This document shows, one piece after another, positions 1 through 64,000 of a DNA stretch of 64,000 nucleotides. The position numbers were made by a program, and so were the translations under genes. The stretch is taken from positions 3,378-67,377 of the forward strand of contig JAPPNA010000026.1 of the NCBI GenBank assembly GCA_028873925.1. Reading direction: 5' to 3'. Each line of letters starts with the position of its first letter. Positions within the stretch are counted from its first letter, which is position 1. The notes under the pieces were generated by a model. It saw only the letters and a program-made list of their open reading frames with translations, did no database searches and was not told the origin of the DNA. This DNA is from Bacteroidota bacterium. Its GTDB lineage: Bacteria > Bacteroidota > Rhodothermia > Rhodothermales > Bin80.

Positions 1-625
1 GCCAATCTGCGTGCGGAACATTCTGACAGTCACACCGCTAAACGTGATCAGGGCCAGTCAAAATGATCCCACCCCGACAAGCTGCAGCTGATGCCAAAAT
101 GTCCCATCTACATGGGTACATGCCGTTAGACCCGCATCGTGTACTGCAACGATAGTAACCGGCGTAGGGACCACCTGCACACTTCGTTTGACTTTCTGGG
201 CTATACGTCCAGACCGAGGGAGATGAAGACGCAGACGGATAAGCTGTTTACCGGGTTCAACCCGGCCATCAGCAACAGGGCGGCCAAGCAGATCTGTGCC
301 GAGATTCAGAGCTGGGGGCTGCATTGACTCAATAACTGGCGGTTACTCGGATGTGGCCCGGATGTGCAATGCGCGGGTACAAGGAAGGATCAGCCATTAC
401 GAAGCCTTCAGCAAGTCGGCACTTTCAGAGATATGAATGTATCTGGAGTTTAGGTTGGTGGAGTGGGCCATGCGAGAGCATAAACGCTTCCGGGGGCACC
501 GGCTTTGTGCGTTCCGGTGGGTGCAGGAATCGGCCTATCTGGATTCGGCGGTGTTTGTGAATTGGCAGCTCCGGTGCGGTCCCCCTTGTTCGCACTACAA
601 CGGCTGCTCTGGAAGAGCCGTATGA
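1..625 (+). pseudogene. Intron-encoded reverse transcriptase/maturase (C-terminal part), disrupted
   Basis: Homology continues through in-frame stops at 64-66, 127-129, 325-327 and 434-436, and through a frame change near 345-360 (frame 1 to frame 2). No single frame is open. Confidence 0.8.
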
Positions 626-695
626 GTTGAGAGGCTTACGTACGGTTCTGTGAGCGCCCCCCCGGGGGGGCAGATTCACCCCGGGCGACTCAACG
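615..695 (+). ncRNA. Group II intron domain V (615-648) and putative domain VI (652-691, bulged A at 688)
   Basis: The sequence GAGCCGUAU-GAGUU-GAGA-GGCUU-AC-GUACGGUUC matches the canonical DV: AGC triad, GNRA loop and AC bulge. GAGCGCCC (652-659) pairs with GGGCG[A]CTC (683-691), leaving A688 bulged 6-7 nt before an AC/G junction. Confidence 0.8.
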
Positions 696-841
696 CAAGC
701 TTAGACACCCAAGAATCAGAACCGAAAAGTGCCGCCCGGATGGCCACAATCCATCTGAATATCCAGCACGCGCCGCTCGTGCGTGAAATTGATTTGATTA
801 ACGGCAAACTGGGGCCTACATATATTGCAGTGTCACGTATC

Positions 842-1081
842 TCATCCGCGCGGGGGGAACGGATCCCTGCCGGGAGGGATGGTGATTTTCCGCCTTATTT
901 TGCCATCTTTTCCCTGAATTGTCAGCTCACCACCTCCCTGGTTCTTCACGTTCTCCCTTCCAGCCTCTATGGCTTCAGCTTGGGTATCATGCAGTGAAGC
1001 GGCTTTGCCACTGTTATTCCGCTTATTGGCCCACTTTCCGTTTTTTCGTGGTGAAATTGTCCGATCCTGTTTCTTGCTCAT
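842..1081 (-). CDS. DUF2188 domain-containing protein
   Basis: 79-aa ORF. TQAEAIEAGRE...GGELTIQGKDGKIRRK...GRDPFPPRG fits the DUF2188 pattern as I remember it. Confidence 0.8.
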   Translation of the reverse strand: MSKKQDRTISPRKNGKWANKRNNSGKAASLHDTQAEAIEAGRENVKNQGGGELTIQGKDGKIRRKITIPPGRDPFPPRG

Positions 1082-1319
1082 TGGCTCGCAGTCTCATGTC
1101 CAAATGATCGTCAAGACATCCATATTCGTGCCAATCCTTCCAGTAGCTCATTAGATGTTAAGTTGGCAGGAGGTTCATCCCAGTATACTGCCAGAATGTC
1201 ACGACCAGGCAGTTAATCCGAATTATTCATGGATTCAGTGTTCAGTCCAGCACCAATAGACGACCATCCTAATTCAATTAGTTCTGACTCTAGTCCTGCG
1301 TATGGCCAGGCATACAGCC

Positions 1320-2819
1320 TCAAGTGGCTGGATCGGCAAGGTCATCTACAGCGTCTATGCCATCGGCACGGGGGTTCAAGGCCATCGCACGGCGGAACGC
1401 TTCGTATAGTGCAGGGACCAACTCGTCCGCGGTGGCTACGGAAACATCGACGATCCGCGGGTACAGAAGGAAGCTCGCACCTGCCGTGTCAACCGTGACC
1501 TGGCAGATGCCCATGCGCCGCTGGAGAAATGTGGCACTTTTTTGAATCGCCTGAAATTTGGTGGCCGGTACGATCCAGATTCGCTGCCAGAATATACCCC
1601 GACGGACATACAGGTGACTGCCGTTGAAGGCCCACCCATGACATCGGTACTGCATCCAGGCCAGCACCCACAGGGTCGGGAGCAGCGTCAGTCCCCATAT
1701 GGCCGGACTCCATAACAGTTGAACCAGGGTCACCAGCGCTCCCAGAGCCAGGGTGTACCTTAGCCCCATGCGCCGAATGCTTATCGGCGACACGGACCGA
1801 TAAGTGTCCGGCAGCGTAAAGTCATCAATACGCTGCGCCACAGGGAGCAGCCGTGGCAGCCTGGCCAAGGGAATCGCCATCTGCATGCCCCGTTCACTGG
1901 TATCAAACGCGAGCGTCTGCAGGGCCAGACGAAAACGGTTGTGCAGGCGCATAACAGGATTGGACTTGAGGACGAGCGACTGCACCCTGGGATACGGAAT
2001 GGTGGTCTCCCGCAGTGTGAAAAGCCCGAATCGGCGATGAATCTTAGTGGGGCGCAATTCCAACTGGAAGCCGTAGTAACGGGCAACATGAATGCAAATG
2101 CCGGTAATCCACCCCAGCAGCAGACCGGCCAGAATAATGGGGAGCACCAGCAATGTTGAGAATCCGGGAGTATTGCCGGAGAACTCCTGAATTTGGTCGG
2201 CCACCAGATTGGTCAGCACTTCTTCCAAGGGAATCAGCCCAATCTGGTCAAGTTGGCTGACAATAGCCCAGCCCGCCGCGAAGTAGATCAGGGAAAACGT
2301 ATACATACCGGAGACCAGCAGCTGAGGCAGCGGCAGCGAATAGTCCGGCGTTACCGCCTCGGGCGAAGCATCGGGGGCACCCTCCGCCGGCTTGGCCGAG
2401 CGTAACAATGTGCGAATCCGCTCAGCCTCCGAGACGGGGACGTACTGCAGCACCCCCTCCGCCTTTATGCTGCCCGCCGTTTCAATCTTGACAGCGGTCA
2501 GATTCAGCAGGCGGGCCCCAATGTTGCGCTCAAAGGCTACATTCTGAATCCGCTCCGATGTGATATTGCGCCGAACACGCTTGAGCACGCCCGAATGAAT
2601 CACAATTTCCCCTTCACTGACCAAATACTTGAAAAAGATGTATCGGGGTAGAATTTGCAACAGTCCCGACACCCCAAGCAGGCCGGCCGCAATCAGAAAC
2701 AGCAGCCCGTCAACATCTATCGACAGAACCAGAACGACCCCATAAACCGCTGTGCTCGACATGATGATGACCAGCGAAAGCGGATGGACCCGCCGGAAGT
2801 TGGTGTCGGCTTCAACCAT
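1320..2819 (-). CDS. YdbT-like membrane protein with repeated bacterial PH (bPH_2/DUF304) domains
   Basis: 499 aa with TM hairpins alternating with bPH2-like segments (RRNITSERIQNV..., YPRVQSLVLKSNP...). It is paired with a 157-aa YdbS-like gene by a 1-nt TGATG overlap at 2819. Confidence 0.75.
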   Translation of the reverse strand: MVEADTNFRRVHPLSLVIIMSSTAVYGVVLVLSIDVDGLLFLIAAGLLGVSGLLQILPRYIFFKYLVSEGEIVIHSGVLKRVRRNITSERIQNVAFERNIGARLLNLTAVKIETAGSIKAEGVLQYVPVSEAERIRTLLRSAKPAEGAPDASPEAVTPDYSLPLPQLLVSGMYTFSLIYFAAGWAIVSQLDQIGLIPLEEVLTNLVADQIQEFSGNTPGFSTLLVLPIILAGLLLGWITGICIHVARYYGFQLELRPTKIHRRFGLFTLRETTIPYPRVQSLVLKSNPVMRLHNRFRLALQTLAFDTSERGMQMAIPLARLPRLLPVAQRIDDFTLPDTYRSVSPISIRRMGLRYTLALGALVTLVQLLWSPAIWGLTLLPTLWVLAWMQYRCHGWAFNGSHLYVRRGIFWQRIWIVPATKFQAIQKSATFLQRRMGICQVTVDTAGASFLLYPRIVDVSVATADELVPALYEAFRRAMALNPRADGIDAVDDLADPAT

Positions 2820-3292
2820 CAGACCGCCGGTTCAATGATGAACTGCTTAAGTTCATCCCTCAGGCGCGCAGCCTCCTCATGCAGCAGCCCGGGCAGCGTT
2901 ACACTGCTGCTGCGCGTGCCCGCTGTGTGTACTACCAAACTGCCCAAATCAAGATTGCGCTCAAATACATCCTGGGATATGTCCAGATGCTGGATACGCC
3001 GCAGCGGCACGATGGTATCCACCCGCCACCAGATTCCCCGGATCAGCCTCAGATCTTCCGCCCGTAACTCATATCGCCAGAACCGGTAGCGCACGATCGG
3101 GTAGACACCGGCCGACAAAACCCCGAGCGTAATCACCGTGCCGAGTACCAACAGTACCCGCGTCGGGACCTGTCCCGGCCAAGGGATGATTTGGAATATG
3201 CCCCAGGCCATCGCAATCAGCAGACAGATGCCCCAAAACAGGGCAGCACGGATCATCCAGACGGATTTAACGGAGGGGTGCAGTTTGTGCAT
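2819..3292 (-). CDS. YdbS-like bPH_2 (DUF304) membrane protein
   Basis: 157 aa with two N-terminal TM helices, then RRIQHLDISQDVFERNLDLGSLVVHTAG, typical of bPH_2. Confidence 0.75.
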   Translation of the reverse strand: MHKLHPSVKSVWMIRAALFWGICLLIAMAWGIFQIIPWPGQVPTRVLLVLGTVITLGVLSAGVYPIVRYRFWRYELRAEDLRLIRGIWWRVDTIVPLRRIQHLDISQDVFERNLDLGSLVVHTAGTRSSSVTLPGLLHEEAARLRDELKQFIIEPAV

Positions 3293-3349
3293 CGGCCGGT
3301 GTGTAATTTCCGCTGGTTATACTTTGGAACGATACGTTTTGTGACGAAC

Positions 3350-4177
3350 ATGGCACGAATGCCTTTAACGATCAGCATTCTGGGCTGCGGCTATGTGGGA
3401 CTTCCGGTGGCGGAGGCGCTGATCAGCCGCGGCTGGCGGGTTCGCGGATCCACCACACGAACAGAAAAGCTGCTGGACCTGCTGCGCGTCGGCGTTGAGC
3501 CTTACCTGGTGCGGCTGACTCCGAAGCCGGAAGGCCGCGGTCTGGACGACTTCTTTGATTCCGAGGTCGTGTTTCTGAATTTTCCGCCCGGACGCCGCCG
3601 CAAAGATGTGGCATCATTCCTGGCACGCGCCATGGAGGGGCTGATTGGTGCCATGTGCGCCGGGCAGGTGCGCCGCGTGATATTCGCCAGCTCCACGAGC
3701 GTCTACGGAGCCGGGCGCGTAACTGAGTCGGATGCCACGCTCACCGCAGCTCTGACCGCTTCAGGCCGGGCGCTGTTGAAGGCCGAAAAGGCGCTGCTGC
3801 AGCAGTCCGATTTCAATACCACCGTGCTGCGCTACGGCGGGCTGTACGGTTATCATCGGCCCCCGGGCCGGTTCCTGATGGGCCGGACAATCGCCGGCGG
3901 CCGGCGTGCCGTCAACCTGGTTCACCGGGATGACGCGGTCGGAGTGGCGGTAGCCGCTATTGAACAGGGTAGATGCAATGAGATCTTCAACGTATGCGCC
4001 GACCGGCATCCGACACGTCAGGCATTCTACACGAAAGCGGCCCAATGGCTTAGCTGTGCGCCGCCGGAATTTGCCGACCATGACGACAGACCTGACAAGA
4101 TTGTGCTCAACGATAAGGTACGCCGGCAGCTGGCCTATGAATTTGCTCACCCGGACCCTATGCGCAGGGCTCCCTGA
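3350..4177 (+). CDS. NAD(P)-binding Rossmann-fold protein (SDR/epimerase family)
   Basis: The track ORF starts at 3191, but the ATG at 3350 gives MARMPLTISILGCGYVGLPVAEAL (GxGxxG). The 3191-3349 part overlaps ydbS antisense. Confidence 0.7.
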   Translation: MARMPLTISILGCGYVGLPVAEALISRGWRVRGSTTRTEKLLDLLRVGVEPYLVRLTPKPEGRGLDDFFDSEVVFLNFPPGRRRKDVASFLARAMEGLIGAMCAGQVRRVIFASSTSVYGAGRVTESDATLTAALTASGRALLKAEKALLQQSDFNTTVLRYGGLYGYHRPPGRFLMGRTIAGGRRAVNLVHRDDAVGVAVAAIEQGRCNEIFNVCADRHPTRQAFYTKAAQWLSCAPPEFADHDDRPDKIVLNDKVRRQLAYEFAHPDPMRRAP

Positions 4178-4228
4178 TGCAACCTGGCGGCGGCAATCGG
4201 GTACGAATATCAAGGATTCTCCTGCGGC

Positions 4229-4603
4229 ATGCAACTCAATGATCTGACCCCTGAAGAGGCACGAATAATTGTCCACAAAGGGACCGAAGCTCCGTTTACA
4301 GGTCAATACAACCACCACTATGCGGCGGGTCTTTATCTGTGCAGGCGATGCGAGGCACCCCTCTTCCGTTCAGAAGATAAGTTCAAGTCCGGCTGCGGAT
4401 GGCCGAGTTTTGACGATGAAATTGCCGGGCAAGTCAGGCGGGTGCCCGATGCGGATGGCCGCCGTACCGAAATCGTCTGCGCCGCCTGTGATGGCCATCT
4501 GGGGCATGTATTCACAGGGGAGCGATTCACCCCGAAGAACACGCGCCACTGCGTCAACTCACTGTCGATGAAATTTGTGGCCCAGGAAGACATAGAGCCA
4601 TAA
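4229..4603 (+). CDS. msrB: Peptide-methionine (R)-S-oxide reductase
   Basis: CRRC...CAAC zinc site, GWPSF, GHLGHVF and the RHCVNS active-site motif. Confidence 0.95.
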
Positions 4604-4610
4604 AAAGGCG

Positions 4611-4693
4611 TACCGGAGGTGGGACTCGAACCCACACGTCCGAGTGGACACAGGCTCCTAAGGCCTGCGCGTCTACCATTCCGCCACTCCGGC
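4611..4693 (-). tRNA. tRNA-Leu (anticodon UAG), class II with long variable arm, no encoded CCA
   Basis: Hand-folded. Acceptor GCCGGAG/CTCCGGT, anticodon stem CAGGC/GCCTG with loop CTTAGGA, variable arm GTCC-ACTC-GGAC, T arm GTGGG-TTCGAGT-CCCAC. Confidence 0.9.
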
Positions 4694-4740
4694 GCGGGAA
4701 AGCCAATGTATCCCGCCGCCACCCCGATTGTTCCCTTTGT

Positions 4741-5781
4741 GTGTGGCTAACCTTGTGTGTCGCACTTGTTTTTTCCTCCAAGGTACACGCCCAGATATAC
4801 GGTAGCTGGACGTATGACGCTCCCCCGGATCACCTGGCGGATGTGACATGGCTGGAGAATGCGCGATTAGGCACTCTGCAGCTTTCCGGATGTGCCGCCG
4901 CGCTGGTCTCGGCGGATGGCCTCGCGGTTACGAGCGCCTCCTGCCTGCGCGCTTCGGTGGCGAGGATCGTGGGAGACTCGGCCGCAACGGCCGGCATGTA
5001 TGCGCAGTCGCTGGCCGGCGAAATCGCGCTGGCCCCGCTGGTCGCGCGCCAGATCGTGGACATGACCGATATCACGGGTCAGGATGAAGCCGACCATATG
5101 GCAGACTATACGCTGGAATATCACCTATTGGCCCGCGATGACAGCACGAGGTTCTGGTTGTACGCTTTCCGTCCGTTCCGGGACGTGAGACTGGTGCTGC
5201 TGCCATCTGCGATGGCGGCCGGCTTTGGACAGGACAGGGCCGTTTTTCCACGCCATAGGGTTGACTTTGCCTTCATCAGACTTTATGCGCCGGACGGCAC
5301 CCCATATATCACGGAGAATTACTACGCGTGGAGTGAGGCCCGTCCGTCCGCCGGCGAAACGATCTATGCCACGAGCATTCCGCAATACACGCCTATGCTG
5401 AGCGCCAGCTCTGTGGAGGTTTATCCGTACAACGGCACCATCACGCCGCCCTTTACGACGCTGTACGGTATGCTGGACCTGCACTTTGCGCACGGAGCAT
5501 CCGGCGACTGGGCACTGCCTGCGAACTGGCTGGCCCGGCAGGATGCTCTTGAGCTTGGCGCACCGCTGAATTTTGCGGTCGCGGGCAGGTGCACCCAGTT
5601 GGGGACCGCATTTGTCAGTCAGGATCTGGAAGTGCGCGGCGTGGCATTTGAGCAGACAGGCATAGGGGGCGAGTCGCGATGTATTTCCGTTGCCGCCGCA
5701 GGCGTGCTGACCGTGCTGCGGGGCATCTACAGCGCGGATCGGATAGCCGAAGAACTGGAATTGCAGCAGATTGAGAATTAA
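4741..5781 (+). CDS. Short S46-peptidase-like protein lacking the catalytic His and Ser (predicted pseudo-protease), secreted
   Basis: GTG start with a signal-like LTLCVALVFSSKVHAQ. It aligns to the N- and C-terminal chymotrypsin-fold parts of the downstream S46 gene, but has TSASC for TNHHC and CTQLGT for GGNSGS. The roughly 300-aa helical domain is absent. Confidence 0.7.
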   Translation: MWLTLCVALVFSSKVHAQIYGSWTYDAPPDHLADVTWLENARLGTLQLSGCAAALVSADGLAVTSASCLRASVARIVGDSAATAGMYAQSLAGEIALAPLVARQIVDMTDITGQDEADHMADYTLEYHLLARDDSTRFWLYAFRPFRDVRLVLLPSAMAAGFGQDRAVFPRHRVDFAFIRLYAPDGTPYITENYYAWSEARPSAGETIYATSIPQYTPMLSASSVEVYPYNGTITPPFTTLYGMLDLHFAHGASGDWALPANWLARQDALELGAPLNFAVAGRCTQLGTAFVSQDLEVRGVAFEQTGIGGESRCISVAAAGVLTVLRGIYSADRIAEELELQQIEN

Positions 5782-5791
5782 CCCCGTTTGG

Positions 5792-7975
5792 ATGCGTCAG
5801 GCTGCCCTGTTGCTGTTGCTGCTGGCCGGTTGTGCGCCGGAGCCGGTGGAAACCGCCCGCATAGTGGAGCGGCCAGCCGCCATGGAGGCCATTCGGCAAC
5901 CTGTGGCTGAGCCGACAACACCAGATGACGGACCTGCCGTTGACCGATTTGACGTGGATGTGGGTCGCTTTGATAGCGGCAAGATGTGGACGTTTGATGA
6001 GCCCCCGCTCGACTGGCTTAAGGAAGAGTACGGGCTGGACACCGATTCCGCCTGGTTCGCGAGGGCGAGGCTGGGTGCCCTTCGGTTCGGTACTTCATGC
6101 TCGGCCTCGTTTGTGTCGTCGTCCGGGCTGATCATGACCAATCACCATTGCGCGCGCGATGCCATTTCGGACGTTACCGAAGAAGGAGAGGACCTGCTGG
6201 AAAACGGCTTCTACGCAGCTGCTTCAAGCCAGGAGCGCCGGGTAAAGGACCTGCATGTGGATCAGCTGCTAAGTATCGAGGATGTCACCGCAAGCGTGCA
6301 TGGAGCCGGTCGGGCCGTGCGCGGCGACAATGAGCGGGTGCAGGTCCGACGCAGCAAGGCCGACGAAATAGCGCGCGAACGCATGCGGGTTGCTGATGAT
6401 TCAACTATCCATGTGGAAGTCGTAGAGCTGTTTAGCGGCGGACGCTACGCGGCCTATACGTTCCGGCGACACCATGACATCCGCCTGGTGATGGCCCCCG
6501 AAAAACTTATGGGGTACTTTGGCGGAGATCCAGACAACTTCACCTATCCGCGCTACGCGCTGGATGTATCCTTTTTTCGGGCCTACCATGCAGACAGCAG
6601 TCAGTTGGCCATTGACACCCATTACCGCTGGAGTGCGGCAGGGGCCGCGGTCGGCGATCCCGTATTTGTGGTCGGCAGTCCGGGTACGACGAATCGGCTG
6701 GGAACGGTCTCCCAACTGGAGTATGAGCGGGATTTTGAGCTGCCCCGGCGCGTAGAGGCACTCCAGCGAAGAGAAGAAGTGCTGCGCCCGTTCATGGGTC
6801 TGGACGCTCCTCAGACCGATGCGCTGGAAAACATGTACTTTTCCATCAGCAACTCGCTCAAGGCGCTGACCGGACAACTGGCCGGATTGCGAAACGATAC
6901 GCTGATAGCCCAGCGTAGTGCGGCGGAATACAATCTGCGCGGAGAGCTCTTCAAATCCGATTCTCTGTCGTCACGGTACGGACAGCTGTTTCAGGACCTG
7001 GGGGAGATTCAGCTTTCAAAAAGATCAGAGATTCAGCGGTCGGCGGCCTTTGCGTTTCTGGGGACCGATGCCGGCTCCCGCATCCTTACCCGAGCGCTGT
7101 ACGGCTACTACTACGCCACTATGAAACAGCGCGGATTCGCGTCCGAGGAAGAGCTGGAAGAGGTTCGCAAACAGGCCATGTCGTTCGAAAATCTCCCTGC
7201 AGATGTGGAGCAGATGCTGATCCGAGTGCGTCTGGAGGAGCTGCAGCAGTCGCTGGGAGCGCTGGATCCTACCTTGCGTGGTCTGACGGGAGGTGAGTCG
7301 TTGGACAGTGTGGCTGCCCGACTGGCGACCGGATCGGCCCTGTTGGACTCCAGTCGGTTCGCAGTCCTCCTGGAGGAGGGATACCTGAGCAGCGATGATC
7401 CGTCAGTTCCGGTGATTAACGCGCTGGCCCCGCTTTTCTTCACAGCTCAGCAGCAGAATCAGAGTTTCGGGAACAGGGAAGAACTGCTGGAAGGGCAGCT
7501 GGCCCAGGCACGGCTCGCGATTTACGGCTCCAGCATACCGCCGGATGCGTCGTTTTCGCTGCGGTTCGCGGATGGTGTGGTGCGGGGCTATCCCTACAAC
7601 GGTACCTGGGCACCGGCATTTACCACATTCTTCGGGTTGTATGACCACTATCATGCGTACCGGGATGTAAGCACGGAATGGGACCTGCCGCCGCGCTGGC
7701 GCTTGCCCCCCGAAGGTCTGCCGCTGTCAACCCCGTTGAATCTGGTCAGCACGAATGACATCACCGGGGGCAATTCCGGGTCGCCCCTGCTTAACGAGGA
7801 CCTGGAAATCGTGGGACTGATATTCGATGGCAATATTGAGTCACTCTCCAACGTTTATCTGTTCAGTGATCGCGTCGCCCGCGCTGTGTCCGTGGATTCG
7901 CGCGCGATCATGGCGGTACTGCGCCATGTATACGATGCGGACCGGCTGGTGGAGGAGATCAACGCCAGCCAATGA
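5792..7975 (+). CDS. S46 family peptidase (DPP7/DPP11-like dipeptidyl-peptidase), lipoprotein
   Basis: MRQAALLLLLLAGC lipobox, SGLIMTNHHCARD (His), DVSFFRAY (Asp) and ITGGNSGSPLLN (Ser). The track start at 5771 is TTG; the ATG at 5792 is preferred. Confidence 0.9.
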   Translation: MRQAALLLLLLAGCAPEPVETARIVERPAAMEAIRQPVAEPTTPDDGPAVDRFDVDVGRFDSGKMWTFDEPPLDWLKEEYGLDTDSAWFARARLGALRFGTSCSASFVSSSGLIMTNHHCARDAISDVTEEGEDLLENGFYAAASSQERRVKDLHVDQLLSIEDVTASVHGAGRAVRGDNERVQVRRSKADEIARERMRVADDSTIHVEVVELFSGGRYAAYTFRRHHDIRLVMAPEKLMGYFGGDPDNFTYPRYALDVSFFRAYHADSSQLAIDTHYRWSAAGAAVGDPVFVVGSPGTTNRLGTVSQLEYERDFELPRRVEALQRREEVLRPFMGLDAPQTDALENMYFSISNSLKALTGQLAGLRNDTLIAQRSAAEYNLRGELFKSDSLSSRYGQLFQDLGEIQLSKRSEIQRSAAFAFLGTDAGSRILTRALYGYYYATMKQRGFASEEELEEVRKQAMSFENLPADVEQMLIRVRLEELQQSLGALDPTLRGLTGGESLDSVAARLATGSALLDSSRFAVLLEEGYLSSDDPSVPVINALAPLFFTAQQQNQSFGNREELLEGQLAQARLAIYGSSIPPDASFSLRFADGVVRGYPYNGTWAPAFTTFFGLYDHYHAYRDVSTEWDLPPRWRLPPEGLPLSTPLNLVSTNDITGGNSGSPLLNEDLEIVGLIFDGNIESLSNVYLFSDRVARAVSVDSRAIMAVLRHVYDADRLVEEINASQ

Positions 7976-8117
7976 GGCCTGTTTGGCTGGAGAAGCATCG
8001 CCCGCAGCCTGCTGGGGCCGCCCCGCCTCACCCTGCATGTGCCGCCGCGCCGCATCCCGGTGGCGCACAGCCAGTGCGTCGCGTTGCCTAAATTGGCGCA
8101 CAATCTGCCGCCCGATC

Positions 8118-9419
8118 ATGCTGGCCCGCCTGTTGCCGCTATTGCTGTTAGCCGCGTGCGCCGTAGAGCCGCCACCGAATATCGTGCTGATTATGGCGGA
8201 TGATCTGGGGTATGAAGGGCTGGGCGTAAACGGCGGCCTGAGCTATGACACGCCGCATCTGGACTCGCTGGCGGCAGCTGGTATTCGGTTTACGCGGGCT
8301 TTCTCAACGCCGCTTTGCACCCCATCCCGCGTGCAGTTGATGACCGGCAAATACAACTTCCGCAATTACATCGGTTTCGGACTGTTGGACCCGGCCGAAC
8401 AGACCTTCGCGCATCTGCTGCGCGAGGCCGGGTATGTGACCGGCGTAGCCGGCAAATGGCAGCTCTATGGGGATGCCCGGCAGCGGGGGCTGGCGGGACG
8501 CGGCGGAGCTACACCGCAGGAGGCCGGATTTGACGAGTTTGCCCTCTGGCAGTTTATGGAACGCGGTCGCCGCTACAAATCGCCTACCATCCACTATACG
8601 GGGCAACAGCCCGCAATGGTGCCGGATGCCTACGGTCCAGATCTGTTCGCAGACTACATTGAAGCATTTTTTGAACGTCACCGGAACGAGCCGTTCTTTC
8701 TGTACTTCCCCATGGCACTGCCGCATGATCCATTCCTGCCTGCGCCCGATCACGCGGACTACGAAAGCCTGAATCTGGACAGCGCCCGCAGCGATTCAAA
8801 GTACTTTGCGTCCATGGTTCACCATATGGACCATCTGGTGGGCCGCATTACGGTTGCCCTCCATCGGCTTGGGCTGGACCGCCGGACCCTGGTGTTGTTC
8901 ACCATTGATAACGGAACACACCGCAGCGTGATTTCTGAGCATACCCGAGGTCAGATTCAAGGCCGAAAGGCCTTTCCGGTCGCGGCCGGCACGCATGTGC
9001 CGCTGATCGCCCACTGGCCAGGTACGATTGAGAAGGGTCGCATCAGCGATGAGCTGATAGACTTTACGGATTTTCTGCCCACACTGGTGGAGGCGGCCGG
9101 TCATCGCCTGCCGGCCGACTTTACCGCAGACGGGCTGAGCTTCTATGGCCAGCTGACCGGTCAGCCGGACAGCGTCCGAAGTTGGATCTACTGCCACTAT
9201 GACCCGCGCTGGGGGCGGTTTGAGCCAGCCCGCTGGGCGCAGGATCATACCTGGAAACTGTACGGAAACGGCCGGTTTGTCAACTGGTCCGAAGATCTGG
9301 ACGAAATCCACGCGCTGGCAGACTCCGTGCTCAGTCCCGATGCGTTGCAGGCCAGGAACCGGTTGCAGCGGGTGCTCAATCGCATGCCTCCGCTGCCCCC
9401 GACAGATCAGGGTAACTGA
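8118..9419 (+). CDS. Sulfatase (arylsulfatase family)
   Basis: NIVLIMADDLGYEG plus the CTPSR formylglycine motif. The ATG at 8118 gives the signal MLARLLPLLLLAACA. The track ORF from 7827 overlaps the S46 gene. Confidence 0.9.
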   Translation: MLARLLPLLLLAACAVEPPPNIVLIMADDLGYEGLGVNGGLSYDTPHLDSLAAAGIRFTRAFSTPLCTPSRVQLMTGKYNFRNYIGFGLLDPAEQTFAHLLREAGYVTGVAGKWQLYGDARQRGLAGRGGATPQEAGFDEFALWQFMERGRRYKSPTIHYTGQQPAMVPDAYGPDLFADYIEAFFERHRNEPFFLYFPMALPHDPFLPAPDHADYESLNLDSARSDSKYFASMVHHMDHLVGRITVALHRLGLDRRTLVLFTIDNGTHRSVISEHTRGQIQGRKAFPVAAGTHVPLIAHWPGTIEKGRISDELIDFTDFLPTLVEAAGHRLPADFTADGLSFYGQLTGQPDSVRSWIYCHYDPRWGRFEPARWAQDHTWKLYGNGRFVNWSEDLDEIHALADSVLSPDALQARNRLQRVLNRMPPLPPTDQGN

Positions 9420-9457
9420 TGCGGGCCTGTACCGCGCGCTGCCAGTAGGGAGAAACC

Positions 9458-10597
9458 ATGCATATGCCAGCAGGTAATGGTCGCCAGACCGCTCTTGTGC
9501 TGGCCGGCGGAGGTGCCCGTGCGGCCTATCAGGCCAGCGTACTTGAATACATCCATGAACTGGCCCCGGAGGCCCGTTTCCCGGTCATTACCGGCGCGTC
9601 CGCCGGTGCCATTAATGCGGCCTACATGGCCGGGCACGCGCTGGAGACGGGGCACTCGGACTGGCGAACTGCTGGCACAGCCTTACCGGCAAAGATGTGT
9701 TTGAGGTGGAGTTAGGGCTGCATATGATGCGACGGGTGTGGAAGCGGATCATTGCAGGGCAGGGTGCCGAAGAGGGATACAGTCTACTGGACCCCACGCC
9801 GCTGCGCCGGTATCTGGCTGAGCAGCTGCTGGCGGAGGATGATGGTGGGTTGCCACATATCGCGGAGGCTGTCGGTCAGGGCGCTTTGGCCATGTTGTGT
9901 ATCACGGCGACCAGCTATGCCATCGGACAATCCGTCTCGTGGATACAGGGCAGGGACATTCAGCGCTGGGAGCGTCCCGACCGCCGCTGTACGAGCTGAT
10001 CTGAATCTGGAACACATTATGGCCTCCAGTGCCCTTCGCCTGCTGTTCCCGGCGGTCCGCATCGGTGATACGTGGTATGGAGATGGCAGCATCCGATACA
10101 TCGCGCCGTTGGCACCATCTTTGCACCTCGGGGCCACGGATATTCTGGTGATTTCCACGCGCTATGCCCGATCTGTTGAAGAAGCCTCGCAGTCAGCCAT
10201 CCGCAGCTACCCTCCGGCTGCACAGGTAATCGGTATACTGCTGAACGCCATCTTTTTGGATATGGTCGACCACGACACCCAAATTGTGCGCAGCATGTCC
10301 AGGTTTGTGCAACAGCTGCCTCCCGACCATCGTAGTGGGATCCGACCGGTAAACTGTCTCGTGTTGCGTCCGTCAGTAGATTTGGGAAGACTCGCCAGTG
10401 GATATGAAGGACAGGCCAGAGGCATGATATGGATTCTGACCCGCGGCCTGGGCAGCTCGGAGACCGAGAGTTCGGATCTGGCCAGTGTGCTGCTGTTTGA
10501 AGCTGGCTACATCGGCCGCCTGATTGATCTCGGATGGGAGGATGCCCCTCGGCAGCGTGCGACCCTTGAGGCTTTTCAGCGCGGAGGTGCGGCATGA
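9458..10597 (+). pseudogene. Patatin-like phospholipase, disrupted by two frameshifts
   Basis: GGGARAAY and GASAG (nucleophile elbow) are in frame 2. LANCWHSLTGKDVFEV...IQRWERPDRR is in frame 1. EHIMASSALRLLFPAVRIGDTWYGDGSI (catalytic Asp) is back in frame 2. The shifts lie near 9640-9660 and 9980-10000. Confidence 0.8.
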
Positions 10598-12972
10598 GCG
10601 GTGCCCGACCGGTGCAGAAGCCCCCAATGAGGGTAATTCCCGGGGTAGGACTGTATGTGCTGCTGATGCTCTGTGGACCTTCAGCGGCTTCGGGACAGGT
10701 TGTATCCGGGCGTGTGCTGGATGCGCACACCGGGGAGGTTCTGCCTGCCGCTACTATCCATGTGGCGGGCACGTTTCAGGGGACTATAACCAATTCCGAT
10801 GGGCAGTTTGAAATCAGCCCGGAAGAATGGCCTACCGACCTGGTGGTGCGGTTTTTGGGCTATCGGACGGACACGGTACAGGTGGCGGTGCCGGCGGCCA
10901 TCACAATCCGGCTTGAGCCGGCGGCGATTGAGTTGGCTACAGTGGTTGTGACCGGGGAGAATCCGGCCGTTCGGATCATGCGCGAAGTCATCCGACGGAA
11001 GCAGATTTGGCGGGCTGAATTGGAATCCTACCAGGCGCAGGCGTACGCGCGCGTTGTATTTGCCAATGAAGAGGATATCGTAGCCATAAATGAGTCGGCC
11101 TCCACGGCCTGGTGGGCGCGCGGGAAGGGACTCCGCGAAATCAAAACCGGCAGCCGCGACACCGGCAATCTTCCCTTTGGCGATGCATTGCCCGCTGCCG
11201 CATTCATGATGAACCTGTATGACGACGACATTGTGATTGGCGGACACACTCTTATCGGCGTTACCCATCCCAACGCGCTGCACAGGTACGAATTCGCGCT
11301 TCTGCAAACGCGTCACATAGACGAGACGGTTGTCCACGACATTGAGGTTCGTCCGAAAAATGCCCTGATCAACGGGTTCACGGGCCGGATTTCGGTGTTG
11401 GGCAGTGAATACGCCATGATTGATGCGGAGCTGCAGCCCGGTAAGGCCTTCCTGTTTCCGCCGCCGATCAAGACCTATGAGGTCATTTTGCGCCAGCAGT
11501 TTTTCAACTTCAACACGACCGCCTGGCTGCCCGTGGATCTGCGTGCGGAAAACGCCATCAAGATCAGCTTCTGGCCCCTGCTCCATTTTCCAATTATTGG
11601 TGTGGATGTGATCGGACGATTTACGGACTACCAGCTTAACGTACCGGTGCCCGACAGTCTGTTTGCCTCCAACACACGGATGGTGGCGGATTCGGCAGCG
11701 ATGGAATCCGGCAGCATATTTGGCGAGGAGGGGGTGGTGGTGCCGTACACGCCGGTGGAAACGCTGGCCTATGAATCCATTGACAGCACCCTCGCCCTTG
11801 AAGATGCGTATGCCCCGAGGGGTCCGTTCGGCCGGATGATTCGGGTGCAGCGGGAAGCCGAAGAGCAGCGCAGCCGCCTGAGCGGGACAGATTGGCCCGA
11901 CATTACGCCCCGAGTGCGCTTTAACCGCGTGGACGGCTTCCATGGCGGAGTGGGGATTGCCGACCAGTTCGGCCGGCACCTGGTGCTCAGCGGGGGCGGC
12001 GGATGGAGTGCTGAGCTGCCGGGGCGTGATCAGTGGTCGTACGATGCCGCCGTGCGCCTGAATACGGATCGGGATGATAAGGTGGATTTTCATATGGAGA
12101 GTGGCTTCCGGGCCGCCACGGAGCAGACCTATCATGCCGACCACACGTCACAATTCAGCAACAGCATTGCCGTACTCATGTGGGGTCGGGAGGATTACTT
12201 TGACTATTATCGTATGGAGGGCGTGTTCGTTAGCGTGGGTCTGACCGGGGGGCACCGGCCGCACCGCGTGGAGGCTACCTGGCACCTGGAGAATCATGCC
12301 CGGCTTCCGCTTACGACTTCGTTTGATCTTCGCGGGGAAAAGACCCCCCAGCGCGCCAATGCGTCAGTAGATGAAGGCGATCTCCGATCCATCGCCTTAA
12401 CATGGGGCATCGGTGCGCCTCCGGTACCTGTTTTCGGTGCCGTATCCGGCGTGGAGTATGTCAATTTTCAGGTTGAGCATGCCCTTGCAGGGTCGGACAT
12501 GCGGTTTGGACGCTACGTTGCTTCCGCATACTGGCGATTCACCACTTTGCTTAAACGGCGGCTCCTGCCCGCCACATTGGACCTGCATGCGGTGCTGGGA
12601 TTGTCCACAGGAGACCTGCCGCCCCAGCGTACGCACATTATTGAGCGGGGCAACGGGTACTTCGGTCCATTCGGAACATTACGCGCCTATTCCGGCCTCC
12701 CGGACCAAGGTAGGCAGATGGGACTATTCATGTGGGAGCACAATTTCCGAACGATTCCTTTTGAGCTCCTGGGCATCCGGAGTATGGCCAAGCGCGGATA
12801 TAATGTGCTGGTTTTTGGCGGGCACGCCTGGATCAGGGATAGCGCATGGCAACAGCGACACGAACTCGGCGTTTCTCTGAGCGGTATTCTGGGGTTGTTT
12901 CGGATTGATGTGGCGAAGCCGCTTGACGAGCCGGGTGTCCGTTGGGGATGGGGCATTGCCCGCATTTTTTGA
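10594..12972 (+). CDS. CarboxypepD_reg-like plus DUF5686 outer-membrane protein
   Basis: Signal peptide, then GRVLDAHTGEVLPAATIHVAG..GTITNSDGQFEI. About 790 aa with a beta-rich C-terminus. The alternative start is at 10627. Confidence 0.8.
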   Translation: MSGARPVQKPPMRVIPGVGLYVLLMLCGPSAASGQVVSGRVLDAHTGEVLPAATIHVAGTFQGTITNSDGQFEISPEEWPTDLVVRFLGYRTDTVQVAVPAAITIRLEPAAIELATVVVTGENPAVRIMREVIRRKQIWRAELESYQAQAYARVVFANEEDIVAINESASTAWWARGKGLREIKTGSRDTGNLPFGDALPAAAFMMNLYDDDIVIGGHTLIGVTHPNALHRYEFALLQTRHIDETVVHDIEVRPKNALINGFTGRISVLGSEYAMIDAELQPGKAFLFPPPIKTYEVILRQQFFNFNTTAWLPVDLRAENAIKISFWPLLHFPIIGVDVIGRFTDYQLNVPVPDSLFASNTRMVADSAAMESGSIFGEEGVVVPYTPVETLAYESIDSTLALEDAYAPRGPFGRMIRVQREAEEQRSRLSGTDWPDITPRVRFNRVDGFHGGVGIADQFGRHLVLSGGGGWSAELPGRDQWSYDAAVRLNTDRDDKVDFHMESGFRAATEQTYHADHTSQFSNSIAVLMWGREDYFDYYRMEGVFVSVGLTGGHRPHRVEATWHLENHARLPLTTSFDLRGEKTPQRANASVDEGDLRSIALTWGIGAPPVPVFGAVSGVEYVNFQVEHALAGSDMRFGRYVASAYWRFTTLLKRRLLPATLDLHAVLGLSTGDLPPQRTHIIERGNGYFGPFGTLRAYSGLPDQGRQMGLFMWEHNFRTIPFELLGIRSMAKRGYNVLVFGGHAWIRDSAWQQRHELGVSLSGILGLFRIDVAKPLDEPGVRWGWGIARIF

Positions 12973-13030
12973 GCTGTTACGCGTTTCATCCGCGCTGTAC
13001 TGGTTGCGGCAGGTTTGTGTGCGGGCCGCG

Positions 13031-15319
13031 ATGCTGATTGGTGCGGCCTCCTGCGGATGGGTCATTTCCGCGAGCGCTCAGGTGGCGATTACAGGCACGG
13101 TTCGTGATGCCTCCACGCGGCTGCCGCTGGCTTCAGCGCATGTCATCGTACGCGGAACTCAGCGGGGTACGATAACCAATCACGAGGGGGCCTTTGAGGT
13201 AACGGTTCCCTCTCTGCCGGCAAAGCTCGTGTTTCGCTATCTCGGTTACGGGCTCTCGGAGTTTACCATCGGTCCCAATGATGCTCGTTCGGTCTCCGTG
13301 TACCTTGAGCCGGTTGTCTACCCGCTTCCTGAACTTCTGGTGGTCGGCGATGCGTTCGCGGCGGGAGTAATGGGGCAGGTCATCATGCGCAAGGCGGCGC
13401 GCCGCGCACATCTGCCCGCTTATAGCAGCGCCGGATATTCCCGCATCACCCTTGAGCGCCGGGATCGTGCAGTTCTGGTGGGGGAATACGTGTACGACCG
13501 CTACCGTGACCCGGAGCGCGGTTTTCGCCATGTGGTCCGATCCCGGCGGGCCACCGCCCGTTTTCACACGGAGCTCGGACTGACCCCGGAGCCTCAGGAC
13601 CTGTCGCAGGACTGGATCGCCATCGGCGGATTGGATTTTATCGGCCCGACGCACCCGGATGCGCTCAGCCATTACATCTTTACCTTCGCGGGCCGTCGCC
13701 AGATGGGGTCCCGGTACGTGTACGACATGTATGTGGCCCCGCGAACGAATCTGGAGGCCACCCTGATTGGCCGACTGGCCGTATTGGACAGCGCATACGT
13801 GCTGCTTGAAGCCGATCTCAAGCCGGCCGACCATGTCGTATTCGGCGCGGATGTGCGCACATGGGATCTGTTTTACCGCCAGCAGTTTGCGGAAGTGGAT
13901 TCGTTCTGGCTCCCGGTGGGGCTCTTCGTGGAGGGGCGGATTCATGTGGAGCCGGATGGTGTGTCGTTAGCGCCTGCATCGGTTCGTCAGGTGGCTCAGC
14001 TCAAGGATTACCAATTGGGGGTGACTGCCCCCGATGAAGTGCTTGCGCGACCCGGTACATGGCAGACGGATACGCTTTCGGTACTCATGGACGACCTGTT
14101 TCTGATGGGTCTTGACCAGGTGATGCTTACCCCGCGTGAACTGGAGGCCATTGAGGCGGCGCGCGGAAGACCGGAGCTGACCCTGCGGCAGGCCCTGCCT
14201 GCCGCGCCCCGACAGCGGGGTGCCGATCGGGAGGCCGAAATGTTTGCTGCGGGGGATCCCCCGCAGTTTGTCTGGCCTGCATTTTTCGGCTGGGAACCGC
14301 AGTTGCGATACAATCGCGTGGACGGAGTGCTGGGCGGTGTCGGGACGGTAATGGAATTGGGAGGTGCAGGACCGATGGAGGTGGCAGGCCGTATAGCGCA
14401 GTCCCTGGGACTGGGTCGCACCCGCGTAGAGGTAGCCACCCGGCACCGATGGTCCTCGCGATGGGCGTTCACGCTCAAACTGCTGCAGGATCTGCGCCCG
14501 GTCCAGGACCCGGTTATTCATCCGGTAGCCCTCAACAGTCTCTCCGCACGGCTGTTGCGGCGCGATTACTTTGACTGGTACTGGTCGCAGCGGGCCGGAA
14601 TTGCGTTGCAGTATCAGAGGCAACGCGTTCGACTCTTGATGTCCTCTACGGTGGAAGGCCAATCTTCGGTTGAGCGTCAGGTCAGGCATCCCTGGCCCTA
14701 CAGGCGCTCGTTTCCGCCGAATCCTCCTGTTGCGGATCAGCTCCGAGTGGGTGCGGAACTGCGGCTGGCTGCGGGGGCAAACTGGCAGCCCTATCCCACA
14801 ACTGCCCACCGCCGGGTGGAAATCCGGCTGGAGTACGGTCACGCAGGTTCAAGCGGCGGATACCTGCGCAGTTTACTGCGGGCGGACGCGTTTGTCAACA
14901 CGTTCCGCCGGTCACGTCCTGAGCCGGCCCGGCTGATGTTACGGCTCCTGACCGGGGCCTCGTCGGGATCATTGCCGATTGTACGGAGGCACGGCCTGGA
15001 GGGTACGCTGGGTCCGTTGGCGGCCTTGGGAACCCTGCGGTCCATGACGGGCAGGTCGCTGGCAGGCCAGCATGTCGGAGGTCTTTATTGGGAGCATGAT
15101 TTTCGGGGTCTGCTGTTTGAGGCGCTGGGTCTGCGCCGATGGGCGGAGGCGGGTGTGGGTTTTCGGCTGGCTGGTGCGCATGCGCGCATCTGGCCCGGGG
15201 CGGGCTCGACACAGGAAGCCTCCGTATCTCTGGTGCGTGCTCCGGTGCGCCTTGACCTGACGCGCCGCCTGAACACGCCCGGCTGGTTCGTGACCGCAGG
15301 CTTCGTCGGGAGGAGATAG
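13031..15319 (+). CDS. CarboxypepD_reg-like plus DUF5686 outer-membrane protein (tandem paralog)
   Basis: ITGTVRDASTRLPLASAHVIVRGTQRGTITNHEGAFEV, with the same length and layout as the upstream gene. The start is uncertain (track 12905; ATG 13031 gives a signal-like MLIGAASCGWVISASAQ). Confidence 0.75.
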   Translation: MLIGAASCGWVISASAQVAITGTVRDASTRLPLASAHVIVRGTQRGTITNHEGAFEVTVPSLPAKLVFRYLGYGLSEFTIGPNDARSVSVYLEPVVYPLPELLVVGDAFAAGVMGQVIMRKAARRAHLPAYSSAGYSRITLERRDRAVLVGEYVYDRYRDPERGFRHVVRSRRATARFHTELGLTPEPQDLSQDWIAIGGLDFIGPTHPDALSHYIFTFAGRRQMGSRYVYDMYVAPRTNLEATLIGRLAVLDSAYVLLEADLKPADHVVFGADVRTWDLFYRQQFAEVDSFWLPVGLFVEGRIHVEPDGVSLAPASVRQVAQLKDYQLGVTAPDEVLARPGTWQTDTLSVLMDDLFLMGLDQVMLTPRELEAIEAARGRPELTLRQALPAAPRQRGADREAEMFAAGDPPQFVWPAFFGWEPQLRYNRVDGVLGGVGTVMELGGAGPMEVAGRIAQSLGLGRTRVEVATRHRWSSRWAFTLKLLQDLRPVQDPVIHPVALNSLSARLLRRDYFDWYWSQRAGIALQYQRQRVRLLMSSTVEGQSSVERQVRHPWPYRRSFPPNPPVADQLRVGAELRLAAGANWQPYPTTAHRRVEIRLEYGHAGSSGGYLRSLLRADAFVNTFRRSRPEPARLMLRLLTGASSGSLPIVRRHGLEGTLGPLAALGTLRSMTGRSLAGQHVGGLYWEHDFRGLLFEALGLRRWAEAGVGFRLAGAHARIWPGAGSTQEASVSLVRAPVRLDLTRRLNTPGWFVTAGFVGRR

Positions 15320-15590
15320 GCACGCTATGCCAAGGGAGTGTGCGGGGCAATCTGAAGTGCGATCTTCACCTGTACGCCTTCGGCGCGGAAGCATGCACCA
15401 GCGGTCACAGCTGAGGGATCTTCGTCCTGATACGGCAACGCGCGCTTCGGCCGATGCTGCGCCCGCCTCGGCATCGATCAGCGTCATGCATACAAGGATT
15501 CCTGGAGCTATCAGCGGGGTTCTGGGCCTCCCCACGGTTAAGGGGCGCACAAGGCCGATTCGGGCGTAACAGCAGCAGAGCACAGGCAGC

Positions 15591-16265
15591 ATGGCGAATT
15601 CATCAGGGATCGAATGGCTTTATGAGGACAATCATCTGTTGGGGATCTTCAAACCGGCCGGCCTGCTGTCTCAGGCCGACCGTACCGGTGACCCTGATGT
15701 TGTATCGCTGGCCCGGTCCTATCTCAAGATCAGATTCAACAAACCCGGCAATGTGTATGTCGGGCTGGTTCACCGACTTGACCGCCCGGTCTCCGGTGCC
15801 ATGGTGCTCGCCCGAACATCAAAAGCCGCCGGGCGGCTGAGCAATGCATTCCGGGAACGGCGGGTCCGCAAGAAATATCTCGCGGTCCTTGAAGGCCGTC
15901 TGACTGGCCGGGGTGTACTTCACAATGCCATTCACAAGGATACCCGTACCGGTCGTGTCAGCATAGATCCAGTCAGAGGAAAAGAGGCCGTCCTGCAGTA
16001 CCAGGTACTCGGTGGGATCGGCCAGGAAACGCTCGTTGAAATCAGTCTCAAGACGGGGCGGCCCCATCAGATCCGGTGTCAGTTTGCCCACAAAGGCTTC
16101 CCGCTGGTCGGTGACCTGCGGTACGGGGCACCCCGTCAGTTTGATGGCAGGAACCTGGCCCTCCATTGCGTAGAGCTTGCTTTTGAACACCCCGTGCGCC
16201 CGAAAACAGTCGTGATCCGCGCTGCGCTGCCGGTCACCTGGGCCAGATACGCCGCACTGTTCTGA
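15591..16265 (+). CDS. RluA-family pseudouridine synthase
   Basis: KPAGLLSQ and HRLDRPVSGAMVLART (catalytic Asp motif), plus LALHC near the C-terminus. Confidence 0.85.
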   Translation: MANSSGIEWLYEDNHLLGIFKPAGLLSQADRTGDPDVVSLARSYLKIRFNKPGNVYVGLVHRLDRPVSGAMVLARTSKAAGRLSNAFRERRVRKKYLAVLEGRLTGRGVLHNAIHKDTRTGRVSIDPVRGKEAVLQYQVLGGIGQETLVEISLKTGRPHQIRCQFAHKGFPLVGDLRYGAPRQFDGRNLALHCVELAFEHPVRPKTVVIRAALPVTWARYAALF

Positions 16266-16345
16266 AAGGATTTTCACAGCGTCTTCGTACAACAAACGGA
16301 CCACATGAAAGCGCTTTCAGTTTATGGGTCACATACACTTAGCAA

Positions 16346-17401
16346 ATGCGTGCAGCGTCCGAAGTCATGGAGCGTCAGCCGGAGACGGACAGAGTTCCCG
16401 GGTCACGCGTAGGCGTGGTATTGCTGCACTGGGGCGAGCCCGATACGCCGGAGAATCTGGACGCATTTCTCAAGAACGTCTACGCGGATCCGGCCATGGT
16501 ACGGCTGCCCGGGGGGCCAATGTTCAGACCCTACTTCTCCCGTGCGGCCTGGTCCATTCAGCGAAAAGCGATCAGGAAGCAGTTGGGTGCAAACGGGGGG
16601 TTCTCTCCGGCGACAGGATTCGCCGTTGAGCAGGCTCGGGGCCTGGAACGTCTGCTGCAGAGCAGGACCTGTTCCCTGGAATGCAGGACGTACGTTTCCA
16701 TGCGGTTCTGGCATCCCGGTGTGTCTGACACGGTGGCTGCGCTTGGGCGGGACAACATCAGGCATGTGGTGTTGGTGCCCGGATTCCTGCAGCCATTCAA
16801 GGCCGGACTGCAAAATGTCGCCGCGGAATGGAACGTACAGGCCGATTCCGATCGCCCACCGGCCTGGTCCACCACCCGGTTGGACAGCTTTGCGTCAAAC
16901 CCTCGCGTACTTCGGGCAATCAGTGAGCGCGTGCGTCAGGCCCTACAGCGGTTTCCTCGATACAGCCGTGAAGGTGTAACGGTCCTGTTCGCCGCGACGG
17001 GCGTACCGGGTCGCGATGATAGAGGCTATTATCGGAGGGTGCAGGAAATGGCCGACATAATCATAGGGCTGCAGGGTCAGGCTGCCCCGGCTCAGGTCGC
17101 GTTTCATGGATATTTCGGGCCGATAAACGGACCGGGCCCCGAACTGAAGCGGCAGATCGAAGTGCTGGGACGCAAAGGCGTGCGCAACCTGCTGGTTGTT
17201 CCGTTGTGCAGCATCATGGACACGCTTCATTCGACTCAATATCTTGACATGGCCTGCCGCACCGTTGCCCTGCGTGCAGGTATATGCCAGTATGAAGTCG
17301 CGCAGTCGTTAAACAGTCACAGGCTTTTCCTGGAAATGCTGGCAGATCTCGTACTGGCGCGTCTGGATGTACCGACGCGTGCAGTGGAGGCGCTGACGTA
17401 G
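16346..17401 (+). CDS. hemH: Ferrochelatase-family protein with a non-canonical active site
   Basis: VGVVLLHWGEPDTPENLDAFLKNVYADP and the overall length fit ferrochelatase. The expected SAH(S/G)(L/V)P reads AATGVP and the DHxE segment reads DTLHS. Confidence 0.65.
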   Translation: MRAASEVMERQPETDRVPGSRVGVVLLHWGEPDTPENLDAFLKNVYADPAMVRLPGGPMFRPYFSRAAWSIQRKAIRKQLGANGGFSPATGFAVEQARGLERLLQSRTCSLECRTYVSMRFWHPGVSDTVAALGRDNIRHVVLVPGFLQPFKAGLQNVAAEWNVQADSDRPPAWSTTRLDSFASNPRVLRAISERVRQALQRFPRYSREGVTVLFAATGVPGRDDRGYYRRVQEMADIIIGLQGQAAPAQVAFHGYFGPINGPGPELKRQIEVLGRKGVRNLLVVPLCSIMDTLHSTQYLDMACRTVALRAGICQYEVAQSLNSHRLFLEMLADLVLARLDVPTRAVEALT

Positions 17402-17403
17402 CG

Positions 17404-18018
17404 CTACAGATCGTTCGCCCTCCAGAGGTACCAACTGGCCACACTGCGCCAGGGTCGCCAGCGCGTCCCGTATTCAGCCAGTTCCCGAGTGGAGGGCAGC
17501 ATGTCGCGCGCAAAGGCAATCTTGAATCCCCGCCGGATCCCCAAGTCCGTGACCGGCAGCACATCCGGACGACCCAGATGAAATATCAGCACCATCTGGG
17601 CGGTCCAAGGCCCAATGCCCCGGTGGGTGGTGAGTGTGCTGACGATGTCCGCGTCGGTCATTTTGTCTATGGCGGTGCGTGCTGGCATTTTCCCTTCCAG
17701 GCAACTTCCGGCGAGCCCCTGAATGGCAGCCACCTTGGTGCGGGACAGCCCCACGCTGCGCAGCGCATCGGCCGATGATTGTGCGATCCGGGCGGGCGTA
17801 GGTGAATCTCCATAGAGATTCCACAGGCGGGTCTGGATGGCCAGGCCCGCATGCTTGGAAATCTGCTGAAATATCACCGAATGCACCAGGTGCTGGAATA
17901 AGGTCCAGTCAGTCGAAATCGCAAGTTTGAAGGATCCGACCTGTTCGATCAGTCGGCCCAGGGTCGGATCAGAGGCACACAGCGCGTCAATGGCCTCGTC
18001 TGCGTCGTAGGGGAGCAT
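17404..18018 (-). CDS. DNA-3-methyladenine glycosylase II family (HhH-GPD, AlkA-like)
   Basis: HRGIGPWTAQMVLIF...PVTDLGIRRG. The ATG at 18018 (MLPYDADEAIDAL) is preferred over the track start at 18078. Confidence 0.8.
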   Translation of the reverse strand: MLPYDADEAIDALCASDPTLGRLIEQVGSFKLAISTDWTLFQHLVHSVIFQQISKHAGLAIQTRLWNLYGDSPTPARIAQSSADALRSVGLSRTKVAAIQGLAGSCLEGKMPARTAIDKMTDADIVSTLTTHRGIGPWTAQMVLIFHLGRPDVLPVTDLGIRRGFKIAFARDMLPSTRELAEYGTRWRPWRSVASWYLWRANDL

Positions 18019-18475
18019 TCTTGTCGGGATACAGGGTCTAAGGCGGACAGAAGCGCCGGGTAGGGCACCACTCGGCATCGCTCAATGCATTGCCGCATCC
18101 GATCTGATGGTATAGTTCCACGGGAGGATGGTTTCGCGCTGTCGTATGTTGACGGGCAGGTCTGGAGGCCTATGCCGCGGGAATTGTGAATTCAGACCAG
18201 GTCCTGACGTACGGCTCCGCGTTGGGGGCACCTGGTAGGGCCGGTTCATAGGGGTAACGCATACCGGTGCTGCAATTTCGCATAGCGGTGAAAACCTTTT
18301 TGTCTGTGACCGTACCAGCGAGCCGATACCCGCTTGGGGGCCGGGTTTCAGGTTCGGTGCGCGACGGGCGTGACCGGTCCCGATCGGCCCGCATCCTGAT
18401 GACTCAAGCAGGCGCGTTGTCTGAATTTCGAGCTGCTCCCCGCGCGCGGTATGGATGCCGGCCGCCCTGGAGAAC

Positions 18476-20234
18476 CTACCCGCCGGACGCGCTCGGAGCA
18501 TCCACGCGAACCGTCATGATATCAACACCGTGGTACTGCTGATGGTGGATGGAAGAGGCCAGATGCCGCAGCAGCCGCAAGGAGAGCTCCTGCTCAAGCC
18601 AGCCTTCTTCAACCTGATCAGCCAGACGGGCCATTTGATCCTGAAGGTTCTGACCGTCTCCGGCGGCGCAAGTAAACTCCAGTACCGCGGTACCGCCAAC
18701 ACTTCGGGCATTGAGGGTCAGCCGTCTTCGCCCGCTGTGTCGGGTCTCCTCCTGACGCTCAATGAGCGTGATCGGTATTCCTCGCTGACCGCAGCCAGTC
18801 TGTCGGACATGGCCTGGTCCCAGCCGCTGCTGCGGGCAAAGTCGGCCAGGAACACCCGAAGCTGATCCAGGCCCGAAGAATCAAGCGCCATGGAAAGGTG
18901 CCGGGGCCGAGATTCGGGCAGCTTCACAATCAGTGTAAGCAGGATCGCGATCAGGCCGCCTGAAGTCATCCCGTTATTCAGCAGTCCGCCAGCAAAATCG
19001 GCAAAGAAATCCGGAAAAATCAGGCGGATCTGAAAGCCTAGCCCAATCCAGAACGAGACCCCGACAATCACCATCCTGCGGTAGTTAAGTCCGCCTCCGT
19101 GCTGAAGCATCCTGATGCCGATCATAAACAGGATACTCATCATAACGACCAGATAGGCCCCGAACACGGGCATTGGGATAGCCAGTATCAGTGCGATGGT
19201 CTTGGGGAGAAAAGCCAGCATCAGGGTCATCAGGCTGGCCGTAATTCCCACCTGCCGGGAGGCTACACCGGTAAGCTGGGCCACCGATGCGCCCAGTGAG
19301 TATGCGGTATTGGGCACGGTTCCGATGATTCCGGCGAACGCATTACTCAGCCCGTCGGTAGCCACAGCGCCCTGAACGGCACGATAATTCACCGCCCGGG
19401 AGGTATGCCAGGATATCCGCTGCACGGCTGACGCACTGCTGATCGTTCGGATGGATCCGATCATGGCGGCCAGCAGGAAGCCCGGAAGTAGCGCCCAAAA
19501 GGCCCCGCCAAACGCCAGGTCAAGGCCCGGCCACCGATGATCCGGCAACCCCATCCAGGAGGCCGCTGCAATTCCGGACGTATCGTACAGTCCAACCAAG
19601 GCAGCCGCAATCGCGCCGGCACCCACACCCATTACCGGTGCCCACAACCGAATACCTCCGGTGCCTAGGAGAATGAGGCTGCAAATGACCGCCAGGGTTA
19701 CAATTGCTGTTACAGGTGCCGCGAAGGGCAGACTGTTCGCCGGTACATCTTCAAGCATTTGAAAAATAGGCTGCAGCACGGAAACCGGCGTAAGCATCAG
19801 TACCGTGGCAGACACGGTCGGCGTGAGAATCTGCCTGAAGAGCAACAGCCGCTCGGAAAGCAGCCTCTGAAACAACCCGGCCGCAAGGACCAGCGTGGCC
19901 ATTAACGCGGGTCCCCCACTGATCAGCGCGTCAATGCAGATGGCGACAAACACGGCGGAGCTGCCCATCAGCAGGATGTGGCCCGAGCCCAGACGACCCC
20001 GGCGCACCGACTGCAATGCCGCGTAGTCAGCCCCGAGACGGCGATAGCGGCAAACACGGCCCACGCCAGGTTTACATCGCTTTGCCCGGCCGCCCGAAAC
20101 ACCACGGTGGTCAGCGTGATGGTGGCCACCAGACCCACCGCGGTAAGCTGGATGCCAAGCCCCAATGCCAGGCCGGGCGATGGCCTATCAGTGGGCTCGA
20201 GGATAATGCCCGGCGCAGAGCCATCACCGCTCAT
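18476..20234 (-). pseudogene. NCS2-type (xanthine/uracil permease-like) transporter with a ~150-aa cytoplasmic C-terminal extension, disrupted by two frameshifts
   Basis: The N-terminus lies in ORF 19968-20234 and the TM core in ORF 18718-20064. Past about 18780 a third frame that I translated by hand reads IPITLIERQEEETRHSGRRRLTLNARSVGGTAVLEFTCAAGDGQNLQDQMARL...GVDIMTVRVD, ending at 18476. Confidence 0.7.
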
Positions 20235-20363
20235 GCTTCTGTGGGATTTGGTCCGCCTTTGTGCAAATGTCCAGGTCTACGGGTGCGGCAGGCGCACCAT
20301 CAACAGGAACCCGAGATGGATACGATACCCTCATCGGATATCAGTGTGGCCTGCCGGGCATCA

Positions 20364-21278
20364 TCACCCGGATTTGAGATCGTGCCGTGTTAAGAATTCC
20401 TGCAGGACCGCCACGCATTCAGTCGGTTGTTCAAGGGGCAGAAAATGCGTTGATTCCGGGATAAAGTCATAATCAGCCATTTGGACATGACGCATGTCAA
20501 AAGTGGGCAGATAAGAATACGGCAAGGTGAGATCAGCCCCCAGGACCTTGACCGGACAGAGCATATGGTCAAGTTCCACCAAAACGGCAAAGCCGCTGAC
20601 GTACTCAATTATCCGCGCCTCATAGGCGGGCGGACAGCACAGTTCATATCCCTGCCCGTTCGGCAGTTCGCGCAGCGTGGTGTCGGCCAGCAGCCGGAAC
20701 ACACCGGGTACAACCCGCTGAAGACTGGGAGAATACGGCAGGAGCTCAAGGAACTGCTCCTTGGAATGGAACCTGGGTGTACGGCGTTCGGCCAGCTTAG
20801 ACATACGCGCGGCTGCGGCCTCAAACGCTGCGTAACTGTAAGGATGCCGACCAATGGGCGGATCAAAGAGCATCAGCCCGTACAGCTCTGTACCCCGGGC
20901 TTCTGAAATCAGCGCTAACATCCCGGAAATCGAATGAAAAACCCCGGTTTTGGGCTTACTGCCGAAGTGATGGTCTATCCCGCTGAGCACGCGTGCTTAG
21001 TCACGGATCAGCTGAGGAATATTGTGTCGGTTAAGGCTGGTCGGTTTATTCCATCCATGGTTCCTGAGGTCAAAAACGATCAGATCAAACTCGTCCTCCA
21101 ACAGCGACCACATCGGGTAATAGAGATCGATGGCCAATTCGTTCCCGTGACTGAGAACCAGGCGGGGGCCATCCGGATTACCGTGGCACCGAACAACGAT
21201 CACGGCTCCGTCTTCCAGAATTACATCCCGACATGCCAGCGGCCTGGGCAGGGTCCAGACCCTCTCAAACGTCGTCAT
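20364..21278 (-). pseudogene. Alpha/beta hydrolase with an in-frame TAA
   Basis: ORFs 20997-21278 and 20364-20990 are in the same frame: ...IPQLIRD*ARVLSGIDHHF... with the stop at 20997-20999. The nucleophile elbow FHSISG lies downstream of the stop. Confidence 0.8.
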
Positions 21279-21406
21279 TCGCAGCCCCAGGCGCAGGCTC
21301 GTTGATCAAACTATGGGGAATATAGGCTTTTGGCAGAAATTCACTTGATCCCGGTGATCTGCTTTGCTGCCCTCCCATTCAGCCGCAGGCCAGTCTCCAC
21401 CACCGC

Positions 21407-22120
21407 CTAACCATCGCTCTTCGCCCCGCATTCGTAGGCCACGGCGGCCGCGAGGTGGTCATTGCCGCAGTTCTCAAGCCGCCAACAGATATCCGCCATC
21501 TGCGGAAGGCGATATCGGCAGCGTAGCGCTCCCTGCCGCATCACCGAAGGGATTTCAAATTGGGAGGTGTCCATGGCAAACCCGGTGCCTATGGCCTTGA
21601 TCAGCGCTTCCTTCAAGGTCCAGAGGGTATAGAACAGGCGGGTCTTGTTTCTTCCGCGCGCAGCCGAGAGTTCCGCCTGTTCGTTCGGACCGAAAACCAA
21701 GGTAGCCACGCCATCTATGTCCGGGCGCATAATCGGTGCTTCCACATCTACGCCCACCATTCCTTCGTCAACCACGGCAATCAGGTCGTGCTTGCCGCTG
21801 TGACTTACATTGAAGCTGACCGGAGCCCGTTACCCGCCCACCTGAGCAAACGGTTTGCCGTGACGGGTCGCCTGCAGCAGAAGCCTGGAGGCATCGCAAC
21901 CAAGCCGATCGCTCAAGATAGACCTCAGCGCCGCGCGGACCAGCGCAAACCCCCGGCGGGGGCGCTCATACCGAAAACGGTGCCAGCGATCCTGCTCCTG
22001 CGGGTCCAGCATACGGAAGGCCCTTGCCTCCCGCTTCGCATCGGAGGTCAGGTCAACATGGAACAGCTGAACATCGCCCAGCCTGCGAAACTCACTCCAC
22101 TCCGCCTGACCGACCAACAT
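21407..22120 (-). pseudogene. Sfp-type 4'-phosphopantetheinyl transferase with an in-frame TAA
   Basis: ORFs 21830-22120 and 21407-21775 are in the same frame: ...HGKPFAQVGG*RAPVSFNVSHSGKHDLIAVV...GVDVE...WTLKEALIKA, with the stop at 21830-21832. Confidence 0.85.
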
Positions 22121-22226
22121 GCTCCCAAAGACTCAAACCGAAGCGCAGCCTGTCAGTCCGGCCTGAGTGCACCTCTCCCGTGCGAGTGCCAACCCCGCAT
22201 CCTTATCCCACAAGCAGCGACCGCTG

Positions 22227-22453
22227 CTAGCCTTCCAGGCGATTGATCAGCTCCCGGAGCGTGGAAAATCCGGCGCTCTCGGCCGGAGAGATGTCCGCAC
22301 CGAACTCCTCATTAACCTTTTTCAGGAATGCGACCGCATCCATTGAGTTCCCCCTCCCCCCAACTCGCTGGTGCTCACATCCAACTGAGCGCGATCCGAG
22401 ATCCCCAAGTGCTCTTCCACCAGGGCTGCAACACGATCTTCAACAGAGGCCAT
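22227..22453 (-). pseudogene. Stand-alone acyl/peptidyl carrier protein, frameshifted in a G6AG5 tract at the Ser attachment motif
   Basis: MASVEDRVAALVEEHLGI...SELGGGG is followed, one nt out of frame, by NSMDAVAFLKKVNEEFGADISPAE..LRELINRLEG*. The tract lies at 22350-22361. Confidence 0.75.
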
Positions 22454-22810
22454 TATTTTCTGACGTTTTGTCAACAGGCCCCCATATTTTTCGGGCCATC
22501 CTGCAGGTCGCAACGGGAAGCTCGCCAAACCTGTGCTTCGCGTGCAGAGGCGTGCCTATTGAACATTCGGCCATCTGAGAGGGGGATCGGTTGCGCCCGC
22601 CGTTAACGGACACTCAGGTTGGCTTTCTCGGGACGGGACCGGCGGGAGAAGTTCACCAACCGGTCGCCAATGTCGCACGGCATGTTGGCTGATTCACGCA
22701 ATCCCGGCGGGGTTCAAAGAAATTCCGAGTGGCTGTAACCTCCAGAATCACGTTCCGTAAGCGCTTCCAGTTGGTTATTCATCTGTCCCTGGCAAACACA
22801 ACAACCTAAA

Positions 22811-23239
22811 ATGAAAAGACTTACCTTTGTGCTGCCTGTCGTGTTCTGCGTAGCCCCCGTTCTCGCCCAAGCGCCTGTGACCCCGCCCGCACCGGAAAAG
22901 GTGCGCTGATCACTGGTATCAGAGCAGATCAAACAGTCCCTGGACTCGCCCAATGAGCAGATTCGGGTGCAAACACTGAAGAACACAATTGTCATGGCGA
23001 CCCTGTACCGGGATAAGGTTGACATGGCGGTCCACATGAAGCGGATCCGGCGTGCCCATGAGGAAGCCGCCTCCCGCGCGGAGCGCAAACTGGCGCTGGC
23101 CGCCCTTCAGGCGATCGGTGGGTACCGCGCCTTTGATTATATGGAGCGTAATGCCAGCCCAGCCGAATTTGAGGAGGGCCGGATGGTGATGGCCTCGGTG
23201 CTCAGCGAATACTACAACAACCGCACGGGAGCAGGTTGA
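22811..23239 (+). pseudogene. Small secreted protein of unknown function with an in-frame TGA after the signal peptide (alternatively a shorter CDS at 22967-23239)
   Basis: MKRLTFVLPVVFCVAPVLAQAPVTPPAPEKVR*SLVSEQIKQSLDSPNEQIRVQTLKNTIVMATLYRD... is one frame, with TGA at 22907-22909. Confidence 0.4.
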
Positions 23240-23286
23240 CATCCGTCTTGGGCCAGCCCAATGGAGCTGTCTTGGAGCGTGCACAG

Positions 23287-26200
23287 TCACTGCGCACGCT
23301 CCGTGCTCCGGGCGGTCAGGTCGGAGGGCTCTTTTCGGAAGATGCGCCGCCAGAGTCGTTTCCAGGAAACGAATTCAGCCCGGTAGTTTATTCCGAGGCC
23401 CGTTTCACTGGTCATCAGCGTCTCGCTGAGCGCATCGCTTTCCCGGCGGTAGAATACTTCCACGGCCACATTCGGCCGCAATCGCAGCTCCACAACAAAC
23501 TCCCCTTCAAGACCCTGTAACTGGGCGGTTTCTTCCGGGGCATTCAGGTTGCGGTACACGCCCAGCCCGCGAATCACCAGGCGCTCATCCAACAGACGCA
23601 GGGCTATACCGGCGGATACGTCAAGGTCCGCCGCTGCCTCGTCACTCTGCACCCCGAGCGTGAAGTCGGCGTTCGGGATGACCTGCCCCAGATAGCGGTT
23701 GAGCTGGTTTGCCACCAGGCTGGAAACACTGTTGAAAGCGGAGCCGGCCAGTACGTCAGTGCTGCCGCCTTGCGCGGAGAGCAAGAACGAGTTGGTCAGC
23801 AGAACACTGGTGGCATGCTCCGCTGCCCGGTCCGGCTGATTGAGGTAGCCTTCCAACAGCGGCGAGTCACTGATGGCTTCCCTGCGCTGGTCAATGGCCA
23901 GGTTCAGTCCCACCTGTACCGCGTTCAATGTTCCGGTAATGTGCAGCTCAACGATCAGCGGCAGGCTTGTATTGAGGCGCCCGCCTACATCATCGGGGAG
24001 TCCGCTTCTGGATGCCCGGGTACGGTAGCTCGCCTGTATATCCAGTCTTGGATTGGTGGGATCACCTTCCCACACAATCATGCCTTCACTGATCAGAAAC
24101 CTTCGGACAAACACTTCACCGGCTGTGAACAGGTAATCGCCGGAGGTCAGATCGAAACTGCCGTACATCAACATCTGCCCCTCCTGACGCTGGACCTGCA
24201 CACGGGCGGTACCGATGCCGTTGATCACATCGCCCAGTAACGGATCAATGACCAGGCGGATGGAGGAGCCCGGCGGTCCCCGCATATTGAGATCCATGTC
24301 AAGCCCGGTCCGAAAATCCCGCTCCCCCTCGGGGCGCCGATCCAGCAGATGCTCCCGTGCACGAATGGCTGAAATCTGCTCGGTGATGGAACGCGTGGAA
24401 TCGGCATAGATGATAAAGCCGGGATCCACTTCCGCGTCCAGGTCCCGAATCGGAATCAGCAGCTCCGATTGCGGCGTAGTGACCAGATTGTCCGAACGGA
24501 GAAACGCTGAGGCACTGGGTCCGGTTAGGGTGGCATCGCCGGACGCGCGTAGATCCCCGTAAAATGCAAGGTCCCGCGTAAAAGTCGGCACATTCATCAC
24601 CTGCAGCGCATTGAGCTGGCTCTCAAGATCATAGGACAGATACCGGTACTCGTTGAACCGGAGCCATCCGTCTATCTGCGCGGTTCCACCGTCCGGATCG
24701 GTCAGGCGCAGATCACTGATTTGAAGGCCCTCGCGCAGCAGATTGAAGGACGCGGAGGCGGCAAAGGCGGTGTTGTGTCTGGGGATCGTCAATCGGCCAT
24801 CCGGCAAGGCCATGGTAAGGTTCAGTTCGGGTGAATTCATCGGGCCCCGAACGATGCCTTCTCCGCTGATTCCACCCGTTACGCCTTCCAGTATCGGAAT
24901 CATCTCTTCCAGGAACCCCGCATCGAGCCGCTTAAGGTCCACTATCAGATCCAGTTGTCCTGTTCGGTCGGCTCCGGGCGGACGGACGCGGCCTTCTACG
25001 GTCAGATCGTTTTCCGCGTGGATCAGGTGGTCAGGGTACCGGTCAGGAGGCCGGACGACGGTTCGCACCTGCAGATCGTCGCTGCCAGGCACCAGCTGGC
25101 TTTCGGCCCGAAAAGCCCCTACCATACGACGGTTCAAAGATAGCGTGTCCACCTCCACCAGGCCGGTGATTTCAGGGCTTCCGAGTCCGGTCCATTGCAG
25201 CCGGGCATTCAGGTTGCCGCCGAGGCGGCGGCGTGCAAGTCCCAAGGTATTGGACAACTGCTCCAGGATCAGATTCTCCAGGCTGACCTTGAAGGTATCC
25301 TCTGCGGCCCCGGACAGGGCCCCGCTGAATTGCAGACGCTGGGACCGCCCGGTATTGGCGATCGTACTCTCCAACACCAGCGGGTCAAACACCGCACCAT
25401 CGCCAAACAGATCAATGCGCGCCGGTTGCCTCATCAGCCATGACGCTCCCCTGATGTTGATGGCGGCGGTACCGACCGTGAGGCGGTTCCGGTCTTCCTG
25501 CATTTCAAAGCTGGCACTGATTTCACCGGAACCGGGTCCGTCTGATTCGTCCGCCTCAAGGCGAATACCGCCGCTGCCTGCCTCCAGATGCCAGTCCAAG
25601 CCTGCATTGACCAGATCAGTCCCCGGACCGGTGAGCCGCTCGGCCCGTGCCGTTCCAGACAGCTTCAGGCTTCGCTCCAGCGGAGCATTGATGTGAGCGG
25701 ATGCCTGCAGACTAAGCGCTGCCTCCTGCACCGACCATGATTCAGTGCTCAGATCTGCCCCGAAGAGATCCATACCAATATCCAGGGTATACGGGTTGCC
25801 GCGGAGCATCATCGACCCGGTGTGCCCTGCTGTAAGTGCCGGTAGGCCCGGCAGCAGATCACCCCGAAGTACCTGCCACTGAGCATCGACGGACAGCTGG
25901 TTCAGCGGGGTGCGGGCCATGGCGTTTTCCGCTCTTGTAACCGCCTGGAACTGTTCCAGCGGTGGCCAGAAGGCAACTGTGGAGGTCGGCGGTCGGGACC
26001 GGCGCTTATCCGCCTGACGCTTTCGGCTGTCACGCACAGCCATCATCCAGACCTCTGACACGGCCCGCAATGCGGAGAATTCCAGTCTGCCCGCAGCTTC
26101 CAGGTTCAGGACATCGCCGCCAATGTGCAAACCGACCGCGTGCCTCTGCGGGCGGTCCAGCGCAACGGTCCAGCGGTGCGGCAGTACTGCGCTCCGGCCC

Positions 26201-27849
26201 TGGGACCAAGCCACTTCAGACGAATCCAACCGGATTTCAAGGGATCCGACCGCATCATTGGCCCCCACTCCGGTGCCGCTGAACGTCCAAGCGGCGTTCA
26301 GGGAGCTCTCCAGGGGGGAGTCAGGCCAGAGCAAGGAAATATCAAACGTATGGGTCTGCCCGGAAAGCTGATAGTCCGGTTCGTTTCCCGCCCACGAAAT
26401 ACCCCCTTCCACCTCCAAACGGCTGTTGCCGAGGTAGGCCGAACCGCGACCGGAAAGCACCCGGCCTGCATATGTCGCTGCCAGACGGAGGCTGTCCAGT
26501 GATCGGCCGTTAACCGCAGAGGCATCCAGGTTGGCCTGAATATTCACATCCGGCGTACGCAGGCCGCTTCCGGTTAGCGTTGCATGGCCGCGCAGCGACC
26601 CCGTAAGCGGAAAACCTGGCGGCATCCGGTCCAGGACCCATTCATCTGAGTGTACCGACACGGTATAGGTCCAGGCCGTATCCCGAACGGCCGCGATTGA
26701 GCCGGCCAGATGACCGGCACCGGCATAAAGGTTGAGGGAGGCACTGGCGTTGGGGCGTATGGGGTCTCGTGTACCGTGCATTTCAGCGGTGAGGGAGTCA
26801 ATGGCCGGCAGTGTCGGGCTTCCGGGCAGCACGGTCTGGAGCATATCATCTCCCAGTGCACCCTCGGTGACGGTGACCGCATAGGACTCGGTATCCATCA
26901 TGCCGCTGGCGGTCACGAACGACGGGCCTGCCTCCAGGGTCAGATCCTCAAAGTACACCAGCTGAGGCGCGATCCCGATTGTTCCAACGATGGTAAGTGT
27001 ATCTTCAACCGGAGCATTGGGCAGCAGTGCTTGGACCAGGGTTGGCGACAGGACAATCTCGTTAATGAAGAAGGTGAAACTCCGGCTGTCCGACTCCTGA
27101 ATACCGGTCAGCGTAACGCGATTGGGCCCGCTCTCCAGCCTCAGGGAATTGATATACCAGCGGTTTTCCTGCAGCACGGCTTCTCCGGCAAGGGAGGTAA
27201 GCATGAGGGCCTGCGCCGGGAGGCGGGCGCTCATACCGTGCAGCAGCACAAATCGCTCATCAGTCTGCCAGTTGAGCTGCGCCTCCAGACTTATGTTATC
27301 TACAGTCAGATCTGTCGGATCGACATGTGACAGTTGAACCCTGCGGCTGCGCGTCTCATTTGTCGTAATGATCCGGCCGCCGCTGATGGTGATCTGGGCG
27401 GACTCCAGCTCCCAGGCCCGGCTGGTATCCGCGGGGGCGGTACGATGTCGGACAGATCCCAGATTCCAGGTGCTGTCCGCCTGGAAACGCGCATACAGGT
27501 CCACATCCTGTATGTCCAATTCGCGAACATTGAATTTTCTTTTGGGCAGATCCAGCCAGCGCGGACGCAAGGAAACCGTACCGGCATGAATCATCAGGCT
27601 GTCGGAAGCATCGTAGAGCCGTACGTCCAGGAGATGCAGGTCCCGGAGCAGACTCCCGCGAATGTCTGCCACGGTGAGTCTGCCATCAAAGGCTTCGGCA
27701 AACCAGTCCTCCAGACTGTTCCTTAGCGCATCACGTCCGACCTGCGTGTGCGTAAAGCTAAGGGCCACCAGAAAAACCGCTCCAAGCAGCGTGCCCAGCA
27801 GACCGATCAGAATGCGAAATACTGGGCGCTTGAGCACGGTTTCAGGCAA
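23287..27849 (-). CDS. tamB: Translocation and assembly module protein TamB (DUF490 C-terminus)
   Basis: 1520 aa with an N-terminal membrane anchor (FRILIGLLGTLLGAVFLVAL), a long beta-rich body and a TamB-like C-terminal region. Confidence 0.8.
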   Translation of the reverse strand: MPETVLKRPVFRILIGLLGTLLGAVFLVALSFTHTQVGRDALRNSLEDWFAEAFDGRLTVADIRGSLLRDLHLLDVRLYDASDSLMIHAGTVSLRPRWLDLPKRKFNVRELDIQDVDLYARFQADSTWNLGSVRHRTAPADTSRAWELESAQITISGGRIITTNETRSRRVQLSHVDPTDLTVDNISLEAQLNWQTDERFVLLHGMSARLPAQALMLTSLAGEAVLQENRWYINSLRLESGPNRVTLTGIQESDSRSFTFFINEIVLSPTLVQALLPNAPVEDTLTIVGTIGIAPQLVYFEDLTLEAGPSFVTASGMMDTESYAVTVTEGALGDDMLQTVLPGSPTLPAIDSLTAEMHGTRDPIRPNASASLNLYAGAGHLAGSIAAVRDTAWTYTVSVHSDEWVLDRMPPGFPLTGSLRGHATLTGSGLRTPDVNIQANLDASAVNGRSLDSLRLAATYAGRVLSGRGSAYLGNSRLEVEGGISWAGNEPDYQLSGQTHTFDISLLWPDSPLESSLNAAWTFSGTGVGANDAVGSLEIRLDSSEVAWSQGRSAVLPHRWTVALDRPQRHAVGLHIGGDVLNLEAAGRLEFSALRAVSEVWMMAVRDSRKRQADKRRSRPPTSTVAFWPPLEQFQAVTRAENAMARTPLNQLSVDAQWQVLRGDLLPGLPALTAGHTGSMMLRGNPYTLDIGMDLFGADLSTESWSVQEAALSLQASAHINAPLERSLKLSGTARAERLTGPGTDLVNAGLDWHLEAGSGGIRLEADESDGPGSGEISASFEMQEDRNRLTVGTAAINIRGASWLMRQPARIDLFGDGAVFDPLVLESTIANTGRSQRLQFSGALSGAAEDTFKVSLENLILEQLSNTLGLARRRLGGNLNARLQWTGLGSPEITGLVEVDTLSLNRRMVGAFRAESQLVPGSDDLQVRTVVRPPDRYPDHLIHAENDLTVEGRVRPPGADRTGQLDLIVDLKRLDAGFLEEMIPILEGVTGGISGEGIVRGPMNSPELNLTMALPDGRLTIPRHNTAFAASASFNLLREGLQISDLRLTDPDGGTAQIDGWLRFNEYRYLSYDLESQLNALQVMNVPTFTRDLAFYGDLRASGDATLTGPSASAFLRSDNLVTTPQSELLIPIRDLDAEVDPGFIIYADSTRSITEQISAIRAREHLLDRRPEGERDFRTGLDMDLNMRGPPGSSIRLVIDPLLGDVINGIGTARVQVQRQEGQMLMYGSFDLTSGDYLFTAGEVFVRRFLISEGMIVWEGDPTNPRLDIQASYRTRASRSGLPDDVGGRLNTSLPLIVELHITGTLNAVQVGLNLAIDQRREAISDSPLLEGYLNQPDRAAEHATSVLLTNSFLLSAQGGSTDVLAGSAFNSVSSLVANQLNRYLGQVIPNADFTLGVQSDEAAADLDVSAGIALRLLDERLVIRGLGVYRNLNAPEETAQLQGLEGEFVVELRLRPNVAVEVFYRRESDALSETLMTSETGLGINYRAEFVSWKRLWRRIFRKEPSDLTARSTERAQ

Positions 27850-27894
27850 TCATGTCCCCGGTCTGGTGTTAAACACGCAGCGGCCGGATTGTGC

Positions 27895-29820
27895 CTACCG
27901 CCCGGTCTGGAACGGAGCGGCCGGCAGGCCTTCCTGGTTGATCAGACTGGCGGTATCCGGGTTATCGGCCCATGCGTAGCGGACATCGGTAGGCGTTTCA
28001 ATGGAAGGATGCGAAACAATGACGGCATTATCTTCAATACGCGCCTCCGCCCATACATATACGCCATCAGAACCGGCTACGGCAAAGCCGCCGAGCGCAG
28101 GCGTGCGTGAGGCCAGCCCGCTGCCTACATGGTTGAACGTGATTACGATCCGATTCCCATCCACGGCGTGATCGCGATAGGTCGGGCCGGAATACACCAG
28201 ATCCTCTCCATACTGCAGATGGCGCGCGGCCAGGGCAAGGCGCAGGCCCACATCCTGCTTGTTGCGCGGATGGATGTCGTCGGCTTCGCCTATATCCAGG
28301 GTAATGGCCTGACCCACTTTGTCCAGTTCGAGGGCAGCGGCCTGTGATTCCCGCAGAATGGCCCAGTTGCTGTCACCCGGTTCGTCCGGCGCGGCCCGAA
28401 AACTCGCCAGTGATACGAACAGAAAAGGGGCCTGCTCATTGCTGAACAGGGTGCGCCAGGTGGTAATCATGGTCTTGAACTGGTCCGCGTAGCGGGCGGC
28501 ATCATCCGGGTTGCCGCCGTTGGACTCGCCCTGGTACCAGATAAAGCCGGTCACGGGGAAGGAGAGCATCGGATGCAGCATTTTATTGTAGAGCAGGGTG
28601 GGCTGCTGGTTGGGCCCGCCCCCGGGATCGATCACAAACTGCCCGACACGAAGCTTCCAGGTGCCGCTCAGGGCAACGGATCCCGACCGGGTGCGCAATT
28701 CCAACCCACCTTCGTCGGTGACCATGCCGCCCTGGCCACCAGTATCATGGACGCGCACGGCAACCGTATTGACCCCGGGCTGGAGAATCCCGGTCGGAAC
28801 ATCATAGGTGCGGACCTGGCGCACTCCGTTGGTGGCCCCCACCAGGTGACCATTAATCCAGGTCATGTCCCGATCATCAATGGTACCCAGGTGCAGGACC
28901 GCATCCGCTCCGGCATCAGCCTCGGAGACTTCAAACGTCCGGCGGTACCAGACAAATCCATTCAGGTCGGTAAGGCCCGCGCTCTCCCAGGTGCCGGGTA
29001 CCGGAATGTCGGTCCACAATTCCAAATTCAGTTCCGGGTCCTTCCAAAGGGCAACGCTGTCCGGCATACCGGCATCCAAGGAATCTGTCGCATGGTAGGT
29101 CTCCATGAAGTGCCGGTGCAGGCTGTCCGCTCGGCGCTGCCGAGCCGCCAAAATCTCTTCCGCATTAGTATCATTGGCCATCAGCGCCTCCGGTGTCATC
29201 CAGGCTTCAATCCTACTGCCACCCCATGACGTGTTGACGATGCCAATGGGAATATCCAACGAAGTGCGCAGATCGCGCGCAAATGAGTAGGCTACCGCGG
29301 AAAAGCTGCCCACGACATCCGGCTGGGCGCTCTGCCATTGACCGCCGGCCAGCGTGTGCTCCGGCTGGTAAGACCACGATAGCGGCACTTTGAAGTGCCG
29401 CAGCAGCGGGTCATCTGCGGAATTGATTTCATTTTCGGCATCCGCGGACTGTTGCACGGTCCAGGCCATGTTGGATTGTCCTGAGGCCACCCATACATCT
29501 CCGAACCAGATGTCCTCTACAGTAAGCGTATCATCTTCAGACGAAACCGACAGAGTATGGGGGCCGCCAGCCTCGTGCGGATCCAGCGTGGCGGTCCAGT
29601 TCCCTTCGGCCCCGACCCGGATACGCTGGGATGAATCGTTAAATGAGATTGTGATTCTGGAGGCCGGATCGCCGGTTCCCCATACGGGGACCGGTGTGTT
29701 TCGTTGCAGGACCGCACCATCGCTGAAAAGTCTGCTGATCGTCAGCGGTGCGTCCGTGTTTGGAGCTCCGCAACCGGCTGCCAGTGCCAGGGCGGCCATG
29801 AAGAGAATTTGGGTGCGCAT
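27895..29820 (-). CDS. Sialate O-acetylesterase family lipoprotein (SGNH/DUF303 with a central galactose-binding-like insert)
   Basis: Lipobox LALAAGC, GDVWVASGQSNMAW and WYQGESN motifs. Confidence 0.8.
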   Translation of the reverse strand: MRTQILFMAALALAAGCGAPNTDAPLTISRLFSDGAVLQRNTPVPVWGTGDPASRITISFNDSSQRIRVGAEGNWTATLDPHEAGGPHTLSVSSEDDTLTVEDIWFGDVWVASGQSNMAWTVQQSADAENEINSADDPLLRHFKVPLSWSYQPEHTLAGGQWQSAQPDVVGSFSAVAYSFARDLRTSLDIPIGIVNTSWGGSRIEAWMTPEALMANDTNAEEILAARQRRADSLHRHFMETYHATDSLDAGMPDSVALWKDPELNLELWTDIPVPGTWESAGLTDLNGFVWYRRTFEVSEADAGADAVLHLGTIDDRDMTWINGHLVGATNGVRQVRTYDVPTGILQPGVNTVAVRVHDTGGQGGMVTDEGGLELRTRSGSVALSGTWKLRVGQFVIDPGGGPNQQPTLLYNKMLHPMLSFPVTGFIWYQGESNGGNPDDAARYADQFKTMITTWRTLFSNEQAPFLFVSLASFRAAPDEPGDSNWAILRESQAAALELDKVGQAITLDIGEADDIHPRNKQDVGLRLALAARHLQYGEDLVYSGPTYRDHAVDGNRIVITFNHVGSGLASRTPALGGFAVAGSDGVYVWAEARIEDNAVIVSHPSIETPTDVRYAWADNPDTASLINQEGLPAAPFQTGR

Positions 29821-30073
29821 TCTAACGGCAAATTGCTGTGACCTCCCAAATTAGGGATTTTCGCCATCGCCCATGAACTTGACCGGTCCTGCCGACCCGG
29901 TCCCCTCGCCATGGTGACGGATTTTGTCCAGGCAGGAACGCCATAGAGTGTACCACCGCAATTCGGAGCTTTGATGCCGAAGGTTGCGGATGATGGTGCA
30001 CAGGGCCAGCTACTTCAAGTGCTGATCCAAAGTTCCTGTGATTCGTTCAGCACGGGCCGTTGTTTGATGTCCT

Positions 30074-31423
30074 TTACCCCGGGGATGTGTTGCACACGCC
30101 ATCAAGCGCCGGTATCGCTAAGCGGGAGATATTGAGCAGTTCGTTGGTGAAGTACTCTGTAATGGTACCGCCGCCGGATTCGCACTCCTCATGTAGCTCG
30201 GGAACGAGCGCATACCAGTCGTCAAAACGACCGCCACGATTGAACTGAAACCAGTGCGCGGATGACGCTTCAAGCTGGAGGCCCTGATCCCGCAACGCCT
30301 GATTCAGTGTTTTAAGCCACGATGCCTGAATCTCTGATGGCTTCGGACACCCATGGCTGACCCCTCGAAACCAATCCAACGGCCCCTTACCGTGGGATTG
30401 GAGGCGGATCTTGGGGCCTATGTCATATCGGTCCCAGCTGTGATGCCCGATTTGCAGGTCGTTTGCGTAGCGCACCACGCCCTTATATCGGAAGAATACT
30501 GTAAGTCCCAAATCCGGCCAGTCCTGCTGCAACCGGGATTCAACAGTGTTGCGCAGATGCTCCAGAAACCGCCTGCACACCTCGTCTCGCAAGGGCATCC
30601 ACGCCTCGCGTACGGCGCGTGCTGTTCCAAGGTACTTCGGATTTTCGAGCAGAAAGTTGAGTACGGTCCAGGTTTCTCTGTTTCCTGCCATTTTGATCTT
30701 ACCAAATCTTTTTCTACAATACGCCTCAACATCCCGTAGGAATGCCCGGACACGGCTGGCTTTGCATCGCCGGCTGCAGGAAGCGAACCAGTCCGCGAGT
30801 GAATCTTTTCCCACATACGGCATGGCCACAAACCGTTTCTCCCACAGTAAACGGTCCGATGGTGACAGATCCTGCCTAGAGGGCCCTCTACCTTTGGGTG
30901 GCAGGTATACCAGCAGAAAGTGCTGTCCGTATTGGCTATTGAGAAAACGGAGATACCGGGTCACCTGGTCAGCTGACTGGGGCGCGTAGGGCTTGTTTTC
31001 AAATGCCAGGCAGAATATCCTGTCGCCATCCGGGATTTCAATTGTGATATCAATGCGCCCACCCGAAGCCGTACCGTGTTCTCGCCGCACCATAATGGGA
31101 TTACCCGCCGACGTGAACAGCCGTGCGAACCGATCGCGGGTCTGATCAAAGGCATCCAACATGGCCTCCAGAAACAGGGTGCCCTGCCCATGGTCCTGCG
31201 TTGGATCAAGCAGGTCGGCTATCACCCGCGACCAACCTAATTCGTCGGTGCGCACGTATTCAAATACATTGAAGCGGCGCGCGAGATAGCGATCCAATTC
31301 ACGCTCAAGCGCCCGATCTGCCTCAATACGGGGCGCGAGCTCCGCGAAGAGTGTTTGACAGTACACGGCGGCTTCTTCCATCGTTAAGCCACCCCGACTG
31401 ACTGTCCTGCCGGGCTCCTGCAC
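30074..31423 (-). CDS. PD-(D/E)XK nuclease superfamily protein (PDDEXK_4-like N-terminal domain plus uncharacterised C-terminal half)
   Basis: FNVFEYVRTDELGWSRVIADLLDP..HGQG..FLE, then GGRIDITIEI...CLAFENKPYA (D...E-x-K). The alternative start is at 31381. Confidence 0.7.
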   Translation of the reverse strand: MQEPGRTVSRGGLTMEEAAVYCQTLFAELAPRIEADRALERELDRYLARRFNVFEYVRTDELGWSRVIADLLDPTQDHGQGTLFLEAMLDAFDQTRDRFARLFTSAGNPIMVRREHGTASGGRIDITIEIPDGDRIFCLAFENKPYAPQSADQVTRYLRFLNSQYGQHFLLVYLPPKGRGPSRQDLSPSDRLLWEKRFVAMPYVGKDSLADWFASCSRRCKASRVRAFLRDVEAYCRKRFGKIKMAGNRETWTVLNFLLENPKYLGTARAVREAWMPLRDEVCRRFLEHLRNTVESRLQQDWPDLGLTVFFRYKGVVRYANDLQIGHHSWDRYDIGPKIRLQSHGKGPLDWFRGVSHGCPKPSEIQASWLKTLNQALRDQGLQLEASSAHWFQFNRGGRFDDWYALVPELHEECESGGGTITEYFTNELLNISRLAIPALDGVCNTSPG

Positions 31424-31603
31424 TTCCGGTGACAGGTGCAGCCGACTTTGAGGTTGTGGCCAGGCATTGGGTATTCAGGAGGCCCCTCCGGTCCTATACG
31501 GGAGCCCAAATCCGTTTGGATTCGGCCGGTTTCTGGTCGCCCCGTGAACAGTTGTTCTTGTGCCGGCCTTGCCGCCGCATATTCCATCTGCCAAATAGAG
31601 GCC

Positions 31604-31981
31604 TTAGCCCGACGTAGCGGGTTTGTGGGGGTAGGCCTCGCGTCTTCCCGAATCGCCCTCCTGGATGACGAAGTCGCGCCGGTCACGGTAAAGATGTGCT
31701 CGGTTCAATACGTAATCATGCTCCCGATCAAGGTTGATCGAATCCCAGTGCGTCATCAGCCAGTACTTATAGTCCCCGATGAACAGATAGGTGTTGGGTC
31801 TGCCAAAAAATGTGGCTTTCACGCCTTCGCCGGCACGGAGCCGGCAGCAGACCAGTTCAATGAGCTCCCGCTGGTCATCTTTGTGGCTCAGGACGTACTC
31901 ATGCGGCCATGTATGCCGATAGGTGACAGCTTCCCGCCACGGCGCGCGACCGATCAATTCGGTGATTTTCAAGTTCTCCAT
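31604..31981 (-). CDS. Hypothetical 125-aa protein with W-PHEY and YKYW-M...LNRA motifs
   Basis: The ATG at 31981 (MENLKITELIG) is preferred over the track start at 32083. It lies on the same strand, 180 nt upstream of the PD-(D/E)XK gene. I recognise the motif pattern from uncharacterised phage/island proteins but cannot name a family. Confidence 0.55.
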   Translation of the reverse strand: MENLKITELIGRAPWREAVTYRHTWPHEYVLSHKDDQRELIELVCCRLRAGEGVKATFFGRPNTYLFIGDYKYWLMTHWDSINLDREHDYVLNRAHLYRDRRDFVIQEGDSGRREAYPHKPATSG

Positions 31982-32237
31982 AAAACACGACTCTCTACAT
32001 CGGGCAAAATAAGGCCCGCCGCATTCTGCGTGGCATCGCCGCCTATCCCCGGGAGCTGGGATCAGGTTCCACGATCTGCTCAATTAGCTTTAAGTTCAGC
32101 CCGGATCCTTGTTCCGAGTTGTACGAGCTGCCGAGACCAATTCGTCACTCGTAGAGCAGGCGGAGCGTCCCTGTCTGGTCCGGGATTCGGACGAGTGCCA
32201 TTGACTCCACGGCAACACAGGACGGATTGAGCAGGTC

Positions 32238-32478
32238 CGGCACGGATTCGCGCCATCCTCCCAGCTAATGTCCATTGCAGCGGCCGCGAAACACCATTGG
32301 TACCTGTATCGGTCGCGTCACGGCCCTGCAGAAGCCGCAGCGCACCGCCGCAAGCCATCGCGGATTTGGTCTATCCTGCGGAACTTTGCAGGCGTAATAC
32401 CGTATGACACGAGCACCGTGGTGCATTTCAGTGCCAGCCTACGCAACTCAATGAACGACTAAGGCGCGCAGCGAATCT
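32238..32478 (+). other. Conserved ~240-nt leader upstream of panA copy 1 (copy 2 equivalent at 33338-33573)
   Basis: Shared blocks: GGCACGGATTYGCGCCATCCTCCCAGC, GCAGCGGCCGCGAAACACC, CCGCAGCGCNCCGCCGCAAGC, CGCGGATTTGGTC, GCAGGCGNAATACCGTA and ACTAAGGCGCGCAGCGAATCYATG. An indel breaks any common reading frame. Confidence 0.4.
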
Positions 32479-32973
32479 ATGTACAGCTCAGCCACCATTG
32501 CCGACTATTTCATTCACAAGGGCTCCCAGGAGAAGATCCGGCTGACACCCATGCAGCTGCTTAAGTTGGTTTACATTGCGCACGGATGGTATCTGGGCAA
32601 CCATGGCAAGCCTCTGATCTACGACGAGATTCAGGCGTGGCATTTTGGCCCCGTTATCCCTGTGCTGTATCACATGATCAAACACAACGGGCCCAAACCG
32701 CTCAAGACGTTTGTCCGCAGTCCGGATCGGGCCGGAAAGGAAGAGCTGCTGCCTGACGATGTTCAGCACTTCCTAAATTTGGTATGGAAAGAGTATCGCA
32801 ATTATTCCGGGTCCGAATTGTCTCAATTGACCCATCAGCCAGGTGCCCCTTGGGCCCAAGCCCGAAAGAAGCATCCGTATGCGCAGTACAATGTGCCGAT
32901 TTCCAATGACATAATTCAGGCCTATTACCGGGCGAAGGTGGAGCAGGCAAGGCAGGAGGTAGCCCATGGCTGA
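32479..32973 (+). CDS. Panacea/DUF4065 domain protein (SocA-like type II antitoxin, PanA)
   Basis: IADYFIHKG...LTPMQLLKLVYIAHGWYLGNHGKPLIYDEIQAWHFGPVIPVLYH is the DUF4065 signature as I remember it. Confidence 0.8.
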   Translation: MYSSATIADYFIHKGSQEKIRLTPMQLLKLVYIAHGWYLGNHGKPLIYDEIQAWHFGPVIPVLYHMIKHNGPKPLKTFVRSPDRAGKEELLPDDVQHFLNLVWKEYRNYSGSELSQLTHQPGAPWAQARKKHPYAQYNVPISNDIIQAYYRAKVEQARQEVAHG

Positions 32974-33307
32974 AGAGCCGGGTCCCATAGTGCAGGAGGG
33001 TTCAGACGAGTGGCGCAGTGCTGAGCCTGGCCCGTTGAACCAGGATGTCTTGTTTGAGCAAACGCTTAAACATGACGAGCAGCGGTATAAATTCCGCCAG
33101 TGGCAATCCTGGGCCGTATTTTCGGGCTTGACTCTATGGCTGTTGGTCGTGCTGGTTGCCCTATATAAGCAAGGAACGGGCGCAGTGGACCTTAGCGATC
33201 CGGTTCTGGTCGCCTTGGTGGTTTCCTGGCCTGGCGCGTTGGCGGCGTATCTTGTCCGAATGGCACGGTACGTATTCCCGGATCAGCCAAACAATCGGGT
33301 GGAGTAG
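32966..33307 (+). CDS. Small two-TM membrane protein, candidate PanA-associated toxin
   Basis: Its start overlaps the panA stop (ATGGCTGA at 32966-32973). Hydrophobic helices are WAVFSGLTLWLLVVLVALY and PVLVALVVSWPGALAAYLV. Confidence 0.6.
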   Translation: MAEEPGPIVQEGSDEWRSAEPGPLNQDVLFEQTLKHDEQRYKFRQWQSWAVFSGLTLWLLVVLVALYKQGTGAVDLSDPVLVALVVSWPGALAAYLVRMARYVFPDQPNNRVE

Positions 33308-33573
33308 TCCGATTCCCGTCCCAGGTTCGGAAGATTTCGGCACGGATTTGCGCCATCCTCCCAGCCGCGGTCCAGCGCAGCGGCCGCGAAACACCGAATA
33401 CGGATGGTGCCGGCATCAGTCGCACCACGGCTCTGAAGACACCGCAGCGCCCCGCCGCAAGCTAACGCGGATTTGGTCCTCCCATTGAAACTACGCAGGC
33501 GCAATACCGTACCATGCAATTTTCGGGATGCATTACAGCCAGCTTGTGGCTCACTAAGGCGCGCAGCGAATCC

Positions 33574-34056
33574 ATGTACAGCTCAATAACCGTAGCCAAT
33601 TTCTTCATCGCCAAGGGCCTCAAGGAGAAGATCCCACTGACTCCTATGAAGCTGCTGAAGCTGATATATCTTGCGCACGGGTGGTATTTGGGCAATCACG
33701 AGAAGCCCCTGATCTATGACGAGATTCAGGCTTGGCGTCATGGACCGGTTATTCCCGTGATCTATCACGCGGTTGAGCATATCGGGCCTAATCCGCTGAA
33801 GACGTATATCCGCAGCCCGTACCGTGCAGGTAGGGAAGAGCTGTTGCCTGACGACATTCAGCGCTTTCTGAATCGGGTGTGGGAAAATTATCGCGACTGG
33901 TCCAGTTCCGAATTATCCCATTTGACCCATCGGGTGGGTGCCCCTTGGGACCAAGCCCGTCAGAAGCATCCCAATGTGCAACACGATGTGCCGTTACCCA
34001 ATGAATCGATCCAGGCCTATTACGCAAGAGAAAGTGGAGATATTACGGCAGCGTAA
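33574..34056 (+). CDS. Panacea/DUF4065 domain protein (PanA copy 2)
   Basis: MYSSITVANFFIAKG...LTPMKLLKLIYLAHGWYLGNHEKPLIYDEIQAWRHGPVIPVIYH. The ATG at 33574 corresponds to the copy 1 start. Confidence 0.8.
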   Translation: MYSSITVANFFIAKGLKEKIPLTPMKLLKLIYLAHGWYLGNHEKPLIYDEIQAWRHGPVIPVIYHAVEHIGPNPLKTYIRSPYRAGREELLPDDIQRFLNRVWENYRDWSSSELSHLTHRVGAPWDQARQKHPNVQHDVPLPNESIQAYYARESGDITAA

Positions 34057-34070
34057 GCAGGAGACACCCA

Positions 34071-34444
34071 ATGCCTGACTCGTCAGCTGAACCTAGCTAA
34101 ATGGCATTGATACGCACGGGGATGTCATTCAGTACGATGCGCTTTCCGAAGAACTCAAGGATTTTCAGCAGCGGTACAAATCCCGCCAGTGGCGGGCGCG
34201 ATGGGTATTTTGTGCCCTATTCTTTTGGCTGTTCATTGTACTGGCCATTCTCGCTTTGCAGGGGCTAAAACTCGTGGAATATCGTGATTCAGTCCTGATC
34301 GCGCTGATCGTCTCCTGGCCCGGTGCCATGGCTGCGTACCTTTATTGAATGGCTCGGTACGTATTCCCAGTTCAGCCAAGGGTGTCGGCCAAACAGCTGC
34401 ACCTAATGACGCAGGCTCAGGAGAAATCGGACCCCAAAACGTAG
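34071..34444 (+). pseudogene. Decayed copy of the two-TM toxin
   Basis: The ATG at 34071 is out of frame with the TM-coding frame, which is open from 34097 (...QQRYKSRQWRARWVFCALFFWLFIVLAIL...LIALIVSWPGAMAAYLY*). TGA at 34346-34348 replaces CGA at 33257-33259 of copy 1, and homology continues to 34444. Confidence 0.7.
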
Positions 34445-34480
34445 CCGCCGTGAATCTGGACTCCCGCTAATACTGCCGCC

Positions 34481-35818
34481 TCAGGGACGCTGCCAGGGCA
34501 CACGGCCGGCCTCTTGGATGTATCCTCTCAGAGCCGCGGCGAGTCGGCGCAACACCACCGGCTCGGTAGGCGACAGATCAGTTGATTCAGTGGGGTCTAG
34601 ATCCAGATTGTAGAGCTCCATCGGTGCGAACGGGCTGTTCTGCAGGAGCTTCCACGGTCCATGACGCACCGCCTCAATGGTCTTTCCGTTGAACCGCAAA
34701 CCGCCTTCACGCCGGGAGAAGAACATCATCCGATCCGAAAAATCCTGCGGCGACCCCGCCAGCGTTGGCAGAAAACTTACGCCTTCAATGTAGTGCGTCA
34801 GCGGCACACCGCCGGCTTCAACCAGTGTGGGATAGATGTCCATTGTAACCAGCGGCACCTCAGATGTCACGCCTTCCTCAATCACGTCAGGCCAGGACGC
34901 GATCGCTGGCACACGCAGCCCACCCTCATAAACGCTCTGCTTGCCATCGCGCAATGGACCGTTAGAAGCCCCAACATTCAGCTGACCGCCGTTGTCGCTG
35001 ACGAAAAACACCAGCGTATTGTCGGAGAAGCCGTTGGCTAACAGTGCATTCAGCACCTGTCCAATGCCGTAATCCATATGCTCAATCAGTGCCACCAGAA
35101 GGGCGCGCTCCTCGCTGATGCCGCCCTCCCGCCGCATCACGTCCCTGAACCATTCTTCAGGTGGCTGAATCGGCGTGTGCGGGGCGTTGTAGGCGAGATA
35201 CAGGAAGAAGGGGGCCGGAGAGACAGTCCGGCTCTCAATGTACCGGACAGCCCACGCGCTGAAGAGGTCCGTAGCATGGCCTTCAGGTTTGATGACTTCC
35301 TCATTGTAGCGCATGTAATTGAGTCCGTGACGCAGGTGTGTGTAGTAGTCGTCCATCATGTCTCCCAGGAACCCCTCAAAGTGATCAAATCCACGGTCAA
35401 TGGGTCGATCAGGGGCCGCCAATCCAAGGTGCCACTTGCCAACCATGGCCGTGTGGTACCCGCGGCGGCGGAGCATCTCCGGGAGGAGTGTAACGTCAGG
35501 AGATAAGGCTCCCCAGTTGTTGGCCGCGTGCGTACGGATGACTCCCGGCACCCCGGCCATCGGAGGATACCGTCCGGTCAATAGGGAGGCCCGCGTGGGG
35601 GAGCATACCGGAGAATTGGCATAAAACTGCGTAAATCGCATGCCCTTGGAGGCGAGACTGTCCAGCGCCGGTGTCTGCATGTCCGCCGCACCGTAACTCC
35701 GCAAATCACCATAGCCCAGATCATCAACTACAATCAGGACAATGTTGGGCTGCTGGGCGTAGGCCGTACAGGAAAGCAAAAGCAGCAGCAGCGCGGACGC
35801 AGTTTTCTTGAGCATCAT
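34481..35818 (-). CDS. Sulfatase (arylsulfatase family)
   Basis: Signal MMLKKTASALLLLLLSCTAYAQ, NIVLIVVDDLGYGD and the CSPTR motif. The ATG at 35818 avoids overlap with aroB. Confidence 0.9.
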   Translation of the reverse strand: MMLKKTASALLLLLLSCTAYAQQPNIVLIVVDDLGYGDLRSYGAADMQTPALDSLASKGMRFTQFYANSPVCSPTRASLLTGRYPPMAGVPGVIRTHAANNWGALSPDVTLLPEMLRRRGYHTAMVGKWHLGLAAPDRPIDRGFDHFEGFLGDMMDDYYTHLRHGLNYMRYNEEVIKPEGHATDLFSAWAVRYIESRTVSPAPFFLYLAYNAPHTPIQPPEEWFRDVMRREGGISEERALLVALIEHMDYGIGQVLNALLANGFSDNTLVFFVSDNGGQLNVGASNGPLRDGKQSVYEGGLRVPAIASWPDVIEEGVTSEVPLVTMDIYPTLVEAGGVPLTHYIEGVSFLPTLAGSPQDFSDRMMFFSRREGGLRFNGKTIEAVRHGPWKLLQNSPFAPMELYNLDLDPTESTDLSPTEPVVLRRLAAALRGYIQEAGRVPWQRP

Positions 35819-35826
35819 TTCTTGAG

Positions 35827-36924
35827 TCAACGGGTTGGCTTCACGGGGCTGCACACAGCGGCCCAACCGGTATCTATCTCTTCGGGTGTCACCCGGTCGG
35901 TGACGTAGGCTTCGCCCGGGGCCCTGAGCAACACCAGGCGTAAAGTACCACTCCGCACCTTCTTGTCACGGTACATGGCACGGTGCAGCGCGGCGGGGTC
36001 AACCGAATCAAGCGAATGGCGGACGGGCAGGCGGGACACGAGCCGCATCAGCCGGGATAGCGGCAGCATAGGCTCAAGCAGATGAGACACCTTAAGCGCA
36101 GCCCGCATACCGAGCGCAACGGCCTCGCCGTGAGTGAACCGGCCATAGCCGGCTTCCCGTTCAATGGCATGGCCGAAGGTGTGACCGAAATTGAGGATCA
36201 TGCGGCATGAGGCCTCACGCTCATCCTCGTTGACAACGGCCACTTTAACCGCCGCTGCCCGAATTACCGTATCTCTGACCACCGTTGCCTGGCGCTCCAT
36301 CAGCGCTGGCCAATGGCGCTCCAGAGATTCCAACAGTCCGGTGTCCGCAATAAGGGCGTGCTTGACCACTTCCGCCAGGCCGCTGGACCATTCCAGTTCG
36401 GGCAGCGACCGGAGCGTGCTTAGGTCCGCACAAATCAGATGCGGCTGATGAAACGCCCCAATGAGATTCTTGCCCTCACTATGGTTGATTCCGGTCTTGC
36501 CGCCGATCGCGCTGTCCACCTGCGCAATCAGACTGGTGGGCAGCTGAACCAGCGGGAGGCCGCGGAGCAGCGTAGCTGCCGCAAATCCGACTACATCACC
36601 GATCACGCCCCCACCCAGCGCGAGCAGGGGTGTGCGGCGGTCAATCCCTGTGCTGAGCGCAAAATCATATATCGCACCCAGATGTTGGGCCGACTTGGTG
36701 TGCTCTCCCGCCGGCAGCGAGAGCACATGCGGCATCCAGCCTCTGGAAGACAGCCCAGATGCTAATGCCGCACCATAAAGCGGACCTACACGCCGGTCGG
36801 TGACCACCAGGCACTTACCCCTGACCAGGCCGCAGGCTTCCATAAGGTCCGGCACCTCCGCCAATGGCGAGAAAAATACGGGCGAGGTCCGTCCAGACGA
36901 GAGCCTGACGATCAGATCCGGCAT
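35827..36924 (-). CDS. aroB: 3-dehydroquinate synthase
   Basis: GGGVIGDVVGFAAATLLRGLPLVQLPTSLIAQVDSAIGGKTGINH and GHTFGHAIE. Confidence 0.95.
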   Translation of the reverse strand: MPDLIVRLSSGRTSPVFFSPLAEVPDLMEACGLVRGKCLVVTDRRVGPLYGAALASGLSSRGWMPHVLSLPAGEHTKSAQHLGAIYDFALSTGIDRRTPLLALGGGVIGDVVGFAAATLLRGLPLVQLPTSLIAQVDSAIGGKTGINHSEGKNLIGAFHQPHLICADLSTLRSLPELEWSSGLAEVVKHALIADTGLLESLERHWPALMERQATVVRDTVIRAAAVKVAVVNEDEREASCRMILNFGHTFGHAIEREAGYGRFTHGEAVALGMRAALKVSHLLEPMLPLSRLMRLVSRLPVRHSLDSVDPAALHRAMYRDKKVRSGTLRLVLLRAPGEAYVTDRVTPEEIDTGWAAVCSPVKPTR

Positions 36925-37048
36925 TTGCTGTTCGTGTTTTCAGCCAAACGCAATCTACGCATTCACTTCAGTGTTGATACTACCCGCCGCGGTAAACACT
37001 TCGGGCATTTTGCGCATAAAACAGGTCCAAGTCACCCGGACCCTGCAA

Positions 37049-40000
37049 ATGCTCCGTCACTGGCCCTGCCTTGCAATTGTTTTCTTCCTGATCGGATGCG
37101 GAGGCCGCAGTCTGCCCACCCCCGGTTCGGAATCCTACCTCGAAACCGTTAGCGCGTTTTACACGGGCGTGGCCGCCATGGAGGTCGGGGAGGATTTGCG
37201 GGCATCCGCCAAGCTCACCCGTGTCACGGAACTGGTCCCGGAGGAGCCGGCCGCCTGGGCCAATCTGGCGCTTATGGCTCTGCGGCGTAATGAACTCCAG
37301 GAGGCGCAGTCGCTGTTGACCACAGCACTGGAACTGGACACGGACAACAGTCAGGTTCTGCTGCTCGCGGCCGCAGCCGCGGCCATGGAAGGTGCCGCCG
37401 AACAGGAGCTGTCCTACCTCCGGCGGGCTGCAGCAGCCGATTCGACCCATGTGAAAGCGGCATATGCGCTATTCAAACGGACAGACGATGCTGGTGAGGC
37501 CGGGCAGCTGCTCACGCGGCTGCAATCTCTGGCACCTGACAATACGGCCATTCTGCTGGATGTGTTTGAGCGCGCCGCAGCTTCCGGCGGTGATGCGGAA
37601 CTGGTGCAACTGGAAGCCCGCCCATGGGGACCTGAGGTGAACGACCAGATTGCCGCATTGCGGGAGGCCACTGAGACGAGCGACAGATTGACGCAATTGG
37701 CTTTTCTGCGCAATGTGTTGTTGAGTGACCCGGTCTACCGCCAGGACTTGGCCGACCTGCGTGTCCCGATGGAGCAGGTAGGAGAGCCGCTGGTACAATT
37801 TGTTGCGGTGGAGCGTCCGGGAGCAGCCCCCGCGCCGCCGGATGAGTCCCTGGAATTTGAGGTTGAACGGCTGTTGCAGACGCAACTGGAGCCCCAGACC
37901 TGGATTGCGGCGGTGGCCCTCGGCAATGAGTCGCTTCCAGCCATCTTTTTTGCCGGTGGTGACTCCCTTAGAACGCTGCGGGGGGAAACCTGGCAGGCCC
38001 CTCGGGTGAGCGGCAATTACGGGGCGGCAGGTATTGACTATGACTTTGATTTTCGGACTGACCTGGTTCTGGCGGGACAGGACGGGATACGGTTGGTGCG
38101 TCAGGACTCCACGGAAGAATTTGCCGACATGACCGCTACGCTGGGGTTGCCTGTTTCCATTACCGAAGCGGCCTACTCAGGGGTATGGGTGGCCGATCTG
38201 GATCTGGAAGGGGATGTGGATGTGGTGCTGGCTGCGGACGAGGGGCCGGTGCAGTCATTGCGGAACAATGGCGATGGCACCTTCACGCCGGTTGAGTGGT
38301 TCAGTGGCGTAAGCGGCTTGGCGGATTTTGCCTGGGCGGACTTGGATCAGGATGGCGACCCCGATGCCGCCCTGGTGGATGAAGCGGGCGTGCTGCACCT
38401 GTACAGCAACGAGCGTCAGGGAAGATTTGTGCCTTTCAGCGGTGCACTGGACATAACCGATGTTGTGGATATCACGATCACTGATAGCAACAGCGATGGC
38501 AAAATCGATCTGCTGGCGCTGACCCGGGGCGGCATCGCGCGTATCACCGGCGGGTTTGAGTGGACGGTAGAGCTTGTGGCCGCCTGGGATGAATACAGCG
38601 CAGCCGCGCAGCTGCATGTGGCCGATGTGGACAATAACGGCGGCATAGACCTCATTATTAGTACGCCCGAAGAGGCCTCCGTATGGCTGCAGGATGGAAA
38701 CTATGAGTTCCGGGCACTGCCTCAACGCGCAGAAGCTCATGTGTTTGGTATCAGTGCCATCCGGGATGCGGGGCAGTTGGACCTGATCGGGCTGGATGGC
38801 AGCGGTCAGCCGGTGCGAGTGGCCATCTATACCACGCTGGCCTACCACTGGAGGCAGATTCGTCCGCGCGCGGCCCAGGCGGTTGGGGATCAGCGCATCA
38901 ATTCCTTCGGCATCGGCGGTGAGGTGGAGCTTCGCAGCGGTCTGCTGTATCAGAAGCAGCCCATTACCGAACCGATCCTGCATTTTGGAATGGGGACGCA
39001 GTCGCTGGCCGATGTGGCCCGGATTACCTGGCCGAACGGGTCCGTACAGGCTGAATTTGATATGCTGTCCGATCAGGTGGTCAGCGCCCAGCAGCGACTC
39101 AAGGGCTCCTGCCCGTGGCTGTTTGCGTGGAACGGGGAGTCCATGGAGTTTGTGACGGACTTTATCTGGCGCTCGCCGCTGGGTCTGCGCATTAACGCCC
39201 AGGAAACCGCCGGTGTTATGACCACTGAGGACTGGGTGCGTGTCAAGGGTGATCAGCTCAAACCCGGAAATGGCCTCTATGACCTGCGCATCACGGCCGA
39301 ACTGTGGGAGACGCACTTTTTTGATCATGTGTCCCTGATGGTGGTGGATCATCCGGCTGGAAGCGAGATCTTCGTTGACGAGCGGTTCGCCTTCCCGCCC
39401 CCGGAGCTCCAGGTGTTTGTGACCGGCGAGACCACCGCCGTGGACTCCGCCTGGGATGATTCCGGACGCAACGTAACCGAGTACGTCACCGCGGCCGATG
39501 AGCGGTATCTGGATTTCTTTGGCCGCGGAGACTACCAGGGTATCACGCGGGATCACTTTGTGGAATTTGTCGTCAGCGATGCGGATTCACGGGGGCAGTG
39601 GCTCGTGGCCCGCGGGTGGATCCGTCCTACGGACAGCTCAATCAATGTGGCCATCAGTCAGGGGAACCACGCGCCCCCCCAGGGATTGCGGCTGGAGGCA
39701 CAGCGACCGGACGGATCCTGGTACACGGTGCACGCGAATCTGGGATTCCCCAGCGGTAAATCCAAGACAATTCTGGCGGACTTGGAGCCAGCCCTGGCCG
39801 CCGGAGCGACGGGACGGTTCAGAATGCATACCAATATGGAAATCTATTGGGATGCGCTGCACACGGCCCCCAAGAGTGCCGAAGAGGTCCGCGTGCAGCG
39901 TTTGAATCCCGTTACGGCCCAATTGCGGTTTCGCGGCTATTCGGTGGTTACCGAGGCAAACCGGTCATCGCCGGAACTGCCCGACTACAATCAGCTCAGC

Positions 40001-40393
40001 GGCACCGCACAGATGTGGCGCGACCTGGTGGGGTACTACACACGCTTCGGGCCGGTGGAGCCACTGCTGGAAACCACCGATGACCGCTATGTGATCATGA
40101 ACGCGGGCGACGAACTGGTGCTGCACTTTGCGGAAGTCCCACCGCCTGCCGAGGGCTGGGTGCGGGACTTTGTGCTGATCGGCGATGGCTGGGTCAAAGA
40201 TGGTGACTACAACACCACATTTTCCACGACGCTCAGGCCGCTGCCCGCGCACAACGAGCCTCGTTACGACACCATGCCCGATCGTTTACGCGACGAACCG
40301 GTCTACCGGTTACATCCGTCAGACTGGAGAACCTATCATACGCGTTATGTGACACCGGAGCAGTTCTCCCGGGGCCTGTATTTCAGTCCGTAA
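37049..40393 (+). CDS. TPR plus FG-GAP/VCBS-repeat plus UnbV_ASPIC-like lipoprotein (CRTAC1 family)
   Basis: The ATG at 37049 gives MLRHWPCLAIVFFLIGCGG. There are TPR-like helices, repeated DLDxDGDxD segments, and NSFGIGGEVELRSG...HFGMG. Confidence 0.75.
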   Translation: MLRHWPCLAIVFFLIGCGGRSLPTPGSESYLETVSAFYTGVAAMEVGEDLRASAKLTRVTELVPEEPAAWANLALMALRRNELQEAQSLLTTALELDTDNSQVLLLAAAAAAMEGAAEQELSYLRRAAAADSTHVKAAYALFKRTDDAGEAGQLLTRLQSLAPDNTAILLDVFERAAASGGDAELVQLEARPWGPEVNDQIAALREATETSDRLTQLAFLRNVLLSDPVYRQDLADLRVPMEQVGEPLVQFVAVERPGAAPAPPDESLEFEVERLLQTQLEPQTWIAAVALGNESLPAIFFAGGDSLRTLRGETWQAPRVSGNYGAAGIDYDFDFRTDLVLAGQDGIRLVRQDSTEEFADMTATLGLPVSITEAAYSGVWVADLDLEGDVDVVLAADEGPVQSLRNNGDGTFTPVEWFSGVSGLADFAWADLDQDGDPDAALVDEAGVLHLYSNERQGRFVPFSGALDITDVVDITITDSNSDGKIDLLALTRGGIARITGGFEWTVELVAAWDEYSAAAQLHVADVDNNGGIDLIISTPEEASVWLQDGNYEFRALPQRAEAHVFGISAIRDAGQLDLIGLDGSGQPVRVAIYTTLAYHWRQIRPRAAQAVGDQRINSFGIGGEVELRSGLLYQKQPITEPILHFGMGTQSLADVARITWPNGSVQAEFDMLSDQVVSAQQRLKGSCPWLFAWNGESMEFVTDFIWRSPLGLRINAQETAGVMTTEDWVRVKGDQLKPGNGLYDLRITAELWETHFFDHVSLMVVDHPAGSEIFVDERFAFPPPELQVFVTGETTAVDSAWDDSGRNVTEYVTAADERYLDFFGRGDYQGITRDHFVEFVVSDADSRGQWLVARGWIRPTDSSINVAISQGNHAPPQGLRLEAQRPDGSWYTVHANLGFPSGKSKTILADLEPALAAGATGRFRMHTNMEIYWDALHTAPKSAEEVRVQRLNPVTAQLRFRGYSVVTEANRSSPELPDYNQLSGTAQMWRDLVGYYTRFGPVEPLLETTDDRYVIMNAGDELVLHFAEVPPPAEGWVRDFVLIGDGWVKDGDYNTTFSTTLRPLPAHNEPRYDTMPDRLRDEPVYRLHPSDWRTYHTRYVTPEQFSRGLYFSP

Positions 40394-41165
40394 GTCTGAA
40401 CCGGACGGGCACCGCCAGCATTACCGGTACCGCCCGGCCGCGCTGCAGACCGGGTGAATACTCCAGTTCCATGACCGCGCGCAGGGCCTCCTGATTGAGC
40501 AGGTCGTGCGCTTCCCTGATCAGAGTCGGATCTTCAGGTGTGCCGTCCGGCTGAATCACCACGCGGACAATAACCATGCCGTCAATGCCCGCCCGCTGCG
40601 CGGCCATGGGGTAATTCAGCTTGGCGGCGAGGGCGGCCTGGCCGCCAATGATTGTCGGCATGGTTTCAACAAACTCAAAGATTTCAACCTCTTCATACGC
40701 ACGCTCCTTTTCGGCGGGCGGTGGAGGCGGTGCGGCTGCAAAGATAGGTTCAAGCGTCAGAGACGCATCCAGATCCAGCGGCTCATCATCCAGAATTTCG
40801 TCATTGGGCACTTCTACGGGAACGGGAGGACGCGGCGGCGGCGGCGGCTTGACCAGCTGTCGGGTCTGAATCACCTCCTGCATCGTCACCAGCTCCTGCC
40901 GCAGGTCGTAGACGGGCTTGGACTGCTTCGGCCGAAAATCCAGGTTGAATGCCCCGATGACGACCAGCATCGCGAGCACGACCGCGAATTGCATCAATGT
41001 TACATACCGGCGCTGCTGCCTCTGAAAACGTTGTACGCGGCGGGTAAAGCCGATGGCCATCTGCTCTGCGGACAGATGCGCAGCCGCGCCCCGCGGCTGA
41101 TACCGGTAGCCGCCGGCATGACTCGGAAGAAAGCGTCCGATCAAAAAAGATTTGTTCATAGCCAA
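40383..41165 (-). CDS. tonB: Energy transducer TonB
   Basis: N-terminal anchor, Pro-rich spacer KPPPPPRPPVPVEVP, and a C-terminal TonB fold (GIDGMVIVRVVIQPDGT...YSPGLQRGRAVPV). Confidence 0.85.
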   Translation of the reverse strand: MAMNKSFLIGRFLPSHAGGYRYQPRGAAAHLSAEQMAIGFTRRVQRFQRQQRRYVTLMQFAVVLAMLVVIGAFNLDFRPKQSKPVYDLRQELVTMQEVIQTRQLVKPPPPPRPPVPVEVPNDEILDDEPLDLDASLTLEPIFAAAPPPPPAEKERAYEEVEIFEFVETMPTIIGGQAALAAKLNYPMAAQRAGIDGMVIVRVVIQPDGTPEDPTLIREAHDLLNQEALRAVMELEYSPGLQRGRAVPVMLAVPVRFRLTD

Positions 41166-41282
41166 TAATGATATGTGAATCCGGCTTCCTGTACGTAAGA
41201 ATTGCCGGCAGGATACACCGATGTGGTGACAAACAATTCGGCGGCTGCATCGTCAAATCGGGCTGCGCCAACTGATCCTCAC

Positions 41283-41945
41283 ATGGTCTGTCGTATGCTG
41301 CTGCTGTGCTTGCTGGTCTGGCCGTGTGCAGCCCAGGACCACGATGTCACTATCGCCCGCATCAAGTATGAAGGCGGAGGCGACTGGTACAGCGATGAGC
41401 AGTCTCTGCCTGAACTGCTGGCCTATGTGCGTACGCACACGCTGTTGGATGTCGCCCCTCGACCGGCGATCGTGGAATTGACCAGTGATAAGCTTTTTAT
41501 GTTTCCTTACCTGTACCTGACTGGCCATGGCAATGTCGTATTCACCGACGACGAAGTCCGGCGCCTGCATCAGTATCTGGAGCACGGCGGGTTCCTGCAT
41601 ATCGATGATAACTACGGGATAGATGCGGCCATCCGCCGGGAGTTGGCGCGTGTATTCCCGGATCAGGCGCTGGTGGAGCTGCCGTTTGATCACGCGATTT
41701 ACCACACGCACTACTCATTCCCGAGCGGGCTGCCGAAGGTTCATCAGCACGATGGCAAGCCGAGTCAGGGATTCGGGCTGTTTGATTCGTACGGGCGGTT
41801 GTGTGTCTTCTACAGCTACGAGAGTGACCTGGGCGATGGATGGGAGCCGACAACGGTCCATGATAATCCGCCGGAAGTCCGGGAAAAGGCCCTGCAGATG
41901 GGGACCAATATTCTGATTTACGCCATGTTGGCCCCCGGCAACTGA
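41283..41945 (+). CDS. DUF4159 domain-containing protein
   Basis: [22 protein letters not shown]...[41 protein letters not shown]. Start chosen at 41283 (signal-like). Confidence 0.8.
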
Positions 41946-41955
41946 GCATGTGCCA

Positions 41956-43263
41956 ATGTCCGATTTGAAACTTCAGGACCCGGATGTGTATGCGGCTCTG
42001 GCCCGTGAAGCCGACCGCCAGAATAACGGCCTGGAGCTGATCGCATCCGAGAATTTTGTCTCACGCAGCGTGATGCAGGCGATGGGTTCATCGCTGACCA
42101 ATAAGTATGCTGAGGGGCTGCCGGGCCGCCGCTATTACGGCGGTTGCACGTATGTTGACGAAGTGGAGGATCTCGCCAGGAGCCGCGCGCGCGCATTATT
42201 CGGGTGCGAGTGGGTAAATGTGCAGCCCCATTCCGGTGCCTCGGCCAATGCGGCGGTGTATCTGACCTGCATGAATCCGCGCGATACATTCTTGGGGCTG
42301 GACCTCGCCCACGGCGGCCATCTGACGCACGGCAGTCCGGTGAATTTCTCAGGAATTCTCTACCAGGCGGAATACTACGGCGTGGAGCCTGACGGGCCGC
42401 TGGCCGGCCGTATTGATATGGATCGTGTTCGGGACACGGCGCTTAGGGTCAGGCCGCGGATGATTTCAATTGGGGCCAGTGCATACGCGCGGGACTTTGA
42501 TTATGCGGCATTCCGGGCGATTGCGGATGAAGTGGGCGCGTTATTGTGGATGGACATGGCGCATCCTGCCGGGCTGATTGCAGCCGGCGTGCTGAATGAC
42601 CCATTGCCGCATGCGCATGTGGTTTCAACAACGACGCACAAGACGCTGCGGGGTCCGCGGGGCGGGATGCTGCTGATTGGACGGGATTTTCCAAATCCGT
42701 TCGGCCGGACGGCCCCCAAAAGCGGCCGGACGCGCCGCATGGGTGAGCTGCTGGATTCGGCGGTATTTCCAGGGACGCAGGGTGGCCCGCTGATGCATGT
42801 AATTGCGGCTAAGGCGGTGGCCTTCAAGGAGGCTCTGGAGCCTTCCTTCAAGGAGTATGCACGGCAGGTGCAGCGGAATGCCGCGGCGATGGCTGAAGAA
42901 TTCCTGGCGCGGGGGTACCATGTGGTCAGCGGCGGCACGGATAACCACCTGATTTTACTTGACCTGCGCAACCGTGATATGACCGGCAGGCAGGCTGAGC
43001 AGGCGCTGCAGGCCGCTGACATTACGGTCAACAAAAACATGGTGCCGTTTGATGATAAGAGCCCGTTTGTGACCAGCGGCATTCGTCTGGGTACACCGGC
43101 TGTGACCACGCGCGGCTTTGACGAATCAGCGTGCACGGTGGTCGTGGGGATGATGGATCGCGTGCTGCAGGCACCGCAAAGCGATACGGTGCGGCGCGCG
43201 GTACGGGGTGAGGTCTTGGAGTTGTGTCATGCACATCCGCTGTATGACTTCGTTACGGCCTGA
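41956..43263 (+). CDS. glyA: Serine hydroxymethyltransferase
   Basis: [23 protein letters not shown] and the [16 protein letters not shown]-lysine motif. Confidence 0.95.
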
Positions 43264-43327
43264 ACCACCGCCCCCTATGGAAGTACCAGCGGGTTAGTCC
43301 ACAAAGATCCCGTCCGGGATCGGCCAT

Positions 43328-43909
43328 ATGAGCACCCAGGGTTCGTCGGTTGCGCTGTTGGGTCGGCAGATTTATGATCTGGCCCTCGTACTCCGTGAGG
43401 ATGAAGAACTCACTGACCCCAACGGAGAGCCGATCAACTGGCTGCTGGATGTGCGCGTACCTATGATGCATGGCGATCTGGCCCGCCAGGTCGGGGAAAT
43501 CCTGGCAGGACGTGCCAGGTCTGCCGGCGTACATCAGGTGGTAGGGTCCGGATTCGGTGCCTATTCGATGGTGACAGCAGCAACCATGGCACCAGGCTAT
43601 CCTGCTGTTCGCGGCGGATTTGTCCGTCCCGTCCACAAGCCATACGGACGTCGGCGCTTGGTTGAGGGCGCTGTACATCGGGACAATCCGATTATTTTAC
43701 TTGATGACATTCTCAACAGCGGCATAAGTGCTATCAGGACGGTGCGGCACCTGCATGGAGACGGGTTCCGGGTGGCTGGCTTCATTTCCATTTTTGAGTT
43801 TTCCTGGAGCGGAGGCCGCAAGCGGCTGGAGCAGGAGGGACTCTGGGTGGATTCGATCCTGGAGCTGAATCCGGGCCGGGACAACTCCACCAGTTCAGAT
43901 TCCGCCTGA
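43328..43909 (+). CDS. Phosphoribosyltransferase-family protein (orotate PRTase-like)
   Basis: PRPP-binding loop IILLDDILNSGIS. The exact function is not resolved. Confidence 0.55.
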   Translation: MSTQGSSVALLGRQIYDLALVLREDEELTDPNGEPINWLLDVRVPMMHGDLARQVGEILAGRARSAGVHQVVGSGFGAYSMVTAATMAPGYPAVRGGFVRPVHKPYGRRRLVEGAVHRDNPIILLDDILNSGISAIRTVRHLHGDGFRVAGFISIFEFSWSGGRKRLEQEGLWVDSILELNPGRDNSTSSDSA

Positions 43910-43921
43910 TTAACTACGGGT

Positions 43922-44791
43922 ATGGCAGCAAAACGGGCAGGGCTTTTCCGGCGCAAGTCTGCTGCTGTGCAGCCGGCGGGTGATGGGGCGGCAGGTCCGG
44001 CGGATGTGCTGCCCTCCAAGGGGGAGATGTCCTTCCTGGAGCACTTGGAGGACTTGCGCTGGACCATTTTGAAGGGGATTACCGGCGTGGTGGTTATGAC
44101 CATCGTGGCGGGGATTTTTCATGACTGGGTCACCGATACGGTTCTTCTCGGGCCTGCTAAGGGGGATTTCTTTACGTATCGCGTACTGAGAATTGACTTT
44201 GCGGACCTGCACCTCCAGAATCGCACTCCGACCGGTCAGTTTTTCGCGCTGGTGGGCATTGTGATGGCGGTAGGTGTGGTCGTCGGGTCGCCCGTGTTCA
44301 TCTATTTTTTCTGGAGGTTTATTGAGCCGGGTTTGTATCCGCGCGAGCGGTCCGGCATGCGGTTTATCGCTGCGTTCGCCACATTTTTTTTCGTGGTCGG
44401 CATCCTGTTCGGCTACTTTGTGATCACGCCGCTGGCGCTGAATTTTTTCAATTCGTTTCAGATTTCCGAAGTGGTTCACAACGAGTTTGATATCACGCGA
44501 TACTTCAGCAGTGTAACCTGGTGGTCGTTCGGATCCGGTCTGCTCTTTGAGCTGCCGGTGGTTATTTTTTTTCTGACGAAGCTGGGCATAGCCACGCCCG
44601 AACGCCTGCGTTCCATTCGTAAGTACGCGTTTGTAGGGGTCTTCATCGTGGGTGCCATCATCACTCCGGCGGATCCGTTTTCCATGTTTGCGGCCGCGAT
44701 CCCGCTGTACGGCCTGTATGAGGGGTCAATTCTGATTTCCGGATGGGTTCTGCGCAAGGATCAGCGCGAATTGGAGAAGGCTCTGGAGTAG
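43922..44791 (+). CDS. tatC: Twin-arginine translocase subunit TatC
   Basis: MSFLEHLEDLRWTILK plus six TM segments. The alternative start at 44027 would remove a 35-aa N-terminal extension. Confidence 0.9.
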   Translation: MAAKRAGLFRRKSAAVQPAGDGAAGPADVLPSKGEMSFLEHLEDLRWTILKGITGVVVMTIVAGIFHDWVTDTVLLGPAKGDFFTYRVLRIDFADLHLQNRTPTGQFFALVGIVMAVGVVVGSPVFIYFFWRFIEPGLYPRERSGMRFIAAFATFFFVVGILFGYFVITPLALNFFNSFQISEVVHNEFDITRYFSSVTWWSFGSGLLFELPVVIFFLTKLGIATPERLRSIRKYAFVGVFIVGAIITPADPFSMFAAAIPLYGLYEGSILISGWVLRKDQRELEKALE

Positions 44792-45602
44792 TCCGGCGCT
44801 GCGTGTGCACTGAGGGAGGCTGACCGGGCAGCCGGTGTCGGCCCATTTGAGCAGTATCAGCTTATCCGGCTCGGGACAGACGCGCCGACTGGCTGTTATT
44901 TCCGCCAGCTGCGGGCAGCTGCGCGCTGTCAGGAATCGGCCAATCTGGGTCCTCTTGGGACGTTCTGCCTGTTGGAAGCCCTGCACCCGTCCGTCTGTCG
45001 CTGACACACCCACAGGAAAGGAGTGTGCGAACCGTTTCAGGTCCCCAGGTGCCGCTTTGCGGGGCACGAGGCCCGCTACATCACCTGGGAGCATTGAGCA
45101 CATGGCCGCCGCCAATTCGATTGCGAACTTTCAAGGCGTGTTAACGGGGCGGCGCGCCGAGCTTTAGGCTCAGACCGCCACATTCAACCTGATTCTGTGG
45201 CTGATTGGCGGGGTCGGGACCCTACAGCCGGCCTTGTTCGGCTACAGGCTTTCCCAGTTGTGCCGGCGCACATAGGACCGCAGGTATCCGGGTATCTCAC
45301 CCGACCCTCCAATGGTCTGTCTGTGCCGTTCTATGTGATTGTTGGGGGTGCTGTTGGAGCGGAACCTGGCCTTCCTTAATTTCCACCCAGGGCAGCGTCA
45401 CGAGGAGGCCAGCAAAGAGCCTGCTCACCCGGACGGGCACGATCAGCCATCGCGCATTCGCGGTCGGCGTACCTCGCCGGTGGAGTCAGTGATCAGACCG
45501 GCGTTTGCCGGGGATTGCTAATTTTAGCTGATTCAGGCCGGATTTACGGTGTCGGCCTGGAGGATATGAATTGATTTTTCGGTATTGATTGAGGTGTCTT
45601 GA

Positions 45603-45806
45603 ATGTCCCGCAATGAAGTTCCTATTGCCGTTATAGGCATGGCGTGCCGGTTTCCCGGTGCCACCAGCATATCAGAATTCTGGCAACTGCTCATTGACGG
45701 GGGGAACTCCGTACAGGAAGGTCTTCCGGGTGCGGGTAACAAGCGTATTGATGAGCTGTTTGCCAATGTAGCAGATCCGGGCGGTGCTTGTCGGTTTTGC
45801 GCCTAA
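45603..45806 (+). CDS. PKS fragment 1: KS1 N-terminus
   Basis: IAVIGMACRFPGATSISEFWQLL. Confidence 0.8.
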   Translation: MSRNEVPIAVIGMACRFPGATSISEFWQLLIDGGNSVQEGLPGAGNKRIDELFANVADPGGACRFCA

Positions 45807-46227
45807 CATTGACGATATAGAACAGTTTGACGCGGGATTCTTTCGAATCTCCCCGGTGGAGGCCGAGTGGTTGGATCCCCAGCAGCGGATGATGCTGGAG
45901 ACCAGTTGGCAGGCACTCGAAGATGCCGGGATCGATCCAGACAGTCTGAAGGGCAGTCGGACCGGGGTGTATACCGGCATCAGCAACGACGAGTATCGAA
46001 TGCTCGTGGTTGAGTCCGGTAAACCCGCCGACGCTGCATCCTGCCTTTACGCCCTGAGCGGTACCAATCTCAACGGCACCAGCGGACGTGTCGCCTTTGT
46101 GCTCGGCCTCATGGGCCCCTCCAAGGCGGTCGACGCGGCATGTGCCTCGTCGCTGGTTGCGGTACATGACGCGGTTACGGATCTGCAGGAGGGCAGGGCC
46201 GATATGACCATCGTGGGCGGAGTCTAG
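45784..46227 (+). CDS. PKS fragment 2: KS1 core
   Basis: FDAGFFRISPVEAEWLDPQQR and active-site DAACASSL. It ends IVGGV*. Confidence 0.8.
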   Translation: MLVGFAPNIDDIEQFDAGFFRISPVEAEWLDPQQRMMLETSWQALEDAGIDPDSLKGSRTGVYTGISNDEYRMLVVESGKPADAASCLYALSGTNLNGTSGRVAFVLGLMGPSKAVDAACASSLVAVHDAVTDLQEGRADMTIVGGV

Positions 46228-46272
46228 GCCATCCTGAACGGGCGCGTATTTGAACTCCGATCGGATGCCATA

Positions 46273-48657
46273 ATGCTTTCGCCGGATGGCCAGTGCAAGA
46301 CATTCGATGCTTCTGCAAACGGGTACGTGCGGGGAGAAGGCTGCGGGGTTGTCATCTTGAAGCGGTTCAGTGAAGCGGAGTCGGATGGCGATCGAATCCG
46401 GGGCGTTATTCGTGGCTCTGCGGTCAATCACGGAGGCGCAAGTACCGGACTGACGGTTCCGCATACCCCCGCGCTGGAAAAAGTGATTGAAACCGCACTC
46501 GCACATGCGGGCATTAACGCGTCTGAGGTGGACTATCTGGAAGCACACGGAACAGGTACCGGCGTAGACGATCCGATTGAGCTCAATGCCGTGGGATCTG
46601 TCTACGGTAAGGGACGCAGCGGGGAAGATCCGTTGCTGGTGGGCTCGGTAAAGACCAATATCGGCCATCTGGAATCGGCGGCCGGCATAGCCGGGCTGAT
46701 TAAGGCTGTGCTGGTCATGCAGCGCGGAGTTATTCCCAGGCACCTGCATTTTGAGTCCCCCACCCCGGCTGTCGACTGGAGTGACCTGCCGCTGCGCGTA
46801 ACCTCATCCATGATGGACCTGCCGCCGCGCGCGGGAAGACCGCGGGTGGCCGGGGTGAATTCGTTCGGAATTTCCGGCACCAATGCTCACCTGGTCGTGG
46901 AGGAGTACTGCGGCATGTCCAACACGCGCGTGAAGGGGGCACCTCAGCGCGTAGCCATTCATCTGCCGGAGTCCCTGGGAACACCTGCTGACACAAAACG
47001 ACCGGTCCGTCCGCGCGGAGCACGGATCCTACCGCTGTCCGGCAAATCTTCAGCGGCCGTGCGGGACCTGGCCGCGCGTTATCTGCTGTGGATGGACGAA
47101 CATGCGGAAGAAATTGCGACGGATGGCTCTGGCGCATTCCTTGCAGACATGGCCTGGACCGCAGGGGTCGGTAGAAGTCACTTTGCATATCGCTCAGCCA
47201 TCGTCTTCAACGACGCGGCATCACTGCAAAGCCAGCTTCAGCCGCTGGCTGAATCAGGCGGCAGCCCTAAATCACTGGTTGCGCCAAAAGTGGCGTTCGC
47301 CTCTACAGGGCAGGGGAGCCAATGGGCCGGTATAGGACAGGTACTTTACGAGCGCGAACCGGTAGCAAGGGCGGTCCTGGATCGGTGCGAGGAGGTGTTT
47401 CAAGCCGAGAGAAACACGTCACTGCTGGATGCCATGTTCGGACGCAGCCAGGCTGATCTGAGCGATACTGCATGGGAGCAGCCGGCGCTCTACGCGCTAG
47501 AGTGCGCGCTGACAGCGCTTTGGGCAGGATTCGGCATTCGCCCGCCTGTCGTAGTGGGGCACAGCGTCGGCGAACTGGCCGCTGCACAGGCCGCAGGCGT
47601 GTTCAGCCTTGAGGACGGGATGCGGTTTGCCTGCGTGCGCGGCATGCTGCTGTCGGCTACCGACCCCGGTGCTATGGCGGCGGTTTTTGCATCGCCGGCG
47701 CGGGTAGCCGCCATGGTTAATACCGTGAACGCGTCTACGGATGGCGTAGGGTTAAGCATTTCGGCGGACAACGGCACCCATCAGGTGGTTAGCGGTCCGA
47801 TAAGGGTAGTCGAAAGCATCCAGGAGCGCTTTGAATCAGAAGGTACCCGGGTCAGGCGGCTCAATACGGCCCGGGCATTCCACAGTGCTATGGTGGAACC
47901 GGCGCTGGAGTCACTGGAGGCATCCCTCGAAGGCGTGGTTATCAATTCGCCCCAGGTGACGGTAGTCAGCAATCTGACAGGACGGGCATTGGAGCGCGAC
48001 CAGCTGCTGGATGGTGCCTATTGGCGGCAGCACGCGCGCAACGCGGTCGCGTTTGCTTCCGGTGTCAGGACCATGGCGGACCTTGGCGTGGATGTTGTGC
48101 TGGAAATCGGCCCGCGTCCGGTGCTCACCAATATGGTGGCGCTCGCCTGGCCGGAATCCTCGCAGCCACCGGCCATGATTCCGGGTCTGCATGTGCCGTC
48201 TGACGAAGGGAAAGAAAGCGGTGCCGACTTTATGCAGGCGGTCGCCCAGGTTCATTCCGCGGGGTTGCCCCTTTGCTTTGAAGCACTCTTTGCCGGAGAG
48301 ACACGCCGCCGGATTGCACTGCTCGGCTATCCATTCCAGCGTGAACGCTACTGGATTGATGCCGCAAAGCGGCATCGGCCTGTTTCGGGTCATCCGCTGC
48401 TGGGACTGAGGCACGCGTCCGCCAGCGGAGAAATCACATTTGAGACGGAGGTGTTTCCAACGGATCCGGTCTGGCTGAGTGATCACCGGGTGTACGGCCG
48501 CGTGATTGTTCCCGGCGCGATGTACGGCGCTATGGCCGCGCTGGCGTGTCTGAACGAAGAAAGCGGATCGGTGGTCGTAAGCGATGTGCAGCTTCATAAT
48601 GCACTGATATTCGCCGAAGACCATTCCGATGACGATGCCATTGAATCCGGCCGCTAA
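46273..48657 (+). CDS. PKS fragment 3: KS1 C-terminus, AT1, DH N-terminus
   Basis: MLSPDGQCKTFD, EAHGTGT, NIGHLE; AT GHSVGE (47556-47573) and RAFHS; DH HRVYGRVIVP. Confidence 0.85.
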   Translation: MLSPDGQCKTFDASANGYVRGEGCGVVILKRFSEAESDGDRIRGVIRGSAVNHGGASTGLTVPHTPALEKVIETALAHAGINASEVDYLEAHGTGTGVDDPIELNAVGSVYGKGRSGEDPLLVGSVKTNIGHLESAAGIAGLIKAVLVMQRGVIPRHLHFESPTPAVDWSDLPLRVTSSMMDLPPRAGRPRVAGVNSFGISGTNAHLVVEEYCGMSNTRVKGAPQRVAIHLPESLGTPADTKRPVRPRGARILPLSGKSSAAVRDLAARYLLWMDEHAEEIATDGSGAFLADMAWTAGVGRSHFAYRSAIVFNDAASLQSQLQPLAESGGSPKSLVAPKVAFASTGQGSQWAGIGQVLYEREPVARAVLDRCEEVFQAERNTSLLDAMFGRSQADLSDTAWEQPALYALECALTALWAGFGIRPPVVVGHSVGELAAAQAAGVFSLEDGMRFACVRGMLLSATDPGAMAAVFASPARVAAMVNTVNASTDGVGLSISADNGTHQVVSGPIRVVESIQERFESEGTRVRRLNTARAFHSAMVEPALESLEASLEGVVINSPQVTVVSNLTGRALERDQLLDGAYWRQHARNAVAFASGVRTMADLGVDVVLEIGPRPVLTNMVALAWPESSQPPAMIPGLHVPSDEGKESGADFMQAVAQVHSAGLPLCFEALFAGETRRRIALLGYPFQRERYWIDAAKRHRPVSGHPLLGLRHASASGEITFETEVFPTDPVWLSDHRVYGRVIVPGAMYGAMAALACLNEESGSVVVSDVQLHNALIFAEDHSDDDAIESGR

Positions 48658-51600
48658 GGTACAGGTGGTCATTGAGCCTTCCGAAGCCTCAACATCGCGG
48701 CGAATTCAGATTTTCAGCCGAGGCACTGAGGATGGCTGGACACTGCATGTGGAGGGGCACCTGGCCCCGGACACCCGGCTGCCGAAAGGCGGCGGACGTA
48801 CAGACCTGGAGGGCCTGAAGGCTGGCCTGACACCGGTGGAGCCCTCATCCTATTATCGGGCCCGGCTGGATACGGGGATTGATCTGGGTCCGTCCTTTCG
48901 GACGCTGAAGGGGCTATGGTCCAAGCCGGGCGAGGCGCTCGGCGAGGTAACCTTCCCGGAAACGCTCGGGCGCAATGATCTGCATATTCATCCGCTTCTG
49001 TTGGATGGATGTTTTCAGGTGGTGGCCGCCGCGCGCAATCCCGGAGGCGTGGAAGGCGAGGTCACCTATCTGCCGTTCGGCTGGGAAAGACTCTGGCTGC
49101 AGGGTCGGCTCCCGGAGCGTGTGTTCTGCCATGTACGGATGAATGAGGTACCCGCGGAGGCACGCAGTAATGCCGACGAGGTCCCCGAGGTAATGAGCGG
49201 CGAACTGCGCATCTATGATACCCACGGCGTACCGCTCGGGGGCCTGTCGGGGTACTTGGTCAAGCGTGCGACGCAGACCGCGCTGCTTTCCGAAGCGGAG
49301 GGGATTGCGGACCTGCTCTATGAGATCGTCTGGCGCGAGAGCTCCCTGGCTCGCGCGATGCTGCCCGCGGATTTTCTTCCTGTCCCAGCGATGGTGGCGG
49401 CCCGATCCGGGCTGCTCTCTGCGTATTTGGCCGAAGAAGGAGTTGAACCCGAACAGAGAACAGCCCTGCTGACCGACCTGGAGCGGTGGTCGCGCTCCCG
49501 CGCACTGCTGACCTTGGATGAGTTGGGATGGGAGCGCAGGCAGGGCGACGCAGTCGTTGCTGAAGAGTTGCGCAAGTGGCTTGGAGTCATCGCAGATCAT
49601 GAGCGCCTTTTTCGCAGGATGCTGGAAATGCTGGCTAAGTCCGGCGTGTTGGCGGAAAGAAACGGCGCGTTTGAAGTGAAGATTGCTTCCAGAGATGCCC
49701 TGCCGGACGCGATGCCGACAGACCTTGAGGCCTTTGCCGACCGGATGGCCCGGCGGTATCCCCACGGCAGGACGGAAATCGGGTTGTTTCGGCGTTGCGG
49801 CAGTGCCTTGGCCCGCGTACTGCGCGGACAGGCCGATCCGCTGACACTTCTGTTCAGCAGCGGAGATCCGACCCCCGGAGATCTGTACCTGAAGGCACCG
49901 GTAGCCCGTGCGGCCAACCGCATTCTGAAGGAAACCGTCCGAACGCTGGTGGCCGACCTGCCGGCGGATCGGGATCTCAGGATCATTGAGGTGGGGGCCG
50001 GTACCGGCTCAGCCACCGCGGCCATCCTTCCCGAACTTCCGAAGGGGCGGTTCAGCTACATGTACACCGACATTTCGGCGGGCTTCTTTGCGGAAGCGGA
50101 GGCGCGATTCGGCGAAAATGGATCGTCAGTTGAGTATCGGCCGCTGGATATTGAGAAGGATCCGGTCGCCCAGGGCTTTGAAGCGCACAGCTATGACTTG
50201 CTGATTGCCTCCAATGTGCTGCATGCCACCCGGTATCTGCAGGAGACGCTCCGGCACTGCCGGGAACTGCTGACACCGTATGGTGAGCTGGTAGCCCTTG
50301 AAAATCTGAGCGGTCAGGGGTGGATGGACCTGACATTCGGGCAGTTGGACGGGTGGTGGCGTTTCGCTGATGACTACCGTCCGCACCACGCGCTGGCCGG
50401 TCCGGCCGTGTGGCGCAGGGCTCTCGGCGATGCCGGATTTGGCGAGGTGGCGATTCTCGGCGTGGAAGAGTCGGATACGTCCATAAGGCCGGATAAGGGG
50501 GTGATCGTGGTTGAGGGCCCGAAAAAGGTGGCGGAAAGCCCGGGCAGTTGGATCCTGTCCACCGACCAGGGGGGCGTGGCCGCAGAATTGGCGACAGATT
50601 TGGTCCGTCGCAACCAGACCGTGATCCTGGAGGGTGACCGGGATGCACAGGCTCCCGACCCGAACGGAATTATCCGAAGAAATTCGGCCATGGATCGGCG
50701 GGAGTCCTGGGAGGCATTGCTGGACGCGTTGCCTCAGGATGTGCCGTTAAGTGGCATCGTCCATCTCGCCGCGCTGGATGGCCACGGCCCGCATGGGTCA
50801 ACCGCGGCCATGGCTCGGGATACACGGCGTGTGGTGGAGAGTGCGCTGTCGCTGACCCAGGCGGTTGCGGATGCTGATCGGGTGCCGACCAGGAGCATGT
50901 GGTTTGTTACGCGGGGTGCACAGGTGCTGGAAAAAGAGCGTGCCGGTCAGTTGGCCGGAGCGACGCTATGGGGATTTGGGAAAGCCATCGATCGGGAGCT
51001 TGCGCATCTGCAGCCGCGCATGATAGATTTGGATCCCGGCGGGTTGGCAGCCGCCCCCGACCTTGTCCTGGAACTGCTCAATCCTGATCACGAAAACCAC
51101 ATCGCCTATCGGTCAGGTCGTCGGCAGGTTGCCCGTCTGGTACGGGCGGGTGCCGGGGCCGAGCGCGTAACCCTGCCGGACGAGGCGGCATGGGTGTTGG
51201 CTCCAGACCCGGACGGGATCATTGAAAAACCTCCGGTAAAGTCGCTGCCTCCCGGATTCCTGGAGCCGAAAGAGGTACGGGTTGCCGTGGAGGCCGCCGG
51301 TCTCAATTTCTGGGATGTTTTTCGCTCCCTGGGGTTCATTCGGGAGGGCAATCTCGGCAGGGAAATGTGCGGCATCGTGTTGGATGTCGGATCGGAGGTC
51401 TCATCCGTGTCGGTCGGAGATCATGTGGTCGGGCTGGGATTCGGCGCGTTTGCCGCGGAAATGGTCACCCATGAGGAGCTGGTGGCACCCGCGCCTGCGG
51501 GTATGTCCGTGTCGGAGCTCGCCACGGTACCGAGCGCCTTTGTGTCGGCCGCATTGTCGTATGAACTCTCGGGTCTCAATGCCGGCGATCGGGTACTGAT

Positions 51601-52513
51601 TCACGCCGGTGCGGGGGGCGTGGGACTTGCGGCCATTCTACTGGCTCAGGCCGCGGGGGCGGAGGTGTTTGCGACAGCGAGTGCGCCGAAGCAGGGATAC
51701 CTGCATTCACTGGGGGTCAGGCATGTATTCAACAGCCGCGAGACGGCGTTTGGGGAGGAGATTCTACAGGTCACCGGGGGTGGCGGAATCAATGTCGTCC
51801 TCAACAGTCTTACCAGCGAGGGATTCATTGATGCCAGTCTGTCCTGTCTCGCCCAAGGGGGAAGGTTCGTCGAACTGGCACGCCGGGATATCCTCAGCGA
51901 GGAGGAAATGGCTGCGTTGCGCCCCGATGTGAAGTACGACATTCTGGAGCTGGATGTGCTCAAGAAAACTGACCCGGAATGGGTCGGCCGGGTACTTCGG
52001 GAGGTGCTCAGGCAGTTTTCGGAAGGTGTGCTCCAGCCGATCACACACAGCCGGTGGTCGCTTTCCGAAGCGGGTGCTGCGCTGCGTTTTATGCGATCCG
52101 CCCGCCACCTTAGCAAGATCGTTGTGACCGCATCACCGCTTGCCAGAGGTGAGTTGCGGGCGGACCGTTCATATCTGGTTACCGGCGGACTCGGAGGTAT
52201 CGGATGCGCGGTCGCCGTGTGGCTGGCCGACCATGGCGCGCAATCGATAGTACTGAACGGGCGCAGGCCGCCGGACCCGGAGGCACAGGCCGTCATTGAT
52301 GCGCTTGAAGCGCGGGGCGTAACGGTACAGGTGGCGCTGGCGGATGTGACCGACACCGCCGCAGTGAACAGTATGCTGGCCTTTATAGATGAGGAGCTGC
52401 CTCCCCTTGGCGGAGTGATCCACAGCGTGGGGGTATTGTCAGACGGAGCGCTCGGCAATCAGAGCTGGCAGCGTTTTGAGCGGGTATTATGGCCTAAAGT
52501 AGTCGGGGCCTAG
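48629..52513 (+). CDS. PKS fragment 4: DH C-terminus, C-methyltransferase, ER, KR N-terminus
   Basis: IIEVGAGTGS; ER LIHAGAGGVGLAA; KR YLVTGGLGGIG. It ends WPKVVGA*. Confidence 0.85.
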   Translation: MTMPLNPAAKVQVVIEPSEASTSRRIQIFSRGTEDGWTLHVEGHLAPDTRLPKGGGRTDLEGLKAGLTPVEPSSYYRARLDTGIDLGPSFRTLKGLWSKPGEALGEVTFPETLGRNDLHIHPLLLDGCFQVVAAARNPGGVEGEVTYLPFGWERLWLQGRLPERVFCHVRMNEVPAEARSNADEVPEVMSGELRIYDTHGVPLGGLSGYLVKRATQTALLSEAEGIADLLYEIVWRESSLARAMLPADFLPVPAMVAARSGLLSAYLAEEGVEPEQRTALLTDLERWSRSRALLTLDELGWERRQGDAVVAEELRKWLGVIADHERLFRRMLEMLAKSGVLAERNGAFEVKIASRDALPDAMPTDLEAFADRMARRYPHGRTEIGLFRRCGSALARVLRGQADPLTLLFSSGDPTPGDLYLKAPVARAANRILKETVRTLVADLPADRDLRIIEVGAGTGSATAAILPELPKGRFSYMYTDISAGFFAEAEARFGENGSSVEYRPLDIEKDPVAQGFEAHSYDLLIASNVLHATRYLQETLRHCRELLTPYGELVALENLSGQGWMDLTFGQLDGWWRFADDYRPHHALAGPAVWRRALGDAGFGEVAILGVEESDTSIRPDKGVIVVEGPKKVAESPGSWILSTDQGGVAAELATDLVRRNQTVILEGDRDAQAPDPNGIIRRNSAMDRRESWEALLDALPQDVPLSGIVHLAALDGHGPHGSTAAMARDTRRVVESALSLTQAVADADRVPTRSMWFVTRGAQVLEKERAGQLAGATLWGFGKAIDRELAHLQPRMIDLDPGGLAAAPDLVLELLNPDHENHIAYRSGRRQVARLVRAGAGAERVTLPDEAAWVLAPDPDGIIEKPPVKSLPPGFLEPKEVRVAVEAAGLNFWDVFRSLGFIREGNLGREMCGIVLDVGSEVSSVSVGDHVVGLGFGAFAAEMVTHEELVAPAPAGMSVSELATVPSAFVSAALSYELSGLNAGDRVLIHAGAGGVGLAAILLAQAAGAEVFATASAPKQGYLHSLGVRHVFNSRETAFGEEILQVTGGGGINVVLNSLTSEGFIDASLSCLAQGGRFVELARRDILSEEEMAALRPDVKYDILELDVLKKTDPEWVGRVLREVLRQFSEGVLQPITHSRWSLSEAGAALRFMRSARHLSKIVVTASPLARGELRADRSYLVTGGLGGIGCAVAVWLADHGAQSIVLNGRRPPDPEAQAVIDALEARGVTVQVALADVTDTAAVNSMLAFIDEELPPLGGVIHSVGVLSDGALGNQSWQRFERVLWPKVVGA

Positions 52514-52516
52514 CAT

Positions 52517-55500
52517 TTGCACCTTGCTACCCGGGACATGGATCTGGACCTCTTCATTCTCTTTTCCAGCCGCGTCGGGGTGATGGGAAATCCGGGCCAG
52601 GCGAACCATGCGGCCGCCAATGCCTTCCTGGATCAGTTGGCTGCGCACCGACGGACCATCGGACTGCCGGGCCAGACCATTGCCTGGGGAGCCTGGTCGG
52701 ACATCGGCGGGGCTGCTGAGCAGAAGGAAAGGATTGAACGGCGGCGGGCGGCGCTGGGGGGGCGGTGGTTTACCCCTCAGCAGGGGATCCGTGCGCTGGA
52801 CCGACTGGTACGCCAGGATGTGGTGCATGCGGTCGTGATGTCCATGGACTGGGCCGTATTCCAGGAAGCCGTTGAGGAGAGACCGGCTTTGCTGGAGGAT
52901 TTGTTCTCCGTCACGGCTGATCCCGCGGACGATACACCTGCGCTGGCCGAAGATCTGATCCACCGGCTGCGGCAGACACCCGCAGTGGAACGCGAAAACC
53001 TGCTCGTAGCCTTCCTCCAGCAAAAACTGCAGGCGGTGCTTCGCCTGCCCAACGAGCCCTCTCCGACCGTGGGATTCTTTGATTTGGGGATGGACTCGCT
53101 GATGGCCGTTGAGCTGCGGAATCGGTTGAATCGCGCCTTCGCCGATGAGTATGTGGCCTCCAATACGGTCGTGTTTGACTACCCGGACATAGCCGCGTTG
53201 GCCGGACATTTGACCGAGGAACTGGGAGAGCTTGGGGCTGCTTTTGCCATTACTCCTCCCCCTCAGCCGCAGATTATCACCGAAGAGCGGAGGTCTGCGC
53301 GGGGTGAGGACGACCATATCGCGGTCGTAGGCATGGCGTGCCGTTTCCCGGGTGCACCCGATCTGAGGGCATACTGGGATCTGCTTATGTCTGGCGGCAG
53401 TGCGGTGACGGAGGGCCGGCAGGATACCGGTCCGTGGAGCGGGGTAGTGGGTGATCCTGCGGCGGAGGATGATATTCTGAGACGCGGCGGGTTCATTGAA
53501 GGACTCGGCCAGTTTGATGCGGACTTTTTCGGCATTCGGCCGATTGAGCCGCGCGTGATGGACCCCCGGCATCGGATGCTGTTGGAGACATGCTGGCATT
53601 CGCTGGAGGATGCCGGAATTGACCCCGATTCATTGCAGTCCACTCAAGCCGGGGTGTACATCGGCCTTGGAAGCAGCGAGTACCGTGACCTGGTCGCTGC
53701 AATCGATCAGGATTACAACTTGTTGGGCACTTCAGGGAGCATAGCTATCGGGCGTGTCGCTTTCGCGTTGGGTCTGATGGGGCCCGCAATGGCGATGGAC
53801 ATGACCTGTGCGTCTTCGCTGGTTGCTATTCATCAGGCCGTTACCAGCCTCCACAATGGAGAGGTGACCCTGGCCCTGGCGGGGGGTGTACATTCGGTTC
53901 TTTCTCCCGCCATAACTCGATTCATGGCGGAGTATGGCATGCTGTCGGCGGGCGGATTGTGCCGGACGTTTGACGCGGGTGCCGACGGATTCGTTCGGGG
54001 CGAAGGGTGCGGGGTCATTGTTCTCAAGCGCCTTTGTGATGCCGAGGCTGACGCAGATCGTATCTGGGGCGTTATTCGGGGGTCTGCCGTGAATCAGAAC
54101 GGGGCGAGCGCCGCGCTTACGGTACCCAACGGGAAGGCACAGGAGCAGGTGCTGGAAGAGGCCCTGTTGCGGGCGGGCGTTCCGCCAGCGGAGGTGGATT
54201 TTCTTGAGGTGCATGCTACCGGGTCCCAGTTGGGAAATCCCATTGAAGTCCACGCTCCGGCTTCCGCGTATGGCAAGGATCGCCAAGCCGAGCGGCCTCT
54301 GCTGCTGGGGACCGCAAAGACGAATATCGGCCATCTGGAAGCGGCTGCCGGGATTGCCGGCATCATCAAAACCCTGCTGGCCATGAAGCGGGGTATGATC
54401 CCCAAACACCTGCATTTTGAGCGTCCAAACCCGCATATGGACTGGCACCGACTGCCGGTTGAGGTTACTTCGGAGGCCATGGACTGGCCGCTGACCACTG
54501 AACGCCCGCCGCAGGCGGGCGTGAGCGCATTCGCACTCTCCGGGACCAATGCGCATGTCGTGGTGGAAGGATACGGCCCAACGGAGGGGTCTGGAGATGG
54601 GAACGCTGCATTCCCGGTTCCGTTGGGACCTGCAAGGCGTGTTGTCCCGAGGGTGCCCGCACCCGTGCCGGAGCCGATGGATACCGTCCCCGGGCGCGAG
54701 GTGAGATTGCTGCCGCTGTCCAGAAAATCCCCCAGTGCCCTGCGAGACCTGGCGAAAGGATATCTCTCCTGGCTTGATGGCCAACTCTCCGGGCCGCCTG
54801 CGGCGGATGCCGGTCCGCTGCTTTCGGACATGGCGTGGACCGCGGGCGTAGGCAGGAGTCATTTTGCTCATCGCAAAGGCATAGTGTTCGACAGTGCGGC
54901 TTCATTGCGCAAGGGGCTGATGACGATTACCGAGTTAAATGGCATCCCACCGGCAACGCCGCCCAAACTGGCTATGGTGCTGGGTGGAGAAGTGGATCAG
55001 TGGAATGGAATCGGGGCCGAATTGTACGAGCGTGAATCGGTAGTGCGGGCGGTGCTGGATCGCTGTGACCAGGTGCTTCAAGGCGAGCGCGATGGCTCTC
55101 TGTTGGAGCTGATATTGGGATCATCCGGAGACCCTGCGTTGATGCATCCGGCCATCTGTGCGCTGGAGTGTGCCCTGGTTGCGCTTTGGGGCAGTGTCGG
55201 GCTCCGGCCCAACATAGTACTTGGAATCGGATCTGGAGAAGTGGCGGCGGCCCATGCAGCCGGTATTTTCACGCTGGAGGAGGGCTTGGTCTTTGCGGCG
55301 CGACGCGGCGCGTTGATCGGCAGACATGCCGACCTGACGCTCTCCGATCTTGAGCAGGCGCTGTCGGATGCTGCCTGTACCCGCCCGGTGATCCCGCTGA
55401 TCTGTGGGTCCAGCGGACACCTGGCTGACGCGACGCTGGATGCGTCCTACTGGCACCGGAAAGTGCGTGCGCCGGGAAATATTGACCGATGCGTAGCAAT

Positions 55501-55828
55501 GCTTGCCGACGCAGGTGTCGGGGTCATAATTGAAGCCGGTCCGGGGCGTGTGGTGGGACCGAAGATCATTGGGGCTTGGCCAGGCGCGAATGTCGGGGCA
55601 GGGCAACCGGCACCTGGCGCACCGGCACCCGCAGTGCTGGCCAGCCACCGAGTGCCATCCGATGAAGAGGCACTTGGTGGATGGGTCTTTGCAGAGGCGG
55701 TAGCCCGGGCCAATGAAGCGGGATTTCCTGTGGACTTTGCAGGGCTGTTCGCCGGCGAAAACAGGTGCCGCATATCCATTCCCGCCTATCCGTTCCAGCG
55801 TCGGCATTACTGGTTCAGGGAGTCGTAG
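52517..55828 (+). CDS. PKS fragment 5: KR C-terminus, ACP, KS2, AT2 (degenerate)
   Basis: FILFSSRVGVMGNPGQANHAAAN; ACP LGMDSL (Ser codon 53096-53098); KS2 DMTCASSL, VHATGS, NIGHLE; AT2 GIGSGE (55223-55240) instead of GHSxGE. Confidence 0.85.
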   Translation: MHLATRDMDLDLFILFSSRVGVMGNPGQANHAAANAFLDQLAAHRRTIGLPGQTIAWGAWSDIGGAAEQKERIERRRAALGGRWFTPQQGIRALDRLVRQDVVHAVVMSMDWAVFQEAVEERPALLEDLFSVTADPADDTPALAEDLIHRLRQTPAVERENLLVAFLQQKLQAVLRLPNEPSPTVGFFDLGMDSLMAVELRNRLNRAFADEYVASNTVVFDYPDIAALAGHLTEELGELGAAFAITPPPQPQIITEERRSARGEDDHIAVVGMACRFPGAPDLRAYWDLLMSGGSAVTEGRQDTGPWSGVVGDPAAEDDILRRGGFIEGLGQFDADFFGIRPIEPRVMDPRHRMLLETCWHSLEDAGIDPDSLQSTQAGVYIGLGSSEYRDLVAAIDQDYNLLGTSGSIAIGRVAFALGLMGPAMAMDMTCASSLVAIHQAVTSLHNGEVTLALAGGVHSVLSPAITRFMAEYGMLSAGGLCRTFDAGADGFVRGEGCGVIVLKRLCDAEADADRIWGVIRGSAVNQNGASAALTVPNGKAQEQVLEEALLRAGVPPAEVDFLEVHATGSQLGNPIEVHAPASAYGKDRQAERPLLLGTAKTNIGHLEAAAGIAGIIKTLLAMKRGMIPKHLHFERPNPHMDWHRLPVEVTSEAMDWPLTTERPPQAGVSAFALSGTNAHVVVEGYGPTEGSGDGNAAFPVPLGPARRVVPRVPAPVPEPMDTVPGREVRLLPLSRKSPSALRDLAKGYLSWLDGQLSGPPAADAGPLLSDMAWTAGVGRSHFAHRKGIVFDSAASLRKGLMTITELNGIPPATPPKLAMVLGGEVDQWNGIGAELYERESVVRAVLDRCDQVLQGERDGSLLELILGSSGDPALMHPAICALECALVALWGSVGLRPNIVLGIGSGEVAAAHAAGIFTLEEGLVFAARRGALIGRHADLTLSDLEQALSDAACTRPVIPLICGSSGHLADATLDASYWHRKVRAPGNIDRCVAMLADAGVGVIIEAGPGRVVGPKIIGAWPGANVGAGQPAPGAPAPAVLASHRVPSDEEALGGWVFAEAVARANEAGFPVDFAGLFAGENRCRISIPAYPFQRRHYWFRES

Positions 55829-56243
55829 AAGCGGATGAGCATGGCAGATTGATTTTCCTGCCGGTGTCATTGCAGTGGGCCATGCGATTCGATTTGATCT
55901 GCTGTTTATCTTGGACGATCTGCGCCGATGCCAATGGAATTACGGAGCGCAGCCATGGGGCTGTCCCGGTGTCTGGAGGGGCAATCGGGGTTGACCGGAA
56001 ATTGATTCAGCGCCTCCTGCCGACCGATCGCGGCAGTGGCGATCAGGTTCTGAATTGAGTGAAGCCTGCGGCACATTCACCTGTGAAGCGCCAGCATGAT
56101 CGCGGTTGGGGCCAAGTACAGGCTCGCCGGGCGAGGCTGGGTATTCAGATTGGTGATCCCCACCTTTGGGGGGTATAGTCGCCCATGGAATTGCGGGAGG
56201 CCCTGATTCGGAACGGAGCCATGATTCAGTACGCAGGGGAATT

Positions 56244-57461
56244 CTACGTCGGTATGTCCGGTCTGAACGCTAGGCACCGGAAGTAGTCTTCAATGCGCCT
56301 GTACTCGGCCGAGTCCATGAATTCCTCCAGTCTGCGGACTAATTCCTGTCTGATCTCCGGTGCTGAGAGGTCTGCAAGCTCATCGGTGGACAGGAGTTGG
56401 TAGTCAAAGACCTGATGCCAGCCGAAGCCGTTGTTTCGGATTGCGTATTGCTCCTGTCTGCTGATCGGTGTTGATTCCATAAAGCATATGAGCCGGTCCA
56501 ACCGGGTCGTGTCTTTGTCCGCCGACTGATGGAGATAAAAGCCTGCACGGATGGTGTGACGTTTAAATGTCATCCCCCACCAGAGGGAGAGATCCCCGCC
56601 GCCCAGTTTGCGCTCCGCGTCGGAAAGATCCGTATTCGTCCAGTTCAACCAGTCGGTTCCAGCCGCGGCATTGTGCGTCAGATGGAGCTTGAAGCCGTAT
56701 CTCTTGAGCAGGCCTGCCACCACCTTCCTGAGGTCCTTTGGATTCATTCGTGATTGTTGCGCCAACTCAACAATCGTGTCGCGATAGTCAGCCTGAGCCT
56801 CCGGCACCCTTATACGGACCCCTTTTTCGCCATCCTTTTCCCAGACCCGGCGCATCTCCTTCAGGAGGCCCTCAAAGCCTCCGTCCCCCGCGGGACGAAG
56901 CCAGTTTTCGAGCAGTTCCAGGTACTGTCGGAAGAACGACTGCACGCTGGAGGATGGAAATTCCCCGGCAACACGGAGTGATTCGATGGATTCACGGACG
57001 GATGACCAGCTCATATGGGCTGTGGCGGGAAACTGCGCCTTATCATCCGGCGAGGTGGTGAGCAGGACACTCTGAATCCTGTAATCCTCGTACTTGCCTC
57101 GGAGCGTTCCCTCGTATGCCATTATCTGGTCGCGGTGCTCGGCCGAGGCCGGGCCCGTCTTGTTTTCAATGGTAATCAGGTATTTCTCCCTCTTAAAGAA
57201 GATCGTGATGTTAACATAGTCCAGCTCACGTTCAACACGGACATTCAAGGGTGCAAGGTCCACTTCGGGAAGAATCTCAAGCCCCGCTGCCTCAAGCCGC
57301 CCATTGATATGACGTACGAACCATTCCAGGAATCGGTCGCCGACACTGTGGGTTTCGGACGGATGTAGCAGCCACGCCAGCACATTGCTGTGGCGGATCT
57401 CGTAGTCGGCGTACCGAAGTACCTTAAAGGTGTTGAATTTCCGGGTCTCCCCGAGGCTCAA
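56244..57461 (-). CDS. PD-(D/E)XK nuclease superfamily protein (PDDEXK_4-like), paralog of 30074-31423
   Basis: FNTFKVLRYADYEIRHSNVLAWLLHPSETHSVGDRFLEWF, then LDYVNITIFF...YLITIENKTGP. Confidence 0.7.
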   Translation of the reverse strand: MSLGETRKFNTFKVLRYADYEIRHSNVLAWLLHPSETHSVGDRFLEWFVRHINGRLEAAGLEILPEVDLAPLNVRVERELDYVNITIFFKREKYLITIENKTGPASAEHRDQIMAYEGTLRGKYEDYRIQSVLLTTSPDDKAQFPATAHMSWSSVRESIESLRVAGEFPSSSVQSFFRQYLELLENWLRPAGDGGFEGLLKEMRRVWEKDGEKGVRIRVPEAQADYRDTIVELAQQSRMNPKDLRKVVAGLLKRYGFKLHLTHNAAAGTDWLNWTNTDLSDAERKLGGGDLSLWWGMTFKRHTIRAGFYLHQSADKDTTRLDRLICFMESTPISRQEQYAIRNNGFGWHQVFDYQLLSTDELADLSAPEIRQELVRRLEEFMDSAEYRRIEDYFRCLAFRPDIPT

Positions 57462-57525
57462 ATGGAATGGCTGAAACCGGGGATCGTCGATCAGGCTCCG
57501 CGGCTCGTCTGCCTCGCGTATTCAC

Positions 57526-57870
57526 CTACAGCTTCTTTAGAAATGGCTTGAGCGCGGACTCAAACAGGACCATCCCATCGGCCAATTCCCGGTGCACGGC
57601 TCCCCACTTGTGTTCATCCCGGTACCCGCCGGCGGCAAACGTCTTCTGAATCAGGCACGCTCGTTTCCCTTCCTTGGAATCCCACTCCAGCGATGTACCG
57701 AACGCATTCTCAATTCTTTCCTTCTCAGCGATTAAGCCCTTGAATAGACGGAGGTTTTCGTCACGGTCCTGTGTATCGATGTACAGCGCTACGCGAGTTT
57801 TACGCCTTGTGAAGTGCGAAACGCAACATCCCTGAAACTGGCATTTGGGGTGCCAGCCGGAAATGGCAAC
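57526..57870 (-). pseudogene. DUF4268 domain remnant (C-terminal ~100 aa, no start codon)
   Basis: My own translation reads ...GWHPKCQFQGCCVSHFTRRKTRVALYIDTQDRDENLRLFKGLIAEKERIENAFGTSLEWDSKEGKRACLIQKTF..YRDEHKWGAVHRELADGMVLFESALKPFLKKL*. There is no ATG, and the frame runs into the 3' end of the NRAMP gene. Confidence 0.55.
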
Positions 57871-57874
57871 CGGA

Positions 57875-59074
57875 TTAAAGCACCTGGCCCCAGACCCAGA
57901 GTAGCGTGCGGGCCCCCAGTATGGCGCAAATCAGCGTAACCAGTACGCCAAGCCCCAGGTACCAGCGGGGCAGGTTGACGTTCGGCTGCCGGGCGGACAG
58001 GTAGAGCACGAATCCGGCCATGAACGGCAGCAGTAGGCCGTTGGCTGCCTGAGCGGCAATGATGATCTCCAGCGGACTGCGGCCGATCATGGCAAAGGTC
58101 AGCCCGGTTACCAGTACGGATATCCACACCAAGCGGAAGCCGATATGCCGCTCATCACGGGGCCAGCCGGATATTTCGCGGATGCCATGGGCCGCCGCCA
58201 GCGGGGCTGTGACCGCCGATGTGATGCCGGCCGCGAACAGGCCCAGCCCGAACAGCACGCTGGCCATCGGACCGGCGGCGGGCTCCAGCAGCGGAGCCAA
58301 GGTAGCTACGGATCGCGCACTGCCTTCAGGCACGGTCAGCGTAGATCCCGCCAGCATGATGGCCAATGAGATCACTCCCCCCAATGGCAAAAAGATGGCC
58401 ATGCCCGTGAGTTCCCCACGCCAGGCGATGGAGCGATCCGTCTGCGCCCAATACTGCTTAGCTGTACTGCCATGCAGGAACAGATTGTAGGCCACCACTG
58501 TGGTGCCGACCAGCGCCAGAACATTTATCAGGCTGCCCTCCGGTATGGTCCAAACGACCATGCCGCGCAGCGCCTGTCCCCAGTTGACCGGTGCCAGCAC
58601 CATGGTGGCCACAAATACAATGCTCATGAACGCCACCAGCCCGGTGAGCATCACGGTTACCATGCGCAGGCGCAGTGCCAGCGTGGCCGCTGCAATTGCC
58701 CCAATCGTCAGCACAATCCATGTGCGCGCTATACTTCCGCCGGTAAGGATTTCCAGTCCTGCGGCGGCCCCGAGAATATTGCCGGTTTCAAAGGCGGCCG
58801 TACCGGCCCAGAGTCCCAGTACAACCAGAAAGAAGAGGATCGCACGGGTGCCGGGTGCCGTGGTGAGTTCCCGCATGGCCTCCCCCACGCCCTTGTCCGC
58901 CAGGATACCCGCACCGGCCGTAAAGGACTGAAGAATGAATGTGGCGGCCACCGAAAACACCAGCACCCAACCGAGCGCGGTCCCAAAATCCACCCCGGCC
59001 GATGCGCAGGTGAGCACTGTTCCCGGACCCACAAATGCAGCGACCACCACCGACGAGGTCCCGAGCTTCTTCAC
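57875..59074 (-). CDS. NRAMP-family divalent metal transporter
   Basis: VVAAFVGPGTVLTCASAG...FILQSFTAGAGI, about 11 TM segments, 399 aa. Confidence 0.8.
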   Translation of the reverse strand: MKKLGTSSVVVAAFVGPGTVLTCASAGVDFGTALGWVLVFSVAATFILQSFTAGAGILADKGVGEAMRELTTAPGTRAILFFLVVLGLWAGTAAFETGNILGAAAGLEILTGGSIARTWIVLTIGAIAAATLALRLRMVTVMLTGLVAFMSIVFVATMVLAPVNWGQALRGMVVWTIPEGSLINVLALVGTTVVAYNLFLHGSTAKQYWAQTDRSIAWRGELTGMAIFLPLGGVISLAIMLAGSTLTVPEGSARSVATLAPLLEPAAGPMASVLFGLGLFAAGITSAVTAPLAAAHGIREISGWPRDERHIGFRLVWISVLVTGLTFAMIGRSPLEIIIAAQAANGLLLPFMAGFVLYLSARQPNVNLPRWYLGLGVLVTLICAILGARTLLWVWGQVL

Positions 59075-59103
59075 CTTGAAGGGGAGGCCCTGTTCGGCCG
59101 GTT

Positions 59104-60192
59104 CTAATTGATGGTCCAGGTATCGGCAGAGTGGAGCAGGGCGGCCAGATCACCAGGGCCGCGCTGCCGGGTGACCTCTTCGATCTGACTGTTAAGCAGG
59201 GACTCAAAGGTTGGCCGGTTTTCCATATAGATCACCCCGAACGGGCGCGGCAATTCAGGTCGCTCAGACATGCGGCTGACGATGCTGGCGAGCTCCAGGC
59301 TTTTCTCGTCGTAGATGAGGGCATCGCTCGCGCCGTAGCGTCCGTCTTCTAAATCAAAGGATACCGGCATGAACCCGTCCAGCCGGATACCATGCCGGCC
59401 TTTGTCATACAGCATAGGCTTGCCATGCTCCAGATAGATGGTGCGATGGTCCTTGGTCGCCTTTTCGGTGAATTCAAAAAAGGCACCATCGTTGTAGATG
59501 TTGCAATTCTGATAAATCTCAACAAACGCCGTTCCGTTATGCTGGTGGGCGCGCTTGAGAATCTGAGTCAGATGTCTTGTGTTGCGGTCGGTCGTACGTG
59601 CCACAAAGGAGGACGCGGCACCCAGGGCCATAGACACCGGGTTGAAGGGTCGTGCAATGGACCCGTTCGGTGAGCTCTTGGTTACCTTGCCGATCTCGCT
59701 GGTCGGGCTGAACTGCCCTTTTGTGAGGCCGTAAATCTGGTTGTTGAACAGCAGCAGCTGCAGATTCACGTTACGCCTCAGCAGGTGGATCAGATGGTTG
59801 CCGCCAATGGACAGGGCATCCCCGTCACCGGTAACCACCCAGACATCCAGCTCCGGCCTGGATGCCTTCAGTCCAGTCGCCAAAGTCGGTGCCCGTCCGT
59901 GGATGGAATGCACACCGTATGTGTTCATGTAGTACGGGAATCGGCTGGAACATCCTATTCCACTGATAAACACCAGATTCTCACGCTTAACGCCCAGTTG
60001 CGGCATGAGCCGCTGGACGCTGGCCAGGATGGCATAGTCTCCACATCCCGGACACCAGCGGACATCCTGGTCGCTGGAAAAATCCTTGCGGCTCGGGCCG
60101 CGCCTGACGGGTGCGCGACCCGGCGGCCGCCGGCCCTTCAGGCCCGGGGGTAGGGAGGGCTTCTTGCGCTTTGTTGGGAGCTCAATCGGCAT
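59104..60192 (-). CDS. korB: 2-oxoglutarate/2-oxoacid:ferredoxin oxidoreductase beta subunit
   Basis: WCPGCGDYAIL, GIGCSSRFPYY and HGRAPTLATG. The ATG at 60192 overlaps the korA stop by 11 nt. Confidence 0.9.
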   Translation of the reverse strand: MPIELPTKRKKPSLPPGLKGRRPPGRAPVRRGPSRKDFSSDQDVRWCPGCGDYAILASVQRLMPQLGVKRENLVFISGIGCSSRFPYYMNTYGVHSIHGRAPTLATGLKASRPELDVWVVTGDGDALSIGGNHLIHLLRRNVNLQLLLFNNQIYGLTKGQFSPTSEIGKVTKSSPNGSIARPFNPVSMALGAASSFVARTTDRNTRHLTQILKRAHQHNGTAFVEIYQNCNIYNDGAFFEFTEKATKDHRTIYLEHGKPMLYDKGRHGIRLDGFMPVSFDLEDGRYGASDALIYDEKSLELASIVSRMSERPELPRPFGVIYMENRPTFESLLNSQIEEVTRQRGPGDLAALLHSADTWTIN

Positions 60193-62080
60193 TCTGAAGC
60201 AGATTACTGATGGCGTGGTCAATTTCACTGGCCTTGAACGGTCGCCCCTGAACCTTGGTCAGCGGCACGAAGGGCAGCAGGAAGCGGTCACGGAGCATGC
60301 GGACCAGCTGTCCGAGATTCATTTCCGGTACCAGGTGATGCTCAAACCGGGAGAAAATGCCGCCCAGATCTGCGGGCAGCGGATTGAGGTGTCTCACCTG
60401 AATCGTACCCACGGTAAGACCGCGCGCACGCGCACGGTCAACCGCCGTGCGGATGGTGCCCTCGGTAGACCCCCAGCCTACAACCAGCACCTGACCTGAC
60501 TGGTCGCCGTAGACAGGCGTTGGCGGCAAAAAGTCAGCTACGCGCTCCACTTTACGGGCACGCAGTTGGGTCATGTGCTCGTGGTTTTCCGGATCGTAGG
60601 ACACATTGCCGGTGTCATCCTGTTTTTCAAGGCCGCCGATCCGATGCTCCAGTCCGGGCGTACCGGGTCGCGCCCAGGGTCGCGCCAGGGTTTCCTGCTC
60701 GCGGACATAAGGCAAAAACATTTTTTTCTCACCCTCCGTCGCATTGGGCTTCCGGGCGAACGATACCGGGAACGGTGCAAGATCGGCCACATCAGGAATG
60801 CGCCACGGCTCCGAGCCGTTGGAGAGGTAACCGTCTGACAGCAGAATCACCGGTGTCATGTGCCGGACAGCGATGCGGCATGCTTCATACGCGGCATAGA
60901 AACAGTCTCCGGGCGTTGTAGCCGCCACAATCGGGAGTGGTGCCTCGCCGCTGCGGCCGTACATGGCCTGCAGCAGGTCACTTTGCTCGGTCTTGGTCGG
61001 CAGACCGGTTGACGGACCACCACGCTGCACATTGATGATCACCATGGGCAGTTCCATCATGACCGCAAGCCCGACTGCTTCCGCCTTCAGGGTCAGCCCG
61101 GGTCCGCTGGTGGCACATACCCCCAGATTGCCGCCGAAGGCGGTACCCACCGTAGCACCGATGGCGGCGATTTCATCTTCCGCCTGAAAGGTCCCGACCC
61201 CGAAATGCTTGTACCGGGTGAGCTGATGCAAGAGGTCAGATGCCGGGGTAATGGGATAGCTGCTGTAAAAGAGTTGCAGTTTGCTCTGGGTACTGGCCGC
61301 CACCAGTCCGAGCGCCATGGCCTCCGCACCGCGGATGGCCCGGTAGACACCCGGTGTCAGCTTCGCCGGCGCAACCTGGTATTGCGCGATGAAGTCTTCG
61401 GTCGTTTCTCCGAAGTGGTAGCCTTTCTTGAGTACATGCACATTGGCATCGCGCACGGTCGGCTTGGAGGCGAATTTCCTGGACAGCCAGTCTACGGTCG
61501 GCTGGAGGGGCCTGGAGTACAGCCAGAGTGTGAGCCCCAGCGCGAACATATTCTTGCTGCGGTCCACCGCCTTCCGGTCCAAGCCGAATGGTTTGAGGGC
61601 CTCCGCAGTCATCCGGGACAGCTCCACCCTAAAGATCTGGTAGTCTTTGAGGGCTTCGTCGTCATCCAGCGGATTCTCGGTGCCGTAGCCAGCCAGTTTG
61701 AGATTGTGCGGCTTAAAGGTGTTGACGTTAATCATGACCGCACCGCCGCGGCGCACGCGCGACAGATTCACTTTGAGTGCTGCCGGATTCATGGCCACCA
61801 GCAGGTCCACCTCATCCCCGGGCGTGCGGATACTGCCCGAGCCAAACTGAAGTTGAAAGCCGCTGACCCCGTAGGTGGTCCCGGCGGGAGCGCGGATTTC
61901 CGCGGGGAAGTCCGGCAGCGTGGCCAGGTCATTCTGTGCCAGCGCCGTGGCCAGCGTGAACTGGGAGCCTGTCAGCTGCATACCATCCCCGGAGTCTCCG
62001 GCGAACAGGATGGTGGCCTCACTGAGGGGCTTGACGGGTTTGGCGTCTGCGGGTGCGCCAACAGCAGATTCCGGCATCAA
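60182..62080 (-). CDS. korA: 2-oxoglutarate/2-oxoacid:ferredoxin oxidoreductase alpha subunit
   Basis: 632 aa with GDSGDGMQLTG, YPITPAS and the operon with korB. Confidence 0.9.
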   Translation of the reverse strand: MMPESAVGAPADAKPVKPLSEATILFAGDSGDGMQLTGSQFTLATALAQNDLATLPDFPAEIRAPAGTTYGVSGFQLQFGSGSIRTPGDEVDLLVAMNPAALKVNLSRVRRGGAVMINVNTFKPHNLKLAGYGTENPLDDDEALKDYQIFRVELSRMTAEALKPFGLDRKAVDRSKNMFALGLTLWLYSRPLQPTVDWLSRKFASKPTVRDANVHVLKKGYHFGETTEDFIAQYQVAPAKLTPGVYRAIRGAEAMALGLVAASTQSKLQLFYSSYPITPASDLLHQLTRYKHFGVGTFQAEDEIAAIGATVGTAFGGNLGVCATSGPGLTLKAEAVGLAVMMELPMVIINVQRGGPSTGLPTKTEQSDLLQAMYGRSGEAPLPIVAATTPGDCFYAAYEACRIAVRHMTPVILLSDGYLSNGSEPWRIPDVADLAPFPVSFARKPNATEGEKKMFLPYVREQETLARPWARPGTPGLEHRIGGLEKQDDTGNVSYDPENHEHMTQLRARKVERVADFLPPTPVYGDQSGQVLVVGWGSTEGTIRTAVDRARARGLTVGTIQVRHLNPLPADLGGIFSRFEHHLVPEMNLGQLVRMLRDRFLLPFVPLTKVQGRPFKASEIDHAISNLLQNAD

Positions 62081-62192
62081 GAAACTGATTCGTCAGCTGA
62101 TTGGATGCGACTTATTTCAGAAAAACACAATTCCTTCAGCAATGTTGCAGCAGGCCCGCGAATATGGACCCACCCATAACTTCACCCCGATC

Positions 62193-62200
62193 CCAAATAT
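62193..62200 (-). promoter_or_regulatory. Candidate Bacteroidota-type -7 element (TAtaTTTG) upstream of korA
   Basis: The reverse complement of CAAATATA is TATATTTG, in an AT-rich spacer about 110 nt upstream of the korA start. This is a motif match only. Confidence 0.25.
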
Positions 62201-62208
62201 ACAGTAAT

Positions 62209-64000
62209 TCAGAGGCTTACAAGTCCGGTCAACTGTAGGTTGGGGCCGCCCCATCCGTTATCGTACCCGGTGGAGACCGTGAGCGTGCGGTCTCGCAGCT
62301 GTCGGCGATAGGTACCGAGCATATCCAGCGTCCAGCCTTGTGCGCGTACCATTGATCCGGGTGATGTGATGGGTATGTGATCCTGCCAAAGAGCGACACC
62401 GGCGCGGGACGAGCCGCCCCAGTGAGGCGACGCAGACAGCGAGAATCCTTCCTCATCCTGACCTCCCACCGTAAGGGTCAGCCCGAACCCACTCTCCTCA
62501 TAGTCGGTGGCGGAATGAAACGCAAGCCAGCGTCCTTGCAGACCAAGACCAATCAGGCTGAGCTGAGCCTGCAGGCCGCCGGAGATTTCGATGCCGCGAC
62601 CGTTCTGACCATCACCGCCATCATGCCGCGCATGGACGGCACCGAACGGCGCGAATCCGGCCCGACCGATATTCATATTGCTGCGGACATCCAGTCCCAA
62701 TCGCGCTTGGTGCACGCGTGCTTCCACACCGTTAATGGTGGCTGTTCCGTCATCTGTTGACAGACTGGTCCAACCCGCGTCAGCCCGAATCCCAAAAGCA
62801 ACAGGGCCATCGGTCGGCCCAAGTTGTCTGCGGTAGTCCAAGAGCCCCAGTGCCATGCTTAGGGGGCTGGTGCCGACGCGGCCTGTCGCCCTTTCATTGC
62901 GCGCCTCGCCTCTTCCCATACCTACCGTAGCCCAGATATTGGTGGCCCCATGTGACCAGCGCAGATATGGGTACACTGAAGTCACGGTTGTGGTGAGCTG
63001 GCCGGTGGCTGTTCCGACCGTCCAGTCGCCTTCTCCCTCGCTTCGTCCCAAGGCGATGCCAAAGAGCCAATCGGTAAGTTGTGCGTCAATCCCCAAATAC
63101 CACACATTCAGGTTGCCACTGTAGTCGCCTGTTCCCGATCCGGCAGCCATGCCGCCGTAGCGCTGAAGGTCGCTTTGGCCCCACGCCGACCAAGCGATGC
63201 TACGGCGTAATGAATCGGCATACGAACCCGTCCAGTTGAGCGTAAAGTCCATATCGGACAGACCTGCGATTGGAGCTGCAAAGTGCAGGGGGTTTCGAAA
63301 GCTCGCGGGTGGCTGGGGTACCGGGGTGCCCATGCCCGGGACCGCCCTTACCTGCGGCAGGCCGGACGCTTGTGGCCGGTAGTGATTTGGGCTCCCTATC
63401 TGCCCGTACGCGGGCAGCCAACCGAGGGCAATTCTCTGTGCCATGGTACGGATGGTGTGAGGGTTCGGAAGCGCTATGGGTCTGCCTCCGACGCGCAAGC
63501 CTGACCGTTGGCTCATGCTGGTCTGCGCGGAGGGCGTGTCGCCACTGACGCGTCGCTCAAGTGTCATGCGGACACTGGACAGATGTGAGCGTGCCAACGC
63601 GGCGAATGCGTCGCCCAATACCGCCCGCACCGGTTGGTCGCTGACCCCGACAGACAGGTGCTGGGTCGCGGACAGGCCGCCCTGATCCGTGGCCGTGACG
63701 GAAACTGAGGCGCTCCCGGAGGCTACCGGGGCGATAACGAGATCCGCACCGCGAACGAGGGCAGATACTATGTCCAGATCTGAGCTTTCCGCACTGAAGG
63801 TCAGGGGATCGCCATCGGTATCGGCATAGAAAGGCGTGAGTTCTATTGTAATTTCACTGCTTCCCTCATCCAGCATCTGATCCGGGATTGGACTAACCGC
63901 CACCGGACCATCATTGACGGGTGTCACATCCACGGAGACCGTTGCGGTATCGGTCAGGCCGCCTGCATCGGCGACAATGTACATGAACCGATCCGGGCCA
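62209..64000 (-). CDS. Large surface protein, partial (5' end outside the window): cadherin-like/VCBS tandem repeats plus a C-terminal autotransporter-like beta-barrel
   Basis: The frame stays open to nt 64000 (GPDRFMYIVADAGGLTDTATVSVDVTPVNDGP...). The C-terminal ~350 aa have alternating beta-strand patterns and terminal aromatic-rich strands. Confidence 0.65.
   Translation of the reverse strand, partial: GPDRFMYIVADAGGLTDTATVSVDVTPVNDGPVAVSPIPDQMLDEGSSEITIELTPFYADTDGDPLTFSAESSDLDIVSALVRGADLVIAPVASGSASVSVTATDQGGLSATQHLSVGVSDQPVRAVLGDAFAALARSHLSSVRMTLERRVSGDTPSAQTSMSQRSGLRVGGRPIALPNPHTIRTMAQRIALGWLPAYGQIGSPNHYRPQASGLPQVRAVPGMGTPVPQPPASFRNPLHFAAPIAGLSDMDFTLNWTGSYADSLRRSIAWSAWGQSDLQRYGGMAAGSGTGDYSGNLNVWYLGIDAQLTDWLFGIALGRSEGEGDWTVGTATGQLTTTVTSVYPYLRWSHGATNIWATVGMGRGEARNERATGRVGTSPLSMALGLLDYRRQLGPTDGPVAFGIRADAGWTSLSTDDGTATINGVEARVHQARLGLDVRSNMNIGRAGFAPFGAVHARHDGGDGQNGRGIEISGGLQAQLSLIGLGLQGRWLAFHSATDYEESGFGLTLTVGGQDEEGFSLSASPHWGGSSRAGVALWQDHIPITSPGSMVRAQGWTLDMLGTYRRQLRDRTLTVSTGYDNGWGGPNLQLTGLVSL

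Follow-up and report, generated by a model that had tools for sequence, protein, structure and literature searches.

A region of the 64,000-nucleotide stretch of DNA analysed here (the window) quite probably holds, judging from its sequence, two paralogous type II toxin-antitoxin modules of PanA/PanT type arranged in tandem, the first of them working and the second decaying. By profile-level homology, the small membrane protein of these modules is a member of a known toxin family and not of a new one. The features of the region are as follows:

32238..32478, plus strand: unit 1 leader; non-coding, with 79.5% identity to its unit 2 counterpart
32479..32973, plus strand: panA-1; putative 164-aa stand-alone Panacea antitoxin gene (PF13274, E 9.7e-23)
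32966..33307, plus strand: small ORF-1 (panT-1); 113 aa with an acidic disordered N-terminus, a predicted two-helix membrane hairpin and an RYVFP motif at the end
33338..33573, plus strand: unit 2 leader; alignable with the unit 1 leader
33574..34056, plus strand: panA-2; Panacea domain ORF intact, C-terminal tail frameshifted (PF13274, E 3.6e-19)
34071..34444, plus strand: panT-2 (small ORF-2), pseudogene; frame-shifting 16-nt deletion after ATG 34071 and TGA at 34346-34348

Results

The earlier note on this DNA had described a Panacea antitoxin and its two-TM partner as tandemly duplicated, and the present analysis agrees with this. The units, each of about 1.1 kb, begin at 32238 and 33338, which is a spacing of exactly 1100 bp as had been claimed, and each is composed of a leader of ~240 nt, then a Panacea (PF13274) gene and then a small ORF with two helices. 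Two conserved leader blocks each occur exactly twice in the window, where about 0 matches would be expected by chance. Units 1 and 2 share 79.5% of their positions in the leader, 75% within panA and ~69% within the core of the small ORF; for the N-terminal parts of the two toxins, DNA identity is only ~40-50%. An assembly artefact was ruled out as the origin of the tandem, which was seen in three haplotypes that come from several samples and were built with several assemblers. It is located in a variable islet of the chromosome. In the syntenic relative L004, only the ortholog of unit 2 is kept, and it is intact there; the duplication would be older than the split from this nearest sequenced relative, and unit 2 would be the older, syntenic copy. 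In a sister population panT-1 is frameshifted too, and both small ORFs are broken there with both panA genes still open; the module is therefore dispensable.

Both upstream genes, for which the earlier note had proposed a Pfam check, match PF13274 (SocA_Panacea). PanA-1 scores 81.7 bits against a Pfam gathering cut-off of 25.7, and with the PanA of E. coli phage PhiR47_1 / E. coli (WP_000287252.1) it shares 41.5% identity across 97% of its length. Its gene shows a low dN and a branch omega of ~0.12, and a sequence search of the PDB with PanA-1 gave no match. The stop of panA-1 and the start of small ORF-1 share an 8-nt overlap, ATGGCTGA; this arrangement suggests translational coupling of the two genes and is in line with the claim that unit 1 is intact and coupled. 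The same ATGnCTGA overlap is found in L004 and was ancestrally present in unit 2. The two hydrophobic helices reported for the small ORF were recovered as hydropathy spans at residues ~46-69 and ~79-99, and the AlphaFold2 model of small ORF-1 is a helical hairpin (helices 26-71 and 78-103, hairpin pLDDT 82-90). With this predicted hairpin and a net charge of -5 in the N-terminal 45 residues, the protein has the architecture of the PanT cluster T3.

A word-indexed search with small ORF-1 found only itself and its frameshifted allele, and further family members were recovered by an exhaustive profile search, which yielded 140 cluster representatives (E<1e-3) among 1.84 billion proteins. The family is broad and consists of proteins of ~100-135 aa. 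A family HMM built from 168 members, with the window subfamily left out, gave 73 bits for small ORF-1 and 49 bits for the E. coli PanT, and composition shuffles reached at most 7.3 bits. Alignment of the family with the E. coli PanT by hhalign extended across both TM helices at ~15% identity (probability 92%, E 5.7e-7), and when the window profile, made of two sequences, was set directly against a different E. coli member, the match was weak (probability 22%, E 1e-3). With so little identity to the E. coli toxin, the case depends on homology at profile level, and the T3 homology of small ORF-1 is a transitive link of this kind. The E. coli gene in question lies directly downstream of PanA WP_000287252.1 at a 22-nt spacing, as in the table of PMC8832971; its product is a toxin that the cognate PanA neutralises and that both depolarises the membrane and makes it permeable (PMC8832971, Table 1, Fig. 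5). Hence the earlier statements that the small ORF matches no toxin family, and that it is a candidate new PanT-type membrane toxin, do not hold. Among curated models (Pfam, NCBIfam, PADLOC, PHROGs), the window protein had no family match and other family members had only scattered weak ones; a SLATT or holin relationship was rejected, its matches being single, weak and scattered. The E. coli PanT is phrog_13343 in PHROGs, with the label 'unknown function'. A tblastn search of plasmid and phage collections with family member P0099 gave no match.

Neighbourhood conservation, which the earlier note had put forward as a check, was evident in both directions. A Panacea ORF is directly upstream in 8/8 genome loci found by the small-protein motif alone, and a family ORF is directly downstream in 37 of the 66 metagenome loci found via PanA. 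The two-gene, same-strand PanAT arrangement with reciprocal association is thus present across lineages. In the window subfamily the second helix has SWPGA instead of the TTTxN of most family members. These data add a divergent environmental subfamily (SWPGA...RYVFP) to the T3-type membrane PanTs, and show that the size of the toxin family in metagenomes far exceeds what one would expect from the published cluster.

In unit 2, as had been noted, the homologous reading frame, open from 34097, is not in register with ATG 34071, and position 34346-34348 is TGA; both unit 1 and the L004 ortholog have CGA there. Compared with the intact 129-aa L004 ortholog, panT-2 shows 84% nucleotide identity in the core and a dS of 0.59, equal to species divergence; once repaired, its translation reaches 89 bits with the family HMM. 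On these sequence features small ORF-2 is a true pseudogene, its toxin function presumably abolished by the frameshift deletion and the nonsense codon. The claim that panA-2 stays full length was not borne out, for a 1-nt insertion near 34023 frameshifts its last ~17-19 codons (no more than three or four homologous sequences underlie the reading of this insertion and of the 16-nt deletion). In the +1 frame the ancestral tail, ...QEKVEILRQRKQETPNA*, which closes with the ATGCCTGA overlap, can still be followed as far as TGA 34076-34078. Translational coupling would be lost in unit 2, because the insertion now ends panA-2 before the overlap. In each of the three haplotypes the ORF of the Panacea domain remains unbroken, and PanA-2 matches PF13274 at 70.2 bits (cut-off 25.7). 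Furthermore, 15 lineage-specific substitutions are unique to PanA-2, and its relatives have 3 and 4 (p≈0.02 in Tajima's relative-rate test); the panA-2 branch has an omega of ~0.5. Because the C-terminus is frameshifted and protein evolution is accelerated, decay seems to affect the whole of the unit 2 module, with the constraint on PanA-2 probably relaxed.

Discussion

The closest characterised likeness is the PanAT pair of E. coli STEC O31 (PanA WP_000287252.1, PanT WP_000019185.1; T3, PMC8832971). In both systems a stand-alone Panacea antitoxin comes first, the two antitoxins being related over nearly their whole length at the identity given above, and after it, in the same orientation, comes a small protein whose N-terminus is charged and whose two TM helices are C-terminal. 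Cluster T3 is taxonomically broad, and many of its members have overlapping genes, at -8 or -4 nt (PMC8832971). The systems differ in toxin length (113 aa here, 182 aa in E. coli) and in the second helix, which is VVSWPGALAAY here and of the LLGTSTISIVG/TTTxN type in E. coli. The E. coli pair is in a lambdoid prophage region beside PrtN-family and exonuclease VIII genes, unlike the islet described here, and the pair described here is tandemly duplicated.

We infer by homology that PanA-1 and PanT-1 are a functional antitoxin/toxin pair. Free PanT-1 would insert into the inner membrane and, like its E. coli T3 homologue, would dissipate the membrane potential or permeabilise the membrane. Its acidic, disordered N-terminus is expected to be cytoplasmic, with the hairpin C-terminal. 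PanA-1 may neutralise the toxin by directly binding the cytoplasmic N-terminal and juxtamembrane region, if it behaves like the stand-alone PanA from Bartonella choladocola. A stand-alone Panacea domain has been reported to directly neutralise a membrane PanT via the region preceding the TM segment (PMC10440598). The PanAT of Bartonella apis/choladocola (T12 / NetFlax node D11) resembles unit 1 in having a stand-alone PanA and a small membrane toxin, and for no case but that of B. choladocola has a structural model of neutralisation been put to the test (PMC10440598). The toxin from which the model is taken belongs to cluster T12 in PMC8832971, and T12 member D11S_2262 of Aggregatibacter phage S1249 falls outside the family, scoring 6.5-7.3 bits against its HMM. 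This is the level of shuffles, unlike panT-1, and on the basis of this one T12 member a T12 homology of panT-1 was rejected.

The region reveals no new mechanism. It is a typical representative of a family already described, and its duplication history is of modest interest. Its value would be as a dated example of PanAT decay, in which the toxin was lost first, then the coupling and then the antitoxin tail. The sister population would represent the next step, with the second toxin frameshifted too. In addition, paired natural PanA/PanT variants are on offer for specificity tests.

It could be argued that the small protein with its two TM helices does no harm here and serves as membrane partner or anchor for a Panacea protein that has another role, such as phage sensing, so that the pair would show no toxin-antitoxin behaviour. 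The SWPGA helix of the window subfamily, the populations without both small ORFs in which panA is kept, the predicted PanTs that were non-toxic or un-neutralised in E. coli (PMC8832971, SI Figs. S4, S6) and ten non-toxic systems (PMC10440598) speak for such a role. However, a validated toxin lies within the family, a V. cholerae T3 member is labelled 'Toxic' in the dataset of Kurata et al. 2022 (PMC8832971), the antitoxin-then-toxin gene order comes with a conserved 8-nt overlap, and the small ORF alone has been inactivated repeatedly and independently, as toxin genes typically are. We consider a non-toxic partner very unlikely.

Chromosomal orphan antitoxins have been proposed to act as anti-addiction modules, for example the Erwinia chromosomal ccd against the F-plasmid ccd. 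The earlier note saw in panA-2 an orphan antitoxin retained beside an intact pair; the open Panacea domain and the intact unit 1 agree with this, but the frameshifted C-terminus and the accelerated evolution mean that the retention was overstated. Such a PanA-2 might be kept for anti-addiction or cross-neutralisation against PanT-1 or incoming PanTs, or as a neofunctionalised sensor, its rapid evolution and altered C-terminus being adaptive. An open domain in every haplotype with a Pfam match of 70 bits, an omega below 1, a conserved leader upstream and the sister population with only its panA genes open are all consistent with maintenance, and panA-2 resembles the Erwinia-type orphans in persisting as an antitoxin ORF beside or without a functional toxin. 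It is unlike them in its own frameshift, in its relaxed constraint and in having no known incoming cognate toxin. Moreover, the C-terminal frameshift, the overlap loss and the 4-5-fold excess of unique substitutions give the picture of early pseudogenisation, and a branch-averaged omega of 0.5 is compatible with past constraint followed by neutrality. The toxin N-termini, likely the PanA-binding part, are those with the low identity between units, and specificity of PanA for cognate toxins has been reported (PMC8832971). A maintained orphan antitoxin is thus unlikely, and decay of unit 2 as a whole is preferred.

It seems quite unlikely, too, that the leader is a new cis-regulatory RNA hiding the panA start codon in a long-range helix, with PanA-2, its C-terminus new, maintained as a neofunctionalised antitoxin or sensor that is expressed from this leader in a regulated circuit of two antitoxins and one toxin. 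The leader is not an unusually stable RNA, its z-scores (+0.8, -0.2, 0.0) being no better than shuffles, and no Rfam family was found at gathering thresholds on the whole window or by a permissive search of 31900-34600. It is not a widespread element either, as nhmmer of ~100 loci returned the same species only and the other loci, L004 included, have no leader. A scan for sigma-70 promoters and terminators gave nothing above chance. Gene conversion from unit 2 was rejected as the source of the hypervariable patch at 32395-32418, whose variants did not consistently match unit 2 on inspection. Every reading frame of the leader is broken by indels, and its conservation between units (79.5%) is far above the ~49% identity at panA synonymous sites. 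The 5' end of the unit 1 leader is predicted to pair with the panA-1 AUG and the 8 nt before it, and the long-range helix is present in both minimum-energy folds.

Results and Discussion

In the present study, the small ORF of unit 1 (small ORF-1, panT-1) was placed in a described family of Panacea-associated toxins (PanT), and the second copy of the tandem was found to be decaying in both of its genes. The direct repeat units start at 32238 and 33338 of the window, the 1100 bp spacing of the earlier note, whose observation was largely right overall. Both panA-1 and panA-2 match PF13274 (SocA_Panacea, E 9.7e-23 and 3.6e-19), which bears out the proposed DUF4065 domain and the kind of system, a Panacea antitoxin (PanA) with a two-TM partner.

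32238-32478, plus strand: unit 1 leader, conserved between the units
32966-33307, plus strand: small ORF-1 (113 aa), its start overlapping the panA-1 stop within ATGGCTGA
33338-33573, plus strand: unit 2 leader, conserved between the units

The two panA genes are identical at 75% of nucleotides and 67.5% of amino acids, and the small ORFs at ~69% in the core and ~50% in the 5' part. Two conserved leader blocks, one of 28 nt and one of 19 nt, have exactly two copies apiece in the 64-kb window (shuffle expectation, ~0 matches). The tandem is real and no assembly artefact, because it is present in three haplotypes, several samples and the output of different assemblers. There was no second Panacea ORF within the fetched flanks of ~90 related loci; therefore, this arrangement is unusual.

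The word-indexed search with small ORF-1 matched only itself and its frameshifted allele, and there was no curated family for it in Pfam, NCBIfam, PADLOC or PHROGs. When 1.84 billion cluster representatives were searched exhaustively with a profile, 140 proteins were obtained at E<1e-3, mostly of 100-135 aa. Their common architecture is a charged, variable N-terminus, R-K-x-Y-A...W-L (TM1), G...LSDxVLIALIxTTTxNV (TM2) and a C-terminal KYLFP motif, of which small ORF-1 carries the variant VVSWPGALAAY...RYVFP. Its AlphaFold2 model (mean pLDDT 74; 82-90 in the hairpin) predicts a disordered stretch at 1-25, a long helix at 26-71, a short loop and a second helix at 78-103, with which the hydropathy analysis agrees. 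As for the neighbourhood of the homologues, the small-protein motif alone was used to fetch eight genome loci, from Cytophagales and other Bacteroidota MAGs; in all eight, the small ORF is immediately preceded by a same-strand Panacea ORF. Conversely, 80 metagenome loci were fetched by PanA, and a family ORF lies directly downstream in 37 of the 66 with sufficient downstream sequence.

In a previous study, Kurata et al (2022) validated three membrane PanTs, from E. coli STEC O31 (cluster T3; PanT WP_000019185.1 with PanA WP_000287252.1), Bartonella apis (T12) and Helicobacter sp. (T4) (PMC8832971). In their description, T3 and T12 toxins begin with a charged N-terminus and have their TM helices at the C-terminal end; depolarisation and SYTOX permeability were shown for the toxins of E. 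coli and B. apis. In their dataset, T3 is taxonomically broad (Bacteroidetes, Proteobacteria, Deinococcus), and its members are all antitoxin-then-toxin with a stand-alone Panacea, many with -8 or -4 nt overlaps (PMC8832971). In complete E. coli genomes, the gene next to PanA WP_000287252.1, downstream of it by a 22-nt spacer as in that dataset, encodes WP_000019187.1 or WP_000019186.1 (182 aa); phage PhiR47_1 has this same gene, with the annotation 'PanT toxin'. These proteins were compared using a profile of 168 family members from which the window's own subfamily was left out.

Scores against the 168-member family profile
Repaired unit 2 product: 89 bits
Ortholog in the syntenic relative (L004): 76 bits
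Window small ORF-1: 73 bits
E. coli T3 PanT: 49 bits
WP_061892490.1, second E. coli Panacea-linked protein: 42.5 bits
Composition shuffles, maximum: 7.3 bits
T12 member, Aggregatibacter phage S1249: 6.5 bits

Furthermore, hhalign of the family with the E. coli PanT covered both TM helices (probability 92%, E 5.7e-7), and PanA-1 shares 41.5% identity with E. coli PanA WP_000287252.1 over 97% of its length. By these comparisons, small ORF-1 is a divergent member of a described, experimentally validated PanT family. The toxin family is thus not new, contrary to what had been suggested from the sequence alone, and the T3 family gains a large metagenomic extension. A second, different pair of a Panacea and a family small ORF (WP_061892489.1 / WP_061892490.1) was also seen in E. 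coli M8 (NZ_CP019953.1, 3064407-3065263), where ssrA and a DinI-family gene immediately precede it; six complete genomes have this pair.

The history of unit 2 was read against L004, a syntenic locus from a related species, on a contig of 3.7 Mb, with the order TamB, GH2/SASA, variable genes, panA, small ORF, sulfatase and DHQ synthase. This locus has a single unit, whose intact 129-aa small ORF overlaps panA via ATGTCTGA. The unit 2 remnant is 84% identical to it in nucleotides, and since its dS of 0.59 matches that of three flanking genes (0.54-0.62), unit 2 is the orthologous copy at the ancestral position. Called against L004, the second toxin is dead as proposed, through a frameshifting 16-nt deletion right behind its ATG (34071) and CGA>TGA at 34346. 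The panA-2 gene, previously taken as full length, has a 1-nt insertion near 34023, and its present frame terminates in ARESGDITAA (stop). Its +1 frame, ending in QEKVEILRQRKQETPNA (stop), is still readable, can be aligned to the C-terminal ends of PanA-1, L004 and L005 (the outgroup used below) and closes in the ancestral ATGCCTGA overlap. These three lesions are common to all haplotypes, and unit 2 appears to be decaying as a whole.

In addition, PanA-2 is evolving faster than the related antitoxins. Lineage-unique substitutions in the Panacea domain number 15 in PanA-2, compared with 3 for PanA-1 and 4 for L004; with L005 taken as the outgroup, Tajima's relative-rate test gave p≈0.02, and three-taxon branch estimates of omega were ≈0.5 for PanA-2 and ≈0.12 for the others. 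With its shifted tail and faster evolution, to call this antitoxin 'retained' was an overstatement. In the sister population L001/L002 (sample SAMN13943214), a 1-nt deletion at window 33181 also frameshifts small ORF-1, so that both panA ORFs are open and both small ORFs broken. The locus has value as a series of well-dated steps in the decay of a PanAT module. Since dS between the two small ORFs is ≈1.3, the duplication is older than the species split; unit 1 is absent from the L004 lineage. The panA history is less clean: over its 160 codons, dS is 0.84 between the units and 1.2 when unit 2 is compared with L004, and recombination or gene conversion may have contributed.

The sequence comparisons show which domains are present, how the module is built, that its genes are coupled, to which family the proteins belong and in what state the individual genes are, and a mechanism may be proposed on this basis. 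By homology with the E. coli PanT, PanT-1 would insert into the inner membrane and collapse the membrane potential or permeabilise the membrane. By analogy, PanA-1 would neutralise it by directly binding its cytoplasmic N-terminal and juxtamembrane region; such direct binding by the stand-alone PanA of B. choladocola was demonstrated by mutagenesis (PMC10440598). Nowhere do the two units diverge more than in the N-terminal regions of PanT-1 and PanT-2. Furthermore, PanAs have been reported as cognate-specific (PMC8832971), therefore cross-neutralisation by PanA-2 is not to be assumed.

The leader is non-coding, since indels disrupt all its frames. Its identity between the units is 79.5%, compared with ~49% at panA synonymous sites (pS 0.51), and this conservation may reflect either a regulatory leader under purifying selection in this lineage or conversion of one unit by the other. 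Among the loci fetched, the leader occurs in this lineage only, with no copy ahead of the L004 ortholog and no homolog in ~90 others. Rfam gave no match, and the folding energy was no better than that of shuffles. The leader ends form an imperfect inverted repeat, and in the minimum-energy folds of both units the 5' end pairs with the AUG and the 8 nt preceding it, by which the repeat can, in the model, sequester the panA start codon. We also observed a hypervariable 24-nt patch in the unit 1 leader (32395-32418, plus strand), in which haplotypes with ~1% divergence elsewhere show 7 substitutions; taking the window as reference, most of these are G>A and T>C.

The tandem is set in a small variable islet, with conserved housekeeping-type genes on either side. 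Two genes lie directly upstream of it.

30074-31423, minus strand: 449-aa PD-(D/E)XK protein (PF14281), matching the PADLOC candidate defence system PDC-S26 (E 9e-25)
31604-32083, minus strand: adjoining family-less 125/159-aa ORF

Because L004 carries two different genes at this spot, we regard the islet as variable and defence-like, which fits a defence or mobile-cargo hotspot. Elsewhere in the window, 613-694 (plus strand) matches the group II catalytic intron model RF00029 of Rfam (54 bits, gathering score 40), and a tRNA gene lies at 4611-4693 on the minus strand (Rfam RF00005, 59.8 bits).

Follow-up and report, generated by a model that had tools for sequence, protein, structure and literature searches.

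A probable decaying pseudogene of a Sup-type polyketide synthase, with a detached accessory cassette, in a sponge-associated Bacteroidota population

Introduction

Does a polyketide synthase (PKS) that closes on a KS-AT didomain, with neither a carrier nor a release domain behind it, represent a new enzymatic design, or a known one that has been damaged and scattered? This question is raised by positions 45603–55828 of a 64-kb stretch of DNA (hereafter, the window), where a sequence-only reading had proposed an intact, giant, single-frame reducing synthase represented by five open reading frames (ORFs). The analysis presented here points, with high confidence, to the second answer: the locus is very probably a decaying pseudogene of a Sup-type synthase from an uncultivated sponge-associated Bacteroidota population.

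SupA, the synthase of the Sup (sponge symbiont ubiquitous PKS) cluster, has a terminal KS-AT, and small genes for an ACP, a PPTase and a hydrolase come after it. The cluster (SupA and accessory genes) was reportedly described by Fieseler et al. in 2007 and is summarized in PMC4245539, PMC3908369 and PMC9426513. It shows conservation across sponges and also occurs in MAGs of several phyla (PMC9426513). Sup has been described as monomodular, mid-chain-branched fatty acids have been proposed as its product, and 15.4% of supA amplicons were found to contain frameshifts (PMC4245539).

Results

A synthase gene spread over three reading frames

The proposed limits of the feature and its five ORF fragments are borne out, as the locus extends on the plus strand from ATG 45603 to TAG 55826–55828 (~3400 codons; repaired translation of 3397 aa). 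Its single frame is not: a frame-aware tblastn search with intact orthologues as queries revealed colinearity with their residues ~34–3443 across frame 0 (45603–45797), frame 1 (45796–48654) and frame 2 (48656–55825), interrupted by two +1 frameshifts and two in-frame TAG codons. Thus, instead of an intact giant synthase, this is a pseudogene, and each of the four lesions falls inside a catalytic domain. Frameshift 1 (45794–45797, where a TTTT run includes one surplus T and frame 0 passes into frame 1) lies in KS1 and is monomorphic in the four strain variants described below. The first in-frame TAG (46225–46227), located after the active-site Cys of KS1 but ahead of its first His, is private to the window strain, with CAG (Gln) in the three other variants and H, Q or N in orthologues. 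Frameshift 2, an inserted T at 48655 (frame 1 to 2) within the DH domain, creates TAA 48655–48657 and is absent from every other strain variant. Finally, TAG 52511–52513 in the KR domain replaces the Trp of GAWHLH, which is invariant in 60/60 orthologues, and this TAG is present in all four variants. Alignment with orthologues placed two further TAG triplets (45634 and 45769) outside of the operative frame and identified the G at 45699 as ancestral.

Pfam analysis of the repaired translation supported the proposed domain order, KS-AT-DH-cMT-ER-KR-ACP-KS-AT, with all domains on the plus strand. KS1 (45621–46755; PF00109/PF02801) has its Cys-His-His triad as well as the motifs LDPQQRMMLE and EAHGTGT, and is broken by frameshift 1 and TAG 46225. 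AT1 (47296–48189; PF00698) retains intact active-site motifs (GHSVGE, RAFHS), which correspond to GHS[LV]GE and xA[FY]HS and are of malonyl type by the established AT motif rules. The DH domain (48391–49285; PF21089/PF14765; HxxxGxxxxP present) is split by frameshift 2 and is followed by a C-methyltransferase (49925–50440; PF08242/PF13489) with the SAM motif EVGAGTG and by an ER domain (51266–52126; PF08240/PF00107/PF13602) with the NADPH motif HAGAGGVG. The KR catalytic subdomain (52169–52702; PF08659) has an intact Rossmann motif, is broken by TAG 52511 and carries His (52607–52609) at the position expected for the catalytic Tyr. The integrated ACP (53015–53212; PF00550) contains GMDSLM. The terminal didomain is borne out for KS2 (53312–54424, end approximate), which shares ~52% identity with KS1 and has its Cys, His and His, with HATGS in place of HGTGT. 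Its AT2 (54986–55825, including the post-AT linker) is only partially matched (54986–55318, profile positions 6–120 of 319) and degenerate, with GIGSGE at the GHSxG equivalent and the nucleophile Ser replaced by Gly. The C-terminus is the conserved motif YPFQRRHYW.

The flanks are as originally described: upstream, tatC is separated from the synthase by ~0.8 kb of apparently non-coding DNA that yielded no Pfam or synteny matches, and the downstream neighbor, noted as a PD-(D/E)XK gene, matches PDDEXK_4. No remnants of cluster genes were found in the 0.8-kb upstream or the 0.4-kb downstream spacer. The suggested Bacteroidota background agrees with the NCBI names of proteins identical to those of the window.

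A terminal KS-AT as the norm of the family

Among 70 complete orthologous loci in GTDB genomes, 60 contain one uninterrupted ORF of ~3400 aa (by tblastn on genomic loci), colinear over query residues ~54–3394. All 60 share the domain order, the conserved catalytic motifs, the terminal KS-AT and the stop at a conserved YPFQR..W motif, and the terminal KS-AT is therefore the norm of the family rather than a feature foreign to sup-type synthases, as had been thought. KS2 retains its triad, and the AT2 nucleophile is Gly in 51/60 orthologues. Both the Ser-less AT2 and the KR His at the catalytic Tyr position are family-wide, and the latter could represent an unrecognized catalytic variant of PKS ketoreductases. 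A naturally split family, suggested by protein searches in which no homologue longer than 1908 aa was listed, was rejected as a search artefact, with listed lengths being at most about 1.75 times the query in both searches and tblastn loci giving single ~3400-aa ORFs.

These single-ORF orthologues also make it exceedingly improbable that the five ORFs of the window function as individual subunits of a split synthase, even though gene callers list them as separate proteins with Pfam matches. KS1 is cut between its Cys and His residues and DH between its two motifs, and in KR the Rossmann fold is severed from the catalytic residues. The positions of the breaks vary among strains, and break points shared by strains and relatives, with start codons and ribosome-binding sites, are not observed.

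The best 80 GTDB loci include MAGs of Chloroflexota, Acidobacteriota, Gemmatimonadota, Latescibacterota, Nitrospirales, Alpha-, Gamma- and Deltaproteobacteria, Rhodothermales and others, many of them with bin names from sponge studies (SB06xx, RHO, COS, APA; hosts taken from record titles). In the vicinity of 79 family loci we observed genes for a discrete ACP (61), a hydrolase (60), a permease (40) and a PPTase (35), with a usual layout of ACP at ~100 nt, PPTase at ~450 nt and hydrolase at ~1200 nt after the synthase stop.

The missing partners lie 23 kb away and are disrupted

The claimed lack of carrier and release functions holds insofar as Pfam searches detected no ACP or TE fused after AT2 or within 10 kb downstream of the synthase. 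It fails for the window as a whole, where a cassette encoding an ACP, a PPTase, a hydrolase and a permease, in the gene order of the family, is located on the minus strand at 22453–18500, 23 kb from the synthase and divergently oriented to it. All four of its genes are disrupted. The ACP (22230–22453) is frameshifted in a G-run at ~22349, leaving a 38-aa ORF stub in all strains, and its joined translation comprises a full-length PP-binding domain with 68% identity to the ACP immediately downstream of the synthase of a relative (locus L049). The Sfp-type 4'-phosphopantetheinyl transferase (21407–22120; PF01648, PF22624) is interrupted by an in-frame TAA (21832–21830); the SAMN13943214 strain alone has it intact, as a 237-aa ORF. 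The alpha/beta-hydrolase (20364–21278), a candidate release enzyme, shares 48% identity (E=1e-96) with the hydrolase of locus L003 and is split by an in-frame TAA (20999–20997) into 93 and 208 aa in all strains. The Xan_ur_permease-family transporter (18500–20207) has two frameshifts and is colinear with the family permease over its three frames. A candidate second PKS in the window, a 1520-aa ORF at 23287–27849, proved to be TamB.

A novel type of reducing PKS, genuinely free of a carrier and release function for its last module, would agree with the domain search downstream of AT2. It is nevertheless a highly implausible account, given that the 60 intact orthologues share this architecture with a discrete ACP and hydrolase alongside, and that the window itself contains the cognate genes for ACP, PPTase and hydrolase (22453–20364). 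Thus, with the "missing" carrier and release genes found 23 kb away and also broken, the locus is an ordinary one rather than a new kind of synthase.

It had also been considered that relatives might carry separate genes with a downstream ACP that was lost here by misassembly. The relatives carry one gene, and the ACP has left its usual downstream position by rearrangement, not misassembly, since assemblies from three short-read samples and a further, long-read assembly all show this arrangement. The usual synthase-then-ACP order would be regained by one 33-kb inversion, and divergent ACP/synthase layouts are also found in two relatives (L017 and L079). No inverted repeats or mobile-element remnants were found at 22.2–23.4, 44.7–45.9 or 55.7–56.4 kb, and GC skew, which tracks the coding strand, is uninformative on the rearrangement.

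Shared and private lesions among strain variants

The locus was present in assemblies of three short-read samples, in two NCBI MAGs and on a long-read contig, and these sequences resolved into four strain variants of the Bacteroidota population. All four have the KR Trp-to-TAG change, frameshift 1, the frameshifted ACP gene and the TAA of the hydrolase. Each has private lesions in addition, among them TAG codons at 47338 and 48472 and deletions of one nucleotide at 45699, 46345 and 48754. Counting against the pseudogene reading, in one strain (L084) two changes jointly reopen a 1070-aa N-terminal ORF.

Polymorphic codons of the synthase comprise 43 synonymous and 50 non-synonymous, plus indels, vs. 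53 and 18, respectively, with no indels, in eight intact flanking genes (Fisher p=4e-4 for the non-synonymous enrichment). The synthase is under relaxed constraint, rather than maintained by purifying selection as an uninterrupted frame. Its ratio of non-synonymous to synonymous counts (~1.2, not ~3) is not that of a fully neutral sequence, and the inactivation may be recent, or a part of the variation may be older than the inactivation.

These data bear on two ways in which a functional enzyme could still be made. It is very unlikely, if slightly less so than the other alternatives, that the organism has an intact gene and that errors of sequencing or assembly account for the stops and frameshifts. 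Two indels do fall in error-prone homopolymer context (the TTTT run and the G-run), and ~13% of orthologous loci are broken, some of them in long-read assemblies prone to indel errors. However, both indels recur in independent assemblies, all four common lesions recur in the three short-read samples and the long-read assembly, nonsense substitutions are atypical of assembly error, extra lesions differ between strains, and non-synonymous polymorphism exceeds that of the flanks.

Alternatively, a full-length enzyme could be made by TAG readthrough (amber suppression or recoding) or programmed shifts, as both in-frame stops in the operative frame of the synthase, as well as its terminal stop, are TAG. 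We give this almost no credence: the lesions are polymorphic (CAG or TAG at 46225, T present or absent at 48655), and the two TAG codons replace Trp and Gln, so that no single reassignment fits. Recoding is excluded by tatC and several other conserved window genes, which end in TAG at their expected ends, and by the stops of the cassette hydrolase and PPTase, both TAA. Returning to the pseudogene reading, the window cluster cannot work, since the synthase lesions lie in catalytic domains and the cassette is 23 kb off with every gene disrupted; synthase and cassette alike are non-functional in the window. This evidence covers the 64-kb window, and a second, intact sup locus may exist elsewhere in the genome.

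Comparison with known systems

Judging by its distribution and motifs, the family is probably Sup; the suggested link to methyl-branching sup-type PKSs of sponge symbionts is thereby supported. Similar to Sup, the window family comprises a small type I PKS with a single, fully reducing module that contains a C-methyltransferase, its KS1 has the motifs (DPQQ and HGTGT) targeted by supA-recovering primers, and frameshifted copies are frequent, as among supA amplicons. Nearly all of its homologues belong to MAGs of sponge symbionts, which span many phyla, in agreement with PMC9426513. In contrast to Sup, the window copy is inactivated, 23 kb from its accessory cassette and in a Bacteroidota genome.

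Mycocerosic acid synthase (MAS) and MAS-like PKSs (PDB 5BP4, 9D2Y) share the iterative or monomodular, fully reducing KS-AT-DH-ER-KR-ACP core and methyl-branched lipids, and the KR region matches MAS at E ~1e-38. However, MAS takes its branches from methylmalonyl-CoA, lacks a cMT, a C-terminal KS-AT and any free-standing ACP or hydrolase partner, and uses Tyr as the KR catalytic residue; the window family has a cMT, a malonyl-type AT1, the terminal didomain, both partners and a KR His. The synthase thus lacks the MAS-like combination of a methylmalonyl-specific AT and no cMT.

Swf (sponge widespread fatty acid synthase, SwfA-C) is the second sponge-specific monomodular PKS/FAS family and likewise extends across phyla (PMC3908369). 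SwfA is without DPQQ, has HATGT and is partnered by SwfB (reductase/sulfotransferase) and SwfC (radical SAM) (PMC3908369), unlike the window synthase with its DPQQ and HGTGT in KS1, its cMT and its ACP, PPTase and hydrolase partners. Finally, the retained KS2 Cys-His-His and lost AT2 nucleophile resemble KS-AT° didomains and docking ATs of trans-loaded modules, with the difference that the partner ACP is free-standing and the module is without processing domains.

Discussion

Intact relatives of the window synthase encode a ~3400-aa KS-AT-DH-cMT-ER-KR-ACP-KS-AT° protein and a separate ACP, PPTase and hydrolase, often with a permease. From this domain logic we infer a four-step scheme, in which an acyl starter would prime KS1 directly; module 1 would add one malonyl unit, to be C-methylated and fully reduced; KS2, with its full triad, would perform a second condensation onto the discrete ACP, which, as AT2 has no serine, must be loaded in trans; and the hydrolase would free the product, unless it passes to fatty-acid synthesis. 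Such a scheme would fit the published Sup proposal of mid-chain methyl-branched fatty acids. The family motifs (a competent KS2, a dead AT2 and a KR with His for Tyr) provide testable constraints on Sup enzyme function.

A false lead is thereby removed, as the "carrier-less, release-less" design is the norm of a very common sponge-symbiont synthase with free-standing partners. The locus also shows that a biosynthetic cluster tallied in a MAG can be dead, and the population-wide inactivation of the synthase and its four partner genes implies that gene integrity should be checked whenever "biosynthetic potential" is inventoried. Taken together, the lesions, some shared and some private, amount to a dated natural series of inactivations in a family with a hypothesized product.

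In species-representative genomes, 9/70 complete orthologous loci (~13%) are disrupted. Together with the 15% of supA amplicons that are frameshifted and the many co-resident phyla with intact copies, this tentatively suggests that the loss described here is one case of a recurrent, lineage-by-lineage decay of a function redundant in the sponge community, which we consider possible, albeit rather unlikely. If true, Sup products would be a good common to the members of the sponge holobiont, with loss of the Black-Queen type, and naturally "knocked-out" lineages could be used to probe the role of Sup lipids.

Results

The giant reducing PKS at 45603–55828 (+) had been read from sequence alone as a single-frame gene, a claim contradicted by the ORF listing and stop mapping, which showed that this region spans more than one frame. 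Frame-aware tblastn with three intact orthologues placed the operative segments in frame 0 (45621–45797; ATG 45603 marks the true KS N-terminus, MSRNEVPIAVIGMACRFPGA...), frame 1 (45796–48654, containing TAG 46225) and frame 2 (48656–55825, containing TAG 52511). The synthase is thus broken by four lesions, two +1 frameshifts plus two nonsense codons, all within catalytic domains: a surplus T in the TTTT at 45794–45797 (KS1, the first-module ketosynthase), a surplus T at 48655 between the two DH motifs, TAG 46225 between the KS1 active-site Cys and first His, and TAG 52511 in KR, separating the Rossmann fold from the catalytic residues. Pfam analysis of the repaired translation gave the order KS, AT, DH, methyltransferase, ER, KR, PP-binding, second KS and second AT, in accord with the originally proposed KS-AT-DH-cMT-ER-KR-ACP-KS-AT architecture.

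A scan of species-representative genomes yielded 518 relatives, the best 79 of which are loci in MAGs from 12 or more phyla; many of these MAGs bear bin names from sponge studies. Among the 70 of these loci that are not cut by a contig end, 60 contain a single uninterrupted ORF, colinear with the window synthase from the KS1 start to a C-terminal YPFQR..W motif. L072 is likewise intact, its only apparent stop lying 5' of the start, and the other nine are disrupted. Since the 60 ORFs end at the same motif, the terminal KS-AT with nothing fused 3' of it is a conserved design and not the oddity for which it had been taken. A naturally split family, hinted at by the limited length of the matches listed (up to ~1.75x that of the query; a 1103-aa query gave at most 1908 aa and a 229-aa query at most 401 aa), was rejected, as full-length 3400-aa orthologues, absent from the matches listed, exist in NCBI MAGs. 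The KS1 core shares 86% identity with an Acidobacteriia/Terriglobia MAG fragment (P0155), and the best species-representative loci show only ~65% identity overall, a pattern that would fit sup genes having spread horizontally across phyla.

A motif survey of the 60 intact orthologous proteins revealed complete (60/60) conservation of KS1 Cys/His/His, AT1 GHSxG, DH H...P and the integrated ACP Ser, as well as conserved ExGxGxG and NADPH motifs in MT and ER, respectively. The C-terminal KS2 retains its Cys/His/His (in 60, 58 and 60 proteins), while the nucleophile Ser of the adjoining AT2 is replaced by Gly in 51/60 and present in two, the family motif being G-x-G-x-G-E (alignment columns 3197–3202); in the window, only the N-terminal third of AT2 (54986–55825) matches the Pfam profile (positions 6–120 of 319). 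With the AT2 nucleophile lost and the KS2 residues kept, the discrete ACP must be loaded in trans. The KR Rossmann motif is conserved, and the position of the catalytic Tyr (window 52607–52609, alignment column H2325) is occupied by His in 59/60 proteins and by Tyr in one, as checked by alignment with AmphB KR (GQANHAAAN vs. GQPGYAAAN). The conserved NADPH-binding motif, along with conserved DH and ER motifs, suggests that the Sup-type KR would be active with an unusual proton donor.

Discrete partner genes are found beside most relatives. Among the best 79 of 518 loci, 61 have a detectable ACP, 60 have an alpha/beta-hydrolase, 35 have an Sfp-type PPTase and 40 have a Xan_ur_permease-family transporter. 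In the typical layout the synthase is followed at ~100 nt by the ACP, at ~450 nt by the PPTase and at ~1200 nt by the hydrolase, with convergent or divergent arrangements in some loci; on a complete 5.56-Mb contig (L003), the hydrolase lies 5' of the synthase and an 80-aa ACP directly 3'. The minus strand of the window carries the same four genes in unchanged order as pseudogenes: ACP (22453–22230; frameshift in the G-run at ~22349), PPTase (22120–21407; in-frame TAA 21832–21830), hydrolase (21278–20364; in-frame TAA 20999–20997) and permease (20207–18500; three frames). When joined, the ACP is a full-length PP-binding domain with 68% identity to the ACP 3' of the L049 synthase and 44% to that of Rhodothermales locus L010. 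The carrier and release functions previously reported as absent are therefore represented, as pseudogenes, by the ACP and the hydrolase, a candidate release enzyme, at 22453–20364 (-). This cassette lies 23 kb from the synthase start in divergent orientation, separated from it by ordinary genes, encoding TamB, acetylesterase, PDDEXK_4, SocA-like proteins, sulfatase, DHQ synthase, an FG-GAP protein, TonB, DUF4159, SHMT, OPRT and TatC; no repeats were found at the rearrangement junctions.

The C-terminal synthase ORF occurs in identical form, along with the flanking genes, in sponge metagenome assemblies ROBB21-1 SAMN13943213, SAMN13943214 and SAMN13943215, the window being scaffold_806 of the last (0 differences across 10 kb). 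The name "Bacteroidota bacterium" attached by NCBI to identical housekeeping proteins supports the suspected Bacteroidota background. Four strain variants (0.3–1% divergence), recovered from independent assemblies that include one built from long reads, all have TAG 52511 and the first frameshift, as well as the hydrolase TAA and ACP frameshift; the PPTase ORF is intact in one. TAG 46225 (CAG in the others) and the +T at 48655 are private to the window strain, and other variants have lesions of their own (CAG>TAG 47338, TGG>TAG 48472, 1-nt deletions at 45699, 46345 and 48754). Polymorphic codons of the synthase are 43 synonymous/50 non-synonymous vs. 53/18 in eight flanking genes (Fisher p=4e-4), which showed no indels among strains. 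Given these shared and private lesions, the non-synonymous excess and the normal use of TAG as a stop, three alternatives are poorly supported: recoding of the in-frame TAGs, as TAG ordinarily terminates tatC and other window genes; assembly error, as the shared lesions recur in independent assemblies, including the long-read one; and functional splitting of the synthase into subunits.

Two further features of the variants were observed. In L084 (long-read contig ctg105277_9x_l), a 1-nt deletion at the equivalent of 45699 and TAG>GAG at 45769 together bypass the shared frameshift at ~45797 and restore an uninterrupted N-terminal ORF of 1070 aa at a cost of ~32 out-of-frame codons, either by chance or by past compensatory selection; the KR TAG and a DH frameshift of its own remain. 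Comparison with L087/L088 located ~38 substitutions private to one variant within 270 bp (window 47130–47403, KS-AT linker/AT1 start) vs. ~1% divergence elsewhere, a pattern resembling a tract acquired by recombination from a divergent sup copy.

Elsewhere in the window, two PDDEXK_4 nuclease-family paralogues (30074–31423 (-) and 56244–57461 (-), the latter directly 3' of the synthase) and two SocA/Panacea antitoxin-like genes (32479–32973 (+), 33514–34056 (+)) may together make up a small defence or mobile island; at the DNA level, the copies are not linked by any repeat. A 346-aa ORF (4741–5781 (+)) with only fragmentary Peptidase_S46 matches, directly 5' of a complete Peptidase_S46 gene (5771–7975 (+)), may be a truncated duplicate. 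One long-read strain (L096, 3927–6224; equivalent to ~13–15 kb of the window) carries a DDE transposase insertion (DDE_Tnp_1, Tnp_DNA_bind, DruA) within the second CarboxypepD_reg/DUF5686 gene region; its absence from the window strain indicates that mobile elements are active in this Bacteroidota population.

Discussion

Overall, the window locus is a rearranged pseudogene from a known family, and the features that had appeared unusual are either the family norm or results of decay. Sup (sponge symbiont ubiquitous PKS) enzymes are small, monomodular, sponge-specific and taxonomically independent, and dominate KS amplicons obtained with DPQQ/HGTGT primers (PMC4245539, PMC3908369, PMC9426513, PMC9864124). 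All testable features of this description are matched by the window synthase, whereas its assignment to Swf or MAS-like PKSs fails on the tested features; Sup membership is thus well supported as a match to the published description, as distinct from a phylogenetic proof.

From the architecture, conserved catalytic residues, dead AT2 and trans partners observed in intact relatives, we infer the following reaction steps. Because there is no loading domain, KS1 would be primed directly by an acyl starter; AT1, with malonyl-type motifs (GHS[LV]GE, xA[FY]HS), would load the integrated ACP, cMT would install the branch, and KR, DH and ER would reduce the unit fully. KS2 could then perform one further extension onto the discrete ACP, loaded in trans, followed by release by the hydrolase or transfer of the product by the ACP to fatty-acid synthesis. 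For an intact orthologue, the expected product would be a methyl-branched acyl or 3-oxo-4-methyl-acyl species. Such steps would fit the proposal of Sup enzymes as makers of mid-chain-branched fatty acids (PMC4245539).

The Sup pathway of this window is non-functional. Frameshifts or nonsense codons also disrupt loci in species-representative genomes (L005, L011, L023, L025, L033, L055, L066, L069, L079, and L003). Five of the nine disrupted complete loci come from short-read assemblies, and the 9/70 disruption rate is close to the 15.4% of supA amplicons reported to contain frameshifts (PMC4245539); recurrent sup gene decay may be a genuine phenomenon.
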